A DNA stretch of 45,349 bases from Thermoplasmata archaeon (GTDB lineage Archaea > Thermoplasmatota > Thermoplasmata > Halarchaeoplasmatales > Halarchaeoplasmataceae). How positions within the stretch are numbered: position 1 is the first letter of the stretch; each line of letters opens with the position of its first letter. The notes below the pieces were generated by a model, which did no database searches, was not told the DNA's origin, and saw only the letters and a list, made by a program, of their open reading frames with translations. Below are positions 1 to 45,349 of this stretch, one piece after another. Both the position numbers and the translations under genes were made by a program. The stretch spans positions 1 through 45,349 of the forward strand of contig JAFDUB010000002.1 in assembly GCA_019594025.1 (NCBI GenBank), given 5' to 3'.

Positions 1-147
1 ATCGGTTTTGTAGCTAAAGGGTTGAACCGCAGGTTCATGAGAAAAATACGGAGTATTTTGCGAGCGTTTAGAATTACGATGTATGAGTAATTCCGAACTG
101 AACCCCGCCCCCGACATCGGTTTTGTAGCTAAAGGGTTGAACCGCAG
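1..147. repeat. Pair of perfect 32-nt direct repeats at the window edge; nature unresolved (CRISPR-like, origin-box-like or att-like)
   Basis: ATCGGTTTTGTAGCTAAAGGGTTGAACCGCAG occurs identically at 1-32 and 116-147 (period 115 nt, 83-nt unique spacer). Copy 1 abuts the window start, so the unit may be longer and more copies may lie upstream. The unit has an internal 5-bp stem, CGGTT..AACCG. Confidence 0.85.
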
Positions 148-199
148 ATTGAAAAAAGACGTTACTAATATACAATATATAATAGAGGGGTACAGGAAA

Positions 200-1660
200 C
201 TAACATTTCTTTATATCTACTTTTGATCCGTCCGGGTCATAGATTATGACTTTTGCTGGATCAGGGTGTATGTCGCGCATTTTTTGGTAGTCGGTTTGGT
301 CCTGCCATGTAGATGCGTTGATGAGTAATGTGCCGTGATATTGTGTCACTTCAGTTTTGTGCATGTGCCCGGTTACGAAGATATCCGGCACTTCTTCGAT
401 TACAAGTAAATCCTCTTTTTCCGGAGCAACAGGTGTCTTTTTACCATAGACAGGTACTAGATGCCTTCTTTCCAACATCTCTTTCATAGCAGAACATGGA
501 TAATCAGAACTTACCTGAGGCAGCATGTCTGACAGGTCGTTTATGCTTCCTCCATGATAAGCGAGAATTCGTATATCGCCTATATGTATGAGAGAGGGGT
601 TACCGGAAAAAATTACGTTGCCGGGGAACAATGCCTGGACATCGTCTGGTAGCGAAGGCTGAGGTTCCATGTTACGAACTATGTCGTGATTACCGGGTAT
701 CGCTATTATATTAATTCGATCTGGAATCCGTTCCAGCATTTTTCCCAAGATACGGTATTGTTCGTAAACATCTTTGATCTCCAATTCGTCTTCCTGATTT
801 GGATATATACCTATACCGTCTATTAGGTCCCCAGCGATTATCAGGTATTTGATATCGCGAACTGTTCTATCATTTGACTCCATCCACGATAGAAAACGCT
901 CCCATTTATCCTTCAAGAAAGTAGTACTTCCGATGTGAATATCTCCTATAAAGGCAATCTTTCCATCAACTTCCTTTTTTCTGTTATTTCCATTTCTAGG
1001 AACGCTGGGCCGTATGATATCTTCTATTGAAAAGGTGGTGTCAAATTTGTCCTTTTTACCCCAAACATGTCCGATCGCGATGACGACTTCGTCCTCTAAA
1101 ATGTCTTTGTTGAAGGCTTTACTATCGGATGATATAAAACCTTTCATTTTGCCGGTAGGATCCTCTAGCGTAAGGAATTTATTACCGTTTGAGGACGTGT
1201 TGATATCTCCAACCATTGTTATCATACGTGCTTGACCCTTTCTTTTTTTCACGCTACGAATATTCATTACTCCCTTTGCTTCTCTCCGTTTACCTAGTAT
1301 AGTTTTTAACTTGTGATACCTGTTTAGAAAATAATTGGTAAAATCTTCCAGCTCACCGGTACAAGTTGAATTACCGGTTATATCTAGATCAATTCTTATT
1401 TCACTTACCGCAGGAGGATAAGAACCGACCTTTTTTTCACTCTTTTCATTGGAAGAATTTTCCGATGGTTCCACAAAGGATTCCAAGGAATCACGACCAA
1501 CTGGAAAGGGTAGTTTTTTTGAGCTTTTTACCATTTTACGAACTAAAGAAACTGGGTCCTCTACTGAATCTAAATATTCCCAAGCACCAGGTGAGAGCAA
1601 TGTATTCTTCTCTGCGAATTCTTTTAGAATGGTCTCGCGCATCCCAATCGAATCTACCAT
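200..1660 (-). CDS. DNA polymerase II (PolD) small subunit DP1
   Basis: 486-aa ORF with an ATG at 1660. It carries the calcineurin-like phosphoesterase motif series typical of archaeal DP1: FIGDIHIGS, IIAGDLIDGIG, IPGNHD, AYHGGS, VTGHMH. An N-terminal helical region and an OB-like middle part precede them. Confidence 0.9.
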   Translation of the reverse strand: MVDSIGMRETILKEFAEKNTLLSPGAWEYLDSVEDPVSLVRKMVKSSKKLPFPVGRDSLESFVEPSENSSNEKSEKKVGSYPPAVSEIRIDLDITGNSTCTGELEDFTNYFLNRYHKLKTILGKRREAKGVMNIRSVKKRKGQARMITMVGDINTSSNGNKFLTLEDPTGKMKGFISSDSKAFNKDILEDEVVIAIGHVWGKKDKFDTTFSIEDIIRPSVPRNGNNRKKEVDGKIAFIGDIHIGSTTFLKDKWERFLSWMESNDRTVRDIKYLIIAGDLIDGIGIYPNQEDELEIKDVYEQYRILGKMLERIPDRINIIAIPGNHDIVRNMEPQPSLPDDVQALFPGNVIFSGNPSLIHIGDIRILAYHGGSINDLSDMLPQVSSDYPCSAMKEMLERRHLVPVYGKKTPVAPEKEDLLVIEEVPDIFVTGHMHKTEVTQYHGTLLINASTWQDQTDYQKMRDIHPDPAKVIIYDPDGSKVDIKKC

Positions 1661-1790
1661 GGAAGATGAGGTATTAATTACTTTTTAATTAGAGTCTTAG
1701 CATATCAAAATAGATTTAGGAGTACACGAATTGATTCAAAGGGGCAAAATACTTTATACTGTCGAGAATATTACATTGGCAAATTATAGA

Positions 1791-4700
1791 ATGATAAATG
1801 TTCCAACGGTGACCTATATGACAAACCGCAGAAGCGTACCTATATGCAAGATTTTTGGGCTAGTAATCGTAACCATGCTTTTACTGGGTGTAGTAACACC
1901 CAGTATATTGTCGACTGGAGGAAGCGATTTAGAGATGGAATCATCCTCCCCGGATGATTTCTTTCCTTCCGATATAATCGGAGATACATGGTATATTGAT
2001 GAAAACGAAACTTTAGAGGGGTCTGTAGACAGGAATATATTCTCTCTAGATGCCAACATCCAGATAAATTCAACTGGTACATTATTTATCAAAGACGCCA
2101 GCTTGATACTGTTGATAGATGGATATCATCCATGGAGAATAACCGTAATGGGTGGAGGAGACTTGGTGCTTCTCAACGGTACAATCAGTACATCGTTAAG
2201 GGACGATACTCTCTTGAGACCGTTCTTGAAGACCAATATAACCGCATATCAAGACTCATCCATAACACTGCTTCAAAACTCTTCTTTCAAATTCCCAGGT
2301 TGGGTTTACCTTGAAGGTGCCACCTTAACCATGAGGGAATCTAGTTTTGACCCGTTGGAATATGTACCTGATTTTGATTATACATGGGGTGTGTCCGATA
2401 AGAGTTTGGGTATCGAGGATAACAACGATTGCCCCCGGTTGATTGCCAATGAGGGATCACACGTTCTGATGGAATCTTCACAAATCAACAATCAGTATAC
2501 AAATCTTAATTTAGGCAGTATGTTTTGGGAACCTGAAGAAATAACTGGGGACTATGATATTACTCCTGAAGGAGATTATATTATAGAGCCTCAAGGAAAT
2601 ATACAGGTGGACGTTTGGGAATTGATCAATCAAAAATTCCCGGCACCAGATATCTACCCTTATCTCAACCCCTTTGATAGGGTAAGTGCGTTATACCTTC
2701 AGGTTGTTTATCGCACCGGAGCGAATTACACGACTAATGACGGCGTGTATTACGAGACCCCATATGAGGTAAAAGAGGCCTTCACTCTTGAAAACCAAGG
2801 TGCGTTCAGCCCCGAGGGAGATAATATATACGAAACAAGCATAAATCAGTTTGGTTTCGATGAAGATAGGTTCATCAAAAATCTCACTGTTACTTTGTCC
2901 AATTCGGAAGATTCTGGCGAAACTGATACAGAGATATACATTAGAACTATTCAATTATATTCCGCCTTCGACAACGATATACACATATGGGATTCAACAA
3001 TGACTGTTATAGATAGCGTTGTAGATATTGACTTTAATCCCAGCGATGTTGACCCACGTCCAGGTGTGACACAGCCTACCGATGATGCCACTTGGATGGC
3101 AAACGCGAATCAAAATCATCGAGTAATTAGATTGCTAAGCGATTCGCATCTCAGAGGTTATGGATTACAACCTACCGATGTTGACCCTCAACCCGACGGT
3201 GATCCTATAGTGGTAACAGATGAGTCGTCAAAGGTTGAAATTTACCGATGGGCTACCATCACACCAAGGGACAAAACCGGTACCCCTATTTCAGGAGTTC
3301 TTCTTAACTACACCAGAGGAGTGGATACTTACAACAACCCGGCTAACAATCTAGAGGCTTGGGATTACCTAAATAGGACCTATAACGTAATATACGATAC
3401 CGCCACAGGGCATTATGTTACAGATGAAAGAGGTGAAACGGTAATGTTTCTATTGAGTGATAACATCACTCATCCAAATGATTGGCCAAACAGTGAGTTC
3501 ACTGGCGAATACAAGCTGAGAGCACTTTATGAAGACGAGGAAGGTGGTGTGGATAAGAACGTCACCGAACGCTCCATAAGCCTACCGGCATTCCCCAACC
3601 TTAAGGAAGAAGCAAATCATATTGAGTTGGATATGGAATTTGACATGGAGATACCACATCCTGACCTTGCGATAGAGGAAGACGACATAGTTTTCCTGGT
3701 TGAAGGGCATGAGGTGAGCTACGTAACCGTTGGAACCAATGTGACAATACAGGTTACCGTTCATAACATAGGAACACTGGAAGCTAACGACATATTGGTA
3801 CACTACTACAAACCAGGAGAAGGACCGGATGATGTCTTGCCACCAGACCTAACGCTAATAGGGAGCTCAACTATAGATAATATACAGGAAGGAGAATCGG
3901 AGGATACGAGTGTTATATGGGCACCAGAGAGTTTCGGTTCCAAAGAGATATACGTTCACGTAGATCCTCATGGAGACATAATCGAACTCAACGAAACAAA
4001 CAATATTGCATCTAAGGTTTTAACGGTGGGAGAAAAAGCCAACCTGGTAGTCGATGAGATATTCTTTGACCCGTCAGCAGAGGTTATAAACGGAACCGAC
4101 GTATACATCGCGGCAGAAGTTGCCAACATAGGTGGTACCGATGTTTACGATGTCAACGTTTCCTTTTATCATGATACGGAATACATCGATACTAGGATAA
4201 TCGATCACCTACCGGGAAATATGACATTCATGATGACGGAACCCATACATTGGGACTATCCCGGACCGGGTGAATACGATATCACCGTGATAATAGACCC
4301 GAACGAGGAGCAAGATGAACAGGATCGGGAAAATAACGAGTTAACAAGAACCATCAACATATTAACTGAACCTGACCTCCTACCGGAGGATTTTTACCTT
4401 AGTCACGAAGAGATATACGACGGAGAAGTACTTACCATAGCAACGAAGGTCAGGAATCAAGGAGAATGGCCCTCTCAGGAAACTGGTGTTACGTTCTACG
4501 TAGATTGGGGTACCGAAACGGAAAATCTCATTGGAACCGTCTATGTTCCTGCTGTTGGAGCTGGTATGGTTTCTGACGAGCTTTCCATCGAATGGGAAGC
4601 TAAACTTATAGAATCTGAGCTTAGTGAGTTCCGAACCATTACGGTGATAGTCAACGAGCCACCTCTTGAGGATAGAGAAGTGATACGGGAAAATAATTAC

Positions 4701-7700
4701 GCCAACCAAACGGTAGAAATTCTGAATCCAGCTCACCTTTCCGTGATGCCGGAAGATATTACCTTCTCCACCGAGCTCTCACAAGTGAATCAACCTATGG
4801 AGATCTTTGCAGAAGTTTATAACACCGGCGGTGAAGACGTAGAGGTAACCGTGCGCTTCTTTGTAGGCGAAACCGTTATCGGGGACGATGTCATCAACGT
4901 TGTCTCACAGGGGAGCTCCACCGCTGTAATGCCATGGACCCCAACCACAAGAGGGAATCATGAGATTACTGTGATAGTTGATCCTGATGAAGAGGTACAC
5001 GAAGTTGACCGACGTTTCAACGAGGCGACCGTAATCAAACCTATATTTAGTGAAAATTACGAGTACGACCTAATAGTCAACGATGATAACACACCTGTTA
5101 CCCGTGGAGAATACAAATCTCCAGGTTTTGTCGTTGTCGAAGAAGGAGGAGAACTCTTTGTGCGTGGTGATCGCGAGCGTGTAGCCTTCGATATGACTCA
5201 GACCAGAGATAACCAATTCAGTATTATAGTACGAGATCAAGGTAGACTGGTCATAGATAATGCTATGATATTCTCAGAGTATCATTTATCTATACTAGTA
5301 ATGGGCTCAGGATCTGTCGAGATAGTTAACAGCAGTATAACATATGAGATGGTAAAGATAGATGCACAGGACAGTGCCAATGTACACGTTCAAGGTTCAA
5401 GTATTCGAGGAGCTGTATCCATGGTTTCAGGGAGTCTGAATACCTTCAGCAGCGAATTTACCTCTACCGATATACACATCAGTCCGGATGAAATACATGC
5501 CGTGAACACTACCTTCGAGGGCAACCTAGACGATTTCCATAACACTGTCGGTTCACTAACGGCGGTTGAAACCGGTGCTATAGGGATGACAGGAGATTCA
5601 TCTATTGAGATACTCAGGTGGTTAGAGATAAAAACAGTAAGTAACAGCAGTATACCTGTCGGGGGTACTGTTGTTAGTATATCTAGCCTGATTACCGATT
5701 ACACTGTTACAGGTACCTCCAACCCGGAGGGAGTAGTTTACCTAGCTGCTTTAACGGATATATTGACTCCTGATGAAACAACTTTTGTAGGGAACTACGA
5801 AATTACCGCCCACTACGCTGAAAACGTAGAAAACTACACCTATGGACCTGAACAGATCGCTTTACCCAACTACCCCTCCCCGCAGCATGTCATTGAGATT
5901 ACATTAAGATTCGAGGATTTAAGGATACCTGATTTAGCTGTTTTTGACGGGGAGTTCCAATCCAACATTACAGCGGTTACGGCAGGAAGAAGAGTGAGGT
6001 TCACAGTTACAGTACATAACCTAGGGATGGCGGATGCGGAAGATGTCAACGTGCGATTTTATCTTATAGGTGAAGATGAGGACGAACTCATAGGCACGTA
6101 CAACATAAACAGAATCTCTAGTATGGAAAACCAAACAGCAACAATTCAGTGGACAGCGACCATGACCGACGAGGATATCAGAGAGGAGATAAAACAGGTA
6201 AGAGTATGGGTCGATCCTGATGTACTTCCCTTAACTGATCCGAACCTAGGTAACAATGAAGCTTTTACACAGATAACAATAAGGTCGCCACCAAGACCTG
6301 AATTCGATCTAACGGATATCATAATTAGGGCCGAGGGAAGACCTATAGAAGATGACACTGTACTGGAAAGGGACGATTTAGACATCAGCGTGCACATAAT
6401 CAACCTCGGTGGAACGATTCTGAGAAATGCCAGTATAGAATTCGACTTCGACCATGACGGCTTCATTGCTAGAAACGTTACAGACATGCCTGTTGACCAT
6501 GTTTTGAATGTTACAGAAACGTGGACTATTGATGTGACTGGAGAAGTCACTATTAGTGTTACTATAAACACAACGTACGACAACATGGTCCTAACCCGAA
6601 CTATATTTGTAGAGGAAATGGCCATGCGCTTTTTGGATGTATCAGTACCTCTCGAAGCTAAAGATATGGGTGAAACCATAACCATTTTAGGGGACCTGGT
6701 AAGAGATATCGATGATAAACCTCTCAGAGGCATGACAGTCTTTGCATACCTTATAGATGAAAACGGCAACGTAGTTGCACAAGGTGAGGAAATAACCGGA
6801 GAGGATGGTTCCTTCCTCATCTCCTTGGTCACACCGGATAGAGGTGGAGATTACAGAGTAAGGCTCACACCGGACCACCCGAGAGGCGAAGAAGCAGAAT
6901 ACACATCTCATAGCTTCGAAGTTATTGACCCAGCCGAGGGTATACCTTTGTGGATGATAGCACTAATAATAATTATCGTCGTAGCGGGTAGTCTGGTAGG
7001 TATGATCCTGTACCTGAAATACAAAGGAGAAGGAGAATGGGTGGAATGCGGCGAATGTGGTTCTACCATACCAGCCGAGTCCAATAATTGTCCGAAGTGC
7101 GGCACTGTGTTCGAGATGGATACAGTCAAGTGCAGTGAATGCGGTGAATGGATATCTGCAGATACTCCTGAATGTCCACACTGCGGAGTAGTATTCATCA
7201 CCACCGGAGAGGAAGTCGAGGATTACAGTGAATCCATGAGAAAACAGTACGCAAAATATGTGAAGAAGAACAGAAGATGGGCAGAAAAAGATCTTGGCAA
7301 ACGTTTAACCAGAGAGGAGTTCTTGGGATGGTGGAAAGAGCAGCCCAGCTATCTAACCTTCGACGAGTGGCTTGAGCAGGAAGAAGCACGAAGAAAGAAA
7401 GGCGGAGTCGAGTGTCCACAGTGTGGAGCGTTGAACAGCGTAGACGATGCCCTTTGTCAGAAATGTGGTACAACTTTAGTGCAATTTACACCCAGCAGGA
7501 AGATGGCCGCAGAGCCCGATGAAGATATCCAGCTTCTTGATCTCGACGACATTGAGAAGATGGGGGATGAAGAAGAGCCAGAAGAGGAACCGGAAGAAGA
7601 GGAACCTCCAAAACGGGTCGGCAAAACGGTTAAGAAACGACCGAAGAGGGTGGCCAAAAAGGTGAAAAAGAAGGTAGTCAATAAGCCTGAAGAAGAATAA
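1791..7700 (+). CDS. Giant acidic surface protein with beta-helix-like and CARDB repeats, a single TM helix and a cytoplasmic triple zinc-ribbon tail
   Basis: Uninterrupted ~5.9-kb ORF. The track starts at TTG 1731; ATGs at 1791 and 1818 precede the hydrophobic signal/anchor ICKIFGLVIVTMLLLGVVTPSILS, so the start is uncertain. It has two beta-helix-like segments (~2040-2340, ~5130-5600). At least six CARDB-like Ig repeats lie at ~3660-5040 and ~5930-6600, e.g. PDLAIEEDDIVF..VTVHNIGTLEANDILVHYY, ANLVVDEIFF..EVANIGGTDVYDVNVSFY, PDLAVFDGEF..VTVHNLGMADAEDVNVRFY. The TM helix IPLWMIALIIIIVVAGSLVGMILYL sits at ~6940-7015. The tail carries three CxxC..CxxC pairs. Confidence 0.85.
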   Translation: MINVPTVTYMTNRRSVPICKIFGLVIVTMLLLGVVTPSILSTGGSDLEMESSSPDDFFPSDIIGDTWYIDENETLEGSVDRNIFSLDANIQINSTGTLFIKDASLILLIDGYHPWRITVMGGGDLVLLNGTISTSLRDDTLLRPFLKTNITAYQDSSITLLQNSSFKFPGWVYLEGATLTMRESSFDPLEYVPDFDYTWGVSDKSLGIEDNNDCPRLIANEGSHVLMESSQINNQYTNLNLGSMFWEPEEITGDYDITPEGDYIIEPQGNIQVDVWELINQKFPAPDIYPYLNPFDRVSALYLQVVYRTGANYTTNDGVYYETPYEVKEAFTLENQGAFSPEGDNIYETSINQFGFDEDRFIKNLTVTLSNSEDSGETDTEIYIRTIQLYSAFDNDIHIWDSTMTVIDSVVDIDFNPSDVDPRPGVTQPTDDATWMANANQNHRVIRLLSDSHLRGYGLQPTDVDPQPDGDPIVVTDESSKVEIYRWATITPRDKTGTPISGVLLNYTRGVDTYNNPANNLEAWDYLNRTYNVIYDTATGHYVTDERGETVMFLLSDNITHPNDWPNSEFTGEYKLRALYEDEEGGVDKNVTERSISLPAFPNLKEEANHIELDMEFDMEIPHPDLAIEEDDIVFLVEGHEVSYVTVGTNVTIQVTVHNIGTLEANDILVHYYKPGEGPDDVLPPDLTLIGSSTIDNIQEGESEDTSVIWAPESFGSKEIYVHVDPHGDIIELNETNNIASKVLTVGEKANLVVDEIFFDPSAEVINGTDVYIAAEVANIGGTDVYDVNVSFYHDTEYIDTRIIDHLPGNMTFMMTEPIHWDYPGPGEYDITVIIDPNEEQDEQDRENNELTRTINILTEPDLLPEDFYLSHEEIYDGEVLTIATKVRNQGEWPSQETGVTFYVDWGTETENLIGTVYVPAVGAGMVSDELSIEWEAKLIESELSEFRTITVIVNEPPLEDREVIRENNYANQTVEILNPAHLSVMPEDITFSTELSQVNQPMEIFAEVYNTGGEDVEVTVRFFVGETVIGDDVINVVSQGSSTAVMPWTPTTRGNHEITVIVDPDEEVHEVDRRFNEATVIKPIFSENYEYDLIVNDDNTPVTRGEYKSPGFVVVEEGGELFVRGDRERVAFDMTQTRDNQFSIIVRDQGRLVIDNAMIFSEYHLSILVMGSGSVEIVNSSITYEMVKIDAQDSANVHVQGSSIRGAVSMVSGSLNTFSSEFTSTDIHISPDEIHAVNTTFEGNLDDFHNTVGSLTAVETGAIGMTGDSSIEILRWLEIKTVSNSSIPVGGTVVSISSLITDYTVTGTSNPEGVVYLAALTDILTPDETTFVGNYEITAHYAENVENYTYGPEQIALPNYPSPQHVIEITLRFEDLRIPDLAVFDGEFQSNITAVTAGRRVRFTVTVHNLGMADAEDVNVRFYLIGEDEDELIGTYNINRISSMENQTATIQWTATMTDEDIREEIKQVRVWVDPDVLPLTDPNLGNNEAFTQITIRSPPRPEFDLTDIIIRAEGRPIEDDTVLERDDLDISVHIINLGGTILRNASIEFDFDHDGFIARNVTDMPVDHVLNVTETWTIDVTGEVTISVTINTTYDNMVLTRTIFVEEMAMRFLDVSVPLEAKDMGETITILGDLVRDIDDKPLRGMTVFAYLIDENGNVVAQGEEITGEDGSFLISLVTPDRGGDYRVRLTPDHPRGEEAEYTSHSFEVIDPAEGIPLWMIALIIIIVVAGSLVGMILYLKYKGEGEWVECGECGSTIPAESNNCPKCGTVFEMDTVKCSECGEWISADTPECPHCGVVFITTGEEVEDYSESMRKQYAKYVKKNRRWAEKDLGKRLTREEFLGWWKEQPSYLTFDEWLEQEEARRKKGGVECPQCGALNSVDDALCQKCGTTLVQFTPSRKMAAEPDEDIQLLDLDDIEKMGDEEEPEEEPEEEEPPKRVGKTVKKRPKRVAKKVKKKVVNKPEEE

Positions 7701-7715
7701 AACCCCTTCCATACC

Positions 7716-7730
7716 CTTTTTTATTTTTTT
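7716..7730 (+). terminator. Oligo-T tract, putative archaeal intrinsic terminator of the giant surface-protein gene
   Basis: TTTTTTATTTTTTT lies 16-30 nt after the TAA stop at 7698-7700. Archaeal RNAP terminates at T-runs. Confidence 0.35.
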
Positions 7731-7732
7731 AC

Positions 7733-9095
7733 CTAACTTCAGTGCTAAGACCCCTTCGTTCACGGAGGGGATACAGCACGAGTTTTCCACTTTCGGCGCA
7801 CCCCCTTTTGTAGACTTAAATAGTATCTGATGCATTCAGTATTGACCGACTTAAAGGGTATTATAGAGAATCAAAGGAATAAGATCAATTAACACCTATA
7901 AATTCAAGATCAAAGAGCCAAATCAGGGTAAAGCATACAGCATGAATCAAACTGATAGACAGTATAGAAAAAGTGTTAACTTCTATCTTCATAAAATACA
8001 AGAAGAGGATGTGTGGTATATCGAGAACAAGGGTGGAAAGGATAAAACTAGGTTCCATAAAGGCAAACTTAAAAAGATTTACAGCGATGCTAGAGAACTC
8101 TTCGACCTTCCATCAGCACTCGTACAGACAGCTAGGGATTTTGCCAGGGAACAGTTCAAATCATGGAAGAATAACGATGACAACAAGCGATATCCACATT
8201 TCGACTCATTCATTGCCGTCAGGTATGATAAACGTACGATCTTTTTCAAACAGACTGATGGCCACTTCCAGTTATGGGCTAATATCGCTACTAACAACGG
8301 CAGGGTTAGAGTTCCTCTGACGAGCTGTGAGGAATACATGTCTGTACTCAAGGATGATATGGACCTATTTAAGTAGGCACATCTCATATTTGAAGACGGT
8401 GAGTTCTACCTGAACGTGATTTTTCTTCTCTGGAGATAAATTACAAGAGAAACGTAGAAGGTTCAGAGAGCTTAGAAGAGAATTAGGTAAGAAAAAGCTG
8501 TGGGGGAAACTAAGAGAGACCAAAGACCGTGAAAGCAACTATATTAAGGACATGAATCACAAAATCAGCAGGAAAACAGTTGATATAGCTGAGAAGTATG
8601 ATAATTCAGTAATCGTTATGGAGAAGCTAGAAGGGATAAGGGATAATACTGACAACTCAAAACAGCATAATTGGAAATTACACAACTGGCCGTTCGGTCA
8701 ATTACAGGAGTTCATCACCTATAAAGCTCACAATAGTTCAATTGCTGTGAGAAGAGTCCATCCAGCATATACTTCCCAAGTTTGCAGGGACTGTCTTGGT
8801 AAAACAGAGAGAGCCTCTCAAGCCAGGACAGTTTGTCAATCCTGTAAGAAGGAGTATAACGCTGACTGGCTCGGAGCCAGTAATATTGTAAGAAGATTGT
8901 TCGGCTATATGTCAAACAATCTGGGCGGCAGTGACTACTGCCCTGAACATGGTAGTGAAGAAACTAAAGGTGCCACAGGCTCCACCTTTGGTCTGACTAA
9001 AGGATTTGTGGCACAATTGCAGGTGAGCTAGCCATGAACCTCGAACTTCCTAAAAGGAAGCCTCTCCATTGAGGGAGAGGAGGATGTCACTGTAT
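7733..9095 (+). mobile_element. Decayed tnpB-only IS200/IS605-family (IS1341-like) element; boundaries approximate
   Basis: A disrupted tnpB is flanked by subterminal hairpins. The left hairpin is CCCCTTCG-TTCA-CGGAGGGG at 7751-7770. The right hairpins are CTTCC-TAAAA-GGAAG at 9046-9060 and CCTCTCC-ATTGAG-GGAGAGG at 9061-9080. No tnpA (Y1 transposase) is present. A TTAC at 7729-7732 could be a target motif, but that is speculative. Confidence 0.5.
7942..9031 (+). pseudogene. tnpB: TnpB (OrfB) RNA-guided nuclease pseudogene: in-frame TAG, frameshift and loss of the RuvC-I region
   Basis: The N-terminal ORF 7942-8376 ends at TAG. It continues in frame as AHLIFEDGEFYLNVIFLLWR and then hits TAA at 8437-8439. 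The C-terminal part resumes in another frame: LQEKRRRFRELRRELGKKKLWGKL..MNHKISRKTVDIAEKYDNSVIVMEKLEGIR..HPAYTSQVCRDCLG..CQSCKKEYNADWLGASNIVRR. That covers the RuvC-II Glu, the zinc finger and the RuvC-III Asp. The expected GIDLG-type RuvC-I segment after YLNV is absent. Confidence 0.8.
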
Positions 9096-9396
9096 TAGAA
9101 TATTATTTTTTGATTTTGGATGGAATCCTCTTTAAATTAAAAATATTGAATGAAGAAAGGTGCTCCTGCATACAGAAAAAAATGCGACCGCCCTCATTTC
9201 CTAAAATAATATGTAGACGTCTAGTTATCGACGTAAGTAGTTTACCTTTTAACAAACATATCAAGATGGGCGGTCGATTATATACTATAATACCATGGGG
9301 AAGGTTGGGTTCCGTATCTCAAGCTAAAAATTATTTGTATTCACGGTAAACTAGAACGGCTGAGAAGCCCCCAGTATTGTAACATCTAGTAATAAT

Positions 9397-10233
9397 TTAA
9401 GTGGAAAGCTCTATGTGTACCCTGGCTCGTGTAACGGTAAGGTCCGTTACATCTGGAAAATCAATCTCTATGTTGTTACCATCTACTATAAGACCGTCGA
9501 GTTCTAAAGTATCGTTAAACCATGTCCCCCAGGCACCCGGGTACGCTGTAATCATTTCAAAACTTACGTCGGTAACATTGGAATATGTTCTCCTGGTAGA
9601 GCCCCACAGTTCCGTTGTAATACCGACTACACCGGAACCGCCTGCTGATTCTCGGCGGGATGAGCTAATATCTATCAAAGTAAGAGAGATTGAATACGCC
9701 CCATCATACTCATCTATACGTATATGTGGTGGAGCTCTTAGAACTGCACCCTGGGGTTGTTCAAGGATTATAGCACCGTGTTCGTAAGCGATCGTCTGCT
9801 CTTCGAAGTAGCGGTTAAGGACCTGTAAGGATACGTTACCTTGACCTTCGTAACTTCTTTGAGTAGCTCCATCAAAAAAGGTAACATCAAAGCCACCCCA
9901 CCTAGGAGTCGATCTGATAACCCCTGGTGTCTGACTCGCAAACATCGGTACCCCCTCTGAACCTAAACGCATGGTTGAATATAGAGGATAATCTGTATAA
10001 TCATTCATGATTAGATTATCTATGTTCCCTTTTAGATAAGAAAAATGCTGCATCGCCTCTTCCGAATGATATGCTTCGTTGTCCTCCATCCATACCGGAA
10101 CATACTGTTGGGTAATCAATGAAAGCAGGCTAAGGAACACCAACAATGCCATTATGGTACCAACGGTGGTAGCTACACCTTCATTTGATTCTTTTAGTGC
10201 ACTTCTTTTAGGTACTCGTTTCAATCTTTTCAT
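9397..10233 (-). CDS. Pilin-like / FlaF-FlaG-like protein with a class III (type IV prepilin-like) N-terminus
   Basis: 278 aa. A charged leader MKRLKRVPKRSALKESNEG is followed by the hydrophobic helix VATTVGTIMALLVFLSLLSLI, which is the archaeal pilin_N pattern. A ~220-aa beta-rich domain follows. Its start overlaps the upstream ATPase stop (ATGA). Confidence 0.6.
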   Translation of the reverse strand: MKRLKRVPKRSALKESNEGVATTVGTIMALLVFLSLLSLITQQYVPVWMEDNEAYHSEEAMQHFSYLKGNIDNLIMNDYTDYPLYSTMRLGSEGVPMFASQTPGVIRSTPRWGGFDVTFFDGATQRSYEGQGNVSLQVLNRYFEEQTIAYEHGAIILEQPQGAVLRAPPHIRIDEYDGAYSISLTLIDISSSRRESAGGSGVVGITTELWGSTRRTYSNVTDVSFEMITAYPGAWGTWFNDTLELDGLIVDGNNIEIDFPDVTDLTVTRARVHIELST

Positions 10234-11879
10234 CTAGAACCCTCCTCTTCCATAAATTCCCGAACCATATCCATTACGGATTTTTTGTCCCTATAGTAGG
10301 AAGCCGTTATATGGGCAAAGTCACGATAGTTCATGATGTCCTTTTTATCCATATAATCTAAAACCATCTTACGACGTTTAACTTCCTTCTCCATCTCACG
10401 GGAGGTCCAATTCTTTTCCTGTGCCACACGGCTGTAAACATAGCTGTGTCCGCTGTAATTAAAAGAATCATCAGCGGGATTCCATGTGTAGGCCTTATTG
10501 GTGATCAATTCATCAGTATCCGGATCTACCCCGACTACCTCTGTTATAGCTTTTATTCTCCTTACCATCTTGGTACCGACCTTGACTTTCCCCTGCAAAA
10601 GCACGATGTCCAAAGCACCTACCAATGCCCTAGGTAGATTGATTGGATCGTTTTCCATCCTATTTACCATGGTCTGAACATCGTCGGCGTGGAAAGTGGT
10701 GTAAGCACTTTTTCCTGTAGCCATCGCCTGGAAAACAACGTAGGCCTCGGCCCCTCTAACCTCTCCTACCATGAGATACTGAGGACGCTGACGCAGTGCG
10801 GCCTGAAGTAACTCAAACATGTCGATCTCGCCGGCCTTCTTACCAGTCTCATCGGTCTCACCGAAACCACTACGGGTCAACAACGGTACCCAATTGTCAT
10901 GGGGAAGGTTCAATTCACGTGTATCTTCAATACTCACTATTTTCATCTGAGGAGGTATGAACAACAATATCGCATTGAGCGTCGTCGTTTTACCTGATGC
11001 CGTACCCCCACATATCAACATCGATTGGCCGGTTTCGATGGCAATCCATGCATAGGCCATCATCTCTGGATTGAAGGTTTTAAAATCTATTAGGTTGATT
11101 GGTGTATAGGGCTCCTCCTCGAAACGTCTTATTGTGAAAGAAGAGCCTTTCTGAGTCACATGTGTACCAAGGGTTTCTTGAAGTCTGGAGCCGTCAGGCA
11201 TGGTAGCATCGAGCATCGGATCCGCTACGGATATGTGTTTACCGCTACGCTGGGCTATCCACACAACGAAATTATCCAGTTCTGATGCATCCTCAAAAAT
11301 CACGTTGGATTTCATGGAACCGTACTTACGGTGAAAAACGAATATAGGAATCCCTACGCCGTCGCAGGAGATATCTTCCGGGTCTAAATCGTTCATTATT
11401 ACATCGATTGGGCCGTAGCCGAGGAAATCTCTTTTTATGTAATACTGGATTCTGTTCTCAGAAACAGGTCGGAGTTTGATATCCATATCGTTTAATATAG
11501 TGCGAACCTTTTTTTCTAGATGATCCTCCCGCCCCTTATCACCTTCTATTTTTACCAACTCAAATTCATCGATTATGCGGTTTTTTACAGTTTCTAATAG
11601 TGCCTCTTCGTCCTCATCAAGATCTGGTTCGATGACCTCGTAAATGTACTCGTTGCTTTTATTATCATAGCGTATACGCACGTAGGAATAAGGTTTTTCA
11701 ATAGGTGTTATCTCTATTTCTTTGACACTCTCTTCGACTATCTTTGGGATGGTAGTTATCGAGTCGCTTTTTGAACCTTTCTTTCCACCGGCCGGCATAT
11801 AAACCCTTTTAGGCTTATCGGTAACCCCTATCATCTTGAGTTTCTCTTTTATCTTATCTCCTATAGCAGCCATGTTCAT
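10230..11879 (-). CDS. Type IV filament assembly ATPase (ArlI/FlaI-PilB-TadA superfamily), copy 2
   Basis: 549 aa. Walker A GGTASGKTTTLNA, Asp box/Walker B IVSIEDTRELNL, GEVRGAEA and the His box TTFHADD are present. The FlaI-like N-terminal domain reads YSYVRIRYDNKSNEYIYEVIEP. Confidence 0.9.
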   Translation of the reverse strand: MNMAAIGDKIKEKLKMIGVTDKPKRVYMPAGGKKGSKSDSITTIPKIVEESVKEIEITPIEKPYSYVRIRYDNKSNEYIYEVIEPDLDEDEEALLETVKNRIIDEFELVKIEGDKGREDHLEKKVRTILNDMDIKLRPVSENRIQYYIKRDFLGYGPIDVIMNDLDPEDISCDGVGIPIFVFHRKYGSMKSNVIFEDASELDNFVVWIAQRSGKHISVADPMLDATMPDGSRLQETLGTHVTQKGSSFTIRRFEEEPYTPINLIDFKTFNPEMMAYAWIAIETGQSMLICGGTASGKTTTLNAILLFIPPQMKIVSIEDTRELNLPHDNWVPLLTRSGFGETDETGKKAGEIDMFELLQAALRQRPQYLMVGEVRGAEAYVVFQAMATGKSAYTTFHADDVQTMVNRMENDPINLPRALVGALDIVLLQGKVKVGTKMVRRIKAITEVVGVDPDTDELITNKAYTWNPADDSFNYSGHSYVYSRVAQEKNWTSREMEKEVKRRKMVLDYMDKKDIMNYRDFAHITASYYRDKKSVMDMVREFMEEEGSR

Positions 11880-12803
11880 TCACCTCATGAGGTTTAATCC
11901 TCCAAATAATATCCGAAGGGCGACAAAACCCATCAACGTTAGAATGAAACTGTGCTGCATACCGCTGGCTAGCTTACCTGTCTGTAACACCCCCGCAACA
12001 ATACCGTCACCTATGCCGTGGGCGAACACTGCAAGTACGAATATGAATTCGATGACAGGTATATTCTCTGTTCTTATTTCCGCTGCCCCTGCTCCCCCTA
12101 CGGGTGTATCGACATCATCGGTTTCCATGCCACCTCCGGCCTCTGCCATCTGTGCAAGAAATTGTGTGCTTAGGATGATAATAACGACGATAAAAACTGC
12201 GAAGGAGATGTAGATTACAGCGAGATAAGAAGTCATGGCAATCTTCTGTTCATCTTCAGATAGATGCACTTGTTTGGTATCCTGAGACACCATACTTAAA
12301 ACATCAGCCACGTTACCACCGGCATCGTTTGCTTTGATGATGATAGCTACAACCCTGTTCACAAGTGGTGTGTCGACCCGTTCCGAAAAGAGATTTAGAG
12401 CCTCAGCAGCGGGAACCCCCCAATCGATTTGTGCGGCCATTTTGTTGATCTCTGGTGTTAATTTACCGTATCTGCCCGATGCGGAAACCACTATAGCGTC
12501 TGCTAGTGTCATTCCGAACCTTCCGGCCTCCGCCACATCACGAAGGAAATCGGGCAAGCGCCTTTCGATCCTATCGATCTCCTTCTGTTTTTTATTTATA
12601 TAAAAACCGGTGGGGCCGAGGAAAAGTATCGATCCGATCATGGCCCAATCGATGGGGTCTAGAGGAATAGGTGCGGCATCTATGGCGTTCAGAACCATTA
12701 TAAAAAAAGCAGCGGCTGATATGACCGCGGAAAACATTATTACTTCCTTGGTCCTGCCGAGCTTCAACATTTTTTGTAATTGACTTTCTTCTTCGTATGG
12801 CAT
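11880..12803 (-). CDS. Type IV filament platform protein with a single T2SSF domain (TadC/EpdK-like, equivalent to the C-terminal half of ArlJ/PilC)
   Basis: 307 aa. An N-terminal TM pair is followed by a cytoplasmic T2SSF helical bundle (LPDFLRDVAEAGRFGMTLADAI..LVNRVVAIIIKANDAGGNVADVL) and C-terminal TM helices. The stop is immediately followed by the start of ATPase copy 2 (TGAATG). Confidence 0.8.
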   Translation of the reverse strand: MPYEEESQLQKMLKLGRTKEVIMFSAVISAAAFFIMVLNAIDAAPIPLDPIDWAMIGSILFLGPTGFYINKKQKEIDRIERRLPDFLRDVAEAGRFGMTLADAIVVSASGRYGKLTPEINKMAAQIDWGVPAAEALNLFSERVDTPLVNRVVAIIIKANDAGGNVADVLSMVSQDTKQVHLSEDEQKIAMTSYLAVIYISFAVFIVVIIILSTQFLAQMAEAGGGMETDDVDTPVGGAGAAEIRTENIPVIEFIFVLAVFAHGIGDGIVAGVLQTGKLASGMQHSFILTLMGFVALRILFGGLNLMR

Positions 12804-12810
12804 ATTTTCA

Positions 12811-13836
12811 CTAATCCTGGTTTATCAACCATATAATAAATATGAACCCTGCCTGGGCTCCGGGTATCATTATACCCACTATAGCGTAAAGGAAAGGTAT
12901 CGGATCTCCCGCGCCCATTCCCCCCATCAGGGCCATAATGGCCATTATGACCACAAGGAAAAGGGGAAATGCTACAACGACGGTTACAAAGGATTCCGCC
13001 ATCATACCCAGGGTTTCCATCTTCTGTTGGACTATAAGTTTACGGTTGTCCTGGTACTCCTTTAATTTAGATGTAAAGTATGGTTTCAATTTACCACCAG
13101 AACTTGAGGTGGTAATCACACCTTGTAAGAAGTCCCGGAAAGCTTCGGAAGGAGTTCTATCGGCGGCCCGTTGTAAGGCATTCAATATATCTATTCCCAA
13201 AAGTTCTGTATCCCTAGTTATCCATTCCGCTTCCTCCCTAACCTCTCCATAAAGAGGTTGTTTTGAAAGTTCTTTGAATATTAAATCAACATTTACATCC
13301 GCGGAAGACATGGCCGCGATAAAGCTCATGGCGTCGGGTAACTTTTTATCTATTTTTTTGGCACGTGAACTAGCTTTCATGTTCGGACTAAATTTCAAAC
13401 CGAAATAAGTACCGACCGGGGTAAGAACCGCCACAAGAATTCCCGATCCATAAAGGAATAATCCACCGCCAAGAAAGACGTCAAGGACCGGGCCTATAAA
13501 TATACCTGCGATTACCCCTACTACCATGGCAATGATCGTACTCATCCAAACATAGGATAAATACTCCTCTGACCTAATCTTCATATGGGCCTCCAGAAGG
13601 TCTTGTTCCAATTGTTCATCTTGTAGATTCTTACTCTTTACTATCGGACCCATTATATGCCAACAAAATTGTTTATAAGGAGATAAACGCAGGTACTCAG
13701 GCACCGCTGATTTGGGAAGTCTTACCAAATGAGGACCATAAGTTTCTATTCGATCACTTGGTTTAGCACGTTTTGTGGATATGAACTTATCTTTTTTGAA
13801 TCGTAATTTCTCAAAGGTATCCTCTATCTCAACCAT
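12811..13836 (-). CDS. Type IV filament platform protein with a single T2SSF domain (TadB/EpdJ-like, equivalent to the N-terminal half of ArlJ/PilC)
   Basis: 341 aa. TM helices flank a T2SSF-like bundle (LPDAMSFIAAMSSADVNVDLIFKEL..FRDFLQGVITTSSSGGKLKPYF). The start overlaps the ATPase copy 1 stop (TGATG). Confidence 0.8.
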   Translation of the reverse strand: MVEIEDTFEKLRFKKDKFISTKRAKPSDRIETYGPHLVRLPKSAVPEYLRLSPYKQFCWHIMGPIVKSKNLQDEQLEQDLLEAHMKIRSEEYLSYVWMSTIIAMVVGVIAGIFIGPVLDVFLGGGLFLYGSGILVAVLTPVGTYFGLKFSPNMKASSRAKKIDKKLPDAMSFIAAMSSADVNVDLIFKELSKQPLYGEVREEAEWITRDTELLGIDILNALQRAADRTPSEAFRDFLQGVITTSSSGGKLKPYFTSKLKEYQDNRKLIVQQKMETLGMMAESFVTVVVAFPLFLVVIMAIMALMGGMGAGDPIPFLYAIVGIMIPGAQAGFIFIIWLINQD

Positions 13837-15527
13837 CAGACCTCACCCCTTATAAGAGCTAGAGTCTCCTCTGGTTCTTTGTAATATGATGTCACTATTT
13901 TCGATATCTGTTTATAATCTATGTCCTCCTGTTCCACAAGATGCTCTACGATCTCAACTCTGTTGTTGAACTCGTTGTTCATCTCCTCCTGGGTCATGTT
14001 CTTCATTTCCATAATGATATCCTGATTGTAACTGTGTCCTTTATAAATGAAACTGTCGGATTTTCGGTCCCAATCGAAGACAGTATTTGTGACCAATTCG
14101 TCACTTTCTGGTTCAAACCCAACCAACTCGGTTATCTCCTGTATACGCCTTACCTCCTCGTCCTGTACCCTCGCAAAAGTCTGAATTATCACGAACGAAA
14201 GTGCAGTTAAAAGAACTCGGGGACAGCTGATAGGTGGATTTTCTAATCTGTGAACCATGGATTCAACTGAATCAGCGTGCATGGTACTGTAAGTGGTGTG
14301 ACCGGTTGCCATAGCCTGGAACATGGTATTTGCCTCTTTACCTCGCACCTCACCCACGATGATATAATCGGGCCGCTGTCTTAAAGCGTTTCTCACCAAA
14401 TCGTACATGTTGACCTCTCCAGCCGCCCTACCTCCACTCTTCTTCTCCCCACTACCGGTACGGGTAGTACTCGGTATCCAATTTTCGTGAGGGAGGTTTA
14501 TCTCACGAGTGTCTTCCAAAGAGACTATCTTTAAACCTGGTGGGATGAACAGCGTAGCTGCGTTAAGGGTTGCAGTCTTACCGCAAGCCGTACCCCCGGC
14601 AACAATCATAGACATACCGTTTTCAACCATAAGCCACATATAAGCAATCATCTCAGGAGAAGCTGTATTGTATTGTATCAGTTTTACAGGTGTAAATGGT
14701 TCTTCCTTGAATCGTCGTATAGTTATAGAGGAACCACGGGTGGATATCTCGTTGGCATAGGTGGCTTGTACCCTATGCCCCCCTCTTGTGGTTCCATCGA
14801 GGATTGGGTTAGAAACAGATACTTGTTTTCCACATCTCTGGCCTAGTTGAATTATAAAGGAGTTTAACACCTTTTCATCTTCGAATTTAACATCGGTTCT
14901 GATGGATTCGTATTTCGTGTGATAGATAAAAAGAGGTGTGTCCACACCATCACAGGATATATCCTCAACCATATCGTCACTCATGATTACATCTATAGGT
15001 CCGTATCTAACGTAATCTCTGAGTATGTAATATATCAAACGTTTTTTAGATTTCTCCTCGATATTCAAGCTTCTGCTTCGGATGTAACTCTCGACACACT
15101 CTTCGATATACTCTTCCTTATCTTTACGGGCCATATGTTCCCAATCGTAGGAGAGTGTGCGGTCAAGTGTGTCTTTGATTAGAGAAAGCCATCCTTCTTC
15201 CTTTGGGGTTAAACTCGGTTCGATCGCCTGATATATATACTCCTTTGTATTATCGTCATATATTATCCTAACATAACTGAAGGGGGGATGGATCTTAAAT
15301 ATGTCCTTCACCGTAATATTTTCGCGGTCTGTCTCTGGTAGCCGGGTATATTCGGATATCCATCCTCCAGAACCCGCTTTGACCCTGTCTCTGTTTTTAA
15401 AATCTTCTTTGGATAACGTAACCCTTCTTGGTTTATGAGAAAATCCCAAAGGAGACGTAACCAAATTTGAAAGTTTGGTTAAGATATTGCTCTTCTTTTT
15501 CGAAGTGGTTTTCCCTGTTTGAGCCAT
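13836..15527 (-). CDS. Type IV filament assembly ATPase (ArlI/FlaI-PilB-TadA superfamily), copy 1
   Basis: 563 aa and paralogous to 10230-11879. It carries FSYVRIIYDDNTKEYIYQAIEP, Walker A GGTACGKTATLNA, IVSLEDTREINL, GEVRGKEA and the His box STMHADS. All catalytic motifs are intact. Confidence 0.9.
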   Translation of the reverse strand: MAQTGKTTSKKKSNILTKLSNLVTSPLGFSHKPRRVTLSKEDFKNRDRVKAGSGGWISEYTRLPETDRENITVKDIFKIHPPFSYVRIIYDDNTKEYIYQAIEPSLTPKEEGWLSLIKDTLDRTLSYDWEHMARKDKEEYIEECVESYIRSRSLNIEEKSKKRLIYYILRDYVRYGPIDVIMSDDMVEDISCDGVDTPLFIYHTKYESIRTDVKFEDEKVLNSFIIQLGQRCGKQVSVSNPILDGTTRGGHRVQATYANEISTRGSSITIRRFKEEPFTPVKLIQYNTASPEMIAYMWLMVENGMSMIVAGGTACGKTATLNAATLFIPPGLKIVSLEDTREINLPHENWIPSTTRTGSGEKKSGGRAAGEVNMYDLVRNALRQRPDYIIVGEVRGKEANTMFQAMATGHTTYSTMHADSVESMVHRLENPPISCPRVLLTALSFVIIQTFARVQDEEVRRIQEITELVGFEPESDELVTNTVFDWDRKSDSFIYKGHSYNQDIIMEMKNMTQEEMNNEFNNRVEIVEHLVEQEDIDYKQISKIVTSYYKEPEETLALIRGEV

Positions 15528-15640
15528 ATAACATCACATACCTAGTATACCTAATTAACGTTTCTGTCGCTTACCTCGAAGAGGAGCGATGTTTGATTTT
15601 CACCTTTGAGAATGCATTAAATGCTATTTATAGGTGTTGG

Positions 15641-16201
15641 TTATTTTGCCTTTATCCAAGCTGACAACATCTTCTCACTATCGTCAGGCCCTCTCGCGTA
15701 TAATATATCCCCGGCACTTATAGTTGTTCCTTCGTCCGGACCGTATATCCAATCATTTCCTCTTCTTATAGCTATAACCCAAACACCGGTTTCTGTAGCG
15801 AGTTTAACATCACCTAGGGTCCTCCCATGAAGTGTCGAGCCGCTCTCGACTCTGTGCTTTAAAATAACTATGTCAGATTCATCCAAGCTCTTTCTAACAA
15901 CGGGATGGAGATCAATGTCTCGAAGCACTACATCCGCAATATCTAGAGCACCATCGGCGATCCTCTCAATGGAATCAGATATCCTCATGAGTATCAAACT
16001 TCTATCAAATGATTTATTGTCTTTGCAACCACCTAGTGCCGAGCGTATGAGGATCTCATGAAGTTTATCCACCCTGTCTTCAAGTTCGATAACTTCTTTT
16101 GCGATTTCTTTATTTTGATATATCAAGGCGGAGTATGCAAGGTCCAGCATAAGCTCTGACGTATTTTTCATCTCCAGAAGCACTCTATCCTCTTTGTTCA
16201 T
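15641..16201 (-). CDS. PhoU-like + TrkA-C (RCK_C) domain regulatory protein
   Basis: 186 aa. An N-terminal PhoU-like helical bundle carries SDSIERIADGALDIADV. The C-terminal RCK_C part reads GSTLHGRTLGDVKLATETGVWVIAIRRGNDWIYGPDEGTTISAGDILYARG. Confidence 0.75.
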   Translation of the reverse strand: MNKEDRVLLEMKNTSELMLDLAYSALIYQNKEIAKEVIELEDRVDKLHEILIRSALGGCKDNKSFDRSLILMRISDSIERIADGALDIADVVLRDIDLHPVVRKSLDESDIVILKHRVESGSTLHGRTLGDVKLATETGVWVIAIRRGNDWIYGPDEGTTISAGDILYARGPDDSEKMLSAWIKAK

Positions 16202-16857
16202 CTTATCACCTCGGACCAGGACATCTCCGCGTGGGCGACCTCTCTTACCTCTCTGTAACCTGATTCAACACCTCTTACTATCATAAGATCATTTTGCAAC
16301 AAACGTGTGTTCGCGTCGGGACCGAATATCCATCTGTTTTTCCTCCTGACCGCTATCACTCGGATACCGGTATAGGATTCGAGCATTAGTTGGCCTATGG
16401 TTTTACCGGCCATTTCGGAACCGGAGTATATAGAGACGGTGTGTATCTTTTCGTCGGCTTCAGAGAGTATATGAGGTAAAATCGCCCTCAGGTCTAGGTC
16501 CATGTCCAGAAGTTTTACCATGTCTTCGGCGGCGTCCGATATCTTCTCAGTGGCCGACGCCACCTGAAGAATACCTGTCATCTGTTCTGCATCATCCATG
16601 GACCGTGCACCGAGCATGCATTTCAAACGAATCTGGTACATCATCTTGTCCATCTCAGATTCAAGATGCCTGACTTCTTCAGCCAGTTCTCTGTTCTCAA
16701 AGGCTGCAGCCGCATAGGCTAAGTCCGTTATCAACTCGGTGGTATCCTTCATTAGAGTAAGGAGTTCCCTCACCGATGTTTGTTCATAGGGGATCTCCCC
16801 ATGCTCTTCTTCTAATTCTTTCTCTAACCTTGCTCTTCTCAAACTATCACCAACCAA
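16198..16857 (-). CDS. PhoU-like + TrkA-C (RCK_C) domain regulatory protein (paralog)
   Basis: 219 aa with the same architecture (TEKISDAAEDMVKLL; GKTIGQLMLESYTGIRVIAVRRKNRWIFGPDANTRLLQNDLMIVRG). The track start is TTG at 16857. An alternative TTG at 16842 overlaps the upstream stop. There is no ATG before MKDT, so the start is uncertain. Confidence 0.7.
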   Translation of the reverse strand: MVGDSLRRARLEKELEEEHGEIPYEQTSVRELLTLMKDTTELITDLAYAAAAFENRELAEEVRHLESEMDKMMYQIRLKCMLGARSMDDAEQMTGILQVASATEKISDAAEDMVKLLDMDLDLRAILPHILSEADEKIHTVSIYSGSEMAGKTIGQLMLESYTGIRVIAVRRKNRWIFGPDANTRLLQNDLMIVRGVESGYREVREVAHAEMSWSEVIR

Positions 16858-17390
16858 ATCATGAACACCAGCGCGACTATGCCTATGAAGTCACATGCGG
16901 TGGTCACTATAGGGATAACTATGTTATCCGGATCGAGATTAACTTTGTAAGAATATAAAGTAGTGAAGACGGTTATAAAGGTAATGGAAACCGTGGTTAT
17001 TGCACCGGCACCCAAAATAATATACAACAGCTGTAAGAAGGTGAGGCCTAAAGGAAGTGTGAGGCTTGACAATGAAACCCCCAGCGCAAGTCCGCCAAAT
17101 ACAAAAACACCCATTAGAAGGGTGATCAGTAAGTTATCTTTCACCTCGTCGTCAAACATATCCGATTCGATGTATCCGGTGTGTAAGCCTGAAGATAACC
17201 TGGCACCCAGCACCGCACCTAGATTACCACCAACACCGTTTAAAATAGGCACCAGGAATAAGAGTACGGGAAACAAGATCAGCTCTTCTTCGATTGATTC
17301 TAAGACATGACCGCCGGCTATACCTATGAAGGCCATCAAAGCCAAGAGTCCGGCACTTTCTTTGAATATGTTCTTCCAGTGATACCTCAT
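16839..17390 (-). CDS. MgtE-like divalent cation transporter, TM domain only
   Basis: 183 aa with 5 predicted TM helices. MgtE/SLC41-type signatures are LNGVGGNLGAVLGARLSS and IVIPIVTTACDFIGI. The N-terminal and CBS domains of bacterial MgtE are absent. Confidence 0.8.
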   Translation of the reverse strand: MRYHWKNIFKESAGLLALMAFIGIAGGHVLESIEEELILFPVLLFLVPILNGVGGNLGAVLGARLSSGLHTGYIESDMFDDEVKDNLLITLLMGVFVFGGLALGVSLSSLTLPLGLTFLQLLYIILGAGAITTVSITFITVFTTLYSYKVNLDPDNIVIPIVTTACDFIGIVALVFMIWLVIV

Positions 17391-17950
17391 AATAACAAAC
17401 CTCCGAATAGCACCGCATATCCGAACATTATGATCAAAGTCGCTATATCCCCTACGGTGGTCAATACAGGTCCACTGATGTTGTCCGGGTCGATCTTAAA
17501 TTTGATGGAGAACCAGATTATGGCGAAGGTAACCAGTAGAAGGACTATAGCGGAGGTAACACCGGTCGTCACCGATATCAAAGCGATAACCACTAGGATC
17601 CTAAAAGTGATCGTAAAGGGTAAAAAAAGACTGGTCAGCAGAAGGAAAACCGGGAAAAGGACGGAAACGAATAGGCTTAGCGACATCGTCCCTTTGAAGT
17701 TTTCATAGGTAACGTCAGACGTTAGACCTCCATCCAAAAGACCGAGATGCATGGCGGAGCCCAAACGGGACCCTAGTGCGGAACATATATTCCCCCTCAT
17801 GTCGATTATGGCTGGAACTATGATTATAAGGCCCGGTATGAGTTCGAAGATCTCGGCCATACTTCCAAGAAAGTAACCGGCTAAACTTCCCCCTAACACA
17901 CAAAGAAATAGGACCGGGAGTGTTTCAACCAGTACTTTCTTTCGATTCAT
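17387..17950 (-). CDS. MgtE-like divalent cation transporter, TM domain only (paralog)
   Basis: About 187 aa from the ATG at 17950 (track start TTG 17956). Signatures are IIDMRGNICSALGSRLGS and ISGPVLTTVGDIATL. It overlaps the next gene by ATGA. Confidence 0.8.
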   Translation of the reverse strand: MNRKKVLVETLPVLFLCVLGGSLAGYFLGSMAEIFELIPGLIIIVPAIIDMRGNICSALGSRLGSAMHLGLLDGGLTSDVTYENFKGTMSLSLFVSVLFPVFLLLTSLFLPFTITFRILVVIALISVTTGVTSAIVLLLVTFAIIWFSIKFKIDPDNISGPVLTTVGDIATLIIMFGYAVLFGGLLL

Positions 17951-17988
17951 GAGCAAACATATAAAATAGTACTAAAAAAGTTTGTGGG

Positions 17989-18210
17989 CTAGTCCCACGA
18001 TAGTTGTCTAGCCTCTCTTTCGTCCTTGGTGCTTTTCTTGTACTCCTTCCAGTGTTTCTTACACAGGTAAGCGTTCGGTCCGTCGGCGTCTATATCCAAC
18101 CCTGCTTTTGTTGAGGCCTTTCCAGCGGGTACCGATTGTTTTTTCTTGCCGTCGCATCCCTTCACATCACACGTTTTCTTACGCCTCTTGCTTTTTCGCT
18201 CGTGCTTCAT
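17989..18210 (-). CDS. Small, very basic putative zinc-finger protein
   Basis: 73 aa and Lys/Arg-rich. Cys14, Cys19, Cys50 and His53 (TCDVKGC ... LCKKHW) form a plausible C-x4-C..C-x2-H site. An A/T-rich TATA-like stretch lies ~30 nt upstream of the ATG. I recognise no family. Confidence 0.45.
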   Translation of the reverse strand: MKHERKSKRRKKTCDVKGCDGKKKQSVPAGKASTKAGLDIDADGPNAYLCKKHWKEYKKSTKDEREARQLSWD

Positions 18211-18367
18211 CTTTACAACCCATTTAGTAATACATGTAAATAATATATTATACTTTGCCCCGCCGATCTCTCTTGACTCACTGCAAAAATATTTATATCA
18301 GCGCCCCTAATGCCTGCCGCAAATCCATAGTATCAAACAGTATAATGTTCCAAGGAGGAACCACAAT

Positions 18368-21256
18368 ATGAAACCAAAAACAACAGGCAAATTGGCTACC
18401 GGTCTGATAGTGCTTTTAATAGTACTTTCAGTCGCGATGGTACTGCAATGGAATGCGCGAGCAGAAGAACGCCATGTAGGGGCTGTAGAGGGAATAGTAC
18501 AGGCCCAAGACGGAAGCCTAATTCCAGAAGGATTCAATATCAATCTTGAAAACCTTAACGAAGAAGAGGTAATATCATCTTATACTCAAAAAGGAGGATA
18601 TTTCCAATTCTCGGATGTGGATGTAGGTCACTATAGATTAACAGTACCTACACAAACACATCATAGGGCCTACCACGGCAGCGAAACGGATATATTCTAT
18701 ATCGGTAAGGATGCCACAGAATTCCAAGAGATTGACGTGGTATCTAGAATTCGTGAGTACACCATCAACGGTACAGTACTAGATGAACAAGATGAGGTTG
18801 TTGAAGATGCTCGGATCCATCTGTTCGATGGTACGAGCTACCACTTCCAAACCGGTATCGAGAATGAAACAACCGGTTACTTTGAGTTTAGAACATACGA
18901 AGGTACATTCAACCTCCGCGTTGAAGGCGAGGATCTCGCACCCTACGTGATGTACGATTTAGTGGTGAATGAAACCACTACCGTCAACAAAACAATGACT
19001 ATAGATGTGGTGTTGAAGCAAACGCCACAGGTCAGCGGCTATTTATGGTCCGAAGAAGGATACGGAATAACCGCGCAGATGGCGGTAACACTTATAGATA
19101 ACGAGCATGGGGATATGTTCAGGACAACTATGCCTGAAGGAAATCCATGGTTCAACATAGGTGCAACGGCGGGGGAATATACTCTTATCGTTTCCGCCGA
19201 CGGTTACAAGCCTTATATCAATGAAAACGTAGAGATTCCAAACAACGATACAAACGTTCCTTTGAGTAGAGTGTTCGTAGAAGATACACCCATAGAAAGC
19301 GTGTCGACTCATATCGAATTCGATTCTTGGAACGCAATGACCGTTACTCGGGAAAGGACTTTAGAGATAAACAGTCGAATGATGGGTTTGGATTACTGGT
19401 ACTTCGGAAACCTAAGGATGCAAATCGACATGGTATTCGGTGATGGGGACGGAGAAGTCACCCCGGCCGAATTAGAGGCTTTCAAAGAGTGGATCGAATA
19501 CCGAGAAGCAAACCATACTACATCTCAGAGAACGCTATGGTTAGAAGATACGGTATACACCCTAGAAGAATACACTTTCGATTCCGATGAACTCGATACT
19601 TTGGTAGGAGACGTTACCGATCTTGATGTGAACACGATCACACTAACAAGTACGATGCATTACACCCCAGAAGAAGAGGTGGGGGTAGAAGATGATGATT
19701 CTATCCTTTTATACCTCGGACTTAAAAACGATATCGTGATAGGAAACTATCGTAATTACACCTACCAAATAACACTTCCAGATGCTTTCGAAAGAGTTAC
19801 AACAGACCAGGAAGAGATACCAGCTAATGTTGAGGTACAGGGATATACGGACATATTCATAGACACTCCCGAAGGATTGGGACGATCATATCTGACTTTA
19901 GATATATACCAGTCCGAAGAAGGAGAGGCTTCTATAGAACTGGTCGAGGACGTGAACGTTTACCTTATGGACGAGAAGTACTATGCAGTACAGATAGATA
20001 CGAACGTAACGTGTGTGGCAGATTTGACCGATCCGGTCGGTAGTCCCGAGGACGCAAATTACACCTGGCTCTTGGATAATACGGAGATAGGCAAGTACGG
20101 CGATGAGATAACACATACCTTTGAACAAGAAGGCGAAGTCAATCTAACGGTTAGAATTCGTCAAGCAGGTGGTTTGGTAGTTTCCGCTTACACCAATATT
20201 CTTGTTGATGGTACAGGGCCTCACGGAGAGATAGAAGTTGCTAACCACACCGTAGATGAAGGTGAAACAATCGAGTTCTCGGCATACAATTTCACGGATG
20301 AAAGTGAGATACGAGAATTTAGCTGGAACTTCAGCGACGGAACGGATCACGTCACCGGTACGAACGTTACTCATTCATTCGAATTATACGGTACCTATGA
20401 AGTATCTGTAAACGCCACGGATGTTGTTGGTAACTGGAACATAGAGACAATAGAAATAGAGGTAATGGATGTTACACCACCGGTGGCAAGGTTCACCGCA
20501 ACGTACGATGACCAAGAGGTAGACAGTGAAAACATTACCACCACCGTGCGATTAGAGAGGCATCAAGAGTTTTCACTCGACGCTAGCCGATCCTACGACC
20601 CTGAAGGATTCGATGGTGAGCAAGGAGACGTGAGCGTAGTCTGGTGGATAACTGGTGTTGAATTTAGAAGCGAGGAGTTCGAGATATTGAACTATTCATT
20701 CTCAGAACTCGGAACCTACGATATACAATTGAACGTCACCGACGAAGCCGGGAATTATGACAACATATCTCGAACCGTTGAGGTGATACCCGGACCTACA
20801 CCGAACATAGAAGTAACAGAGGTCTTCCTATCTGAAGACGAAGTAAAAAGTGGTGATGAGGTGCAGGTGATCGCAAACGTTACCAACTACGGTACCGCAA
20901 ACGCCACCAACGTGAACGTCGTATTCAGAGTAGATGGAGAGGTAGTAGCCATTACACCCAGGTTCTACTACATCGATGGTGAAGAGGCTGATGCTTCAAT
21001 ACCCATGGATGAATACAGACACATCAAGTTTGACTGGGAAGCTGAGGAAGGCGAACGAACTTTAACCGTCAACGTGACCGATGCCGATGAACCTGCGGCT
21101 TGGTTGTACGACAACGAAGTGGAGATAACTGTAGACGTTGAACCACCAGCATGGCGCACTTTGATAGGCTACATACTTGTTCCAGTGATAATAATCGGAG
21201 TAGCAGTAGGACTTTATCTGAATAAAGATAAAGTACAGAATATGCTGCGTAGGTAA
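18368..21256 (+). CDS. Secreted, C-terminally anchored surface protein with carboxypeptidase-regulatory-like, PKD and CARDB domains
   Basis: 962 aa. A strong SD (AAGGAGGA) lies 11-18 nt upstream of the ATG. The signal/anchor is LATGLIVLLIVLSVAMVL. N-terminal beta-sandwich repeats end in GHYRLTV, GTFNLRV and GEYTLIV. PKD modules read YTWLLDNTEIGKYGDEITHTFEQEGEVNLTV and FSWNFSDGTDHVTGTNVTHSFELYGTYEVSVNATDVVGN. The CARDB module is PNIEVTEVFLSEDEVKSGDEVQVIANVTNYGTANATNVNVVF. The C-terminal TM is LIGYILVPVIIIGVAVGLYL. Confidence 0.85.
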   Translation: MKPKTTGKLATGLIVLLIVLSVAMVLQWNARAEERHVGAVEGIVQAQDGSLIPEGFNINLENLNEEEVISSYTQKGGYFQFSDVDVGHYRLTVPTQTHHRAYHGSETDIFYIGKDATEFQEIDVVSRIREYTINGTVLDEQDEVVEDARIHLFDGTSYHFQTGIENETTGYFEFRTYEGTFNLRVEGEDLAPYVMYDLVVNETTTVNKTMTIDVVLKQTPQVSGYLWSEEGYGITAQMAVTLIDNEHGDMFRTTMPEGNPWFNIGATAGEYTLIVSADGYKPYINENVEIPNNDTNVPLSRVFVEDTPIESVSTHIEFDSWNAMTVTRERTLEINSRMMGLDYWYFGNLRMQIDMVFGDGDGEVTPAELEAFKEWIEYREANHTTSQRTLWLEDTVYTLEEYTFDSDELDTLVGDVTDLDVNTITLTSTMHYTPEEEVGVEDDDSILLYLGLKNDIVIGNYRNYTYQITLPDAFERVTTDQEEIPANVEVQGYTDIFIDTPEGLGRSYLTLDIYQSEEGEASIELVEDVNVYLMDEKYYAVQIDTNVTCVADLTDPVGSPEDANYTWLLDNTEIGKYGDEITHTFEQEGEVNLTVRIRQAGGLVVSAYTNILVDGTGPHGEIEVANHTVDEGETIEFSAYNFTDESEIREFSWNFSDGTDHVTGTNVTHSFELYGTYEVSVNATDVVGNWNIETIEIEVMDVTPPVARFTATYDDQEVDSENITTTVRLERHQEFSLDASRSYDPEGFDGEQGDVSVVWWITGVEFRSEEFEILNYSFSELGTYDIQLNVTDEAGNYDNISRTVEVIPGPTPNIEVTEVFLSEDEVKSGDEVQVIANVTNYGTANATNVNVVFRVDGEVVAITPRFYYIDGEEADASIPMDEYRHIKFDWEAEEGERTLTVNVTDADEPAAWLYDNEVEITVDVEPPAWRTLIGYILVPVIIIGVAVGLYLNKDKVQNMLRR

Positions 21257-21267
21257 ACCAAAAAACC

Positions 21268-21289
21268 TTTCCTTTTATTTTCTTTTTTT
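21268..21289 (+). terminator. T-rich tract after the 962-aa surface-protein gene (convergent junction with argS)
   Basis: TTTCCTTTTATTTTCTTTTTTT begins 12 nt after the TAA at 21254-21256. Confidence 0.35.
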
Positions 21290-22964
21290 ACATATACTCT
21301 AGAGCGATTATACCCAATGCATCTAATACGTCTTTGAGAACATTCTTTGAAGAGAGAACGAGGGCCAATCTAGGAAGTTCATTATCTTCAGACTGTAGAA
21401 CGGGATAATCCCGGTAAAACTGATTGAATTCGGCCGCCAGTTGAACACCGTAATTTGCCAGCAAGTGGGGAGAGGTTGTCGAGTCGAGAAGAACACATGG
21501 GTACTGCGCTATCTTTTTTACTAACTTTATCTCTCCTTCGGAATCTAAGGATGTAGGATCGACCAGGGCAAGCTCATCTTTATCTCCACCCCATTTCCTT
21601 AATATACTAGCCGCTCTAGCGTGTGAGTACTGAACGAAGGGAGCACTGCTTCCCTGGAAATTTAGAGCCTCTTCCCACCTGAAATCGATGGGTTTCTCGG
21701 GCTGTACTTTGATCATGTTGAATCTTACCGCACCCGTGCCCACTATTTCCGCAATATCCTGCACATCCTCATGCTTTAGGTCGTCTCTCCTGGCTAGTAA
21801 CTCGTCCTCCGCACGCTCATGGGCTGTGTCCATCAAACCGTCCAGCCATACGGACCTACCTGAACGGGTCGACATCTTCTCACCCTCGAGGGATACGAAG
21901 GAATAGAAGATGAACTCAGGGGGCGGATGAATTTCCAAAGCCTCCAACGCTTTGAAGATGGAAAGTGCGTGCATCTTATGGTCCTCCCCCAGTATGTCGA
22001 TCATCCTATCTGTTCTTTCCGTTTTCTCTACGTGATAGGCTATGTCGCGGGCGGGATAAAGACTGGTACCGTCGCTTCTAGTTAGATATACCCTGTTATC
22101 GCCCCATTCGATGTAAAGGGCACCTTCATCATCTCCGCAGATAGGAGCTTCCCTCAATGCATCTACGGCCCCACGCACCTTACCTCCGAGTATGAGCGAC
22201 GATTCGGTCTTGAAGCTGTCGTGAGTTATGTTCAATCGTTTTAAGGAAGCTTTGTGGCCGGATAGAACTTGCTTTGAATTGGCTTTGAATGTTTCTATTG
22301 TATCGGCATCTCCTGACTCCATCAGTCTGATTATGTCGTGAATCCCCTCTTTAACGTAGTCGTCTCCCATAAGTTTGGATGCCTTCTGGTAGTAAACCAT
22401 CAGTCGATGGTCCGGTTTATCTCTTTCAACTTTTTCCACATCGGTTTCGGATAGATTTTCCAATCCCCAGGTAAGTATCGCCACCTGACGACCCATGTCA
22501 TCGACGTAGTACTCGGTTGTAACGTCGTATCCCAAGCGTTTGAATATCCTGGCAACGGTATCTCCGATTATGGGGTTACGGGCGTTGCCTACATGAAGAG
22601 GGGCGTTTGGGTTGGCACTGGTATGTTCGATGAGTACTTTTTCATCTTTTTGCTCGAACCAGCCGAAGTCCACCTCTAAGCATTTCTTAATAGTGTTTTT
22701 TAATAGATAACTTTCATCTATTCGGAAGTTAAGGTATGATCCCGCCTGCGCTACGTTTCCCATCGTTAGTTCTATCTCATCGACTAGTTCCGAAGCGATC
22801 TCATTAGGATTTTTTTTAAATATGGGTGCGAAGGAAAAACACGGTACCGCGTAGTCTCCTCTTTCCTCAGAGGGAATTTCTACAGGAATCTCCGTGTCCT
22901 CCCCCAATATACTTTTGATCTCCCTTTTGATCTCTTCTTTAAAATCGATCAGTGCGTAATTCAT
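21288..22964 (-). CDS. argS: Arginine--tRNA ligase
   Basis: 558 aa. The class I HIGH-type motif is HTSANPNAPLHVGNARN, followed by KMSTRSG and a C-terminal DALR-type anticodon-binding region (QLAAEFNQFYRDYPVL). Confidence 0.95.
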   Translation of the reverse strand: MNYALIDFKEEIKREIKSILGEDTEIPVEIPSEERGDYAVPCFSFAPIFKKNPNEIASELVDEIELTMGNVAQAGSYLNFRIDESYLLKNTIKKCLEVDFGWFEQKDEKVLIEHTSANPNAPLHVGNARNPIIGDTVARIFKRLGYDVTTEYYVDDMGRQVAILTWGLENLSETDVEKVERDKPDHRLMVYYQKASKLMGDDYVKEGIHDIIRLMESGDADTIETFKANSKQVLSGHKASLKRLNITHDSFKTESSLILGGKVRGAVDALREAPICGDDEGALYIEWGDNRVYLTRSDGTSLYPARDIAYHVEKTERTDRMIDILGEDHKMHALSIFKALEALEIHPPPEFIFYSFVSLEGEKMSTRSGRSVWLDGLMDTAHERAEDELLARRDDLKHEDVQDIAEIVGTGAVRFNMIKVQPEKPIDFRWEEALNFQGSSAPFVQYSHARAASILRKWGGDKDELALVDPTSLDSEGEIKLVKKIAQYPCVLLDSTTSPHLLANYGVQLAAEFNQFYRDYPVLQSEDNELPRLALVLSSKNVLKDVLDALGIIALEYM

Positions 22965-24193
22965 ACGACCCCCTCGCCAATTCTAAATCTTAAAATCGCC
23001 GCTAGACCTCCAAAGGCGGTAAGCAATAATTCACCTTCCTCGGACTCATCGGAAATCAGTTCGACCGAAGAGCCGACGCTTTCCGCCTCCTCGTAAAGCT
23101 CATCGATGATGTCCCGCTTATCTTTGATATCCATAATATTCTCACATTCAGGGCACTCCGGAGCCTTAACCGGTTTTGTGGATGAGAATTCAATACCATG
23201 ACCACAATCATCACAAACGGCGTTAACGGTAACTTTGTTTATACCGTCGGATATCAATAAGGTATCTACCGCTCCTATCATTAGTGCCTTCCTAACATGT
23301 TCCTCACCGTATGTAGCTAACCCTCCATCAGGTTTACGTATCTCTTTGAGCAAACGGGTGACCAACTTTTTCTCTTTCATTACTTCCAAGCCGGAGAGGG
23401 TGTCTTCCGCCATCTGTACTAGCTCTCTGAGACCGTACTCATCGGTGTAACCGGTGTTGAAACGGTCGATTATTTTTTTCTCAAGCTCATGGTGAAGATA
23501 GTCACCGTCGGCAAATTCGTCCTTTGTAGCTCCGGGACCGCCTATCAATAAACCCTCTAGGTTTTCGTCCAATAGTAAGCGATTTGCCTTATCACCCACC
23601 TTCTTAAAGTATTGATGGGCGGCACCCTCGATCAGCCTCTCGAACCTCTGGGCGGACTGACCTCCTTTGGAGTGCTTACTGGGTATCAGTGATTGTATAT
23701 TGGTGAGTGATTCAACCTTGTTTCCATTCAACATACCGATCGTAGCTTCGCTGCGGTCTACCACGATTAATCCGTACTTGATTTTGTCTCCAATCATACC
23801 CCGCAGTGGTTCGAGGTAGAACTCGGAATCACAGCGATAGAGGAATGTTTCGATGGGGGAAGGAGGTTCTATGGTTTCGGAGATCATCTCCGTTTGATCA
23901 CCGGAGGCGGATACATGCCCCACGAAGAAAACCAAACCGTTCTCAGGTGGTTTATTGAAGTACTTTAGTTTAGATAATATGGATTTTAACGCAGACTGAA
24001 CGTGTTTCTTGGTAGACTTCGATTTGATGTTGGAGCTCTGTGACATCTCTTCTCTCAGATAAGATGCTACATCCGATATCTGTTTGTCCGGTGGGATGTA
24101 GAGTGAGATTAATTCAGTTCCACGACCTTTTAGTTCCTGTATCTTCTCAAGTGCCTTCTTGAACTCGTACTCTTGTTTTTTGGACATCTCCAT
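22961..24193 (-). CDS. prf1: Peptide chain release factor aRF1
   Basis: The NIKS motif (SSNIKSKSTKK) and the GGQ motif (HSKGGQSAQRFERL) are present. I placed the start at the ATG at 24193 (MEMSKKQ); the track start at 24202 is TTG. The stop overlaps the argS start (ATGA). Confidence 0.95.
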   Translation of the reverse strand: MEMSKKQEYEFKKALEKIQELKGRGTELISLYIPPDKQISDVASYLREEMSQSSNIKSKSTKKHVQSALKSILSKLKYFNKPPENGLVFFVGHVSASGDQTEMISETIEPPSPIETFLYRCDSEFYLEPLRGMIGDKIKYGLIVVDRSEATIGMLNGNKVESLTNIQSLIPSKHSKGGQSAQRFERLIEGAAHQYFKKVGDKANRLLLDENLEGLLIGGPGATKDEFADGDYLHHELEKKIIDRFNTGYTDEYGLRELVQMAEDTLSGLEVMKEKKLVTRLLKEIRKPDGGLATYGEEHVRKALMIGAVDTLLISDGINKVTVNAVCDDCGHGIEFSSTKPVKAPECPECENIMDIKDKRDIIDELYEEAESVGSSVELISDESEEGELLLTAFGGLAAILRFRIGEGVV

Positions 24194-24291
24194 GAAGATC
24201 AATTCCAGTGAGTAAAAATTCGGTACGATAAATATGTTTTGTGGGTTTTGAGCGATTTAAAGTGAAGTGTTTTTTAAGGTATAGGACAAAG

Positions 24292-24299
24292 TATAAATA
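24292..24299 (+). promoter_or_regulatory. TATA box for the regulator-znuACB operon (leaderless geometry)
   Basis: TATAAATA ends 23 nt upstream of the ATG at 24323. An imperfect palindrome GTTAAGTAGTAGTTAAC (24303-24319) lies between the TATA box and the ATG and could be an operator. Confidence 0.4.
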
Positions 24300-24322
24300 T
24301 ATGTTAAGTAGTAGTTAACAAT

Positions 24323-24802
24323 ATGGAGAACAATGAACTTACCGGTAGGGATAGAGAATACCTTCGGGGTTTATTCCTGTTAAAGGCACATGAAGAACCG
24401 GTCGGTCCTGCTGAAATAGCTAAAGTGATGAAAGTGTCACGAGTGGCTACACTCAAGAAGATGAGACGGTTAGAGTACCTGGGATATGGTGAGTATATCA
24501 CTAGAAAAGGACTGAAGATAAATAGTGAAGCCGAGGAGCTTGTGCAGAAGGATATTCGTAAACATCACCTCCTGGAAAAGTTCCTAGAGACCACTTTGGA
24601 CATGGGATCTGAAGAAGCTTGTGATGAATCGGCGGCATTGGACATCTCAGTGAGCGGCAACCTATTGGAAAGGATGGATTCTAAGTACGGCAACGATCTG
24701 AATTGCGACTGTGGCTGCTGTATTTCAGCCGACTATGAACCTGAGGATCTTTACGACTGCCACTGGTATCAGAAACAGTTCTCCATTGGAATCAGTTGGT
24801 GA
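24323..24802 (+). CDS. DtxR/MntR-family metal-dependent transcriptional regulator with an atypical Cys-rich C-terminus
   Basis: 159 aa. The N-terminal wHTH is PVGPAEIAKVMKVSRVATLKKMRRLEYLGY. The dimerisation helix RKHHLLEKFL is typical of the DtxR family. The C-terminus carries NCDCGCCISADYEPEDLYDCHW. Confidence 0.75.
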   Translation: MENNELTGRDREYLRGLFLLKAHEEPVGPAEIAKVMKVSRVATLKKMRRLEYLGYGEYITRKGLKINSEAEELVQKDIRKHHLLEKFLETTLDMGSEEACDESAALDISVSGNLLERMDSKYGNDLNCDCGCCISADYEPEDLYDCHWYQKQFSIGISW

Positions 24803-24806
24803 TAAA

Positions 24807-25943
24807 ATGAAAAGTAAAATGATAATTGCTGGTATTGTGATCTTGCTTATGATGGCGGTGTTTTCCACCGGATGTATCGATGAAGATGACGGTGAATACG
24901 ATCTTCGAGTTGTAGTTTCGATCCCCCCTCAGAGGGAGTGGGTTGAAGAGATCGGTGGAGAAGGTATCAAAGTAACCGTTATGGTTCCACCTGGAAGCGA
25001 CCCACACACCTACGAACCCACTAGTTCTCAGATGGTGGATGTTTCAGAAGCGGATATTTACTTCAAAGTAGGTGCGGGTATGGAATTTGAAGAGCGGTGG
25101 ATGGATACGCTGATCGAATACAACGAGGACATGAGGATAGTGGACGGCAGCGAAGGGGTTCATCTATTAGATTACGAGAGTCATCACGACCATGAGTTTG
25201 AGCACCTTATCGAAGATATAGACCACATAATTCATGAATGGGAAGACGGCCACATGACTGCTGAAGATGCACTGGAGGCTATCGATGATCTGATACATCA
25301 ACATGAAGAGGATGACCATGAACAGGAACATCTTATCGAAGATATAGATCACATAATTCATGAATGGGAATACGGAAATGTCACCGCCGAGGGGGCTATG
25401 GAAGCTATCGAAGATCTGATACATCAACATGAAGAGGATGAGCATGGACACGAGGGGGACGATCCTCACATATGGTTGTCACCGGTGAATGCTAAGATGA
25501 TGATAAACGACCTCCTGAATGCTTTAATCGAGGTTGATCCGGATAATGCCGATATTTATAACGAAAATGCCGGGAATTACCTCGACCGATTAAATTCTCT
25601 TCACGAAGAGGTAGAGGAGGCACTTCATCCACATCACGGACGTAAGTTTTTGATATACCACCCGTCCATGAACTACTTCGCCCACGAATATGGGTTGGTG
25701 CAGATAGGGGTGGAGAGAGAGGGACAGGAACCCGGCGCTTCCGGCTTGGCGGCTGTAATAGAGCAGGCTAAGGAAGAGAACATACGTGTCGTGTTCGTGT
25801 CACCACAATTCGACGAGAGCAACGCACAGACGATAGCTGATGAAATCGACGGGGAGGTTATCACCCTTAATCCCTTAGCTGAAAAGTATATTGAAAATAT
25901 AGAGGATATAACGAGTAAATTAGTGGATGCGTTCAGCGAGTAA
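24807..25943 (+). CDS. znuA: Metal ABC transporter substrate-binding (lipo)protein, ZnuA/TroA cluster, with a long His/Asp/Glu-rich loop
   Basis: I placed the start at the ATG at 24807 (MKSKMIIAGIVILLMMAVFSTGC, lipobox-like), 4 nt after the regulator stop. SBP motifs are PPGSDPHTYEP, DPHIWLSP and FVSPQF. The His-rich insert favours zinc, but Mn/Fe specificity is not excluded. Confidence 0.8.
   Translation: MKSKMIIAGIVILLMMAVFSTGCIDEDDGEYDLRVVVSIPPQREWVEEIGGEGIKVTVMVPPGSDPHTYEPTSSQMVDVSEADIYFKVGAGMEFEERWMDTLIEYNEDMRIVDGSEGVHLLDYESHHDHEFEHLIEDIDHIIHEWEDGHMTAEDALEAIDDLIHQHEEDDHEQEHLIEDIDHIIHEWEYGNVTAEGAMEAIEDLIHQHEEDEHGHEGDDPHIWLSPVNAKMMINDLLNALIEVDPDNADIYNENAGNYLDRLNSLHEEVEEALHPHHGRKFLIYHPSMNYFAHEYGLVQIGVEREGQEPGASGLAAVIEQAKEENIRVVFVSPQFDESNAQTIADEIDGEVITLNPLAEKYIENIEDITSKLVDAFSE
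25203..25454 (+). repeat. 126-bp (42-codon) in-frame tandem duplication inside the znuA His-rich loop
   Basis: Copy 1 (25203-25328) encodes HLIEDIDHIIHEWEDGHMTAEDALEAIDDLIHQHEEDDHEQE. Copy 2 (25329-25454) encodes HLIEDIDHIIHEWEYGNVTAEGAMEAIEDLIHQHEEDEHGHE. The nucleotide sequences are near-identical over long stretches. Confidence 0.9.
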
Positions 25944-25945
25944 AC

Positions 25946-26713
25946 ATGACTAAAGCATTGGAAATAAGGGACGTGACGGTCAAATACGATAAAACCACCG
26001 TGTTAAAAGACGTTAATCTGGAGTTGGAGAAAGGAGACTTTCTAGGCATCATCGGACCTAACGGCGGTGGTAAGACCACTCTATTAAAAACCATCTTGGG
26101 TCTTATAACCCCTGACGAAGGTGAAGTTCTTCTTTTCGGAGAACCTCCTGGTTCAGAAGCCCGGGTGATGGGATACATACCTCAACACACCAGGTTCGAC
26201 ATGAAGTTCCCGATCAAAGTGTTCGACGTTGTCCTTATGGGGCGTTTGGGGAAGCTGGGATTCAGCCCCTTTTACTCTCGTGAGGATAAGAAGATAGCTA
26301 GGGATGTGCTGAAGGACGTTGATATGTGGGAGTATCGAAAGAGACACATATCCAAACTGTCCGGCGGGCAGCTTCAAAGAGTATTACTGGCACGGGCATT
26401 AGCCACTAAGCCAGATTTTTTGTTACTCGACGAGCCCACAGCCAGTGTAGATGAGAAGATGAAAGGAAGCATATACTCTCTACTCAACGAATTGAAAGAA
26501 AGGGGGATCACCATAATCTTGGTATCTCACGACATAGGCGTGATATCCTCCCACGTTAAAAAAGTGGCCTGCTTGAACAAGTATCTGATCTATCATGGAG
26601 ATGGGGAGCTATCATCGGACATGATAGAGGCGGCTTACGAATGCCCCATCGATCTGATAGCCCACGGCCTACCACATCGAGTTTATGAACATCGTATGCC
26701 GGAGGATGAATAG
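25946..26713 (+). CDS. znuC: Metal ABC transporter ATP-binding protein
   Basis: Walker A GPNGGGKTTLLK, signature LSGGQLQRVLLARAL, Walker B LLLDEPTASVD and the H-loop VSHD are present. Confidence 0.9.
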   Translation: MTKALEIRDVTVKYDKTTVLKDVNLELEKGDFLGIIGPNGGGKTTLLKTILGLITPDEGEVLLFGEPPGSEARVMGYIPQHTRFDMKFPIKVFDVVLMGRLGKLGFSPFYSREDKKIARDVLKDVDMWEYRKRHISKLSGGQLQRVLLARALATKPDFLLLDEPTASVDEKMKGSIYSLLNELKERGITIILVSHDIGVISSHVKKVACLNKYLIYHGDGELSSDMIEAAYECPIDLIAHGLPHRVYEHRMPEDE

Positions 26714-26714
26714 G

Positions 26715-27530
26715 ATGCTTTCAATGCTCGCCTACGCATTCATCAGAAACGCCCTCTACGCAGGTGTCCTTGCATCGGTAATATTTGGTATAATCGGAAC
26801 TTTTGTAGTTGTAAAACGTATAGTGTTCATCAGCGGCGGTATATCACACGCCTCCTTTGGAGGGGTAGGTATGGCTTATTATCTTGGCTTGAACACGCTG
26901 TTCGGTGCGGCGATATTTGCGGTGATATCCGCTCTTGGAGTGGGCATCGTCGGTAAAAAGAAGATGCAGAGAGAGGATACCGCTATAGGGATGGTGTGGG
27001 CTCTTGGAATGGCCTTGGGTGCGTTCTTTATGAGTATTACACCTGGGTATCTTCCTGCAATGTCCAGCGTTCTTTTTGGTAATATACTGATGATACGTAT
27101 GATCGACATACACCTCATGGCCGTGCTAACACTTGTGATAACCGTTACGGTCATACTTCTATATCCAAGGATCCAAGGAGCAAGCTTTGACGAAGAGTTT
27201 TCCAAAGTTGTTGGAGTGAAAACTTCCTCACTTTATCTATTCATGCTGGTTCTCGTAGCTCTGTCTATAGTGGTACTCATCAAATTCGTAGGTATCGTGC
27301 TGTTGATCGCTATGCTCGCGATCCCTGCCTCTATATCGGGAGAGTTTACAGAAGATATGTCTTGGATGATGGTGTACTCCACCTTACTTTCCTTCGTTTT
27401 CGTCATAAGCGGGCTGTACATGTCCGTTATATGGGACTTACCAACCGGCCCCACGATAGTGATCGTAGCCGGAGCTTGTTTTGGAGTGGTGATGATCGGG
27501 AAGAAAATCTTTGGAATATTATCTTCGTGA
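26715..27530 (+). CDS. znuB: Metal ABC transporter permease (ABC-3 family)
   Basis: I placed the start at the ATG at 26715, preceded by GGAGGA and 1 nt after the znuC stop. It is a ~270-aa polytopic membrane protein typical of ZnuB/TroC (GGISHASFGGVG, LLIAMLAIPASI). Confidence 0.85.
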   Translation: MLSMLAYAFIRNALYAGVLASVIFGIIGTFVVVKRIVFISGGISHASFGGVGMAYYLGLNTLFGAAIFAVISALGVGIVGKKKMQREDTAIGMVWALGMALGAFFMSITPGYLPAMSSVLFGNILMIRMIDIHLMAVLTLVITVTVILLYPRIQGASFDEEFSKVVGVKTSSLYLFMLVLVALSIVVLIKFVGIVLLIAMLAIPASISGEFTEDMSWMMVYSTLLSFVFVISGLYMSVIWDLPTGPTIVIVAGACFGVVMIGKKIFGILSS

Positions 27531-27740
27531 ACTCTTTTTCTTGTGGATTACCGTATAAAGTGCTACAGCGGCTAACAGACCTATCGATGAATACAATAGA
27601 CCTGGGAAAGGAATGTCATCGGTATCCTCTTAACCGTCGGAGGTTAAAAACACCATGGTCGGTACGTACGTAACCTTGAATTTTGAGTTATTAAATATTT
27701 TTTGATTATCTTGTAACCTCTACAGAGCGCTTAGTAAATC

Positions 27741-27748
27741 TTATATAA
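27741..27748 (+). promoter_or_regulatory. TATA box upstream of the AOR gene
   Basis: TTATATAA ends 29 nt upstream of the ATG at 27778. Confidence 0.4.
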
Positions 27749-27777
27749 ACAAAACAAGTCTCCGAGTAGTGATAAAC

Positions 27778-29658
27778 ATGTCAGGACATTGGGGAAGATT
27801 ATTGAGAGTAAATCTGGATGATAACAAAGTTAGCACTGAAGAACTGTCGGAAGGCTTTCTGAGGAGGCACATAGGTGGAGCGGGTATCACGGGAAAACTG
27901 CTTTACGACGAGGTAGGACCCGATGTGGAACCCTTGTCTCCCGAGAACAAATTGATAATGGCTCCCGGCCTTTTGGTGGGACCGAAGGTACCGACGGCAT
28001 CTAAGACCTCCTTCGGATTTAAAAGTCCGCTCACAGGAGGTTACGGAAAGGCTATCGTCGGCGGTTGGATCGGTGACCGACTCAAGAAAGCGGGCTACGA
28101 CGCCCTCATAGTAGAAGGGAAGGCTAAGGAAGCTTCCGTTATAGTCATCGAAGATGACGATGTGAAGGTAGAGAGTGCGGAAGATATGTGGGGTAAGGAT
28201 ACCCACGAAACCGTAGAGATGCTGAAGGAAAGATACGGAAAGGTGAAAACCGCCGTGATAGGGCCGGCCGGTGAAAAGCTATCCAAGATATCACTCATCG
28301 AATGCGATGAGAGACAGGCAGGTAGAGGAGGACCAGGGGCGGTCATGGGCGGCAAGAACTTGAAGGCTATAGCCATCAACGGTACCAAGGATTATCCGAT
28401 ACATGACCAGGAAAAGGTTGACGAACTCAACTCTAAATACAGGAAAGTGACGGTGGAAAAAGGAAAAACAGATATGGACTACGGTACCGGTTCTGCGATC
28501 CACCCACTGAACGTGGAGATAGGTGCCTTCCCATCCAAGAACTGGGAGGCGGGCTATTTCAAAGAGGCTTATGAGAAACTCGACGATCCAGATGAAGGTA
28601 GAATAGATCTAGACCCCTATTATTGGGCGGAGAAGTACAGAGACGGAAGAAGACCGTGTCCATACTGTACTAAACCATGCAGTCAGTACTTTGTAGCCGA
28701 AGATACTCCCTACGGAGATATCGCCATCGACGGACCGGAGTACGAGACCCAGTATTCACTCGGAGGCTGCTGTGGAGTCGAGGACGTTGAAGCGGTCACA
28801 AAGGCAAACGAGATCTGCGATAAGCTCGGTCTCGATACCATATCGGCAGGTGTCACCGTTGCTTGGGCCATGGAGGCATACGAGAAGGGACTGCTCGAAC
28901 TGGAAGATTTGGAATTGAATTTCGGTAACCCGCACGCCATGATCGAAGCGGTCAGACAGATCGGGAACAAAGAAGGTGAACTTGGAGAACTGCTGTTCAA
29001 CGGTGTGAAGGAAGCCGCTGAAAAACTAGGTAAAGATTCGGAAAAATTCGCCATACACATCAAAGGGATGGAGCCTCCGGGATACGAAGCTAGAGGTATG
29101 TACGGTATGGGACTCGCCCTTGCCGTGGCACCGAGAGGAGCTGATCATCTTACATCCTGCGAATACGCTTTGGACTACGGTGGAAGTTTCTGGCACTTCG
29201 AAGACTACTCAAGGACCGATATAGTATCCAAGGGATATCCACTTAGTATCATGGAGAACCTGATGATGCTGTACGATATGACGGGTATGTGTAAGTTCTC
29301 AAGAGGTATATTCCTAGACCATCCACTGCTGGAGTATGTAAACGCCATCACCGGATGGAACATGGGTATCGGCGAGTTGCTCATCGCTGGTGAAAGAGGA
29401 CACAACGTGGCTAAAGCATACAACGTTAGAGAGGGCTTCACCCGTGAAGACGATACTCTACCGAGAAGGGTTATGGAAGAAGAAGTGCCCTACGGACCAA
29501 CAAAGGGTAGAAAGATCTTAAAGGAAGAACTGGACGAAGCCTTGGACCGTTACTACACAGCCCGCGGCTGGGACTTGAACGGTGTGCCCATGAAGGCTAA
29601 GCTGCAGTACTTGGACCTAGAGGATGTGGCCGAAGAAGTGGGCTCCACCAAGCAATAA
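27778..29658 (+). CDS. aor: Aldehyde:ferredoxin oxidoreductase family tungstopterin enzyme
   Basis: The AOR N-terminal domain reads GRLLRVNL..GGAGITGKLLY. The 4Fe-4S ligands are RRPCPYCTKPC plus a later CKFS. Pterin-binding regions are DTISAGVTVAWAME, GMEPPGYEARG and PRGADHL. The track start is GTG at 27769; I prefer the ATG at 27778. Confidence 0.9.
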   Translation: MSGHWGRLLRVNLDDNKVSTEELSEGFLRRHIGGAGITGKLLYDEVGPDVEPLSPENKLIMAPGLLVGPKVPTASKTSFGFKSPLTGGYGKAIVGGWIGDRLKKAGYDALIVEGKAKEASVIVIEDDDVKVESAEDMWGKDTHETVEMLKERYGKVKTAVIGPAGEKLSKISLIECDERQAGRGGPGAVMGGKNLKAIAINGTKDYPIHDQEKVDELNSKYRKVTVEKGKTDMDYGTGSAIHPLNVEIGAFPSKNWEAGYFKEAYEKLDDPDEGRIDLDPYYWAEKYRDGRRPCPYCTKPCSQYFVAEDTPYGDIAIDGPEYETQYSLGGCCGVEDVEAVTKANEICDKLGLDTISAGVTVAWAMEAYEKGLLELEDLELNFGNPHAMIEAVRQIGNKEGELGELLFNGVKEAAEKLGKDSEKFAIHIKGMEPPGYEARGMYGMGLALAVAPRGADHLTSCEYALDYGGSFWHFEDYSRTDIVSKGYPLSIMENLMMLYDMTGMCKFSRGIFLDHPLLEYVNAITGWNMGIGELLIAGERGHNVAKAYNVREGFTREDDTLPRRVMEEEVPYGPTKGRKILKEELDEALDRYYTARGWDLNGVPMKAKLQYLDLEDVAEEVGSTKQ

Positions 29659-29669
29659 CACCTTTCCCA

Positions 29670-29685
29670 TTTTTTTTCTTATTTT
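29670..29685 (+). terminator. Oligo-T tract after the AOR gene
   Basis: TTTTTTTTCTTATTTT begins 12 nt after the TAA at 29656-29658. It overlaps the 3' end of the convergent antiporter gene. Confidence 0.35.
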
Positions 29686-30857
29686 ACATGCCTTAAGAGG
29701 ATTGAACCAAGCACGCTCATCACCAGTACGTAAGATACTGCGAAGGCGGGTATTGTCTCTGTAATCACAGGGATCGCATATGGGCCGACTGCCTCCGATG
29801 CTAGGGCGGCGATTATCAATGAAAACTCACCCCTGGTGATCATGCCTACGCCTACACGGGTAGATCTTACCGTATCCATCTTAAAGAATTTAGCACCGTA
29901 ATAAGCGGTAAAAAATTTGTAAAGACCGGAAGACAATACAGCTACAAAAAGTAGAAGACCGATGCCTCTGAAGAGAAGAAAATCCGTTTTCATACCTATC
30001 CAGAAGAAGAATATTCCTCCGAAGAGATAACGGAAAGGGTATAGATGTTTTTGTAATTTTGCCATGTGTTCCGTTCCCCCGAAGGCTATTCCTACGAAAA
30101 AAGCGGCCACCGCCTCGCTGAGCCCCATGACTATGGCGATCCCAGAGACTAACGCGATGATACCTATGGCACGGAGTACAAAGATTTCATCCGACTTAGT
30201 TTGAAGTATTTTATCAAAAAGTTCCGGTCTAACCAGCATGAACGCTATGAACACAATAACAAAAAGCATGGCTAGTCCGATGTTTAAAAGGATACTTCCA
30301 ACTTCTATACCTTCCCCCAACAGAACCGTTGACATTACTGAAAGATAGACCACGATAACTATATCTTCAAAAACCAGTCGCTCTAACATCTGGTCGGATT
30401 CCGGTGTAGAATCCCATCCTAGGTCCATAAGTGATTTACTGATCACCGCACTAGATGAGATGTACACTATACCTCCTATCAAAAAGGCGGCCATTATATC
30501 TTGAAAGAACCAATACCCCACCAATATACCTGGTGCAAAGTTCAAAAGGTCCATGGTACCGACGAGAGCTATCTTCCCGCTGTGCTTACGAAGTTTTTTG
30601 AGACTGAAACTAAGCCCCATAAAAAACAAAAGGAATATTACTCCCAACTCGGCACCTAATTCGATGAATTGTTCTGCTGAAAATGTACTGCCGATATAGA
30701 AATCCCCTAATCTCCCAATCCCATAACGCCCCATGATTATTCCGAGCAGTATGAAAAGTGGGATATCAGACTCCTTAAAACGGGATGCTAAACTTGCAGC
30801 GATAGCAAGGGCGACTATCATTAGACCTAATTCAAATACTGCCGCTTCTCCGATCAT
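29679..30857 (-). CDS. Cation:proton antiporter (CPA2 / Kef-NapA type), membrane domain only
   Basis: About 392-aa polytopic protein. CPA signatures are FFMGLSFSLKKL and GLSEAVAAFFVGIAFG. The ATG is at 30857; the track start is GTG at 30860. Confidence 0.8.
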   Translation of the reverse strand: MIGEAAVFELGLMIVALAIAASLASRFKESDIPLFILLGIIMGRYGIGRLGDFYIGSTFSAEQFIELGAELGVIFLLFFMGLSFSLKKLRKHSGKIALVGTMDLLNFAPGILVGYWFFQDIMAAFLIGGIVYISSSAVISKSLMDLGWDSTPESDQMLERLVFEDIVIVVYLSVMSTVLLGEGIEVGSILLNIGLAMLFVIVFIAFMLVRPELFDKILQTKSDEIFVLRAIGIIALVSGIAIVMGLSEAVAAFFVGIAFGGTEHMAKLQKHLYPFRYLFGGIFFFWIGMKTDFLLFRGIGLLLFVAVLSSGLYKFFTAYYGAKFFKMDTVRSTRVGVGMITRGEFSLIIAALASEAVGPYAIPVITETIPAFAVSYVLVMSVLGSILLRHVK

Positions 30858-30939
30858 CACTAATCCAACTTTAATTTTTTAATCGATTGTTAAGGGATAT
30901 CTATGTTGCCAATTATATGCTTTCCGTTTTTCTGAAGGG

Positions 30940-32187
30940 TTATCGTTTGAATTTACAATCAATACTTCTGATAGGAAGAACTACACCGATCACGAAGAGA
31001 ACCAAGGCACCGAAGAAGAAGGCGTAGCTGATACCAAAGGTATCGGCGAGAAAACCGAGTATGGGCGCGATGATGATTCCTACGACGGACCTGAGCTGAT
31101 TTTCACCACTCAACAAGGTGGCTCGTGTTTGAGGCTCTATAGCATCGCCTAGGAATCCAACCACCATCGGTTTTCTTAGGTTGTACAGTGTGAAGAAAAA
31201 GAAGAAGGCGGCGATGGAGAGGAATACGATATTGATCTGCAGGAAGAAGGCCACCATCAAAAAGGCGAAAGCCATTATGAAATAAAGTACGTTCAACGCT
31301 TTGGCCATATCTCCTACCTTTCTCATAAGTGCGGCGGATTTTCTAGATGAAACGAAGCTGTTCATATATACGAAGAAGTAAACTACTCCCACCAGTATGG
31401 CTGTTCTCTGCTCAGGCACCTCGATGAACAGTAGAAGGGGTAAGGTCAGTGCGAAGGTTTCAACGATGGGTGATAGATAATCTTTGGATATCTTGAAGAA
31501 GGAGTCATATATGGATGCGTTAACCAGCATCTTGCTTAATCCAGGGTAATTGACCAACTGGCGGAAGCTGGATCTGATGTGATTCCAGGCACTCTCAACG
31601 GAGGCTCCTGCGGGTTCACCGTCGAGGTGCTTGGGATAGGTGAGCATCAGGAAGAAAGCGAAGGTGTACGGAATTATGGTGACTAAAAATATGATATTGT
31701 AGCTCTGGAAAAAGTAAACTATGATACCGGCTAGAACAGCGGATAAGGCTGAACCGAGCCTGGAAACTGACCGTGTTTTGCCGTAGTACTCCACCTTTTT
31801 ATCGGACATATCCTCATCGTCGAGGTGCTGCATTATCATGGATTTGTGAGTGCCGGACCGGAAGGTTTCGCCTGAGGCGAACAACAGCATCGCCGGTACG
31901 AAGAGGGTGAAAGAGCTGAAGTGATAGAAAACGATAAATGAAGATATGTAAGATCCGAAGGCGATAGATATCGCCTTCCTTCTACCTGAAAGGTCCGCTA
32001 TCACCCCGGTAGGCGTCTCCAGCAATAGGGTCGCCGTCTCTCTGATCGAGATCAAAACACCTATCTGGAAGAAGCTCAGACCGTTGGCTAAAAAGAAGAG
32101 GTACAGGAAGGGTTCAAAGAACTTCAAGTTCTTTAAAAATCCGTAAGTTGAGAACCTGAATAGCATCAATTTGTTGTAATTCCACAT
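30940..32187 (-). CDS. MFS transporter
   Basis: 415 aa with ~12 hydrophobic segments. An MFS motif-A-like loop reads GVIADLSGRRKAISI. Confidence 0.75.
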   Translation of the reverse strand: MWNYNKLMLFRFSTYGFLKNLKFFEPFLYLFFLANGLSFFQIGVLISIRETATLLLETPTGVIADLSGRRKAISIAFGSYISSFIVFYHFSSFTLFVPAMLLFASGETFRSGTHKSMIMQHLDDEDMSDKKVEYYGKTRSVSRLGSALSAVLAGIIVYFFQSYNIIFLVTIIPYTFAFFLMLTYPKHLDGEPAGASVESAWNHIRSSFRQLVNYPGLSKMLVNASIYDSFFKISKDYLSPIVETFALTLPLLLFIEVPEQRTAILVGVVYFFVYMNSFVSSRKSAALMRKVGDMAKALNVLYFIMAFAFLMVAFFLQINIVFLSIAAFFFFFTLYNLRKPMVVGFLGDAIEPQTRATLLSGENQLRSVVGIIIAPILGFLADTFGISYAFFFGALVLFVIGVVLPIRSIDCKFKR

Positions 32188-32257
32188 GACGAAGTTGGAT
32201 TATTATCTAATAATAAATCTCTTTTGGTTAAAATTTGAAACCCGGGGAAACAATAAC

Positions 32258-32265
32258 ATATAAAT
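32258..32265 (+). promoter_or_regulatory. TATA box upstream of rpl10e (leaderless geometry)
   Basis: ATATAAAT ends 26 nt upstream of the ATG at 32292. Confidence 0.4.
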
Positions 32266-32291
32266 ATGTAGTGCTCATGGAAGAGATTCAC

Positions 32292-32795
32292 ATGGCAAAG
32301 AAACCAGGTAGTATGTACAGAGAATTCAAGGGTCAACCGTATACCCGTAAAAAGTACATCGGAGGTGTGCCTCACGTTAGAGTCGGTCAGTTCATGATGG
32401 GAAACAGAACCGGGGATTTTGAAATGGAACTGGAACTCATCGCCGAGGAAAAATGCCAGATCAAAGACAATGCCTTGGAATCCGCCCGTGTCGTGCTCAC
32501 CAGATTTCTTACCAGAAAGCTAGGAGACAAGAATTTCCGAGCACAGATTTTGGTTTATCCTCATCACGTATTGAGGGAGAATAAACAGGCTACCGGTGCA
32601 GGTGCCGATAGGTTATCTGAAGGGATGCGTAGATCCTTCGGTAAGAAGGTAGGCAATGCCGCCAGGGTACATGCAAATCAGCCGGTGATCAGAGTGTGGG
32701 TTGATGAAAAGGACTTCGAAGTAGGCAAGAACGCTCTAAGAAGGGCTTCCATGAAACTGCCGACACCATGCAGGCAGAGGGTAAAAGAGTCTTGA
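32292..32795 (+). CDS. rpl10e: 50S ribosomal protein L10e (uL16)
   Basis: MAKKPGSMYREFKGQPYTRKKYIGGVPHVRVGQF and GMRRSFGKKVGNAARV are typical of archaeal L10e. The upstream in-frame extension in the ORF track is unlikely to be translated. Confidence 0.9.
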   Translation: MAKKPGSMYREFKGQPYTRKKYIGGVPHVRVGQFMMGNRTGDFEMELELIAEEKCQIKDNALESARVVLTRFLTRKLGDKNFRAQILVYPHHVLRENKQATGAGADRLSEGMRRSFGKKVGNAARVHANQPVIRVWVDEKDFEVGKNALRRASMKLPTPCRQRVKES

Positions 32796-32796
32796 T

Positions 32797-33225
32797 CTAG
32801 TAACTTCCCTTGATCACTGCAACGGTGCATTTAGCATTCTTCAATACTTTATCAGTGGTACTTCCGAGGAACATTTTTGTGAAACCGGAGGCGCCGTGAC
32901 TGCTCATATAGATTATGTCCTTTTCAGTAGCTAGATCGGTTATAACCGCGTAGGGTTTCCCTTCTCTCATCTTCAACTCGAGTTTAACGTCTTTCTTGGA
33001 TGCATATTTTTTCAGGCTATTTAGTGCCCTCTTACCTTTTTCCTTGAAACCCGCACGTGCGGAATCTCTGATCGAGTGATGATGGACGCCTTCGTACTCG
33101 TTGATATCAACTACGTAGATAGCTACCGCTTTTATCCCTAAGTTGCGTGCCATCTCTATACCTTCTCTCTCTCCAGCTTCAGCACATTCCGAACCATCTG
33201 TCGGTATTATGACCCTCTCGTACAT
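32797..33225 (-). CDS. Universal stress protein (UspA family)
   Basis: YERVIIPTDGSE is at the N-terminus and SSHGASGFTKMFLGSTTDKVLKNAKCTVAVIK forms the ATP-binding loop. The ATG is at 33225; the track start at 33288 is TTG. Confidence 0.85.
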   Translation of the reverse strand: MYERVIIPTDGSECAEAGEREGIEMARNLGIKAVAIYVVDINEYEGVHHHSIRDSARAGFKEKGKRALNSLKKYASKKDVKLELKMREGKPYAVITDLATEKDIIYMSSHGASGFTKMFLGSTTDKVLKNAKCTVAVIKGSY

Positions 33226-33333
33226 ACCACGTCTAAAGTAGGAGAAGATATAAAAACCTGACCCCAAACGATCAAACTCTGCTTTCAATCACCACCGAAA
33301 GAATAAATTGACCCTCGTCGTTCTCACATTGGT

Positions 33334-34161
33334 ATGAAAGTTCTCCACGTGTGCTCAAAAAAGGCGGTTCCCATGCTGAATATAATCAAGTTATATCAGC
33401 GGGAATTAAAAAAACACGGTATACGATGCGATGCAAACACCACTGGGGAGGTAAAGGGAAATTACGACGTAATCCATGGACATTACTCCTTAACAAAACC
33501 CGTTATAAAGGCCTGTCTACGGGCCCGAACACAAGGCATACCGTTCATCATTCACCATCATGGAAGTGATGTAAGGAGGATTACGGAGCACGGGCCTAAG
33601 AGGTTGCCTCCACATCACAACCTTATCGGAGCTATGATAAGGAGAGGTGCGGACGTGACTTTATTGAGCACCCCGGACCTACATGAATGGGTAGAAGGTC
33701 TATACCTGGCAAATCCAGTGGATCTACAGAGGTTCCGTCCTATGGAGAGAGAGAAGAACGGTCGTGTACTTATCTTTGGAAGTTTTGTGTCGAAAAAGGC
33801 ACTATTACCTCTTTTGAAAGATGATGAAGAGTACGATATGCTTAACTGGGGAGTTGATATGGATATGCCAAATAACGTTAGAAAAATACCCTTCCGTCCA
33901 AACAAAAAATTACCAGAACTTTTCAACAGGTACGAAAAGATGATAGGCCCGCTAGTCGACCCTGTTTCCCTAGGAAGATTAGAAGCCATGGCATGCGGAT
34001 TAGATACGTACACCAACTTCCCTAAAAAGTACGAAGTATATTATGGATTCGAAAATCCGGACCACGCTAAAGAACCACGAAAGTTCGTAGAAAAGTACCA
34101 CTCTCCGTCAAAGATAATAGACGTACTGCTCTCTATATACCATGATATCAGCCGGAGATGA
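33334..34161 (+). CDS. Short GT-B fold (GT4-like) glycosyltransferase, putative
   Basis: 275 aa. GT4-like landmarks are MKVLHV, DVIHGHY, HHHGSDV, ANPVDLQRFRP and GRLEAMACG. It is shorter than canonical GT4 enzymes, so the assignment is tentative. Confidence 0.55.
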   Translation: MKVLHVCSKKAVPMLNIIKLYQRELKKHGIRCDANTTGEVKGNYDVIHGHYSLTKPVIKACLRARTQGIPFIIHHHGSDVRRITEHGPKRLPPHHNLIGAMIRRGADVTLLSTPDLHEWVEGLYLANPVDLQRFRPMEREKNGRVLIFGSFVSKKALLPLLKDDEEYDMLNWGVDMDMPNNVRKIPFRPNKKLPELFNRYEKMIGPLVDPVSLGRLEAMACGLDTYTNFPKKYEVYYGFENPDHAKEPRKFVEKYHSPSKIIDVLLSIYHDISRR

Positions 34162-35212
34162 GTTCCACTATTCTCCCGGCCGCTCGGCCGTCTCCGTAGG
34201 GACACTCACCAGGTTTCCATCCCCTTTCTTCGAAATCGTCAATGGCTTTAAGAATATCTCCGCTATCGGTACCAACCACTTCGGCGAAACCCGCTTCTAC
34301 AGCCTCGGGACGTTCGGTGGATTCACGCAGTACGAAAACCTTCTTCTTTATGTTGGGAGCGGTGGCCTCCTCCTGTATACCTCCTGAATCCGTCAGTATG
34401 TATCGAGCGTTCCTCATGAGCATAAGGAATTCCAAATAACCCTGGGGTTTGATCAGGTGCATACCCTCTACATTCTTCAATTTATCGTACAAACGTGTTT
34501 GCTTAAACATCTTTTCAGCTCTGGGATGTATGGGATATACCTTGGTTAGAGGAATATTCTCGAACACCTCGATAAACTGCTCTAAAATTTCACGATCGTC
34601 AACGTTTTCAGCACGATGAGCGGTGATAAGCACGTACTCGCCAGGAAGGTCCACGAGGGCCTTATCCTCTGCAATCCCCATATTCTGAATGCATGCGTCT
34701 ATAACGGTGTTACCCGTAACGTGTATGTCTCCCCATACATTCTCACCTTTGAGAATGTCGGCACTGTTCTCGGTCGGTGCGAACAAAAGGTGAGAACAAT
34801 GGTCGGTGAGCCTTCTGTTGTGTTCTTCCGGCATGCGAAGGTCGTAGCTCCTGAGGCCGGCTTCAACGTGGCCTACCTTCAACCCCATCTTAACGGCGGC
34901 TAGAGCACCTGCCAAAACGGTATTCGTATCCCCCTGCACCAGCACAGTGCTACTGTCGAACTTCTTGAACGCCTTTTCCAGTCCTATCAACGCTTTACCG
35001 GTTTGCTCCCCCTGCTCCCCGGAACCGACACCGAGGTACGTATCCGGGGAATTTAGATTCAGTTCTTCAAAGAATATATCGGATACCTCATGGTCATAAT
35101 GCTGCCCGGTATGGATCACGTTAAAATCCATCCCCCTCTTGTCGAGCTCTCTTATTATAGGACTCATCTTGATTATCTCCGGCCTAGTGCCGACGACTAC
35201 AGCTACGCGCAT
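34148..35212 (-). CDS. wecB: UDP-N-acetylglucosamine 2-epimerase (non-hydrolysing)
   Basis: 354 aa with GTRPEIIKMSPI, HTGQHYD, VLVQGDTNTVLAGALAA, VGHVEAGLRS, PEEHNRRLTD and TDSGGIQEEA. Confidence 0.9.
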   Translation of the reverse strand: MRVAVVVGTRPEIIKMSPIIRELDKRGMDFNVIHTGQHYDHEVSDIFFEELNLNSPDTYLGVGSGEQGEQTGKALIGLEKAFKKFDSSTVLVQGDTNTVLAGALAAVKMGLKVGHVEAGLRSYDLRMPEEHNRRLTDHCSHLLFAPTENSADILKGENVWGDIHVTGNTVIDACIQNMGIAEDKALVDLPGEYVLITAHRAENVDDREILEQFIEVFENIPLTKVYPIHPRAEKMFKQTRLYDKLKNVEGMHLIKPQGYLEFLMLMRNARYILTDSGGIQEEATAPNIKKKVFVLRESTERPEAVEAGFAEVVGTDSGDILKAIDDFEERGWKPGECPYGDGRAAGRIVELISG

Positions 35213-35233
35213 ATTTGACGATATGATATAACC

Positions 35234-35242
35234 ATTATAAAA
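35234..35242 (-). promoter_or_regulatory. TATA box upstream of wecB (leaderless geometry)
   Basis: The minus-strand TTTTATAAT ends 22 nt upstream of the ATG at 35212. Confidence 0.4.
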
Positions 35243-35317
35243 GCACTGCTTCTAGCAGATGTGATAAGAGGTAGTGTGCGGCGTAGTATAGGCTGCCGGA
35301 CAAACTTTAGTTGAGAA

Positions 35318-36088
35318 TCACCATGGCCTTCTTCTTTTCTTCCTTCTTTTCAGATAATAGAGAACGAAGAGTACACCGGCTATCACCATGATTATTGGCA
35401 GTGCATATTGCCATGGACCTGGTTCTCCTTCAACGTAAAATGTCTTGCTTAGTAAGAGCTCACCTTTGTTGAAATCCTCACCAGGCCTGAATCCATAGTC
35501 AGCCCAGATTTCAATAGTATGCTCTCCTTCTTCGAGTTTTTCCTTACCCCACATAAACTCGATCATCCGTGTCTCATTGGCCTCCAATCTATCGACGGTT
35601 TGTGTGACAAACAATTCGTCACCGATGAACAAGCCGACTATAACTTTATCGAGATCATACTCTTTAGGATTGGTCAGGTCTACTCGGGTTATGATGGGTT
35701 TATAAGCGTCGATATCCAAAGTAGATTCTCTATACCGGATCTCCAAACCATCGGAACAGTACCCTACTACCCTAAATGAATAACTACCCTTTTCCACAGC
35801 TGTTACGTTAATCTGAAATATGCTGCTCGTGGTAGACTCATCGGATAAAGGTTCAATGTGAAGACCGTCTGGTACATCCTCAACGTTTATGCTCCAATTA
35901 AGGGCCTCTTCTGCAAAACTACCACGTACCTCTACAAAAAAGTGTTCTGTGTGATTGACGAACACTTCGCTGGGACCGTCGACGTATATACTCACTCCGG
36001 TCTGAGAAAATCTGTCTGCCCTTACAGGTACTGCTAAAGATGCCAGTAGAAGGACCGAAATTGTAAAGATGATTATTCTACGTTTCAT
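35318..36088 (-). CDS. Secreted, C-terminally anchored Ig-like (CARDB-like) protein, translationally coupled to aglB
   Basis: 256 aa. The signal peptide is MKRRIIIFTISVLLLASLAVPVRA. Two beta-sandwich-like halves follow, with sequons NHT, NWS, NVT and NET. The TM helix ALPIIMVIAGVLFVLYYL is followed by RRKKRRRPW. The start overlaps the aglB stop (ATGA). Confidence 0.7.
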   Translation of the reverse strand: MKRRIIIFTISVLLLASLAVPVRADRFSQTGVSIYVDGPSEVFVNHTEHFFVEVRGSFAEEALNWSINVEDVPDGLHIEPLSDESTTSSIFQINVTAVEKGSYSFRVVGYCSDGLEIRYRESTLDIDAYKPIITRVDLTNPKEYDLDKVIVGLFIGDELFVTQTVDRLEANETRMIEFMWGKEKLEEGEHTIEIWADYGFRPGEDFNKGELLLSKTFYVEGEPGPWQYALPIIMVIAGVLFVLYYLKRRKKRRRPW

Positions 36089-39000
36089 CTATACCACCAT
36101 CCCTTCTTTCTGGTATAATACAAAGCAGCAACTACTGCTAAAATGACTAAAAGAACCCAGTGACCTGTTCCCATCTCAAAGGTGTCTTCTTCAATAAGTA
36201 TACCTTCACCTTCAATCGCAAAGGAATCCTCATCGAGGTAAAGGTGGGGAAGCTCAATGTCGTAGTATGCGGTATCTTCAGTGGAAGGATCACTCATCGA
36301 GGTAGCCTTGATTTGAACAGCGATATCTGAAGAGGGTTGTTGTGAATCGGGTGTAAGTACCAATTCGACCTCGGCTGTAGAGTCCTCAGTAACTTCGCCT
36401 GTCTGACTATCAATTGAAACATCCCATCCCTGGGTTTCCAACTGGGCTTGATTCTGTATAAGTAAATCGAAGGTATCCTTTCCATTACCCGTATTCTCTA
36501 CCAGCAGAGTATATATTATCTGGCCGTCCCTGAGTGTTCTTCGAGATACATCTGGAAGCAGGCGTACTCCATAGTGTTGGGCTACGTTGAAATTTAGCTC
36601 CTTGCTTTCAGACTCCTCTGAATTAAGGGATTCGACCATAAAGTTCATGGGAGGTGGGTTGACTATGGCGTCTTCGGGGACATAAAGTGTTACCTTCACC
36701 GTTCTAGATTCTTTGGGTTCTAATTCTATTGTAGAGGGTTCAAATTCCATATCCCAGATCGCATCTGGAGCCTTGGATAATTGGAATACGTCATCAGTGT
36801 TCCCAGTGTTTGTTAAGGTGATGTAGTAGTCGAGAACGTCATCGGGTTCAGTATCTTTAACCGGTATGGTACCTATCTCGATCCCGTATTCTTTGACTTT
36901 ACTTAGTTCTAAGTTTTTCACGATATTGTAACGTAAGTCTATTTCCTGCTCATCCTTATACCTGATATCTCCGAGTTCTTCATCGGTATAGGTTGTCTCC
37001 GCACTTAACCGATAACGGCCTTCGGGTAGTATCAAAGTATAACTACCGTCCTCTTCCGAGCTATCCTCTAACTCCATGGCCTTCTCTAACTCTACGATGC
37101 TTATTTCCGAAGATGTAGCCACACCGTTCCTACTCACGGTGCCGGTTAGTTTAAAGGCCGAGTCAAGCGTTATGTTCAATACCTCGTCTGTTTCACCCAT
37201 GGCGAAGGACTTGAAAACAGCATACATGCCTACTCTTCCCTCGTACTTTACGTAAATCGAATACATACCTTGCGAAATAGGTAAAGAGAAGCTGCCATCA
37301 CTGGTAGTTTCAACCGAGGTAGAGACGGCCTCAGGGGTTTGCCCGAGAAAGGTAATAGTCGTATCGGGAACTGTCTGATCGTTAAGCCGAAGATTTCCGC
37401 TCAAAGTGGGGTAGATCATTTCTCTTTCTAGGGAAATATGTGGCGAAGTTGATACCGTGAGATCATAAAGGTCGGAATAAAGATATCTAACCTTTCGTAG
37501 AATTCCATCAACGGGCTCCGTTGTCTGATAATCCACCTCCACCTCGTACTCACCTGAAGCGAGGTTTACGGAGAAAGTTCCGTCCTCATCGGTTACCCTG
37601 GTAACCGAATAACCGCTGAGTAAGTTCTCAAAGGTCATTTGTATGTTTTCTCGGGGCTCGCCTTCATAGGTCACTAGAGGTGAAAATGTAACTGCGGGTT
37701 CAAGAGTAATATTGTATTCTGTTGGACTATCAAGGGTAAGCTTATCGGTAACTACCAACTCACCGTCTCTATCTGCGCACCACATGGAATAGGTTCCGAC
37801 GGGGAGGTATAGTTCGTAGGTGCCGTTTTCCACTATCAGTTCCTTATCCCAGGGACCCCTTAATGAAAGAATTGCCGACAGTTCGTTTCCATCTTCATCT
37901 AATACAGTTCCATACAGTCTAACCGTGTGATTGACTGTGAAAGGTAATTCTAACGATTCCTCCATGGGTTCGATGTTTATTCTCTCATCAAGATGATAGC
38001 TGATTCCTTCCTCTGGAGAATGATCCACTATGGCATTATATTCGCCCGGCTGTAGTTCAATTTCGTACTCTCCGTTTTCAACTACAGTTTCGGCATCCAC
38101 TGCACCTTCTCCAACTGCCTCGAATCGAATGGAAACCTCGTGTAGTGCTTCACTATCAATCTCCAGACTACCGTATACGTTTACGTTCTTTGCTTCCACG
38201 GCAAAGTATGGTCCAAATTCATCTTCCGGGTCGTAGTAAACCTCTTTTTCATAAAAGCCTTCTTTGGTGAAACGTGCTACGACTTCCTCGTTTGGAAGAA
38301 CCGCTGTGAATCGTCCATATCGCGAGGAGAGCAGTGAAATTGAGTGGCCGTTGGTCATTATCTCTATTTTTGCGGAGATGCCTTCGCCTTCATCATATTC
38401 TTCATCAAAGTTTAAGTCGCGATATATACGGCCTTCGACAGAATGGCCGTAAACTGCATCGAACCGTAAAGTTTTATCGGAATCGAGAGTGAAAGAATCC
38501 CTATAATACAAATCCGCTTGTGGAGTGCTCTTCCATCCGTAGACCGTGTAAGAATCTCTTGGTAGGGAAGCACTGATGTAGCCTTCTCGGTTACTCTGTG
38601 TTTCAAAAATCGTACCGTCGGAATTAAGAATCTCTACTTGGAGCTTATCTATAGGGATTAAATTCAGAACCACTAGGGCTTCGACCTGGTGTCCTTCGCC
38701 GAACTCTGCAACATAGTCTGTGTCTTCGGGAACTGATACCGTACCAAGGTGCACCAGTTTTTCATTATCTTTCCGATAAATACCGTATACGGTATAATCA
38801 CCTGTGGGTAATTTGACGGTGAATTCTCCTTGAGCATCAGTCACCACGTTGTGAGAATATTCTCTTCCGAGGGTACCGGTAAAGGATAAACGCTGGTTGC
38901 TCAGTTTTGTACCTACGTCACTTTCAGCTACACCCTCTACAACATGAGCACGTGAGATATTCACGGTAAATTCTTCCTGAGCATCGGGTTCTAAACCCAA

Positions 39001-42000
39001 TACTTTGGGGCCTGTGGATACGGTATACTCGTCCTGTTCAACCCCGATCATATAATCTCCGGATAAGATATGTTGGAAGGTGTAATTCCCACCAGGCTCA
39101 ACAAGTTCAACATATCTTTCTCCAGTTTCAATGTTATCTAGATACAGCTCTACACCTTCAATTCCAGGATCGTCCATTATAGCTTCCCCGCTCAGTGAAG
39201 CAACCTGAATCTTTAAACCTTCAGTAACATGTTCACCGGACTCCAGCGTTACATCAACTGGAGAAGTACCGGGAGTATCGGAAGAAATGGTATATTTACC
39301 TGGTATAAGGTCGGTAAAGGTATAGCTGCCATCGGTTTCCACCTCCATTTCACCTCCGATACCATCTAGTTTTATGGTAGATTCAACGAGGGTGTCGTTT
39401 CCAGGGATATACTCGCCACTATCGTCTTTATCGATGAAAACTTGGGCGGTCAATTCGCTGGTATCAACCTCAAAATCCTTTCTGATCAAATAATCCCATC
39501 GTCCGTCTCCGTTTCGATCCGTCCTTTTCCTCATGGCCTGTTCATCAGTCACTTCAAATTGTTCCATCCCCAGATATATAGATTCCGTTTTTGTTACTGC
39601 TTCCTCGTCTCCACCTGTGGAAACCACCAAGGATAGTTCTCCTGCCGGGGCCTTTATCTCGTACATGCCGTCTTCATCGGTATAAGTTACCTGATGAGGA
39701 GTCCCCATTTCATCCAATATGGTAACACGTGCATCGGGTACTGGATGACCGTTAGAAGTATCCACTCTTCCTGAAACCAGTGCGCCGTGGAAGTATTCTA
39801 TGAAAACCACTCCCTGACGCATGTAGCTTCGGGCACTCATATCAACGGTACCGTTTTCTTCTTGTTGATATCTTATCGCATCCTGAAGGGAAACAGCTTT
39901 CCAAGCCTCTGGGTGGTCACCCACTTCTTCCCGTGGATAAGGATTCCAATATGCGGTTCTAGTTGCCAATCTAAAGTTCTCCATTCCCCAGGCGGGCATG
40001 GGTTGTACCTCTTCGATGTCTACTCCAGGAATCCCCTGTCCTTCACCGGCGTCTTCTCCGGAAAGTCCTGCAAAAGTACGGTAAAGAACCGTGTTATAGA
40101 ATGCGGGTTTAAAGTTCATCTTGAAATCAACTATCTGTACTCCAGGTGGAATCTCATCAGGATCCTCGTATTCGTTACCCTGCATATCAACATATACAAT
40201 ATTGTAAAAATCGATTGGAGTTCTATCGACTATCCTGTGTCCAGAGAGCTTTGCGGGAGCGTAAAATATTCCTGTCTGTCGAGCATCGAATGGGAACAAA
40301 CGGGTATCCACCGCGATATACTTAATAAGTTTATCCAGCTCTTCAGTGAGTTCATGATACACATCAACCAGGACATCTAAATCCTCATAGGATAGTAATC
40401 CCATAAGCCTGGCGTACCTCACATTCCCCGGATGTATATCATCAGCTCGATGATGGTATCTATCGGGATCGGAAAGTACTTCGTCCCTATAATCTTCGGG
40501 GTTCAAAAATGCGTCCTCGACTAAGTCGGTTTTTTCCTCACCGATATTGCGAACCAATATCTCTCTAACGTCCCCGGATATCCCACCGTCTTCTTTCACA
40601 GGCAGTTCAAGCACTCGTACGATGAGCAACGACATCAACTCGGATTCGTTCTGGGCCATCAATACGTTACCTGCAAGTCTGTGCCCTGATAGGAAGTTAT
40701 CGGCTACAGTTGGATTATGGGCCCTTTGGGCCGATTCGAAACCGTAGTCCCACCAGCTCAGGACCCCGGGACGTTTCTCTGGAGGTAAGTGTGAATTTTC
40801 TTCCTTAAGCCACTCCCAAGCAGCGGGCCAGTAATCAGTCGGTTTATCGATTCCAAAGCCAAAGGCACCAAGATGCCAGTTATGTGCTTGTGCATCGTCA
40901 TAATCCTCTGGACGAAGTAACTCAGGAAGAGCTTGATTTATCTGCTGATCATAATGGTTTTTTTCTTCGAAGGGTATACCGGCATCAAACCCATATAAAA
41001 CGTTGGGCATGACTATTAAAAATACTATGAAGAGGGCCGTGAGTACGTGACCAACTTTGATCCCCCTTTTCAGACCAATGAAAAAGCCTCCTCGGAAGCC
41101 CTTTAGCCTACGGTATATAGTATGGAATTGTGCTTTATCCGCCGCTAATGCAACCAGCCAACCGGCCATCAATGCGAAGGCCGGTGCTCCGTTGAAGATA
41201 AATCTCGCCGCGGAGGTCGCCATGTATATGGCGAAGGCTGTCCATGTTAATATGAAAAGAAAGTTCGTGGTCCATTTTTCTCGAATATGCCATACGCCTA
41301 GACCGACAGCGACAATAGACAGGAAAAATGACACAGGGCCGAAAGAAAAGACTAGATTACTGAATTCGGGGGCCTGCGCCTCGGCAATGGTCTCGATAGT
41401 CTTGGTACGGGTGAAGTAACCGGCTCCGCTTGTCAGAGCATTTATGAAACCGGGTGCGAAATAATATGCAAATACCACTACACCGGCAACTATCGCAAAT
41501 AGTGCTGAGAGTACAAGCACCCATGGGTAATCCCTCGTTACCGTAAGAGCTACACCACCTATCAATGCAACAGTGGTAAGTATCAACGGTACATCGAACC
41601 ATGTACCGACTGCATGGGGCAACATAGTGCCGACGCCTGAGACCAGATAGAAGGGAGCGGCTATGGCTAAACCCAAAACAAGTGTTACCCCTACACATGC
41701 GGTGACACCTAATGAATCTCGGTATCTGAATTTATCTAAGAACAACTGTATGTAATAGTATGCAAGAATTATAACGAATACGTATGCGTAACCCTGCCAG
41801 CTTAAAGCGACTGACCCGACGCACATACCGGCCATGGCGGAGTATAACAACGCCTTTTTATTCTCATGGACGAAAGTAGACAAACCCTCTTTAATATCCG
41901 CACGTTGCGTCCAATCCTTAACCCATTTCCTCTTCTCCGGTATGTACTTTAGGGCTTTCATGAGGAAATAAAAACCGGTTATAGCGAAGAATAGATAGAT

Positions 42001-42549
42001 CGCATCGTGGTCGGCATTACCTATGGGACTTCGCTGAAGATGTCCCGCACTGATTGCTAGTAGGAAAGCCGCGGCTACACCCGCTTTTTTACCGAAAATG
42101 TCTCTACCTACAAGATAAACCGGGAATATGGTAAGAGCACCCCAGAAACCGGTGGATAAAATCAAGGTGTAATGTAATGATCTGGTAAGGTCTCCGACTA
42201 AGGGAGCCAATATATGGCCAGTTAAAGCGACCGACCAACCGTATAGAGGGGGACGTGGATTGACCCTTCCAATAGGATAATTAAGTAGATTATCGTGAAG
42301 TAGATGACGGTTATTAAAAGCAATATATTCTACAATTCTTTCGTAATAATAAGCATCGGAACCACCTGTTAGTAAGAAAGGAGTTCCAAATTTGGTCGAT
42401 AATTCAAACGCAAAGTATGTTCGGATGAAGAAAGCGAGTACGAATATGGCTCCAAGACATATAGCGATACCCCATTTATCCTCTAATATCGATTGGCCTT
42501 GGGTGGTGTCGTCCCGCTTCTTCAATATGTTAGGCATACGTAACCTCAT
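36085..42549 (-). CDS. aglB: Archaeal oligosaccharyltransferase AglB (STT3) fused to a very long repeat-rich ectodomain and a C-terminal TM anchor
   Basis: 2,154-aa uninterrupted ORF. The polytopic N-terminus carries GGSDAYYYER, IGNADHDAIY and the WWDYG motif (VLSWWDYGFE, ~40741-40758). From ~39785 there are at least 11 carboxypeptidase-regulatory-like repeats. Two NEW3/CARDB-like modules follow, then the TM helix HWVLLVILAVVAALYY and RKKGWWYR. Confidence 0.9.
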   Translation of the reverse strand: MRLRMPNILKKRDDTTQGQSILEDKWGIAICLGAIFVLAFFIRTYFAFELSTKFGTPFLLTGGSDAYYYERIVEYIAFNNRHLLHDNLLNYPIGRVNPRPPLYGWSVALTGHILAPLVGDLTRSLHYTLILSTGFWGALTIFPVYLVGRDIFGKKAGVAAAFLLAISAGHLQRSPIGNADHDAIYLFFAITGFYFLMKALKYIPEKRKWVKDWTQRADIKEGLSTFVHENKKALLYSAMAGMCVGSVALSWQGYAYVFVIILAYYYIQLFLDKFRYRDSLGVTACVGVTLVLGLAIAAPFYLVSGVGTMLPHAVGTWFDVPLILTTVALIGGVALTVTRDYPWVLVLSALFAIVAGVVVFAYYFAPGFINALTSGAGYFTRTKTIETIAEAQAPEFSNLVFSFGPVSFFLSIVAVGLGVWHIREKWTTNFLFILTWTAFAIYMATSAARFIFNGAPAFALMAGWLVALAADKAQFHTIYRRLKGFRGGFFIGLKRGIKVGHVLTALFIVFLIVMPNVLYGFDAGIPFEEKNHYDQQINQALPELLRPEDYDDAQAHNWHLGAFGFGIDKPTDYWPAAWEWLKEENSHLPPEKRPGVLSWWDYGFESAQRAHNPTVADNFLSGHRLAGNVLMAQNESELMSLLIVRVLELPVKEDGGISGDVREILVRNIGEEKTDLVEDAFLNPEDYRDEVLSDPDRYHHRADDIHPGNVRYARLMGLLSYEDLDVLVDVYHELTEELDKLIKYIAVDTRLFPFDARQTGIFYAPAKLSGHRIVDRTPIDFYNIVYVDMQGNEYEDPDEIPPGVQIVDFKMNFKPAFYNTVLYRTFAGLSGEDAGEGQGIPGVDIEEVQPMPAWGMENFRLATRTAYWNPYPREEVGDHPEAWKAVSLQDAIRYQQEENGTVDMSARSYMRQGVVFIEYFHGALVSGRVDTSNGHPVPDARVTILDEMGTPHQVTYTDEDGMYEIKAPAGELSLVVSTGGDEEAVTKTESIYLGMEQFEVTDEQAMRKRTDRNGDGRWDYLIRKDFEVDTSELTAQVFIDKDDSGEYIPGNDTLVESTIKLDGIGGEMEVETDGSYTFTDLIPGKYTISSDTPGTSPVDVTLESGEHVTEGLKIQVASLSGEAIMDDPGIEGVELYLDNIETGERYVELVEPGGNYTFQHILSGDYMIGVEQDEYTVSTGPKVLGLEPDAQEEFTVNISRAHVVEGVAESDVGTKLSNQRLSFTGTLGREYSHNVVTDAQGEFTVKLPTGDYTVYGIYRKDNEKLVHLGTVSVPEDTDYVAEFGEGHQVEALVVLNLIPIDKLQVEILNSDGTIFETQSNREGYISASLPRDSYTVYGWKSTPQADLYYRDSFTLDSDKTLRFDAVYGHSVEGRIYRDLNFDEEYDEGEGISAKIEIMTNGHSISLLSSRYGRFTAVLPNEEVVARFTKEGFYEKEVYYDPEDEFGPYFAVEAKNVNVYGSLEIDSEALHEVSIRFEAVGEGAVDAETVVENGEYEIELQPGEYNAIVDHSPEEGISYHLDERINIEPMEESLELPFTVNHTVRLYGTVLDEDGNELSAILSLRGPWDKELIVENGTYELYLPVGTYSMWCADRDGELVVTDKLTLDSPTEYNITLEPAVTFSPLVTYEGEPRENIQMTFENLLSGYSVTRVTDEDGTFSVNLASGEYEVEVDYQTTEPVDGILRKVRYLYSDLYDLTVSTSPHISLEREMIYPTLSGNLRLNDQTVPDTTITFLGQTPEAVSTSVETTSDGSFSLPISQGMYSIYVKYEGRVGMYAVFKSFAMGETDEVLNITLDSAFKLTGTVSRNGVATSSEISIVELEKAMELEDSSEEDGSYTLILPEGRYRLSAETTYTDEELGDIRYKDEQEIDLRYNIVKNLELSKVKEYGIEIGTIPVKDTEPDDVLDYYITLTNTGNTDDVFQLSKAPDAIWDMEFEPSTIELEPKESRTVKVTLYVPEDAIVNPPPMNFMVESLNSEESESKELNFNVAQHYGVRLLPDVSRRTLRDGQIIYTLLVENTGNGKDTFDLLIQNQAQLETQGWDVSIDSQTGEVTEDSTAEVELVLTPDSQQPSSDIAVQIKATSMSDPSTEDTAYYDIELPHLYLDEDSFAIEGEGILIEEDTFEMGTGHWVLLVILAVVAALYYTRKKGWWYR

Positions 42550-42729
42550 TTGAGTTCACCTGAATCGAAATGTAGAACAAACTCATGATGCCTCCCCTAT
42601 ATATAGCTTATTCATGATGTCAGGGTGTTGAAGTGGGTAATGGGTGTTTATAGAATTAAAAAAGTTGTACCTTATTTTTGAAGAAACCTTTTATATTGCT
42701 CAATTTCATACCTTGATAGAGGTAAGATT

Positions 42730-43302
42730 ATGAGAGCATTAAAGGAGCTAAATGGAAAAGATGTTTTGAGCAATGACGGAAGATTGATGGGGAAGGTAGA
42801 GGATTTTACCTACAATCTAGATTATGAGGTAGAGAAGATTGTTGTTAAGATGAACAAAGACGTCTTGGACGAGCTCGGTGAGGATAAACCGATTTTATCT
42901 TCTGTGCAAATGGGTATTCCACTCGACCAGATAAAAGCGTTCACCGACAACGTCATCCTATACAAACCTATAGACGATCTGCACGTGCACTTCCATGATA
43001 TTTCCGAAGACGACCTTCTATCGTCGATCAGAGGTATGGAGATTTCCGGAAGCAACGGAAGGGACGTGGGTAAAGTAACCGATATATTGATAGATGTTGA
43101 AGGGTGGAAATCATTGTCACTTTTAGTTAAATTGAAAAAAGAAATACTCCAGACATTGGACGTGGAAGGCTCTCTTCTCTCGAAGACCAAGTTGGCCGTC
43201 TCTATAGAACACGTTGACGGTATAAGCGACAGGGTGATGTTGGACACTTCGGCGGAAGAGATGGGAGATATAATTGAGAAGAACCCCGTGAAGAAGGTAT
43301 AG
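42730..43302 (+). CDS. PRC-barrel domain protein (two PRC-barrel repeats)
   Basis: 190 aa. LNGKDVLSNDGRLMGKVEDFTYNLDYEVEKIVV and IRGMEISGSNGRDVGKVTDILIDVEGWKSLSLLV match the PRC-barrel pattern. A GAGGT SD lies 6 nt upstream of the ATG. Confidence 0.75.
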   Translation: MRALKELNGKDVLSNDGRLMGKVEDFTYNLDYEVEKIVVKMNKDVLDELGEDKPILSSVQMGIPLDQIKAFTDNVILYKPIDDLHVHFHDISEDDLLSSIRGMEISGSNGRDVGKVTDILIDVEGWKSLSLLVKLKKEILQTLDVEGSLLSKTKLAVSIEHVDGISDRVMLDTSAEEMGDIIEKNPVKKV

Positions 43303-43306
43303 AGGC

Positions 43307-44452
43307 TCAATCCGTTAGTAGAAAATCCTCTAGAGAATCTCTAGCCTTGCCTCTACGCTCCTGATGCTTCTTTAAGAATGATTTGATGTTGTCCTTGAGC
43401 ATGCCTTTACACCCGCCGCACAGCAGGTCTCCAGACCTGCATCTTTTAGCTATTGATTCTACCTTTTTGTCGTCCGCTTCAAATAGATAGTACCTGTAAT
43501 TCTGGACCGCGCATATGTCCGGGTTACCGCCCTTTTCTCTCTGCTCCTGTGCCGATATTCGCCCGCCGGTAAAGGCCTCCGATACCTTTCGGTCCACATC
43601 TTCGGGGGAATCGGTGGTGAATATGGTGGTCTTGGGTATGCTGGCCGACATCTTGCCTGTACCGTCCAAAGACGGAGCGAGTTTGTTGTGCAGAAGCGCC
43701 GGTTTGTAGTATCCGATGGTTTCCGCCACATCTCTAGTCACTCTAAAATGAGCATCCTGGTCTATGCCGCAGGGAATGACTACAGGAACCTTTTTTCCTT
43801 CTCTGTCTGACGGCAAAAAGCAGGGGGCGGATTGGATGGAAGTGTAGAAGATACTGCCCACGTTAGTCGAGTTGTCAAAACCGAAGACCGCCTTTACGGT
43901 TGAGAAGTTAACGCGTTTTGCCACCTTTAAAGCTAGTGGGTAGAGGGTGTGTATGTAATCCGTATCTATGAATATGTGCGTTTTTTCGGGATCAAATCCC
44001 AAAGCGATTATGTCCAAAGCGTTTTCCAAAGCATAGGAATGGGTGTCCTCCATCTCTAGGTCGAAATTGAAGAGATACTTCTCGTCGTCCGTCAATTGAA
44101 AGTAAAGATCTACATCGAACCGGTCCTGTATCCACTTGGCGAATATCCACGGCATCAGGTGACCTACGTGAGTGTGACCCGACGGACCTCTCCCTGTGTA
44201 AAGAGCGAACTTGTTTCCTTTCTCATACTCATCAAGGATCCACTTCATATCTCGATGTGAGTAAAATATGTTCCTTCGAAGCATGAAATGGACGTCACCT
44301 GCTATTTTCTCTATACGTTTTTTTAACTTATCATCTACTCGGGATGTACCAAAACGCTCAACGAGATCCTCATAGTCTATATCCCCGCTTACTTCCCAGG
44401 GTGTAACTGTATATCTCTCTTTTTCGGAGCCGGTCATATTCACAGCAGACAT
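43307..44452 (-). CDS. trpS: Tryptophan--tRNA ligase (archaeal/eukaryotic type)
   Basis: VTPWEVSGDIDYEDLVERFG, YTGRGPSGHTHVGHLMPWIFAKWIQDRF, QLTDDEKYLF and KMSAS are present. A TATA-like TTTTATAT lies only ~9 nt upstream of the ATG at 44452, so the ATG at 44437 (MTGSEK) may be the true leaderless start. Confidence 0.9.
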   Translation of the reverse strand: MSAVNMTGSEKERYTVTPWEVSGDIDYEDLVERFGTSRVDDKLKKRIEKIAGDVHFMLRRNIFYSHRDMKWILDEYEKGNKFALYTGRGPSGHTHVGHLMPWIFAKWIQDRFDVDLYFQLTDDEKYLFNFDLEMEDTHSYALENALDIIALGFDPEKTHIFIDTDYIHTLYPLALKVAKRVNFSTVKAVFGFDNSTNVGSIFYTSIQSAPCFLPSDREGKKVPVVIPCGIDQDAHFRVTRDVAETIGYYKPALLHNKLAPSLDGTGKMSASIPKTTIFTTDSPEDVDRKVSEAFTGGRISAQEQREKGGNPDICAVQNYRYYLFEADDKKVESIAKRCRSGDLLCGGCKGMLKDNIKSFLKKHQERRGKARDSLEDFLLTD

Positions 44453-44535
44453 ATTACAAATATAAAAAACCTACCGACTTTCGGCCATCCCCTAGGTATA
44501 TTATTAAAATAGGATTGTTACTTTGATTGTACGTC

Positions 44536-44925
44536 ATGCGAAAAAATACACACATCATAGGGGCTATACTATTCGGGATCCTAGGATTTCTGTTGATTGA
44601 ATCTATCCGCCGTTCGGCTTTACCATATATCGGTTGGAGTTTGTATCCATTATCGACGAAGGGTTACATATCACTGATGTTGATGATACCCTTTTCTACG
44701 GTCGGAGGAGTATTGCCGGATATAATCGATCCACCTTTCACGAAAAAACACAGACGTTTTGCCCACTCGAAAGCGTTGTTGTTTGTTTTATTAGTCCTCT
44801 GGATCATCAGCCTCACGGCTCTTTTGAATCGGGATCCGTTAGGAATCATAGTATTATATTATTTTGTATTAGGGTATATATCACATCTTGCATTGGATTC
44901 TCTAACTCCTAGTGGATTGTGGTGA
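44536..44925 (+). CDS. Membrane-bound metal-dependent hydrolase, YdjM/DUF457-like
   Basis: About 129 aa with 3-4 TM segments. It contains LPDIIDPP, HRRFAHS and SHLALDSLTPSG. The ATG is at 44536; the track start is TTG at 44527. Confidence 0.65.
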   Translation: MRKNTHIIGAILFGILGFLLIESIRRSALPYIGWSLYPLSTKGYISLMLMIPFSTVGGVLPDIIDPPFTKKHRRFAHSKALLFVLLVLWIISLTALLNRDPLGIIVLYYFVLGYISHLALDSLTPSGLW

Positions 44926-44977
44926 AAAAAAAGTTTTCCACACGCAGACCTGTCTGATGACCAGACCGAAATGTAAA

Positions 44978-45349
44978 CAGCAGTCCGAACGTTTAGTAAC
45001 CGTGGGCTGAATACGTCGCCGAAGCTTCGTACTTACACCCCGATTCTATCAAACCCGTCTTCTACGGGGGTTCTCAGGTACCTCGTTTCAGGAAAAGTTT
45101 CAGGCTTAGATGCTTTCAGCCTTTATCTTTATACAGCGTGGCTACCCAGCGTATGCCCTACCGGACAACTGGTAAACTAGTGGCTGCGAAACCCTGTTCC
45201 TCTCGTACTAAGGGTTCCTTTCCCTCAGGCACCATTGCACTTCTACTAAAAAGCAACCAACCTGGCTCACGACGGTCTAAACCCAGCTCACGACCCCTTT
45301 TAATGGGCGAACAACCCCACCCTTGCCAGATGCTGCACCGGCAGGATAG
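44978..45349 (-). rRNA. 23S rRNA, 3'-terminal ~370 nt (domain V/VI); the gene continues beyond the window end
   Basis: The reverse complement contains universally conserved 23S blocks. These are GTTCGCCCATTAAAAGGGGTCGTGAGCTGGGTTTAGACCGTCGTGAG, the sarcin-ricin loop TTAGTACGAGAGGAACAG (plus-strand 45194-45211) and GCTGAAAGCATCTAAGC. The 3' end is placed at about 44978 by analogy with the E. coli 3' helix (GATAG..GGGTGTAAG..ACTAA), with an uncertainty of ~15 nt. Confidence 0.93.

Follow-up and report, generated by a model that had tools for sequence, protein, structure and literature searches.

We find that the type IV pilus assembly operon of the window (the whole 45,349-nucleotide stretch of archaeal DNA analysed here) is genuine and intact, with two motor ATPases standing either side of a split membrane platform. 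The source is a halophilic archaeon of the class Thermoplasmata, probably belonging to Ca. Halarchaeoplasmatales. The locus likely encodes the assembly machinery of an adhesive type IV pilus of the Thermoplasmatota type ("CdiP-type", Clade 2 in Makarova's census), and each of its genes has a counterpart in cdiPE1-cdiPFa-cdiPFb-cdiPE2 of Cuniculiplasma divulgatum or in the locus GI 289595683-289595688 of Aciduliprofundum boonei T469. The two ATPases, E1 and E2, are distinct orthologous lineages that at least four orders have retained side by side in a single operon, and the two-ATPase layout is a widespread, conserved norm in Thermoplasmatota. This phylum-wide spread is an addition of the present analysis, as are two conserved companions of the module, i.e., an arCOG02911-type pilin-like protein encoded by a fifth gene and a giant CARDB protein encoded by a convergent neighbor. 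The layout itself was already known from Aciduliprofundum and Cuniculiplasma.

Organization of the operon

The operon occupies positions 9397-15527 on the minus strand and consists of five translationally coupled genes. E1 (13836..15527) encodes a secretion-type (FlaI/GspE2-like) ATPase of 563 aa with a T2SSE match in Pfam (E 8e-35). It is followed by Fa (12811..13836, 341 aa), the N-half of a platform protein of the TadC/ArlJ/PilC family, by Fb (11880..12803, 307 aa), the C-half, by E2 (10230..11879), a second ATPase of 549 aa matching T2SSE (E 7e-31) and PilB3_C, and by P5 (9397..10233), a pilin-like protein of 278 aa matching DUF7289 (PF23960, E 3e-11). The E1 stop and the Fa start have one base in common at 13836 (TGATG), Fa and Fb are spaced by 7 nt (TAG tgaaaat ATG), the E2 start directly abuts the Fb stop at 11880/11879 (TGAATG), and at 10233-10230 (ATGA) the start of P5 runs into the stop of E2. 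Ribosome-binding sites resembling GGAGG/GGTGA lie ahead of Fa, E2 and P5, and E1 has none. These overlaps and abutments, together with the internal ribosome-binding sites, are consistent with co-production of one complex. A preliminary description of this DNA had reported five co-directional genes with overlapping or abutting ends, in the order ATPase-platform-platform-ATPase-pilin-like; the coordinates, which are unchanged, and the junctions agree with the former, and the family matches with the latter. Upstream of E1, a leader of 113 nt (15528..15640, minus strand), read from the sequence alone, is probably the operon promoter region; it contains a TATA-like TATAAATA at 15625-15632 and is bordered by a PhoU/TrkA-C gene that ends at 15641.

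Fa and Fb have one T2SSF domain each (E 9e-15 and 3e-17, respectively). On the ArlJ model (555 positions), Fa aligns with positions 5-243 and Fb with 265-540, and these separate, consecutive matches identify them as two halves of one platform, as had been proposed; at only 21% identity to Fa, Fb is a split half rather than a duplicate. The platform is thus one TadC/ArlJ-type protein divided into N and C halves.

The two ATPases

Both ATPases cover the NCBIfam FlaI model almost end to end, including the N-domain that the preliminary description had assigned to them. Among solved structures, the best match of each was afGspE (2OAP; 407 bits for E1 and 412 for E2); FlaI scored 271-295 bits and CpaF 148-158 bits. 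E1 and E2 are 44% identical across 536 residues. Homologs of E2 are 60-88% identical to it, and all are labelled Thermoplasmatota except for one bin labelled Aenigmatarchaeota.

By their motifs, E1 and E2 both look competent and active. E1 has the Walker A motif GGTACGKT, the Asp box EDTRE, the Walker B motif VGEVRG and the His box TGH...MHAD. Across 74 orthologs, the catalytic residues that were scored never vary (Lys of Walker A, Glu of Walker B, the two His of the His box and E/R/E of the Asp box); the Asp of the Asp box is replaced by Glu in 2 of the 74, and the Walker A Cys of the window protein is Ser in most of them. E2 keeps the Walker A Lys, the Asp box, the Walker B Glu and the gamma-phosphate His, and its scored residues are invariant in 84 sequences except at the first His-box position, where the window protein and 75 of 84 E2 orthologs have Lys instead of His (TGK). 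The same His is present in 74/74 E1 orthologs, and the second His-box His is retained in every ortholog of either protein. The earlier statement that both ATPases keep all boxes therefore stands for Walker A, Asp and Walker B, but not for the His box of E2, which is non-canonical; that neither protein is degenerate is borne out by both ortholog sets. In PilB, the first His-box His flanks a Thr of the inter-chain contact (PMC5424180), and its loss from E2 fits a changed subunit interface. At least 95% conservation was observed in 175 of 535 columns of E1 and in 206 of 535 columns of E2, which is the more conserved paralog; beyond this slightly lower conservation of E1, no hint of a decaying duplicate was found.

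Distribution and history of the module

We surveyed relatives, as suggested in the preliminary description. Of 72 related species-level loci with sufficient flanking sequence, drawn from Halarchaeoplasmatales, Methanomassiliicoccales, DHVE2 and Thermoplasmatales, 71 had the order E1-Fa-Fb-E2. Disruption was seen in a single locus (L066), where Fb is broken too, which points to an assembly error. In two DHVE2 MAG loci (L078 and L082), the ATPases are approximately 58-61% identical to those of the window. A Cuniculiplasma-like MAG, Caldiplasma and one more Thermoplasmatales genome have the same gene order; in the Thermoplasmatales loci that we inspected, the module has neither P5 nor the zinc-ribbon neighbor next to it.

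The proposed phylogenetic check for a recent, decaying duplicate revealed none: neighbor-joining recovered separate E1 (193/200 bootstraps) and E2 (200/200) clades, in a tree that left the fast-evolving Thermoplasmatales copies unplaced. These copies sorted in a profile test, the first ATPase favoring the E1 profile by 45-66 bits and the second the E2 profile by 69-87 bits. The E1/E2 duplication is thus an old one, and purifying selection acts on both copies.

Conserved neighbors of the module

P5 has a class-III-like N-terminus (..EG|VATTVGTIMALLVF..). Its AlphaFold2 model (pLDDT 88) consists of a long alpha-1 helix (17-77) and an all-beta head, and gave no structural match in the PDB. Of 72 loci, 66 have a P5-type gene beside the module; it lies upstream of E1 in 52 of them and downstream of E2 in the other 14. 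P5 is probably an arCOG02911-type minor pilin of Clade 2 systems. Among the window's ORFs of at least 50 aa, it is the only one with a pilin-like N-terminus, and Pfam detected no Peptidase_A24, Pilin_N, archaellin or ArlC/D/E/H/X in the scanned ORFs of at least 110 aa (a few of this size were left unscanned, and two scanned ORFs were matchless). Both scans agree with the earlier claim that prepilin peptidase, small pilins, archaellins and Arl accessory genes are missing from the window; the major pilins and the peptidase must therefore be encoded elsewhere.

The giant gene on the plus strand (1731..7700, an ORF of 1989 aa with Pfam CARDB, DZR and Zn_ribbon_3 matches; likely start, ATG at 1818) encodes a type-I membrane protein with a signal/anchor sequence, five CARDB domains and DUF11 predicted to be extracellular, one transmembrane helix at approximately residues 1731-1765, and a cytoplasmic tail of approximately 220 aa with six CxxC motifs (a triple zinc-ribbon). 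The preliminary description had correctly placed a giant adhesin-type surface-protein gene next to the operon, and this adjacency is conserved: of the 62 loci having at least 3 kb downstream, 49 encode a homolog of the tail just past E2 on the opposite strand, and 57 of 58 matches are convergent, at a median distance of 477 bp. The window has P5 and a TnpB fragment in the interval separating E2 from the giant gene. Most of these proteins have six CxxC motifs in a tail that stays constant, and the ectodomain varies in length; complete ORFs range from 434 to 2486 aa, most being about 1000-2500 aa, and the two shortest occur at loci where further genes also appear frameshifted. Synteny suggests that the giant protein is tied to the pilus machine.

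Relation to known pilus systems

The ATPase-TadC-TadC-ATPase arrangement of A. boonei was tabulated by Makarova in 2016 (PMC4858521, Suppl. Table S4), and the same layout was listed for C. divulgatum as CSP5_0712-0715 (Golyshina 2016, PMC5155288) and discussed as the CdiP pilus machinery CdiPE1/CdiPFa/CdiPFb/CdiPE2 (ISME J 2025, PMC12448462). CdiP is a glycosylated, adhesive pilus characterized by cryo-EM; its second ATPase, in the sole cultured example, was termed "enigmatic" (PMC12448462). The novelty implied in the preliminary description, which had itself named an already described norm as evidence against its reading, thus largely falls away, given these reports and the survey.

The four-gene order of CdiP is identical to that of the window. 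Fa and Fb are 36% (E 7e-41) and 34% (E 1e-40) identical to CdiPFa and CdiPFb, respectively, whose sequences were machine-read from a PDF supplement; among database proteins, the nearest is only 88% identical to that text. In the profile test, the ATPases equate by position (E1 with CdiPE1, E2 with CdiPE2), although they are distant (39-44% identity). The CdiP pilins are also encoded away from the machinery, approximately 500 kb from it (PMC12448462). The window differs in its operon DUF7289 gene and convergent giant gene and in its host, a halophile rather than an acidophile.

The A. boonei locus has the same six-gene set as the window: an arCOG02911 "predicted pilin" immediately upstream of the first ATPase, a FlaI-type ATPase (GI 289595684, the positional ortholog of E1), two TadC proteins, a second FlaI-type ATPase (GI 289595687, that of E2) and, convergent right past it, an arCOG01917 "Zn-ribbon domain containing protein" of 1503 aa with a signal peptide (PMC4858521). 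In A. boonei and most Thermoplasmatota the pilin-like gene is upstream of E1, whereas in the window's halophilic clade it has shifted downstream of E2; in the window, the giant gene is set apart from E2 by P5 and the TnpB fragment.

The system belongs to the euryarchaeal Clade 2 pili and is neither Epd nor Tad. Clade 2 modules include PilB3-PilC3 of Haloferax volcanii and the Archaeoglobus fulgidus system of afGspE (GspE2), the top structural match of both ATPases; PilB3_C and PilB3_N match E2 and the orthologs, pilins are encoded in trans as in the window, and an arCOG02911-type pilin is a signature of the clade. Each PilB3-PilC3 or afGspE locus has a single ATPase and a platform that is not split, in contrast to the two ATPases and split platform of the window. 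The earlier label "Epd/Tad-like" holds for the split platform, which is also made of two single-T2SSF-domain proteins in Epd (EpdJ/EpdK/EpdL of Methanococcus maripaludis) and Tad (TadB/TadC/CpaF), but fails for the ATPases. These share a FlaI-like modular fold with the Epd and Tad enzymes, but CpaF is a far weaker match than afGspE, and the A. boonei orthologs are Clade 2 in Makarova's census, whereas Epd is Clade 1. Epd and Tad also have a single ATPase, and the window lacks Epd pilins, EppA and Tad accessory genes. As Tad and Epd run a split platform with one ATPase, the split does not in itself demand two motors.

Role of the second motor

It is fairly probable that E1 and E2 both work on the single Fa/Fb platform and are non-redundant. 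More than one ATPase of this superfamily also serves the filament system of bacterial T4aP, with PilB and PilT (and PilU), and E1 and E2 could likewise be dedicated extension and retraction motors. The co-retention of two intact, divergent ATPases in all sampled orders and the family-wide change in the E2 His box, a motif linked to inter-chain cooperativity, are in line with this idea, and the analogy was also raised by the ISME J authors; however, live-cell tracking of C. divulgatum, which has an orthologous pair, revealed no twitching (PMC12448462). Moreover, PilT and PilU are a clade of their own without the long N-terminal domain, whereas E1 and E2 are full-length FlaI/GspE2-like proteins that reach only approximately 42 bits with the PilT model, against a cut-off of 319. 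A single ATPase is reported to power both directions in Aap pili and, in the form of CpaF, in Tad pili. In bacteria, to our knowledge, the pilB and pilT genes do not usually share one operon around a platform gene, as the window's ATPase genes do. We therefore disfavor an extension/retraction split and regard it as unlikely. An obligate hetero-hexamer, i.e., one mixed ring (e.g., 3+3) under the platform, would account for the strict 1:1 co-occurrence in a single operon whose genes overlap or abut, and for the E2-specific change beside the PilB inter-subunit contact, but is doubtful: each protein retains every residue that a self-sufficient active site needs, the arginine-rich region included, and we know of no mixed ring in this secretion-ATPase superfamily.

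The two motors might instead serve two substrates, the major pilus and other cargo (P5 or minor pilins, another pilin set or the giant zinc-ribbon protein), given that P5 and the giant protein are conserved neighbors. This appears quite improbable, because one (split) platform serves both motors, Thermoplasmatales retain both ATPases without these neighbors, and the giant protein's link to the machine is one of synteny. The idea that E1 or E2 arose recently or is decaying, as a duplicate without its own function, has almost nothing in its favor; the paralogs are far from near-identical, disruption is confined to the single locus in which Fb is also broken, and the clade support, the profile sorting and the kept catalytic residues refute it. 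An archaellum operon or its remnant might be suspected, since FlaI and ArlJ are the top-scoring NCBIfam models and some source databases name homologs "flagellar protein FlaI/FlaJ". All scores, however, fall under the equivalog cut-offs (412 bits for E1 and 437 for E2 vs 550; 76 and 65 for the platform halves vs 550 and 400), archaellin and ArlC/D/E/F/G/H/X genes were found neither in the window nor next to the module in related loci, afGspE is a far better match than FlaI, and A. boonei has a separate archaellum locus; this reading is extremely unlikely and effectively refuted.

Over a bacterial-style extension/retraction pair, we favor a sub-functionalised E1/E2 pair jointly needed for assembly, tentatively either as a mixed ring or as two rings docking in turn (E1-Fa, E2-Fb). 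During assembly, a PibD-type peptidase would cleave the prepilins, the heteromeric Fa/Fb platform, turned or pushed by ATP hydrolysis, would lift them from the membrane into the filament, and P5 may act as a minor or priming pilin.

Organization of the operon

The locus consists of five ORFs, arranged head to tail and all on the minus strand of the window. In order of transcription, they encode an ATPase (E1; 13836-15527, 563 aa), the N-terminal half of a platform protein (Fa; 12811-13836, 341 aa), its C-terminal half (Fb; 11880-12803, 307 aa), a second ATPase (E2; 10230-11879, 549 aa) and a pilin-like protein (P5; 9397-10233, 278 aa). The gene junctions reported in the preliminary description were borne out on reading the sequence: E1 and Fa overlap by one base (TGATG), Fb and E2 abut (TGAATG), and E2 and P5 overlap (ATGA). 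Fa and Fb are separated by a 7-nt spacer. Ribosome-binding sites of the GGAGG/GGTGA type precede Fa, E2 and P5 and none precedes E1, which has a 113-nt intergenic region on its 5' side containing a TATA-like TATAAATA. With this layout, E1-Fa-Fb-E2-P5 is a compact operon. The earlier observation of a two-ATPase, split-platform operon is confirmed, and the interpretation placed on it is partly supported.

Fa and Fb contain one T2SSF domain each. The two proteins align with different stretches of the 555-position ArlJ model (positions 5-243 for Fa and 265-540 for Fb) and share only 21% identity; they are therefore two halves of one platform rather than duplicates. Their scores with the best ArlJ models were 76 bits for Fa (cut-off 550) and 65 bits for Fb (cut-off 400).

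Families and catalytic motifs of the two ATPases

Both ATPases matched the T2SSE family (E values of 8e-35 for E1 and 7e-31 for E2), and they are 44% identical to each other over 536 residues. The closest solved structure for both was Archaeoglobus fulgidus GspE2 (afGspE, 2OAP), with 407 bits for E1 and 412 bits for E2, followed by FlaI (271 and 295 bits, respectively) and CpaF (158 and 148 bits). The NCBIfam archaellum-FlaI model aligned with nearly the full length of each protein and scored 412 bits with E1 and 437 bits with E2 (cut-off 550).

Catalytic motifs were compared in 74 E1 and 84 E2 sequences, including those of the window. The Walker A Lys, the Asp-box E, R and E residues, the Walker B catalytic Glu and the second His-box His were invariant in both sets; the Asp-box D was invariant in E2 and was present in 72 E1 sequences, with E in the other 2. 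The first His-box position (TGH motif) differed between the two sets. It was His in all 74 E1 sequences, as well as in afGspE, FlaI and CpaF, and in E2 it was Lys in 75 sequences (K390 in the window), His in 4, Thr in 3 and Arg in 2, the last being two Thermoplasmatales proteins. In PilB, the gamma-phosphate is coordinated by the second His-box His, and the first flanks a Thr that takes part in an inter-chain contact (PMC5424180). Since the catalytic motif residues are kept and the PilB gamma-phosphate contact is made by the second His, both E1 and E2 look catalytically competent. The E2 lineage as a whole is nevertheless altered in an element that mediates inter-subunit communication. The initial claim that both ATPases keep the His box thus holds for E1 and for the second His, but not for the first His of E2.

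Relationship to described pili

Loci with two ATPases have been described previously. For Aciduliprofundum boonei, Makarova et al. (2016, PMC4858521) noted "two distinct ATPases ... in the same locus". Supplementary Table S4 of that study gives the order as an arCOG02911 predicted pilin, a FlaI-type ATPase, two TadC proteins and a second FlaI-type ATPase, and the last gene listed is convergent, its 1503-aa product being a "Zn-ribbon domain containing protein" that has a signal peptide. The two ATPases were assigned to Clade 2 (PMC4858521). In Cuniculiplasma divulgatum, the ATPases CSP5_0712 and CSP5_0715 flank the TadC homologs CSP5_0713-14, a locus whose resemblance to that of Aciduliprofundum was remarked upon (Golyshina et al. 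2016, PMC5155288). The C. divulgatum pilus (CdiP) was recently solved by cryo-EM, and its assembly machinery was named CdiPE1, CdiPFa, CdiPFb and CdiPE2 (2025 ISME J, PMC12448462). There, the arrangement with two ATPases was described as "unique" and an "outlier", the second ATPase was termed "enigmatic", and no twitching was found. The novelty implied by the preliminary description is therefore not sustained.

Using the CdiPFa/b sequence machine-read from the supplementary PDF of PMC12448462, we found that Fa is colinear with its CdiPFa portion (36% identity, E 7e-41) and Fb with its CdiPFb portion (34% identity, E 1e-40). ATPase-Fa-Fb-ATPase clusters also surround the database relatives of CdiPFa found in three Thermoplasmatales genomes, namely a Cuniculiplasma-like MAG, Caldiplasma sukawensis and one other. 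On the basis of these colinear alignments, the cluster order in relatives and the profile classification of E1 and E2 described below, the window operon is assigned as the positional ortholog of the CdiP machinery. It matches the CdiP-type module in having an ATPase, a platform N-half, a platform C-half and an ATPase on one strand, and in having two ATPases that are distinct paralogs of conserved position.

Four long relatives of CdiPFa (P0138-P0141) were suspected of being unsplit platforms. For P0140, the one whose gene context was read, this was rejected: it is an extended Fa (538 aa versus the usual length of about 320 aa) in a Thermoplasmatales locus (L087, 6001-7617) that keeps a separate Fb after it and the two flanking ATPases. 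P0138, P0139 and P0141 are similar proteins of 468-537 aa.

Other filament classes fit less well. A Tad pilus was rejected because CpaF scored far lower than afGspE with both ATPases and the TadA-family model gave 141-145 bits (cut-off 373); no Tad accessory genes (TadZ/CpaE, RcpA secretin or Flp pilin) were found in the window. An archaellum was rejected since the FlaI and ArlJ models remained below their cut-offs and the window has no archaellin or accessory genes. A bacterial T4aP pair of PilB and PilT was likewise rejected, as E1 and E2 are nearer to each other than to either bacterial type and fell far below the cut-offs of pilT_fam (about 42 bits versus 319) and type_IV_pilB (about 48-50 bits versus 676). 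The Epd pili of Methanococcus (Clade 1) have a split platform, EpdJ/EpdK, as does the window, but they have a single ATPase, EpdL. Pfam and N-terminus scans detected no Epd-type pilins or EppA peptidase within the 45-kb window. The initial "Epd/Tad-like" label is thus appropriate for the split platform, but not for the ATPases; CpaF is a distant match to them, and Epd belongs to Clade 1. ATPase similarity and the published census point indirectly to a euryarchaeal Clade 2 (PilB3/GspE2-like) pilus, and we consider the locus a predicted Clade 2/CdiP-type pilus assembly operon rather than a filament machine of a class new to archaea.

Conservation in Thermoplasmatota and history of the ATPases

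When one genome from each GTDB species was searched with a pattern scan, at least 592 stretches encoding a relative of E2 were identified, of which the best 80 were fetched. Gene order was read by tblastn with the five window proteins in the 72 loci that had at least 4.6 kb upstream of E2. Among these best-scoring loci, the ATPase-platform-platform-ATPase order, for which a survey of relatives had been suggested at the outset, was kept in 71 of the 72, with all four genes co-linear on a single strand; separate contig look-ups of relatives again gave E1-Fa-Fb-E2. DHVE2 loci have the same architecture as the window, with ATPases that are 58-61% identical. The sole exception was L066 (6264-9807), in which E1 and Fb were each found in two tblastn segments. 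Because two genes are affected, these breaks are most likely assembly frameshift errors rather than pseudogenes.

Within the best 80, identity to the window was 52-85% for E1 orthologs and 56-88% for E2 orthologs. The E2 homologs with 75-88% identity were encoded by Thermoplasmata MAGs from hypersaline settings and soda lakes, among them Ca. Saliniplasma and Ca. Natronoplasma, and these MAGs are members of Ca. Halarchaeoplasmatales; those with about 60-67% identity came from Methanomassiliicoccales, DHVE2 and other Thermoplasmatota. One locus labeled Candidatus Aenigmatarchaeota (L012, JBKHKA010000008.1) has the module with 71-75% ATPase identity and with P5 downstream, which is the halophile-clade order. 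Its label is probably wrong or the contig mis-binned.

The core E1 and the core E2 sequences formed separate clades in a neighbor-joining (NJ) tree (bootstrap support of 193/200 and 200/200, respectively), and the two clades were sisters with afGspE outside (166/200). Monophyly of the whole E1 or E2 set was lost once the fast-evolving Thermoplasmatales ATPases were included, and the NJ tree did not resolve the deep branching. As NJ could not place these proteins, we used score differences between core E1 and E2 profile HMMs, by which the first Thermoplasmatales ATPase is E1-type (+45 to +66 bits) and the second E2-type (+69 to +87 bits). afGspE itself scored 15 bits higher with the E2 profile than with the E1 profile. 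In the published ML tree, the two A. boonei copies fall in different Archaeoglobales-containing sub-branches (PMC4858521). The separate, supported clades and the conserved orthologs across relatives argue that the duplication is older than the sampled Thermoplasmatota orders and that both E1 and E2 have been under purifying selection. A recent, decaying duplicate, which the preliminary description had named as the finding that would speak against a dual-motor machine, is ruled out for either ATPase on the same grounds.

The pilin-like protein and other pilus genes

P5 matched the DUF7289 family. In its AlphaFold2 model (pLDDT 88), the N-terminal helix spans 60 residues and the domain after it is all-beta, a predicted layout corresponding to the pilin "lollipop", and the N-terminus is near-invariant among relatives (..[D/E]xG|VA(S/T)TVGTIMAL..). 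A Foldseek search of the model against PDB gave zero matches at E <= 1e-3. Alignment of the P5 family by hhalign with O. meridianum ArlF and with the CdiPB pilin gave nothing significant, and only the cleavage-site region aligned. For these reasons P5 is called pilin-like from its architecture alone.

The P5 gene adjoins the module in 66 of the 72 loci from the best 80 of at least 592, but its position changes. In the halophilic clade to which the window belongs (14 loci) it follows E2, and in most other Thermoplasmatota (52 loci) it lies upstream of E1. The P5 gene is absent from beside the module in Thermoplasmatales loci. An arCOG02911 pilin of about 250-550 aa, all-beta and encoded within the locus, is the signature of Clade 2 (PMC4858521). 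P5 may be its equivalent by modeled architecture and by position, since it occupies the place of arCOG02911 in A. boonei.

Pfam scans of the other window ORFs of at least 110 aa, leaving out three that lie inside or overlap larger annotated genes, revealed no prepilin peptidase, Pilin_N protein, archaellin or archaellum accessory gene; two scanned ORFs (119 and 144 aa) had no Pfam match. When ORFs of at least 50 aa were scanned for class-III-like N-termini, P5 was the sole pilin-like candidate. Both scans agree with the earlier report that these genes are absent from the window, and pilins and peptidase would therefore have to lie outside it, as is the case in C. divulgatum and Haloferax (PMC12448462).

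The giant convergent neighbor

The gene at 1731-7700 (+) encodes a 1989-aa protein with a signal/anchor, five CARDB domains, DUF11, a single TM helix near residues 1731-1765 and a cytoplasmic tail. The tail is conserved, contains six CxxC motifs and measures about 200-270 aa (approximately 220 residues in the window). The tail is constant, but the ectodomain varies in length (complete ORFs of 434-2486 aa, mostly about 1000-2500). Among the best 80 of at least 592 loci, a TM-plus-tail homolog was present on the opposite strand just past the module in 49 of the 62 that had at least 3 kb downstream, so the adjacency to a giant adhesin gene noted at the outset is conserved; TM-plus-tail matches were convergent in 57 of 58 cases, at a median of 477 bp from the E2 stop. 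The zinc-ribbon neighbor is absent from beside the module in Thermoplasmatales loci. In the A. boonei table this gene appears as arCOG01917 and carries no pilus-component mark (PMC4858521). We infer from synteny that it may be functionally linked to the pilus module. The remaining flanking genes are conserved in close relatives only. Literature searches on DUF7289, and on CARDB, double zinc ribbons and pili together, found nothing relevant.

Possible roles of the two ATPases

Any account of the two motors has to accommodate one split platform, two anciently diverged ATPases that are competent by motif, a conserved pilin-like fifth gene and tight gene coupling. A PibD-type peptidase and pilins encoded in trans would feed the Fa/Fb platform, which would be driven by ATP hydrolysis. 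We think it somewhat probable that E1 and E2 both act on this single platform and do so non-redundantly.

How they would divide the work is more tentative. They may be a sub-functionalised pair that is jointly required, either in a mixed ring or by alternate docking, a reading to which we give a minority share of our confidence. Slightly less favored, and in our view rather unlikely, is an extension/retraction pair in the manner of PilB and PilT. C. divulgatum, the only cultured carrier, does not twitch (PMC12448462), neither E1 nor E2 is PilT-like, and single ATPases are reported to suffice for extension as well as retraction in Tad and Aap pili; for these three reasons a jointly required pair is preferred. 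Less probable still is a conserved machine of six genes instead of four, in which two sub-functionalised motors and the split platform would be joined by a DUF7289 pilin dedicated to priming and by the giant adhesin. The adhesin would dock onto the motor via its conserved cytoplasmic triple zinc-ribbon tail, one ATPase perhaps being adhesin-specialised. If this were true, Thermoplasmatota would have a physical coupling between pilus assembly and an adhesin or anchor of the cell envelope, and the His-box change would mark E2 as a distinct motor, i.e., a hetero-ring partner or a disassembly or cargo motor.

Whatever the division of labor between E1 and E2, the two-ATPase arrangement is the conserved state in all four orders sampled (Halarchaeoplasmatales, Methanomassiliicoccales, DHVE2 and Thermoplasmatales), usually accompanied by an arCOG02911/DUF7289 pilin-like gene and by a convergent gene for a giant surface protein whose cytoplasmic zinc-ribbon tail is conserved. 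Phylum-wide conservation, the conserved P5 and zinc-ribbon neighbors, and the E2 His-box variant are incremental additions to the published descriptions. The retention of two motors by an apparently non-twitching pilus becomes a phylum-wide question, for which the E2 His-box Lys and the zinc-ribbon tail provide handles.

Other genes in the window

Between the giant CARDB gene and the operon, a 159-aa ORF (8552-9031, +) had as its sole match the Cas12f1-like/TnpB TNB domain (E 5e-16) and probably represents part of a TnpB of the IS200/IS605 type; none of the best 80 of at least 592 related loci carries it. Directly upstream of the operon (15641-17956, -), overlapping genes encode a pair of PhoU+TrkA-C proteins (186 and 219 aa) and a pair of small proteins with only the MgtE transmembrane domain (183 and 189 aa). 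The block resembles an MgtE-like Mg2+ channel that has been split, its regulatory subunits being separate proteins, and among the best 80 only the 9-10 closest loci share it.

A 2154-aa protein (36085-42549, -) has an N-terminal STT3/AglB oligosaccharyltransferase domain and a very long run of CarboxypepD_reg/Ig-like repeats. Adjoining its gene are those for a UDP-GlcNAc 2-epimerase and a GT4-like glycosyltransferase (33334-35212), and the region may be an N-glycosylation locus for surface proteins and pilins. Cell-envelope genes are abundant in the window, which also encodes a 962-aa surface protein with CarboxypepD_reg, PKD and CARDB domains (18368-21256, +) and a 256-aa surface protein with a weak CARDB match (35318-36088, -).

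Follow-up and report, generated by a model that had tools for sequence, protein, structure and literature searches.

AglB (GT-C, CAZy GT66) links glycan chains to the surface proteins of archaea, and characterised AglBs are single-subunit oligosaccharyltransferases (OSTs) of about 590–1,050 aa that end in a soluble domain. Textbooks give the OSTs of archaea and bacteria a single subunit, and large non-catalytic membrane-anchored subunits around STT3 are known only in eukaryotes. The window (the whole 45,349-nt stretch of DNA that was analysed) carries a giant AglB gene, a single intact open reading frame at 36085–42549 on the reverse strand that starts with ATG and encodes 2,154 aa without an internal stop, together with a small partner gene. 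The features are as follows.

40975–42549, reverse strand: polytopic AglB/STT3 membrane domain, residues 1 to about 525 (Pfam STT3; alignment to 3WAJ residues 41–573; hydropathy peaks between 28 and 520)
39778–40974, reverse strand: extracellular C-terminal globular domain of AglB, residues about 526–924 (matches to the AglB C-terminal domains 3VU0/3VGP; invariant WWDYG and D748)
36934–39777, reverse strand: eleven tandem transthyretin-like (CarboxypepD_reg/SdrD-B-like) beta-sandwich domains, residues 925–1872 (Pfam; DSSP segmentation of the AlphaFold2 (AF2) model; conservation)
within 36934–39777, reverse strand: D1, the first of these domains, residues 925–1003
within 36934–39777, reverse strand: D2 (1031–1114) and D6 (1369–1451), SdrD-B-like, with DxDxxG-type loops
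36256–36912, reverse strand: two CARDB-like Ig modules with NTGN(x)D motifs, residues 1880–1989 and 1995–2098 (Pfam, NCBIfam, AF2)
36088–36174, reverse strand: C-terminal stop-transfer TM helix (residues about 2128–2148) and basic cytoplasmic tail RKKGWWYR (hydropathy; AF2 helix 1174–1194 of the model)
36085–36087, reverse strand: stop codon of the giant AglB
35318–36088, reverse strand: partner gene, a 256-aa type-I (bitopic) membrane protein (ATGA overlap with the AglB stop)

The earlier note had described an uninterrupted 6,465-nt frame with a complete STT3/AglB in its N-terminal part, WWDYG at about 40741–40758, at least 11 tandem beta-sandwich repeats from about 39785 in the same frame, two NEW3/CARDB-like modules after them and a TM helix with a basic tail at the end, and had read the whole as a catalytic AglB covalently continuous with a long ectodomain and a second anchor. 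This layout was confirmed, with WWDYG at residues 599–603 (nt 40741–40755) and the repeats starting at residue 925 (nt 39777).

The gene is best explained as encoding a functional AglB, an N-oligosaccharyltransferase from an uncultured, haloalkaliphilic member of the Thermoplasmata, with glycan transfer as the predicted activity, because it matches STT3 and the A. fulgidus enzyme AfAglB-L and because its catalytic motifs are conserved in 117 homologs. Pfam STT3 (PF02516) scored 49.7 bits on residues 64–480 against a cut-off of 24.5, residues 59–622 were aligned by phmmer to AfAglB-L (3WAJ) with E = 1.6e-9, and a family profile matched 3WAJ at E = 9e-20. The EL1 aspartate lies in GGSDAYYY, aligned with GGNDPWYY of 3WAJ (D65 corresponds to AfAglB D47); the DxD/DxH motif NADHD is aligned with NDHH (D180-H-D182 with D161-H-H163), the TIxE motif in EL5, TIAEA (T387-I-A-E390), with TIAEV, and SWWDYG with SWWDYG. 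Among the 117 homologs, D65, H181, D182 and E390 are invariant, and at position 180 there are 105 sequences with D and 12 with N; WWDYG is likewise invariant in the 117 sequences, as is D748 within AVD(T/S)RLFPF downstream of it, a candidate for the DK/MI motif. The score against TIGR04154, the archaeosortase A-associated STT3 subfamily, was 228.9 bits, under the cut-off of 450, so that the protein is not assigned to this subfamily, and no conserved PGF/PEF-like motif of an archaeosortase-type sorting signal precedes the C-terminal helix in the homolog alignment.

Colinear relatives of about 2,150 aa, with 97–100% coverage and 30–72% identity, make up more than 120 protein clusters, and the same colinear protein occurs in more than 100 species-level genomes, including Methanomassiliicoccales, DHVE2 and haloalkaliphilic Thermoplasmata; the lineages come from soda-lake, rumen, digester, peat and hydrothermal habitats. 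One MAG carries two copies. Nearly all members are 2,117–2,262 aa long, the gap fraction does not exceed 0.11 over the full alignment, and the number and order of domains are fixed down to 30% identity. The same proteins were recovered from independent NCBI, JGI, ENA and Logan assemblies, and in each of three genome scans the protein is complete at all of the top 80 loci, except where the contig is too short; no cultured isolates (M. luminyensis, M. alvi, A. boonei) are among these loci, the scans being dependent on exact peptide patterns. Two findings that the earlier note had named as decisive against a fusion, a stop or frameshift between AglB and the repeats and orthologs always encoded as separate genes, were looked for: no frameshift was found, the fusion is conserved, and an exhaustive scan of 1.84 billion proteins (representatives) and the genome scans revealed neither a split gene nor a free-standing ectodomain. 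Candidates for free-standing ectodomains of about 1,250 aa (P0145, P0153, P0168, P0170, P0173, P0183 and P0156) were rejected as fragments, because their N-termini fall inside the AglB C-terminal domain or domain 1 and they lack signal peptides. By this distribution, the giant AglB is a conserved, lineage-specific form of the enzyme. Members are publicly annotated as "carboxypeptidase regulatory-like domain-containing protein" or "GT39 family protein", and therefore name-based surveys of archaeal N-glycosylation would miss or mis-size giant AglBs.

In the ectodomain, Pfam CarboxypepD_reg scored 143 bits, with weaker matches to SdrD_B, SpaA and NOMO_5th. A conserved element, EQAMR...DxxGDGxWDY, lies at residues 1003–1020, and family profile positions 1032–1114 match the SdrD B domain of 10ps_A. 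The other repeats are hardly picked up by an HMM made from D1 and appear by their sequences to be old and mutually divergent. Since TIGR04154 aligns through residue 968, the first beta-sandwich (925–1003) probably belongs to the ancestral long AglB, and the lineage-specific addition would therefore amount to about 1,150 aa. The NTGN-containing modules (about 1880–2098) match FixG_C and Ig_VWA7, and N1914, G1916, N1917, N2019, G2021 and N2022 are invariant in them in the homolog alignment (numbering +4). The second of these modules (1986–2092) scored 75.6 bits against choice_anch_T (NF041740; cut-off 70), a match that covers only model positions 137–247 of 259 and places it in the choice-of-anchor T group at the domain level only.

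The AF2 model of residues 955–2154 is all-beta, with a mean pLDDT of 82.9, and contains 12 further beta-sandwich domains and the terminal helix 2128–2148; its pTM of 0.39 means that no defined inter-domain arrangement is predicted. The invariant residues of the ectodomain are fold determinants (G, Y, P, N and W). Pfam and profile matches and the AF2 model show in it no domain of an enzyme or a lectin and no ligand-binding head, all of its domains being of the beta-sandwich stalk type. A Foldseek search of the ectodomain against the PDB was uninformative, giving only generic multi-Ig matches with TM-scores of about 0.1–0.3. The protein ends in ...LYYTRKKGWWYR*, and a TM helix with a K/R tail was present at every C-terminus sampled (20 of the 117 homologs, every sixth). 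The junction at 900–960 is among the best-conserved segments of the homolog alignment, with neither a linker nor a variable region. Sequon enrichment as a mark of a self-glycosylated coat was dropped, the window protein having only 7 sequons in 1,200 aa of ectodomain and the family median of 17 (maximum 39) being a modest excess.

The ATGA overlap with the downstream gene, pointed out in the earlier note, is real, and the partner is translationally coupled to the giant AglB. It consists of a signal peptide, two Ig-like beta-sandwich domains (AF2 pLDDT 85), a TM helix and a K/R-rich tail ending in RRRPW, of which RRPW is invariant in 11 sequences. An ORF of about 260 aa follows the AglB stop in 103/104 evaluable loci, starting −25 to +120 nt from it, and 96 of the 103 have a C-terminal TM. 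The earlier note's description of an anchored Ig-like neighbour thus stood, and its importance had been underrated, since it is the one conserved partner. The partner's first domain is predicted to be distantly related to the last CARDB-like domain of the ectodomain (hhalign probability 86%); duplication of the AglB C-terminus as its origin was rejected, since BLASTP was insignificant and the hhalign match covers one domain only. Foldseek of the partner against the PDB likewise gave only generic multi-Ig matches with TM-scores of about 0.1–0.3, and OST accessory subunits are absent among the matches of both partner and ectodomain.

The glycosylation and surface island that the earlier note had proposed around these genes does not extend across the family: wecB is syntenic in 7/80 loci and the GT-like gene in 6/80, both being kept only in close relatives, and the GT4-like gene (33334–34161) is a weak assignment, under Pfam cut-offs. 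In a complete Methanomassiliicoccales genome, the giant AglB gene lies among genes for RNA polymerase, L7Ae, NusA, PyrF and PurD; its context is housekeeping, not an island. Defence-system models (PADLOC) gave no match.

A 13-TM-type GT-C module, catalytically intact by its motifs, and its external globular domain thus pass directly, with no linker between, into a chain of 13 beta-sandwich domains. Because the N-terminus of AglB is inside and its C-terminal domain outside, and by the positive-inside rule at the terminal helix, both ends of the ectodomain of about 1,200 aa would be held in the same cytoplasmic membrane, so that it would close into a loop or arch outside the membrane, beside the active site. 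We consider the explanation as a whole, a functional OST of a conserved giant form, somewhat better than an even bet. The reading that accounts best for the data is a lineage-specific two-component OST with this loop as a proposed non-catalytic scaffold. The loop and partner may act like the lumenal beta-sandwich single-TM subunits of the eukaryotic OST and translocon (ribophorins, OST48, NOMO), their terminal TM helices packing near the AglB membrane domain; that they are non-catalytic structural subunits of a two-component holoenzyme is a proposal with clearly less than an even chance. The arch could organise or space the enzyme within a glycoprotein coat rather than serve as a ligand-binding adhesin. 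Methanomethylophilus alvi, the sole cultured relative for which a description of the envelope was found, lacks a cell wall and S-layer (PMC10673518). A bolder version, rather unlikely in our estimation, holds that Thermoplasmata possess a true multi-component OST that evolved independently of the eukaryotic complex, in which the catalytic subunit, a NOMO-like 13-domain arch and the bitopic partner would together make a cage above the site of translocation and glycosylation; these archaea, which largely lack walls, would need the cage to build their glycoprotein envelope.

Alternatively, the ectodomain could be an envelope ruler or mechanical spacer, a NOMO-like rod that sets or bears the distance from the cytoplasmic membrane to an outer layer, with the OST merely its anchor. 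The outer layer in question could be a glycocalyx or a second membrane such as that reported for M. luminyensis. The top PDB match of the ectodomain profile is indeed NOMO2 (9c7v_B, E = 1.3e-32; next non-NOMO match E = 0.004), Pfam NOMO_5th scored 46.6 bits against a cut-off of 27 alongside faint NOMO1-like_2nd matches, and the gross plan is that of NOMO, with about 12 TTR-like domains leading to a C-terminal TM and a short tail. A spacing role between ER sheets has been proposed for NOMO (PMC11186639), and the strictly conserved length of the giant AglB fits a ruler. However, the match is not colinear: profile positions about 107–305 match four different NOMO regions, and the likeness is therefore one of domain type, not of architecture. 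NOMO is not in the Foldseek top 50, nicalin-like or TMEM147-like genes are absent from the window and neighbouring loci, and the stop-transfer helix and basic tail would stay in the cytoplasmic membrane, so that the chain alone could not bridge to an outer layer. We consider the spacer unlikely.

A polyprotein, cut after translation into an AglB of ordinary kind (about 1,000 aa) and an S-layer-like surface protein with its own C-terminal anchor, with the fusion serving co-insertion and stoichiometry only, is a doubtful proposition that we rate as quite improbable. Archaeal surface proteins with a C-terminal anchor are built like the ectodomain with its TM and basic tail, NF033506 ("putative S-layer protein") is weakly matched, and the sequon numbers reached in the family are as in surface glycoproteins. 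Against cleavage, the junction is highly conserved and linkerless, no conserved protease-type motif was recognised, no lineage across hundreds of genomes has the two parts as separate genes, and an expression signal at enzyme level would be odd for an abundant coat protein.

The earlier note had called the ectodomain adhesin-like, and SdrD-B-like, SpaA-like and CarboxypepD_reg domains are indeed common in bacterial adhesin stalks; the repeats would then bind to hosts, particles or other cells, and AglB would anchor them. This is very unlikely, and the label does not survive the comparison of homologs: domain count and order are fixed and colinear, even at 30% identity, across soda-lake, rumen, digester, peat and hydrothermal lineages, with no variable repeat number and no distal ligand-binding head, the repeats are old and divergent, and anchoring of both ends in the membrane would leave no free tip. 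Finally, a missed stop, frameshift or chimeric assembly joining AglB to a neighbouring surface-protein gene, a legitimate question since the window is a metagenome-type contig, found no support and is rejected as next to impossible, given that four data sources supply full-length colinear orthologs from more than 100 independent assemblies, closed chromosomes CP058896.1, OY968769.1, CP070748.1 and CP070736.1 included.

No account of a giant or fused AglB turned up in full-text searches of the literature, and the fusion of AglB with a 13-domain arm, accompanied by a small partner, appears never to have been described before. The giant AglB, with its conserved second anchor and partner, is shared by a whole class of archaea, among them methanogens of gut and rumen (Methanomassiliicoccales). 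Should the ectodomain and partner prove to be functional subunits of a two-component OST, they would provide an independent, experimentally approachable case of OST elaboration, and could help to explain how the glycoprotein coat is organised in wall-less Thermoplasmata. If the multi-component cage is true, it would be a model, in prokaryotes, of what leads OSTs to gain large non-catalytic lumenal scaffolds.

Among known systems, MSCRAMM-type adhesin stalks (SdrD B repeats, SpaA/CnaB) resemble the giant AglB in two domains, which match SdrD B and have DxDxxG-type loops; unlike them, the giant AglB has no A-type ligand-binding region, sortase signal or variation in repeat number, and is anchored at both ends. 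NOMO, a BOS complex subunit of the multipass translocon (9c7v) that binds nicalin and TMEM147, shares with the ectodomain about 12 prealbumin/transthyretin-like domains, the G-x-Y...P-G-x-Y signature, a single C-terminal TM with a short cytosolic tail, and a position on the non-cytoplasmic face beside secretion and glycosylation machinery. NOMO is a free-standing protein with a signal peptide, whereas the domains of the giant AglB are fused to the OST catalytic subunit in every case among the 1.84 billion representatives, and the last two are CARDB-like, unlike in NOMO. Colinear NOMO orthology was rejected, since five HMMER stretches map largely one profile segment onto different NOMO regions; NOMO is the closest match at the domain level, and common descent beyond the domain family is unsupported by the alignments.

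Eukaryotic OST subunits (ribophorin I/Ost1, OST48/Wbp1 and ribophorin II/Swp1) are bitopic, lumenal and beta-rich, have a C-terminal TM and a short tail, and assemble around STT3. The partner and the C-terminal module of the giant AglB share this plan, a likeness that is architectural only, Pfam, NCBIfam and Foldseek of the partner having given no sequence or fold match to the non-catalytic subunits. Long-type AglBs (A. fulgidus AglB-L 3WAJ/5GMY, P. furiosus AglB-L, Hfx. volcanii AglB, TIGR04154) have the same GT-C/STT3 membrane domain, EL1 Asp, DxD/DxH, TIxE and WWDYG motifs and external globular domain, and probably also the first beta-sandwich after it. To this common core the giant form, about 2.5 times the size of AfAglB-L (868–875 aa), adds about 1,150 aa with 12 further beta-sandwich domains, is anchored in the membrane a second time and has an obligatory partner in its operon.

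The gene pair analysed here is located in the window as follows:

36085-42549 (-), giant AglB: AglB/STT3 with a long beta-sandwich ectodomain and a second membrane anchor
35318-36088 (-), partner: gene of a 256-aa bitopic membrane protein directly after giant AglB

The single uninterrupted ORF described in the earlier note is real: it starts with ATG and comprises 2,154 codons without internal stops, with a Shine-Dalgarno-like GGTGA 9-13 nt 5' of the ATG; other gene callers choose the alternative start Met5, resulting in a 2,150-aa product (P0001). The WWDYG coordinates and the start of the repeats were also correct in that note. Pfam searches detected STT3 (residues 64-480), CarboxypepD_reg (cumulative 143 bits), and further matches to SdrD_B, SpaA, NOMO_5th, FixG_C, and Ig_VWA7, and the NCBIfam choice-of-anchor T model matched residues 1986-2092. 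The archaeal STT3 model of NCBIfam, TIGR04154, aligned to residues 30-968 with 229 bits, below its 450-bit cut-off, which places the protein outside this family. A phmmer search against the PDB aligned A. fulgidus AglB-L (3WAJ) to residues 59-622, with the catalytic elements in register.

Catalytic elements of giant AglB and their counterparts in 3WAJ (phmmer)
GGSD65AYYY, paired with D47
NAD180-H-D182, paired with D161-H-H163
T387-I-A-E390, paired with TIAE
SWWDYG (599-603), paired with SWWDYG

All 117 giant AglB sequences share D65, H181, D182, E390, WWDYG, and D748, and position 180 is occupied by D in 105 of them and by N in the other 12. With the acidic, TIAE, and WWDYG elements in place, giant AglB is, as judged from its sequence, a bona fide AglB/STT3; its catalytic part is intact and under strong purifying selection.

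At the 90% identity level, a full-length search retrieved more than 120 clusters with coverage of 97-100%, identities from 72% down to 30%, and lengths nearly all in the range of 2,117-2,262 aa. A MAFFT alignment of 117 homologs is colinear across all 2,150 positions (gap fraction of at most 0.11 per 50-residue block), and its mean column conservation is 0.5-0.7 across the AglB part and 0.33-0.48 across the ectodomain. Scanning the GTDB species representatives three times revealed 567, 425, and 323 stretches encoding relatives; in the best 80 loci per scan, the protein is full-length where the contig permits. These best loci are distributed over soda-lake Thermoplasmata (identities of 72%, 69%, and 65%, with 'Ca. 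Halarchaeoplasma halalkaliphilum' at 65%), Ca. Natronoplasma, Saliniplasma, Haladaptatiplasma, many Methanomassiliicoccales (RumEn M1 and closed chromosomes among them), MAGs of Methanomethylophilaceae, UBA10834, and about 12 DHVE2/Aciduliprofundum MAGs. One Methanomassiliicoccaceae MAG, MFD01299.bin.2.50, carries two full-length paralogs, L104 (CAVYIY010000008.1) and L106 (CAVYIY010000006.1). Identical sequences turn up across NCBI, JGI, ENA, and Logan assemblies, and an assembly artefact is ruled out by the conserved colinear full-length fusion across more than 120 clusters and independent assemblies.

An exhaustive phmmer search of 1.84 billion representatives with the ectodomain as a query yielded 96 proteins at E <= 1e-30. 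In full-length matches the ectodomain aligned at about 950-2160; the shorter ones were rejected as free-standing proteins and are considered fragments, since they lack a signal peptide and their N-termini fall within domain 1 or the AglB C-domain. Neither a split nor a free-standing form turned up in this search or in the three GTDB scans; therefore, neither of the two observations that the earlier note had regarded as decisive against a fusion, a stop or frameshift separating AglB from the repeats and orthologs always encoded by two genes, was made. The AglB-ectodomain fusion has an intact frame and no split orthologs among more than 120 clusters and the scanned genomes, and we are highly confident of this architecture and of how well it is conserved.

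No linker lies at the junction, where insertions are at most 5 aa in 117 sequences, and residues 900-960 (consensus GTVD.S..S....GVVFL.YYDGAIV.GTV.T..G.P..G.RVTV.DE.G.PH....TD) rank among the best conserved. Since the TIGR04154 alignment extends to residue 968 (position 789 of the 831 in the model), the initial beta-sandwich (925-1003) was probably part of an ancestral long AglB; the lineage-specific addition would then begin at about residue 1004, at a conserved EQAMR...D.DGDG..DY element. This element (residues 1003-1020) and a VF.D.D..G loop (1038-1048), at about nt 39405-39543, resemble the DxDxDG-type loops with which SdrD-B/CnaB-type domains bind calcium; D1009, D1018, and D1040 are each kept in at least 95% of the 117 sequences. 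An AlphaFold2 model of residues 955-2154, based on a 22-sequence alignment, is all-beta (mean pLDDT 82.9, pTM 0.39) and was combined with Pfam into a domain map.

Domain map of the giant AglB ectodomain (residues)
D1, 925-1003, transthyretin-like
D2, 1031-1114, SdrD-B-like
D3, 1117-1194, transthyretin-like
D4, 1196-1274, transthyretin-like
D5, 1277-1364, transthyretin-like
D6, 1369-1451, SdrD-B-like
D7, 1456-1526, transthyretin-like
D8, 1540-1606, transthyretin-like
D9, 1620-1697, transthyretin-like
D10, 1704-1784, transthyretin-like
D11, 1796-1872, transthyretin-like
D12, 1880-1989, CARDB-like, NTGN motif
D13, 1995-2098, CARDB-like, NTGN motif
Stalk, 2102-2119, short beta stalk
TM helix, 2128-2148, followed by the tail RKKGWWYR

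The repeats are old, since an HMM built from D1 hardly detects the others; the invariant ectodomain residues are the fold determinants G, Y, P, N, and W. In all 20 sampled C-termini (every sixth of the 117 homologs) a TM helix is followed by a K/R tail, and no conserved PGF/PEF-type sorting motif was found among them. The window protein has 7 ectodomain sequons (family median 17, range 5-39) and lacks two positions kept in 75-82% of the family:

NHT, column of window residue 878 in the AglB C-domain, 75% of the family; DHP in the window protein
NxTLSG, column of window residue 1713 at the start of D10, 82% of the family; YPT in the window protein

These counts and conserved positions suggest that many family members are probably glycosylated themselves, though this is not a defining property.

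The partner gene overlaps the AglB stop as ATGA and is the sole broadly conserved neighbour. Its product begins with a signal peptide, followed by two beta-sandwich domains and a TM helix with a K/R tail (AF2 model, pLDDT 85). A same-strand ORF of 180-330 aa begins -25 to +120 nt from the AglB stop in 103 of 104 evaluable loci (distinct loci in which the giant ORF is complete and at least 750 bp follow it), the only exception being the second paralog, L106; a hydrophobic segment is present at the N-terminus in 92 of the 103, and a TM at the C-terminus in 96. The partner is obligatory, translationally coupled, and bitopic. Its domain 1 matched the last CARDB-like domain of the ectodomain in hhalign (86% probability, E = 5e-6), while BLASTP against the giant AglB C-terminal part revealed nothing significant. 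Following the TM and K/R run, a terminal RRPW is invariant in 11 of 11 halophilic-clade sequences (alignment A4) and occurs in 21 of the 103 partners in the family as a whole; AglB tails have the consensus RKKRW(I/L).

The "glycosylation and surface island" proposed earlier is local to the closest relatives and not system-wide, since wecB and the weak GT4-like gene accompany giant AglB in 7 and 6 of 80 loci, respectively (TrpRS in 18), and in CP058896.1, a closed genome of the Methanomassiliicoccales, the AglB-partner pair lies amid RNA polymerase, L7Ae, NusA, PyrF, and PurD genes. Other window features are:

33334-34161 (+), GT4-like gene
18368-21256 (+), 962-aa surface-type protein with CarboxypepD_reg, PKD, and CARDB
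1731-7700 (+), 1,989-aa ORF with five CARDB, DUF11, and C-terminal double zinc-ribbon domains (DZR, Zn_ribbon_3)
9397-15527 (-), type IV pilus/archaellum-like assembly cluster with two ATPases of the PilB/T2SSE type (549 and 563 aa), two membrane proteins resembling T2SSF, and a DUF7289 protein; downstream of these are split MgtE-like and PhoU/TrkA-C genes

The GT4-like assignment made in the earlier note is weak: N-terminal GT4 half-domains alone match, at 23.9, 22.5, and 21.4 bits, below Pfam cut-offs; no NCBIfam match was found, and the gene is kept in the six closest loci only. CarboxypepD_reg and CARDB are common surface-protein building blocks of the source organism, used by two more large window ORFs, and the domain mix of the 962-aa protein indicates that those of the AglB ectodomain are in general use in the genome. 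The zinc-ribbon tail of the 1,989-aa protein is presumably cytoplasmic, an unusual pairing with extracellular Ig-like modules.

AglB has its N-terminus inside and its C-terminal domain outside, as in 3WAJ. The ectodomain is fixed at 13 domains and ends in a stop-transfer anchor; the known topology and the positive-inside rule suggest that both of its ends would be seated in the cytoplasmic membrane, and it would therefore form a closed loop. The fixed length and domain order, double anchoring, lack of a head domain, and conservation across very different habitats disfavour the earlier "adhesin-like" reading. The loop could arch ~20-25 nm over the membrane (our estimate, at ~3.5-4 nm per domain). 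We propose, with modest confidence, that the loop and partner serve as a non-catalytic scaffold in an OST of two components, organising the AglB enzyme inside a glycoprotein coat. M. alvi Mx-05, the one cultured relative whose envelope we found described, has neither cell wall nor S-layer, and two membranes are reported for M. luminyensis (PMC10673518).

Neither a giant or fused AglB nor a partner subunit was found in the full texts searched or in a review on N-glycosylation in archaea from 2024 (PMC11407970), though they may have been noticed before. NCBI names of orthologs ('carboxypeptidase regulatory-like domain-containing protein', 'glycosyltransferase family 39 protein' (GT39 family), 'hypothetical protein') are generic or misleading, and thus often mask the oligosaccharyltransferase identity. 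The giant AglB architecture is robust, widespread, testable, and, in the literature searched, undescribed, while the function of its added part is one that we infer.

Foldseek searches with the ectodomain and partner models returned only generic multi-Ig proteins, e.g., alpha-2-macroglobulins, hydin, and transglutaminase barrels, with no OST accessory subunit among the matches. The best PDB match of the ectodomain profile was NOMO2 (9c7v_B; E = 1.3e-32, 115.7 bits); the next match outside NOMO was at E = 0.004. NOMO, built of 12 prealbumin-like domains with a TM at the C-terminus, was proposed to be a spacer of ER sheets (PMC11186639). Colinear homology was rejected, since mainly one profile segment (~107-305) recurs on four distinct NOMO regions; the likeness is one of common domain type and similar gross plan. 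Architecturally, the putative scaffold loop and partner could be likened to NOMO at the translocon and to the beta-rich, bitopic subunits that surround STT3 in eukaryotes.
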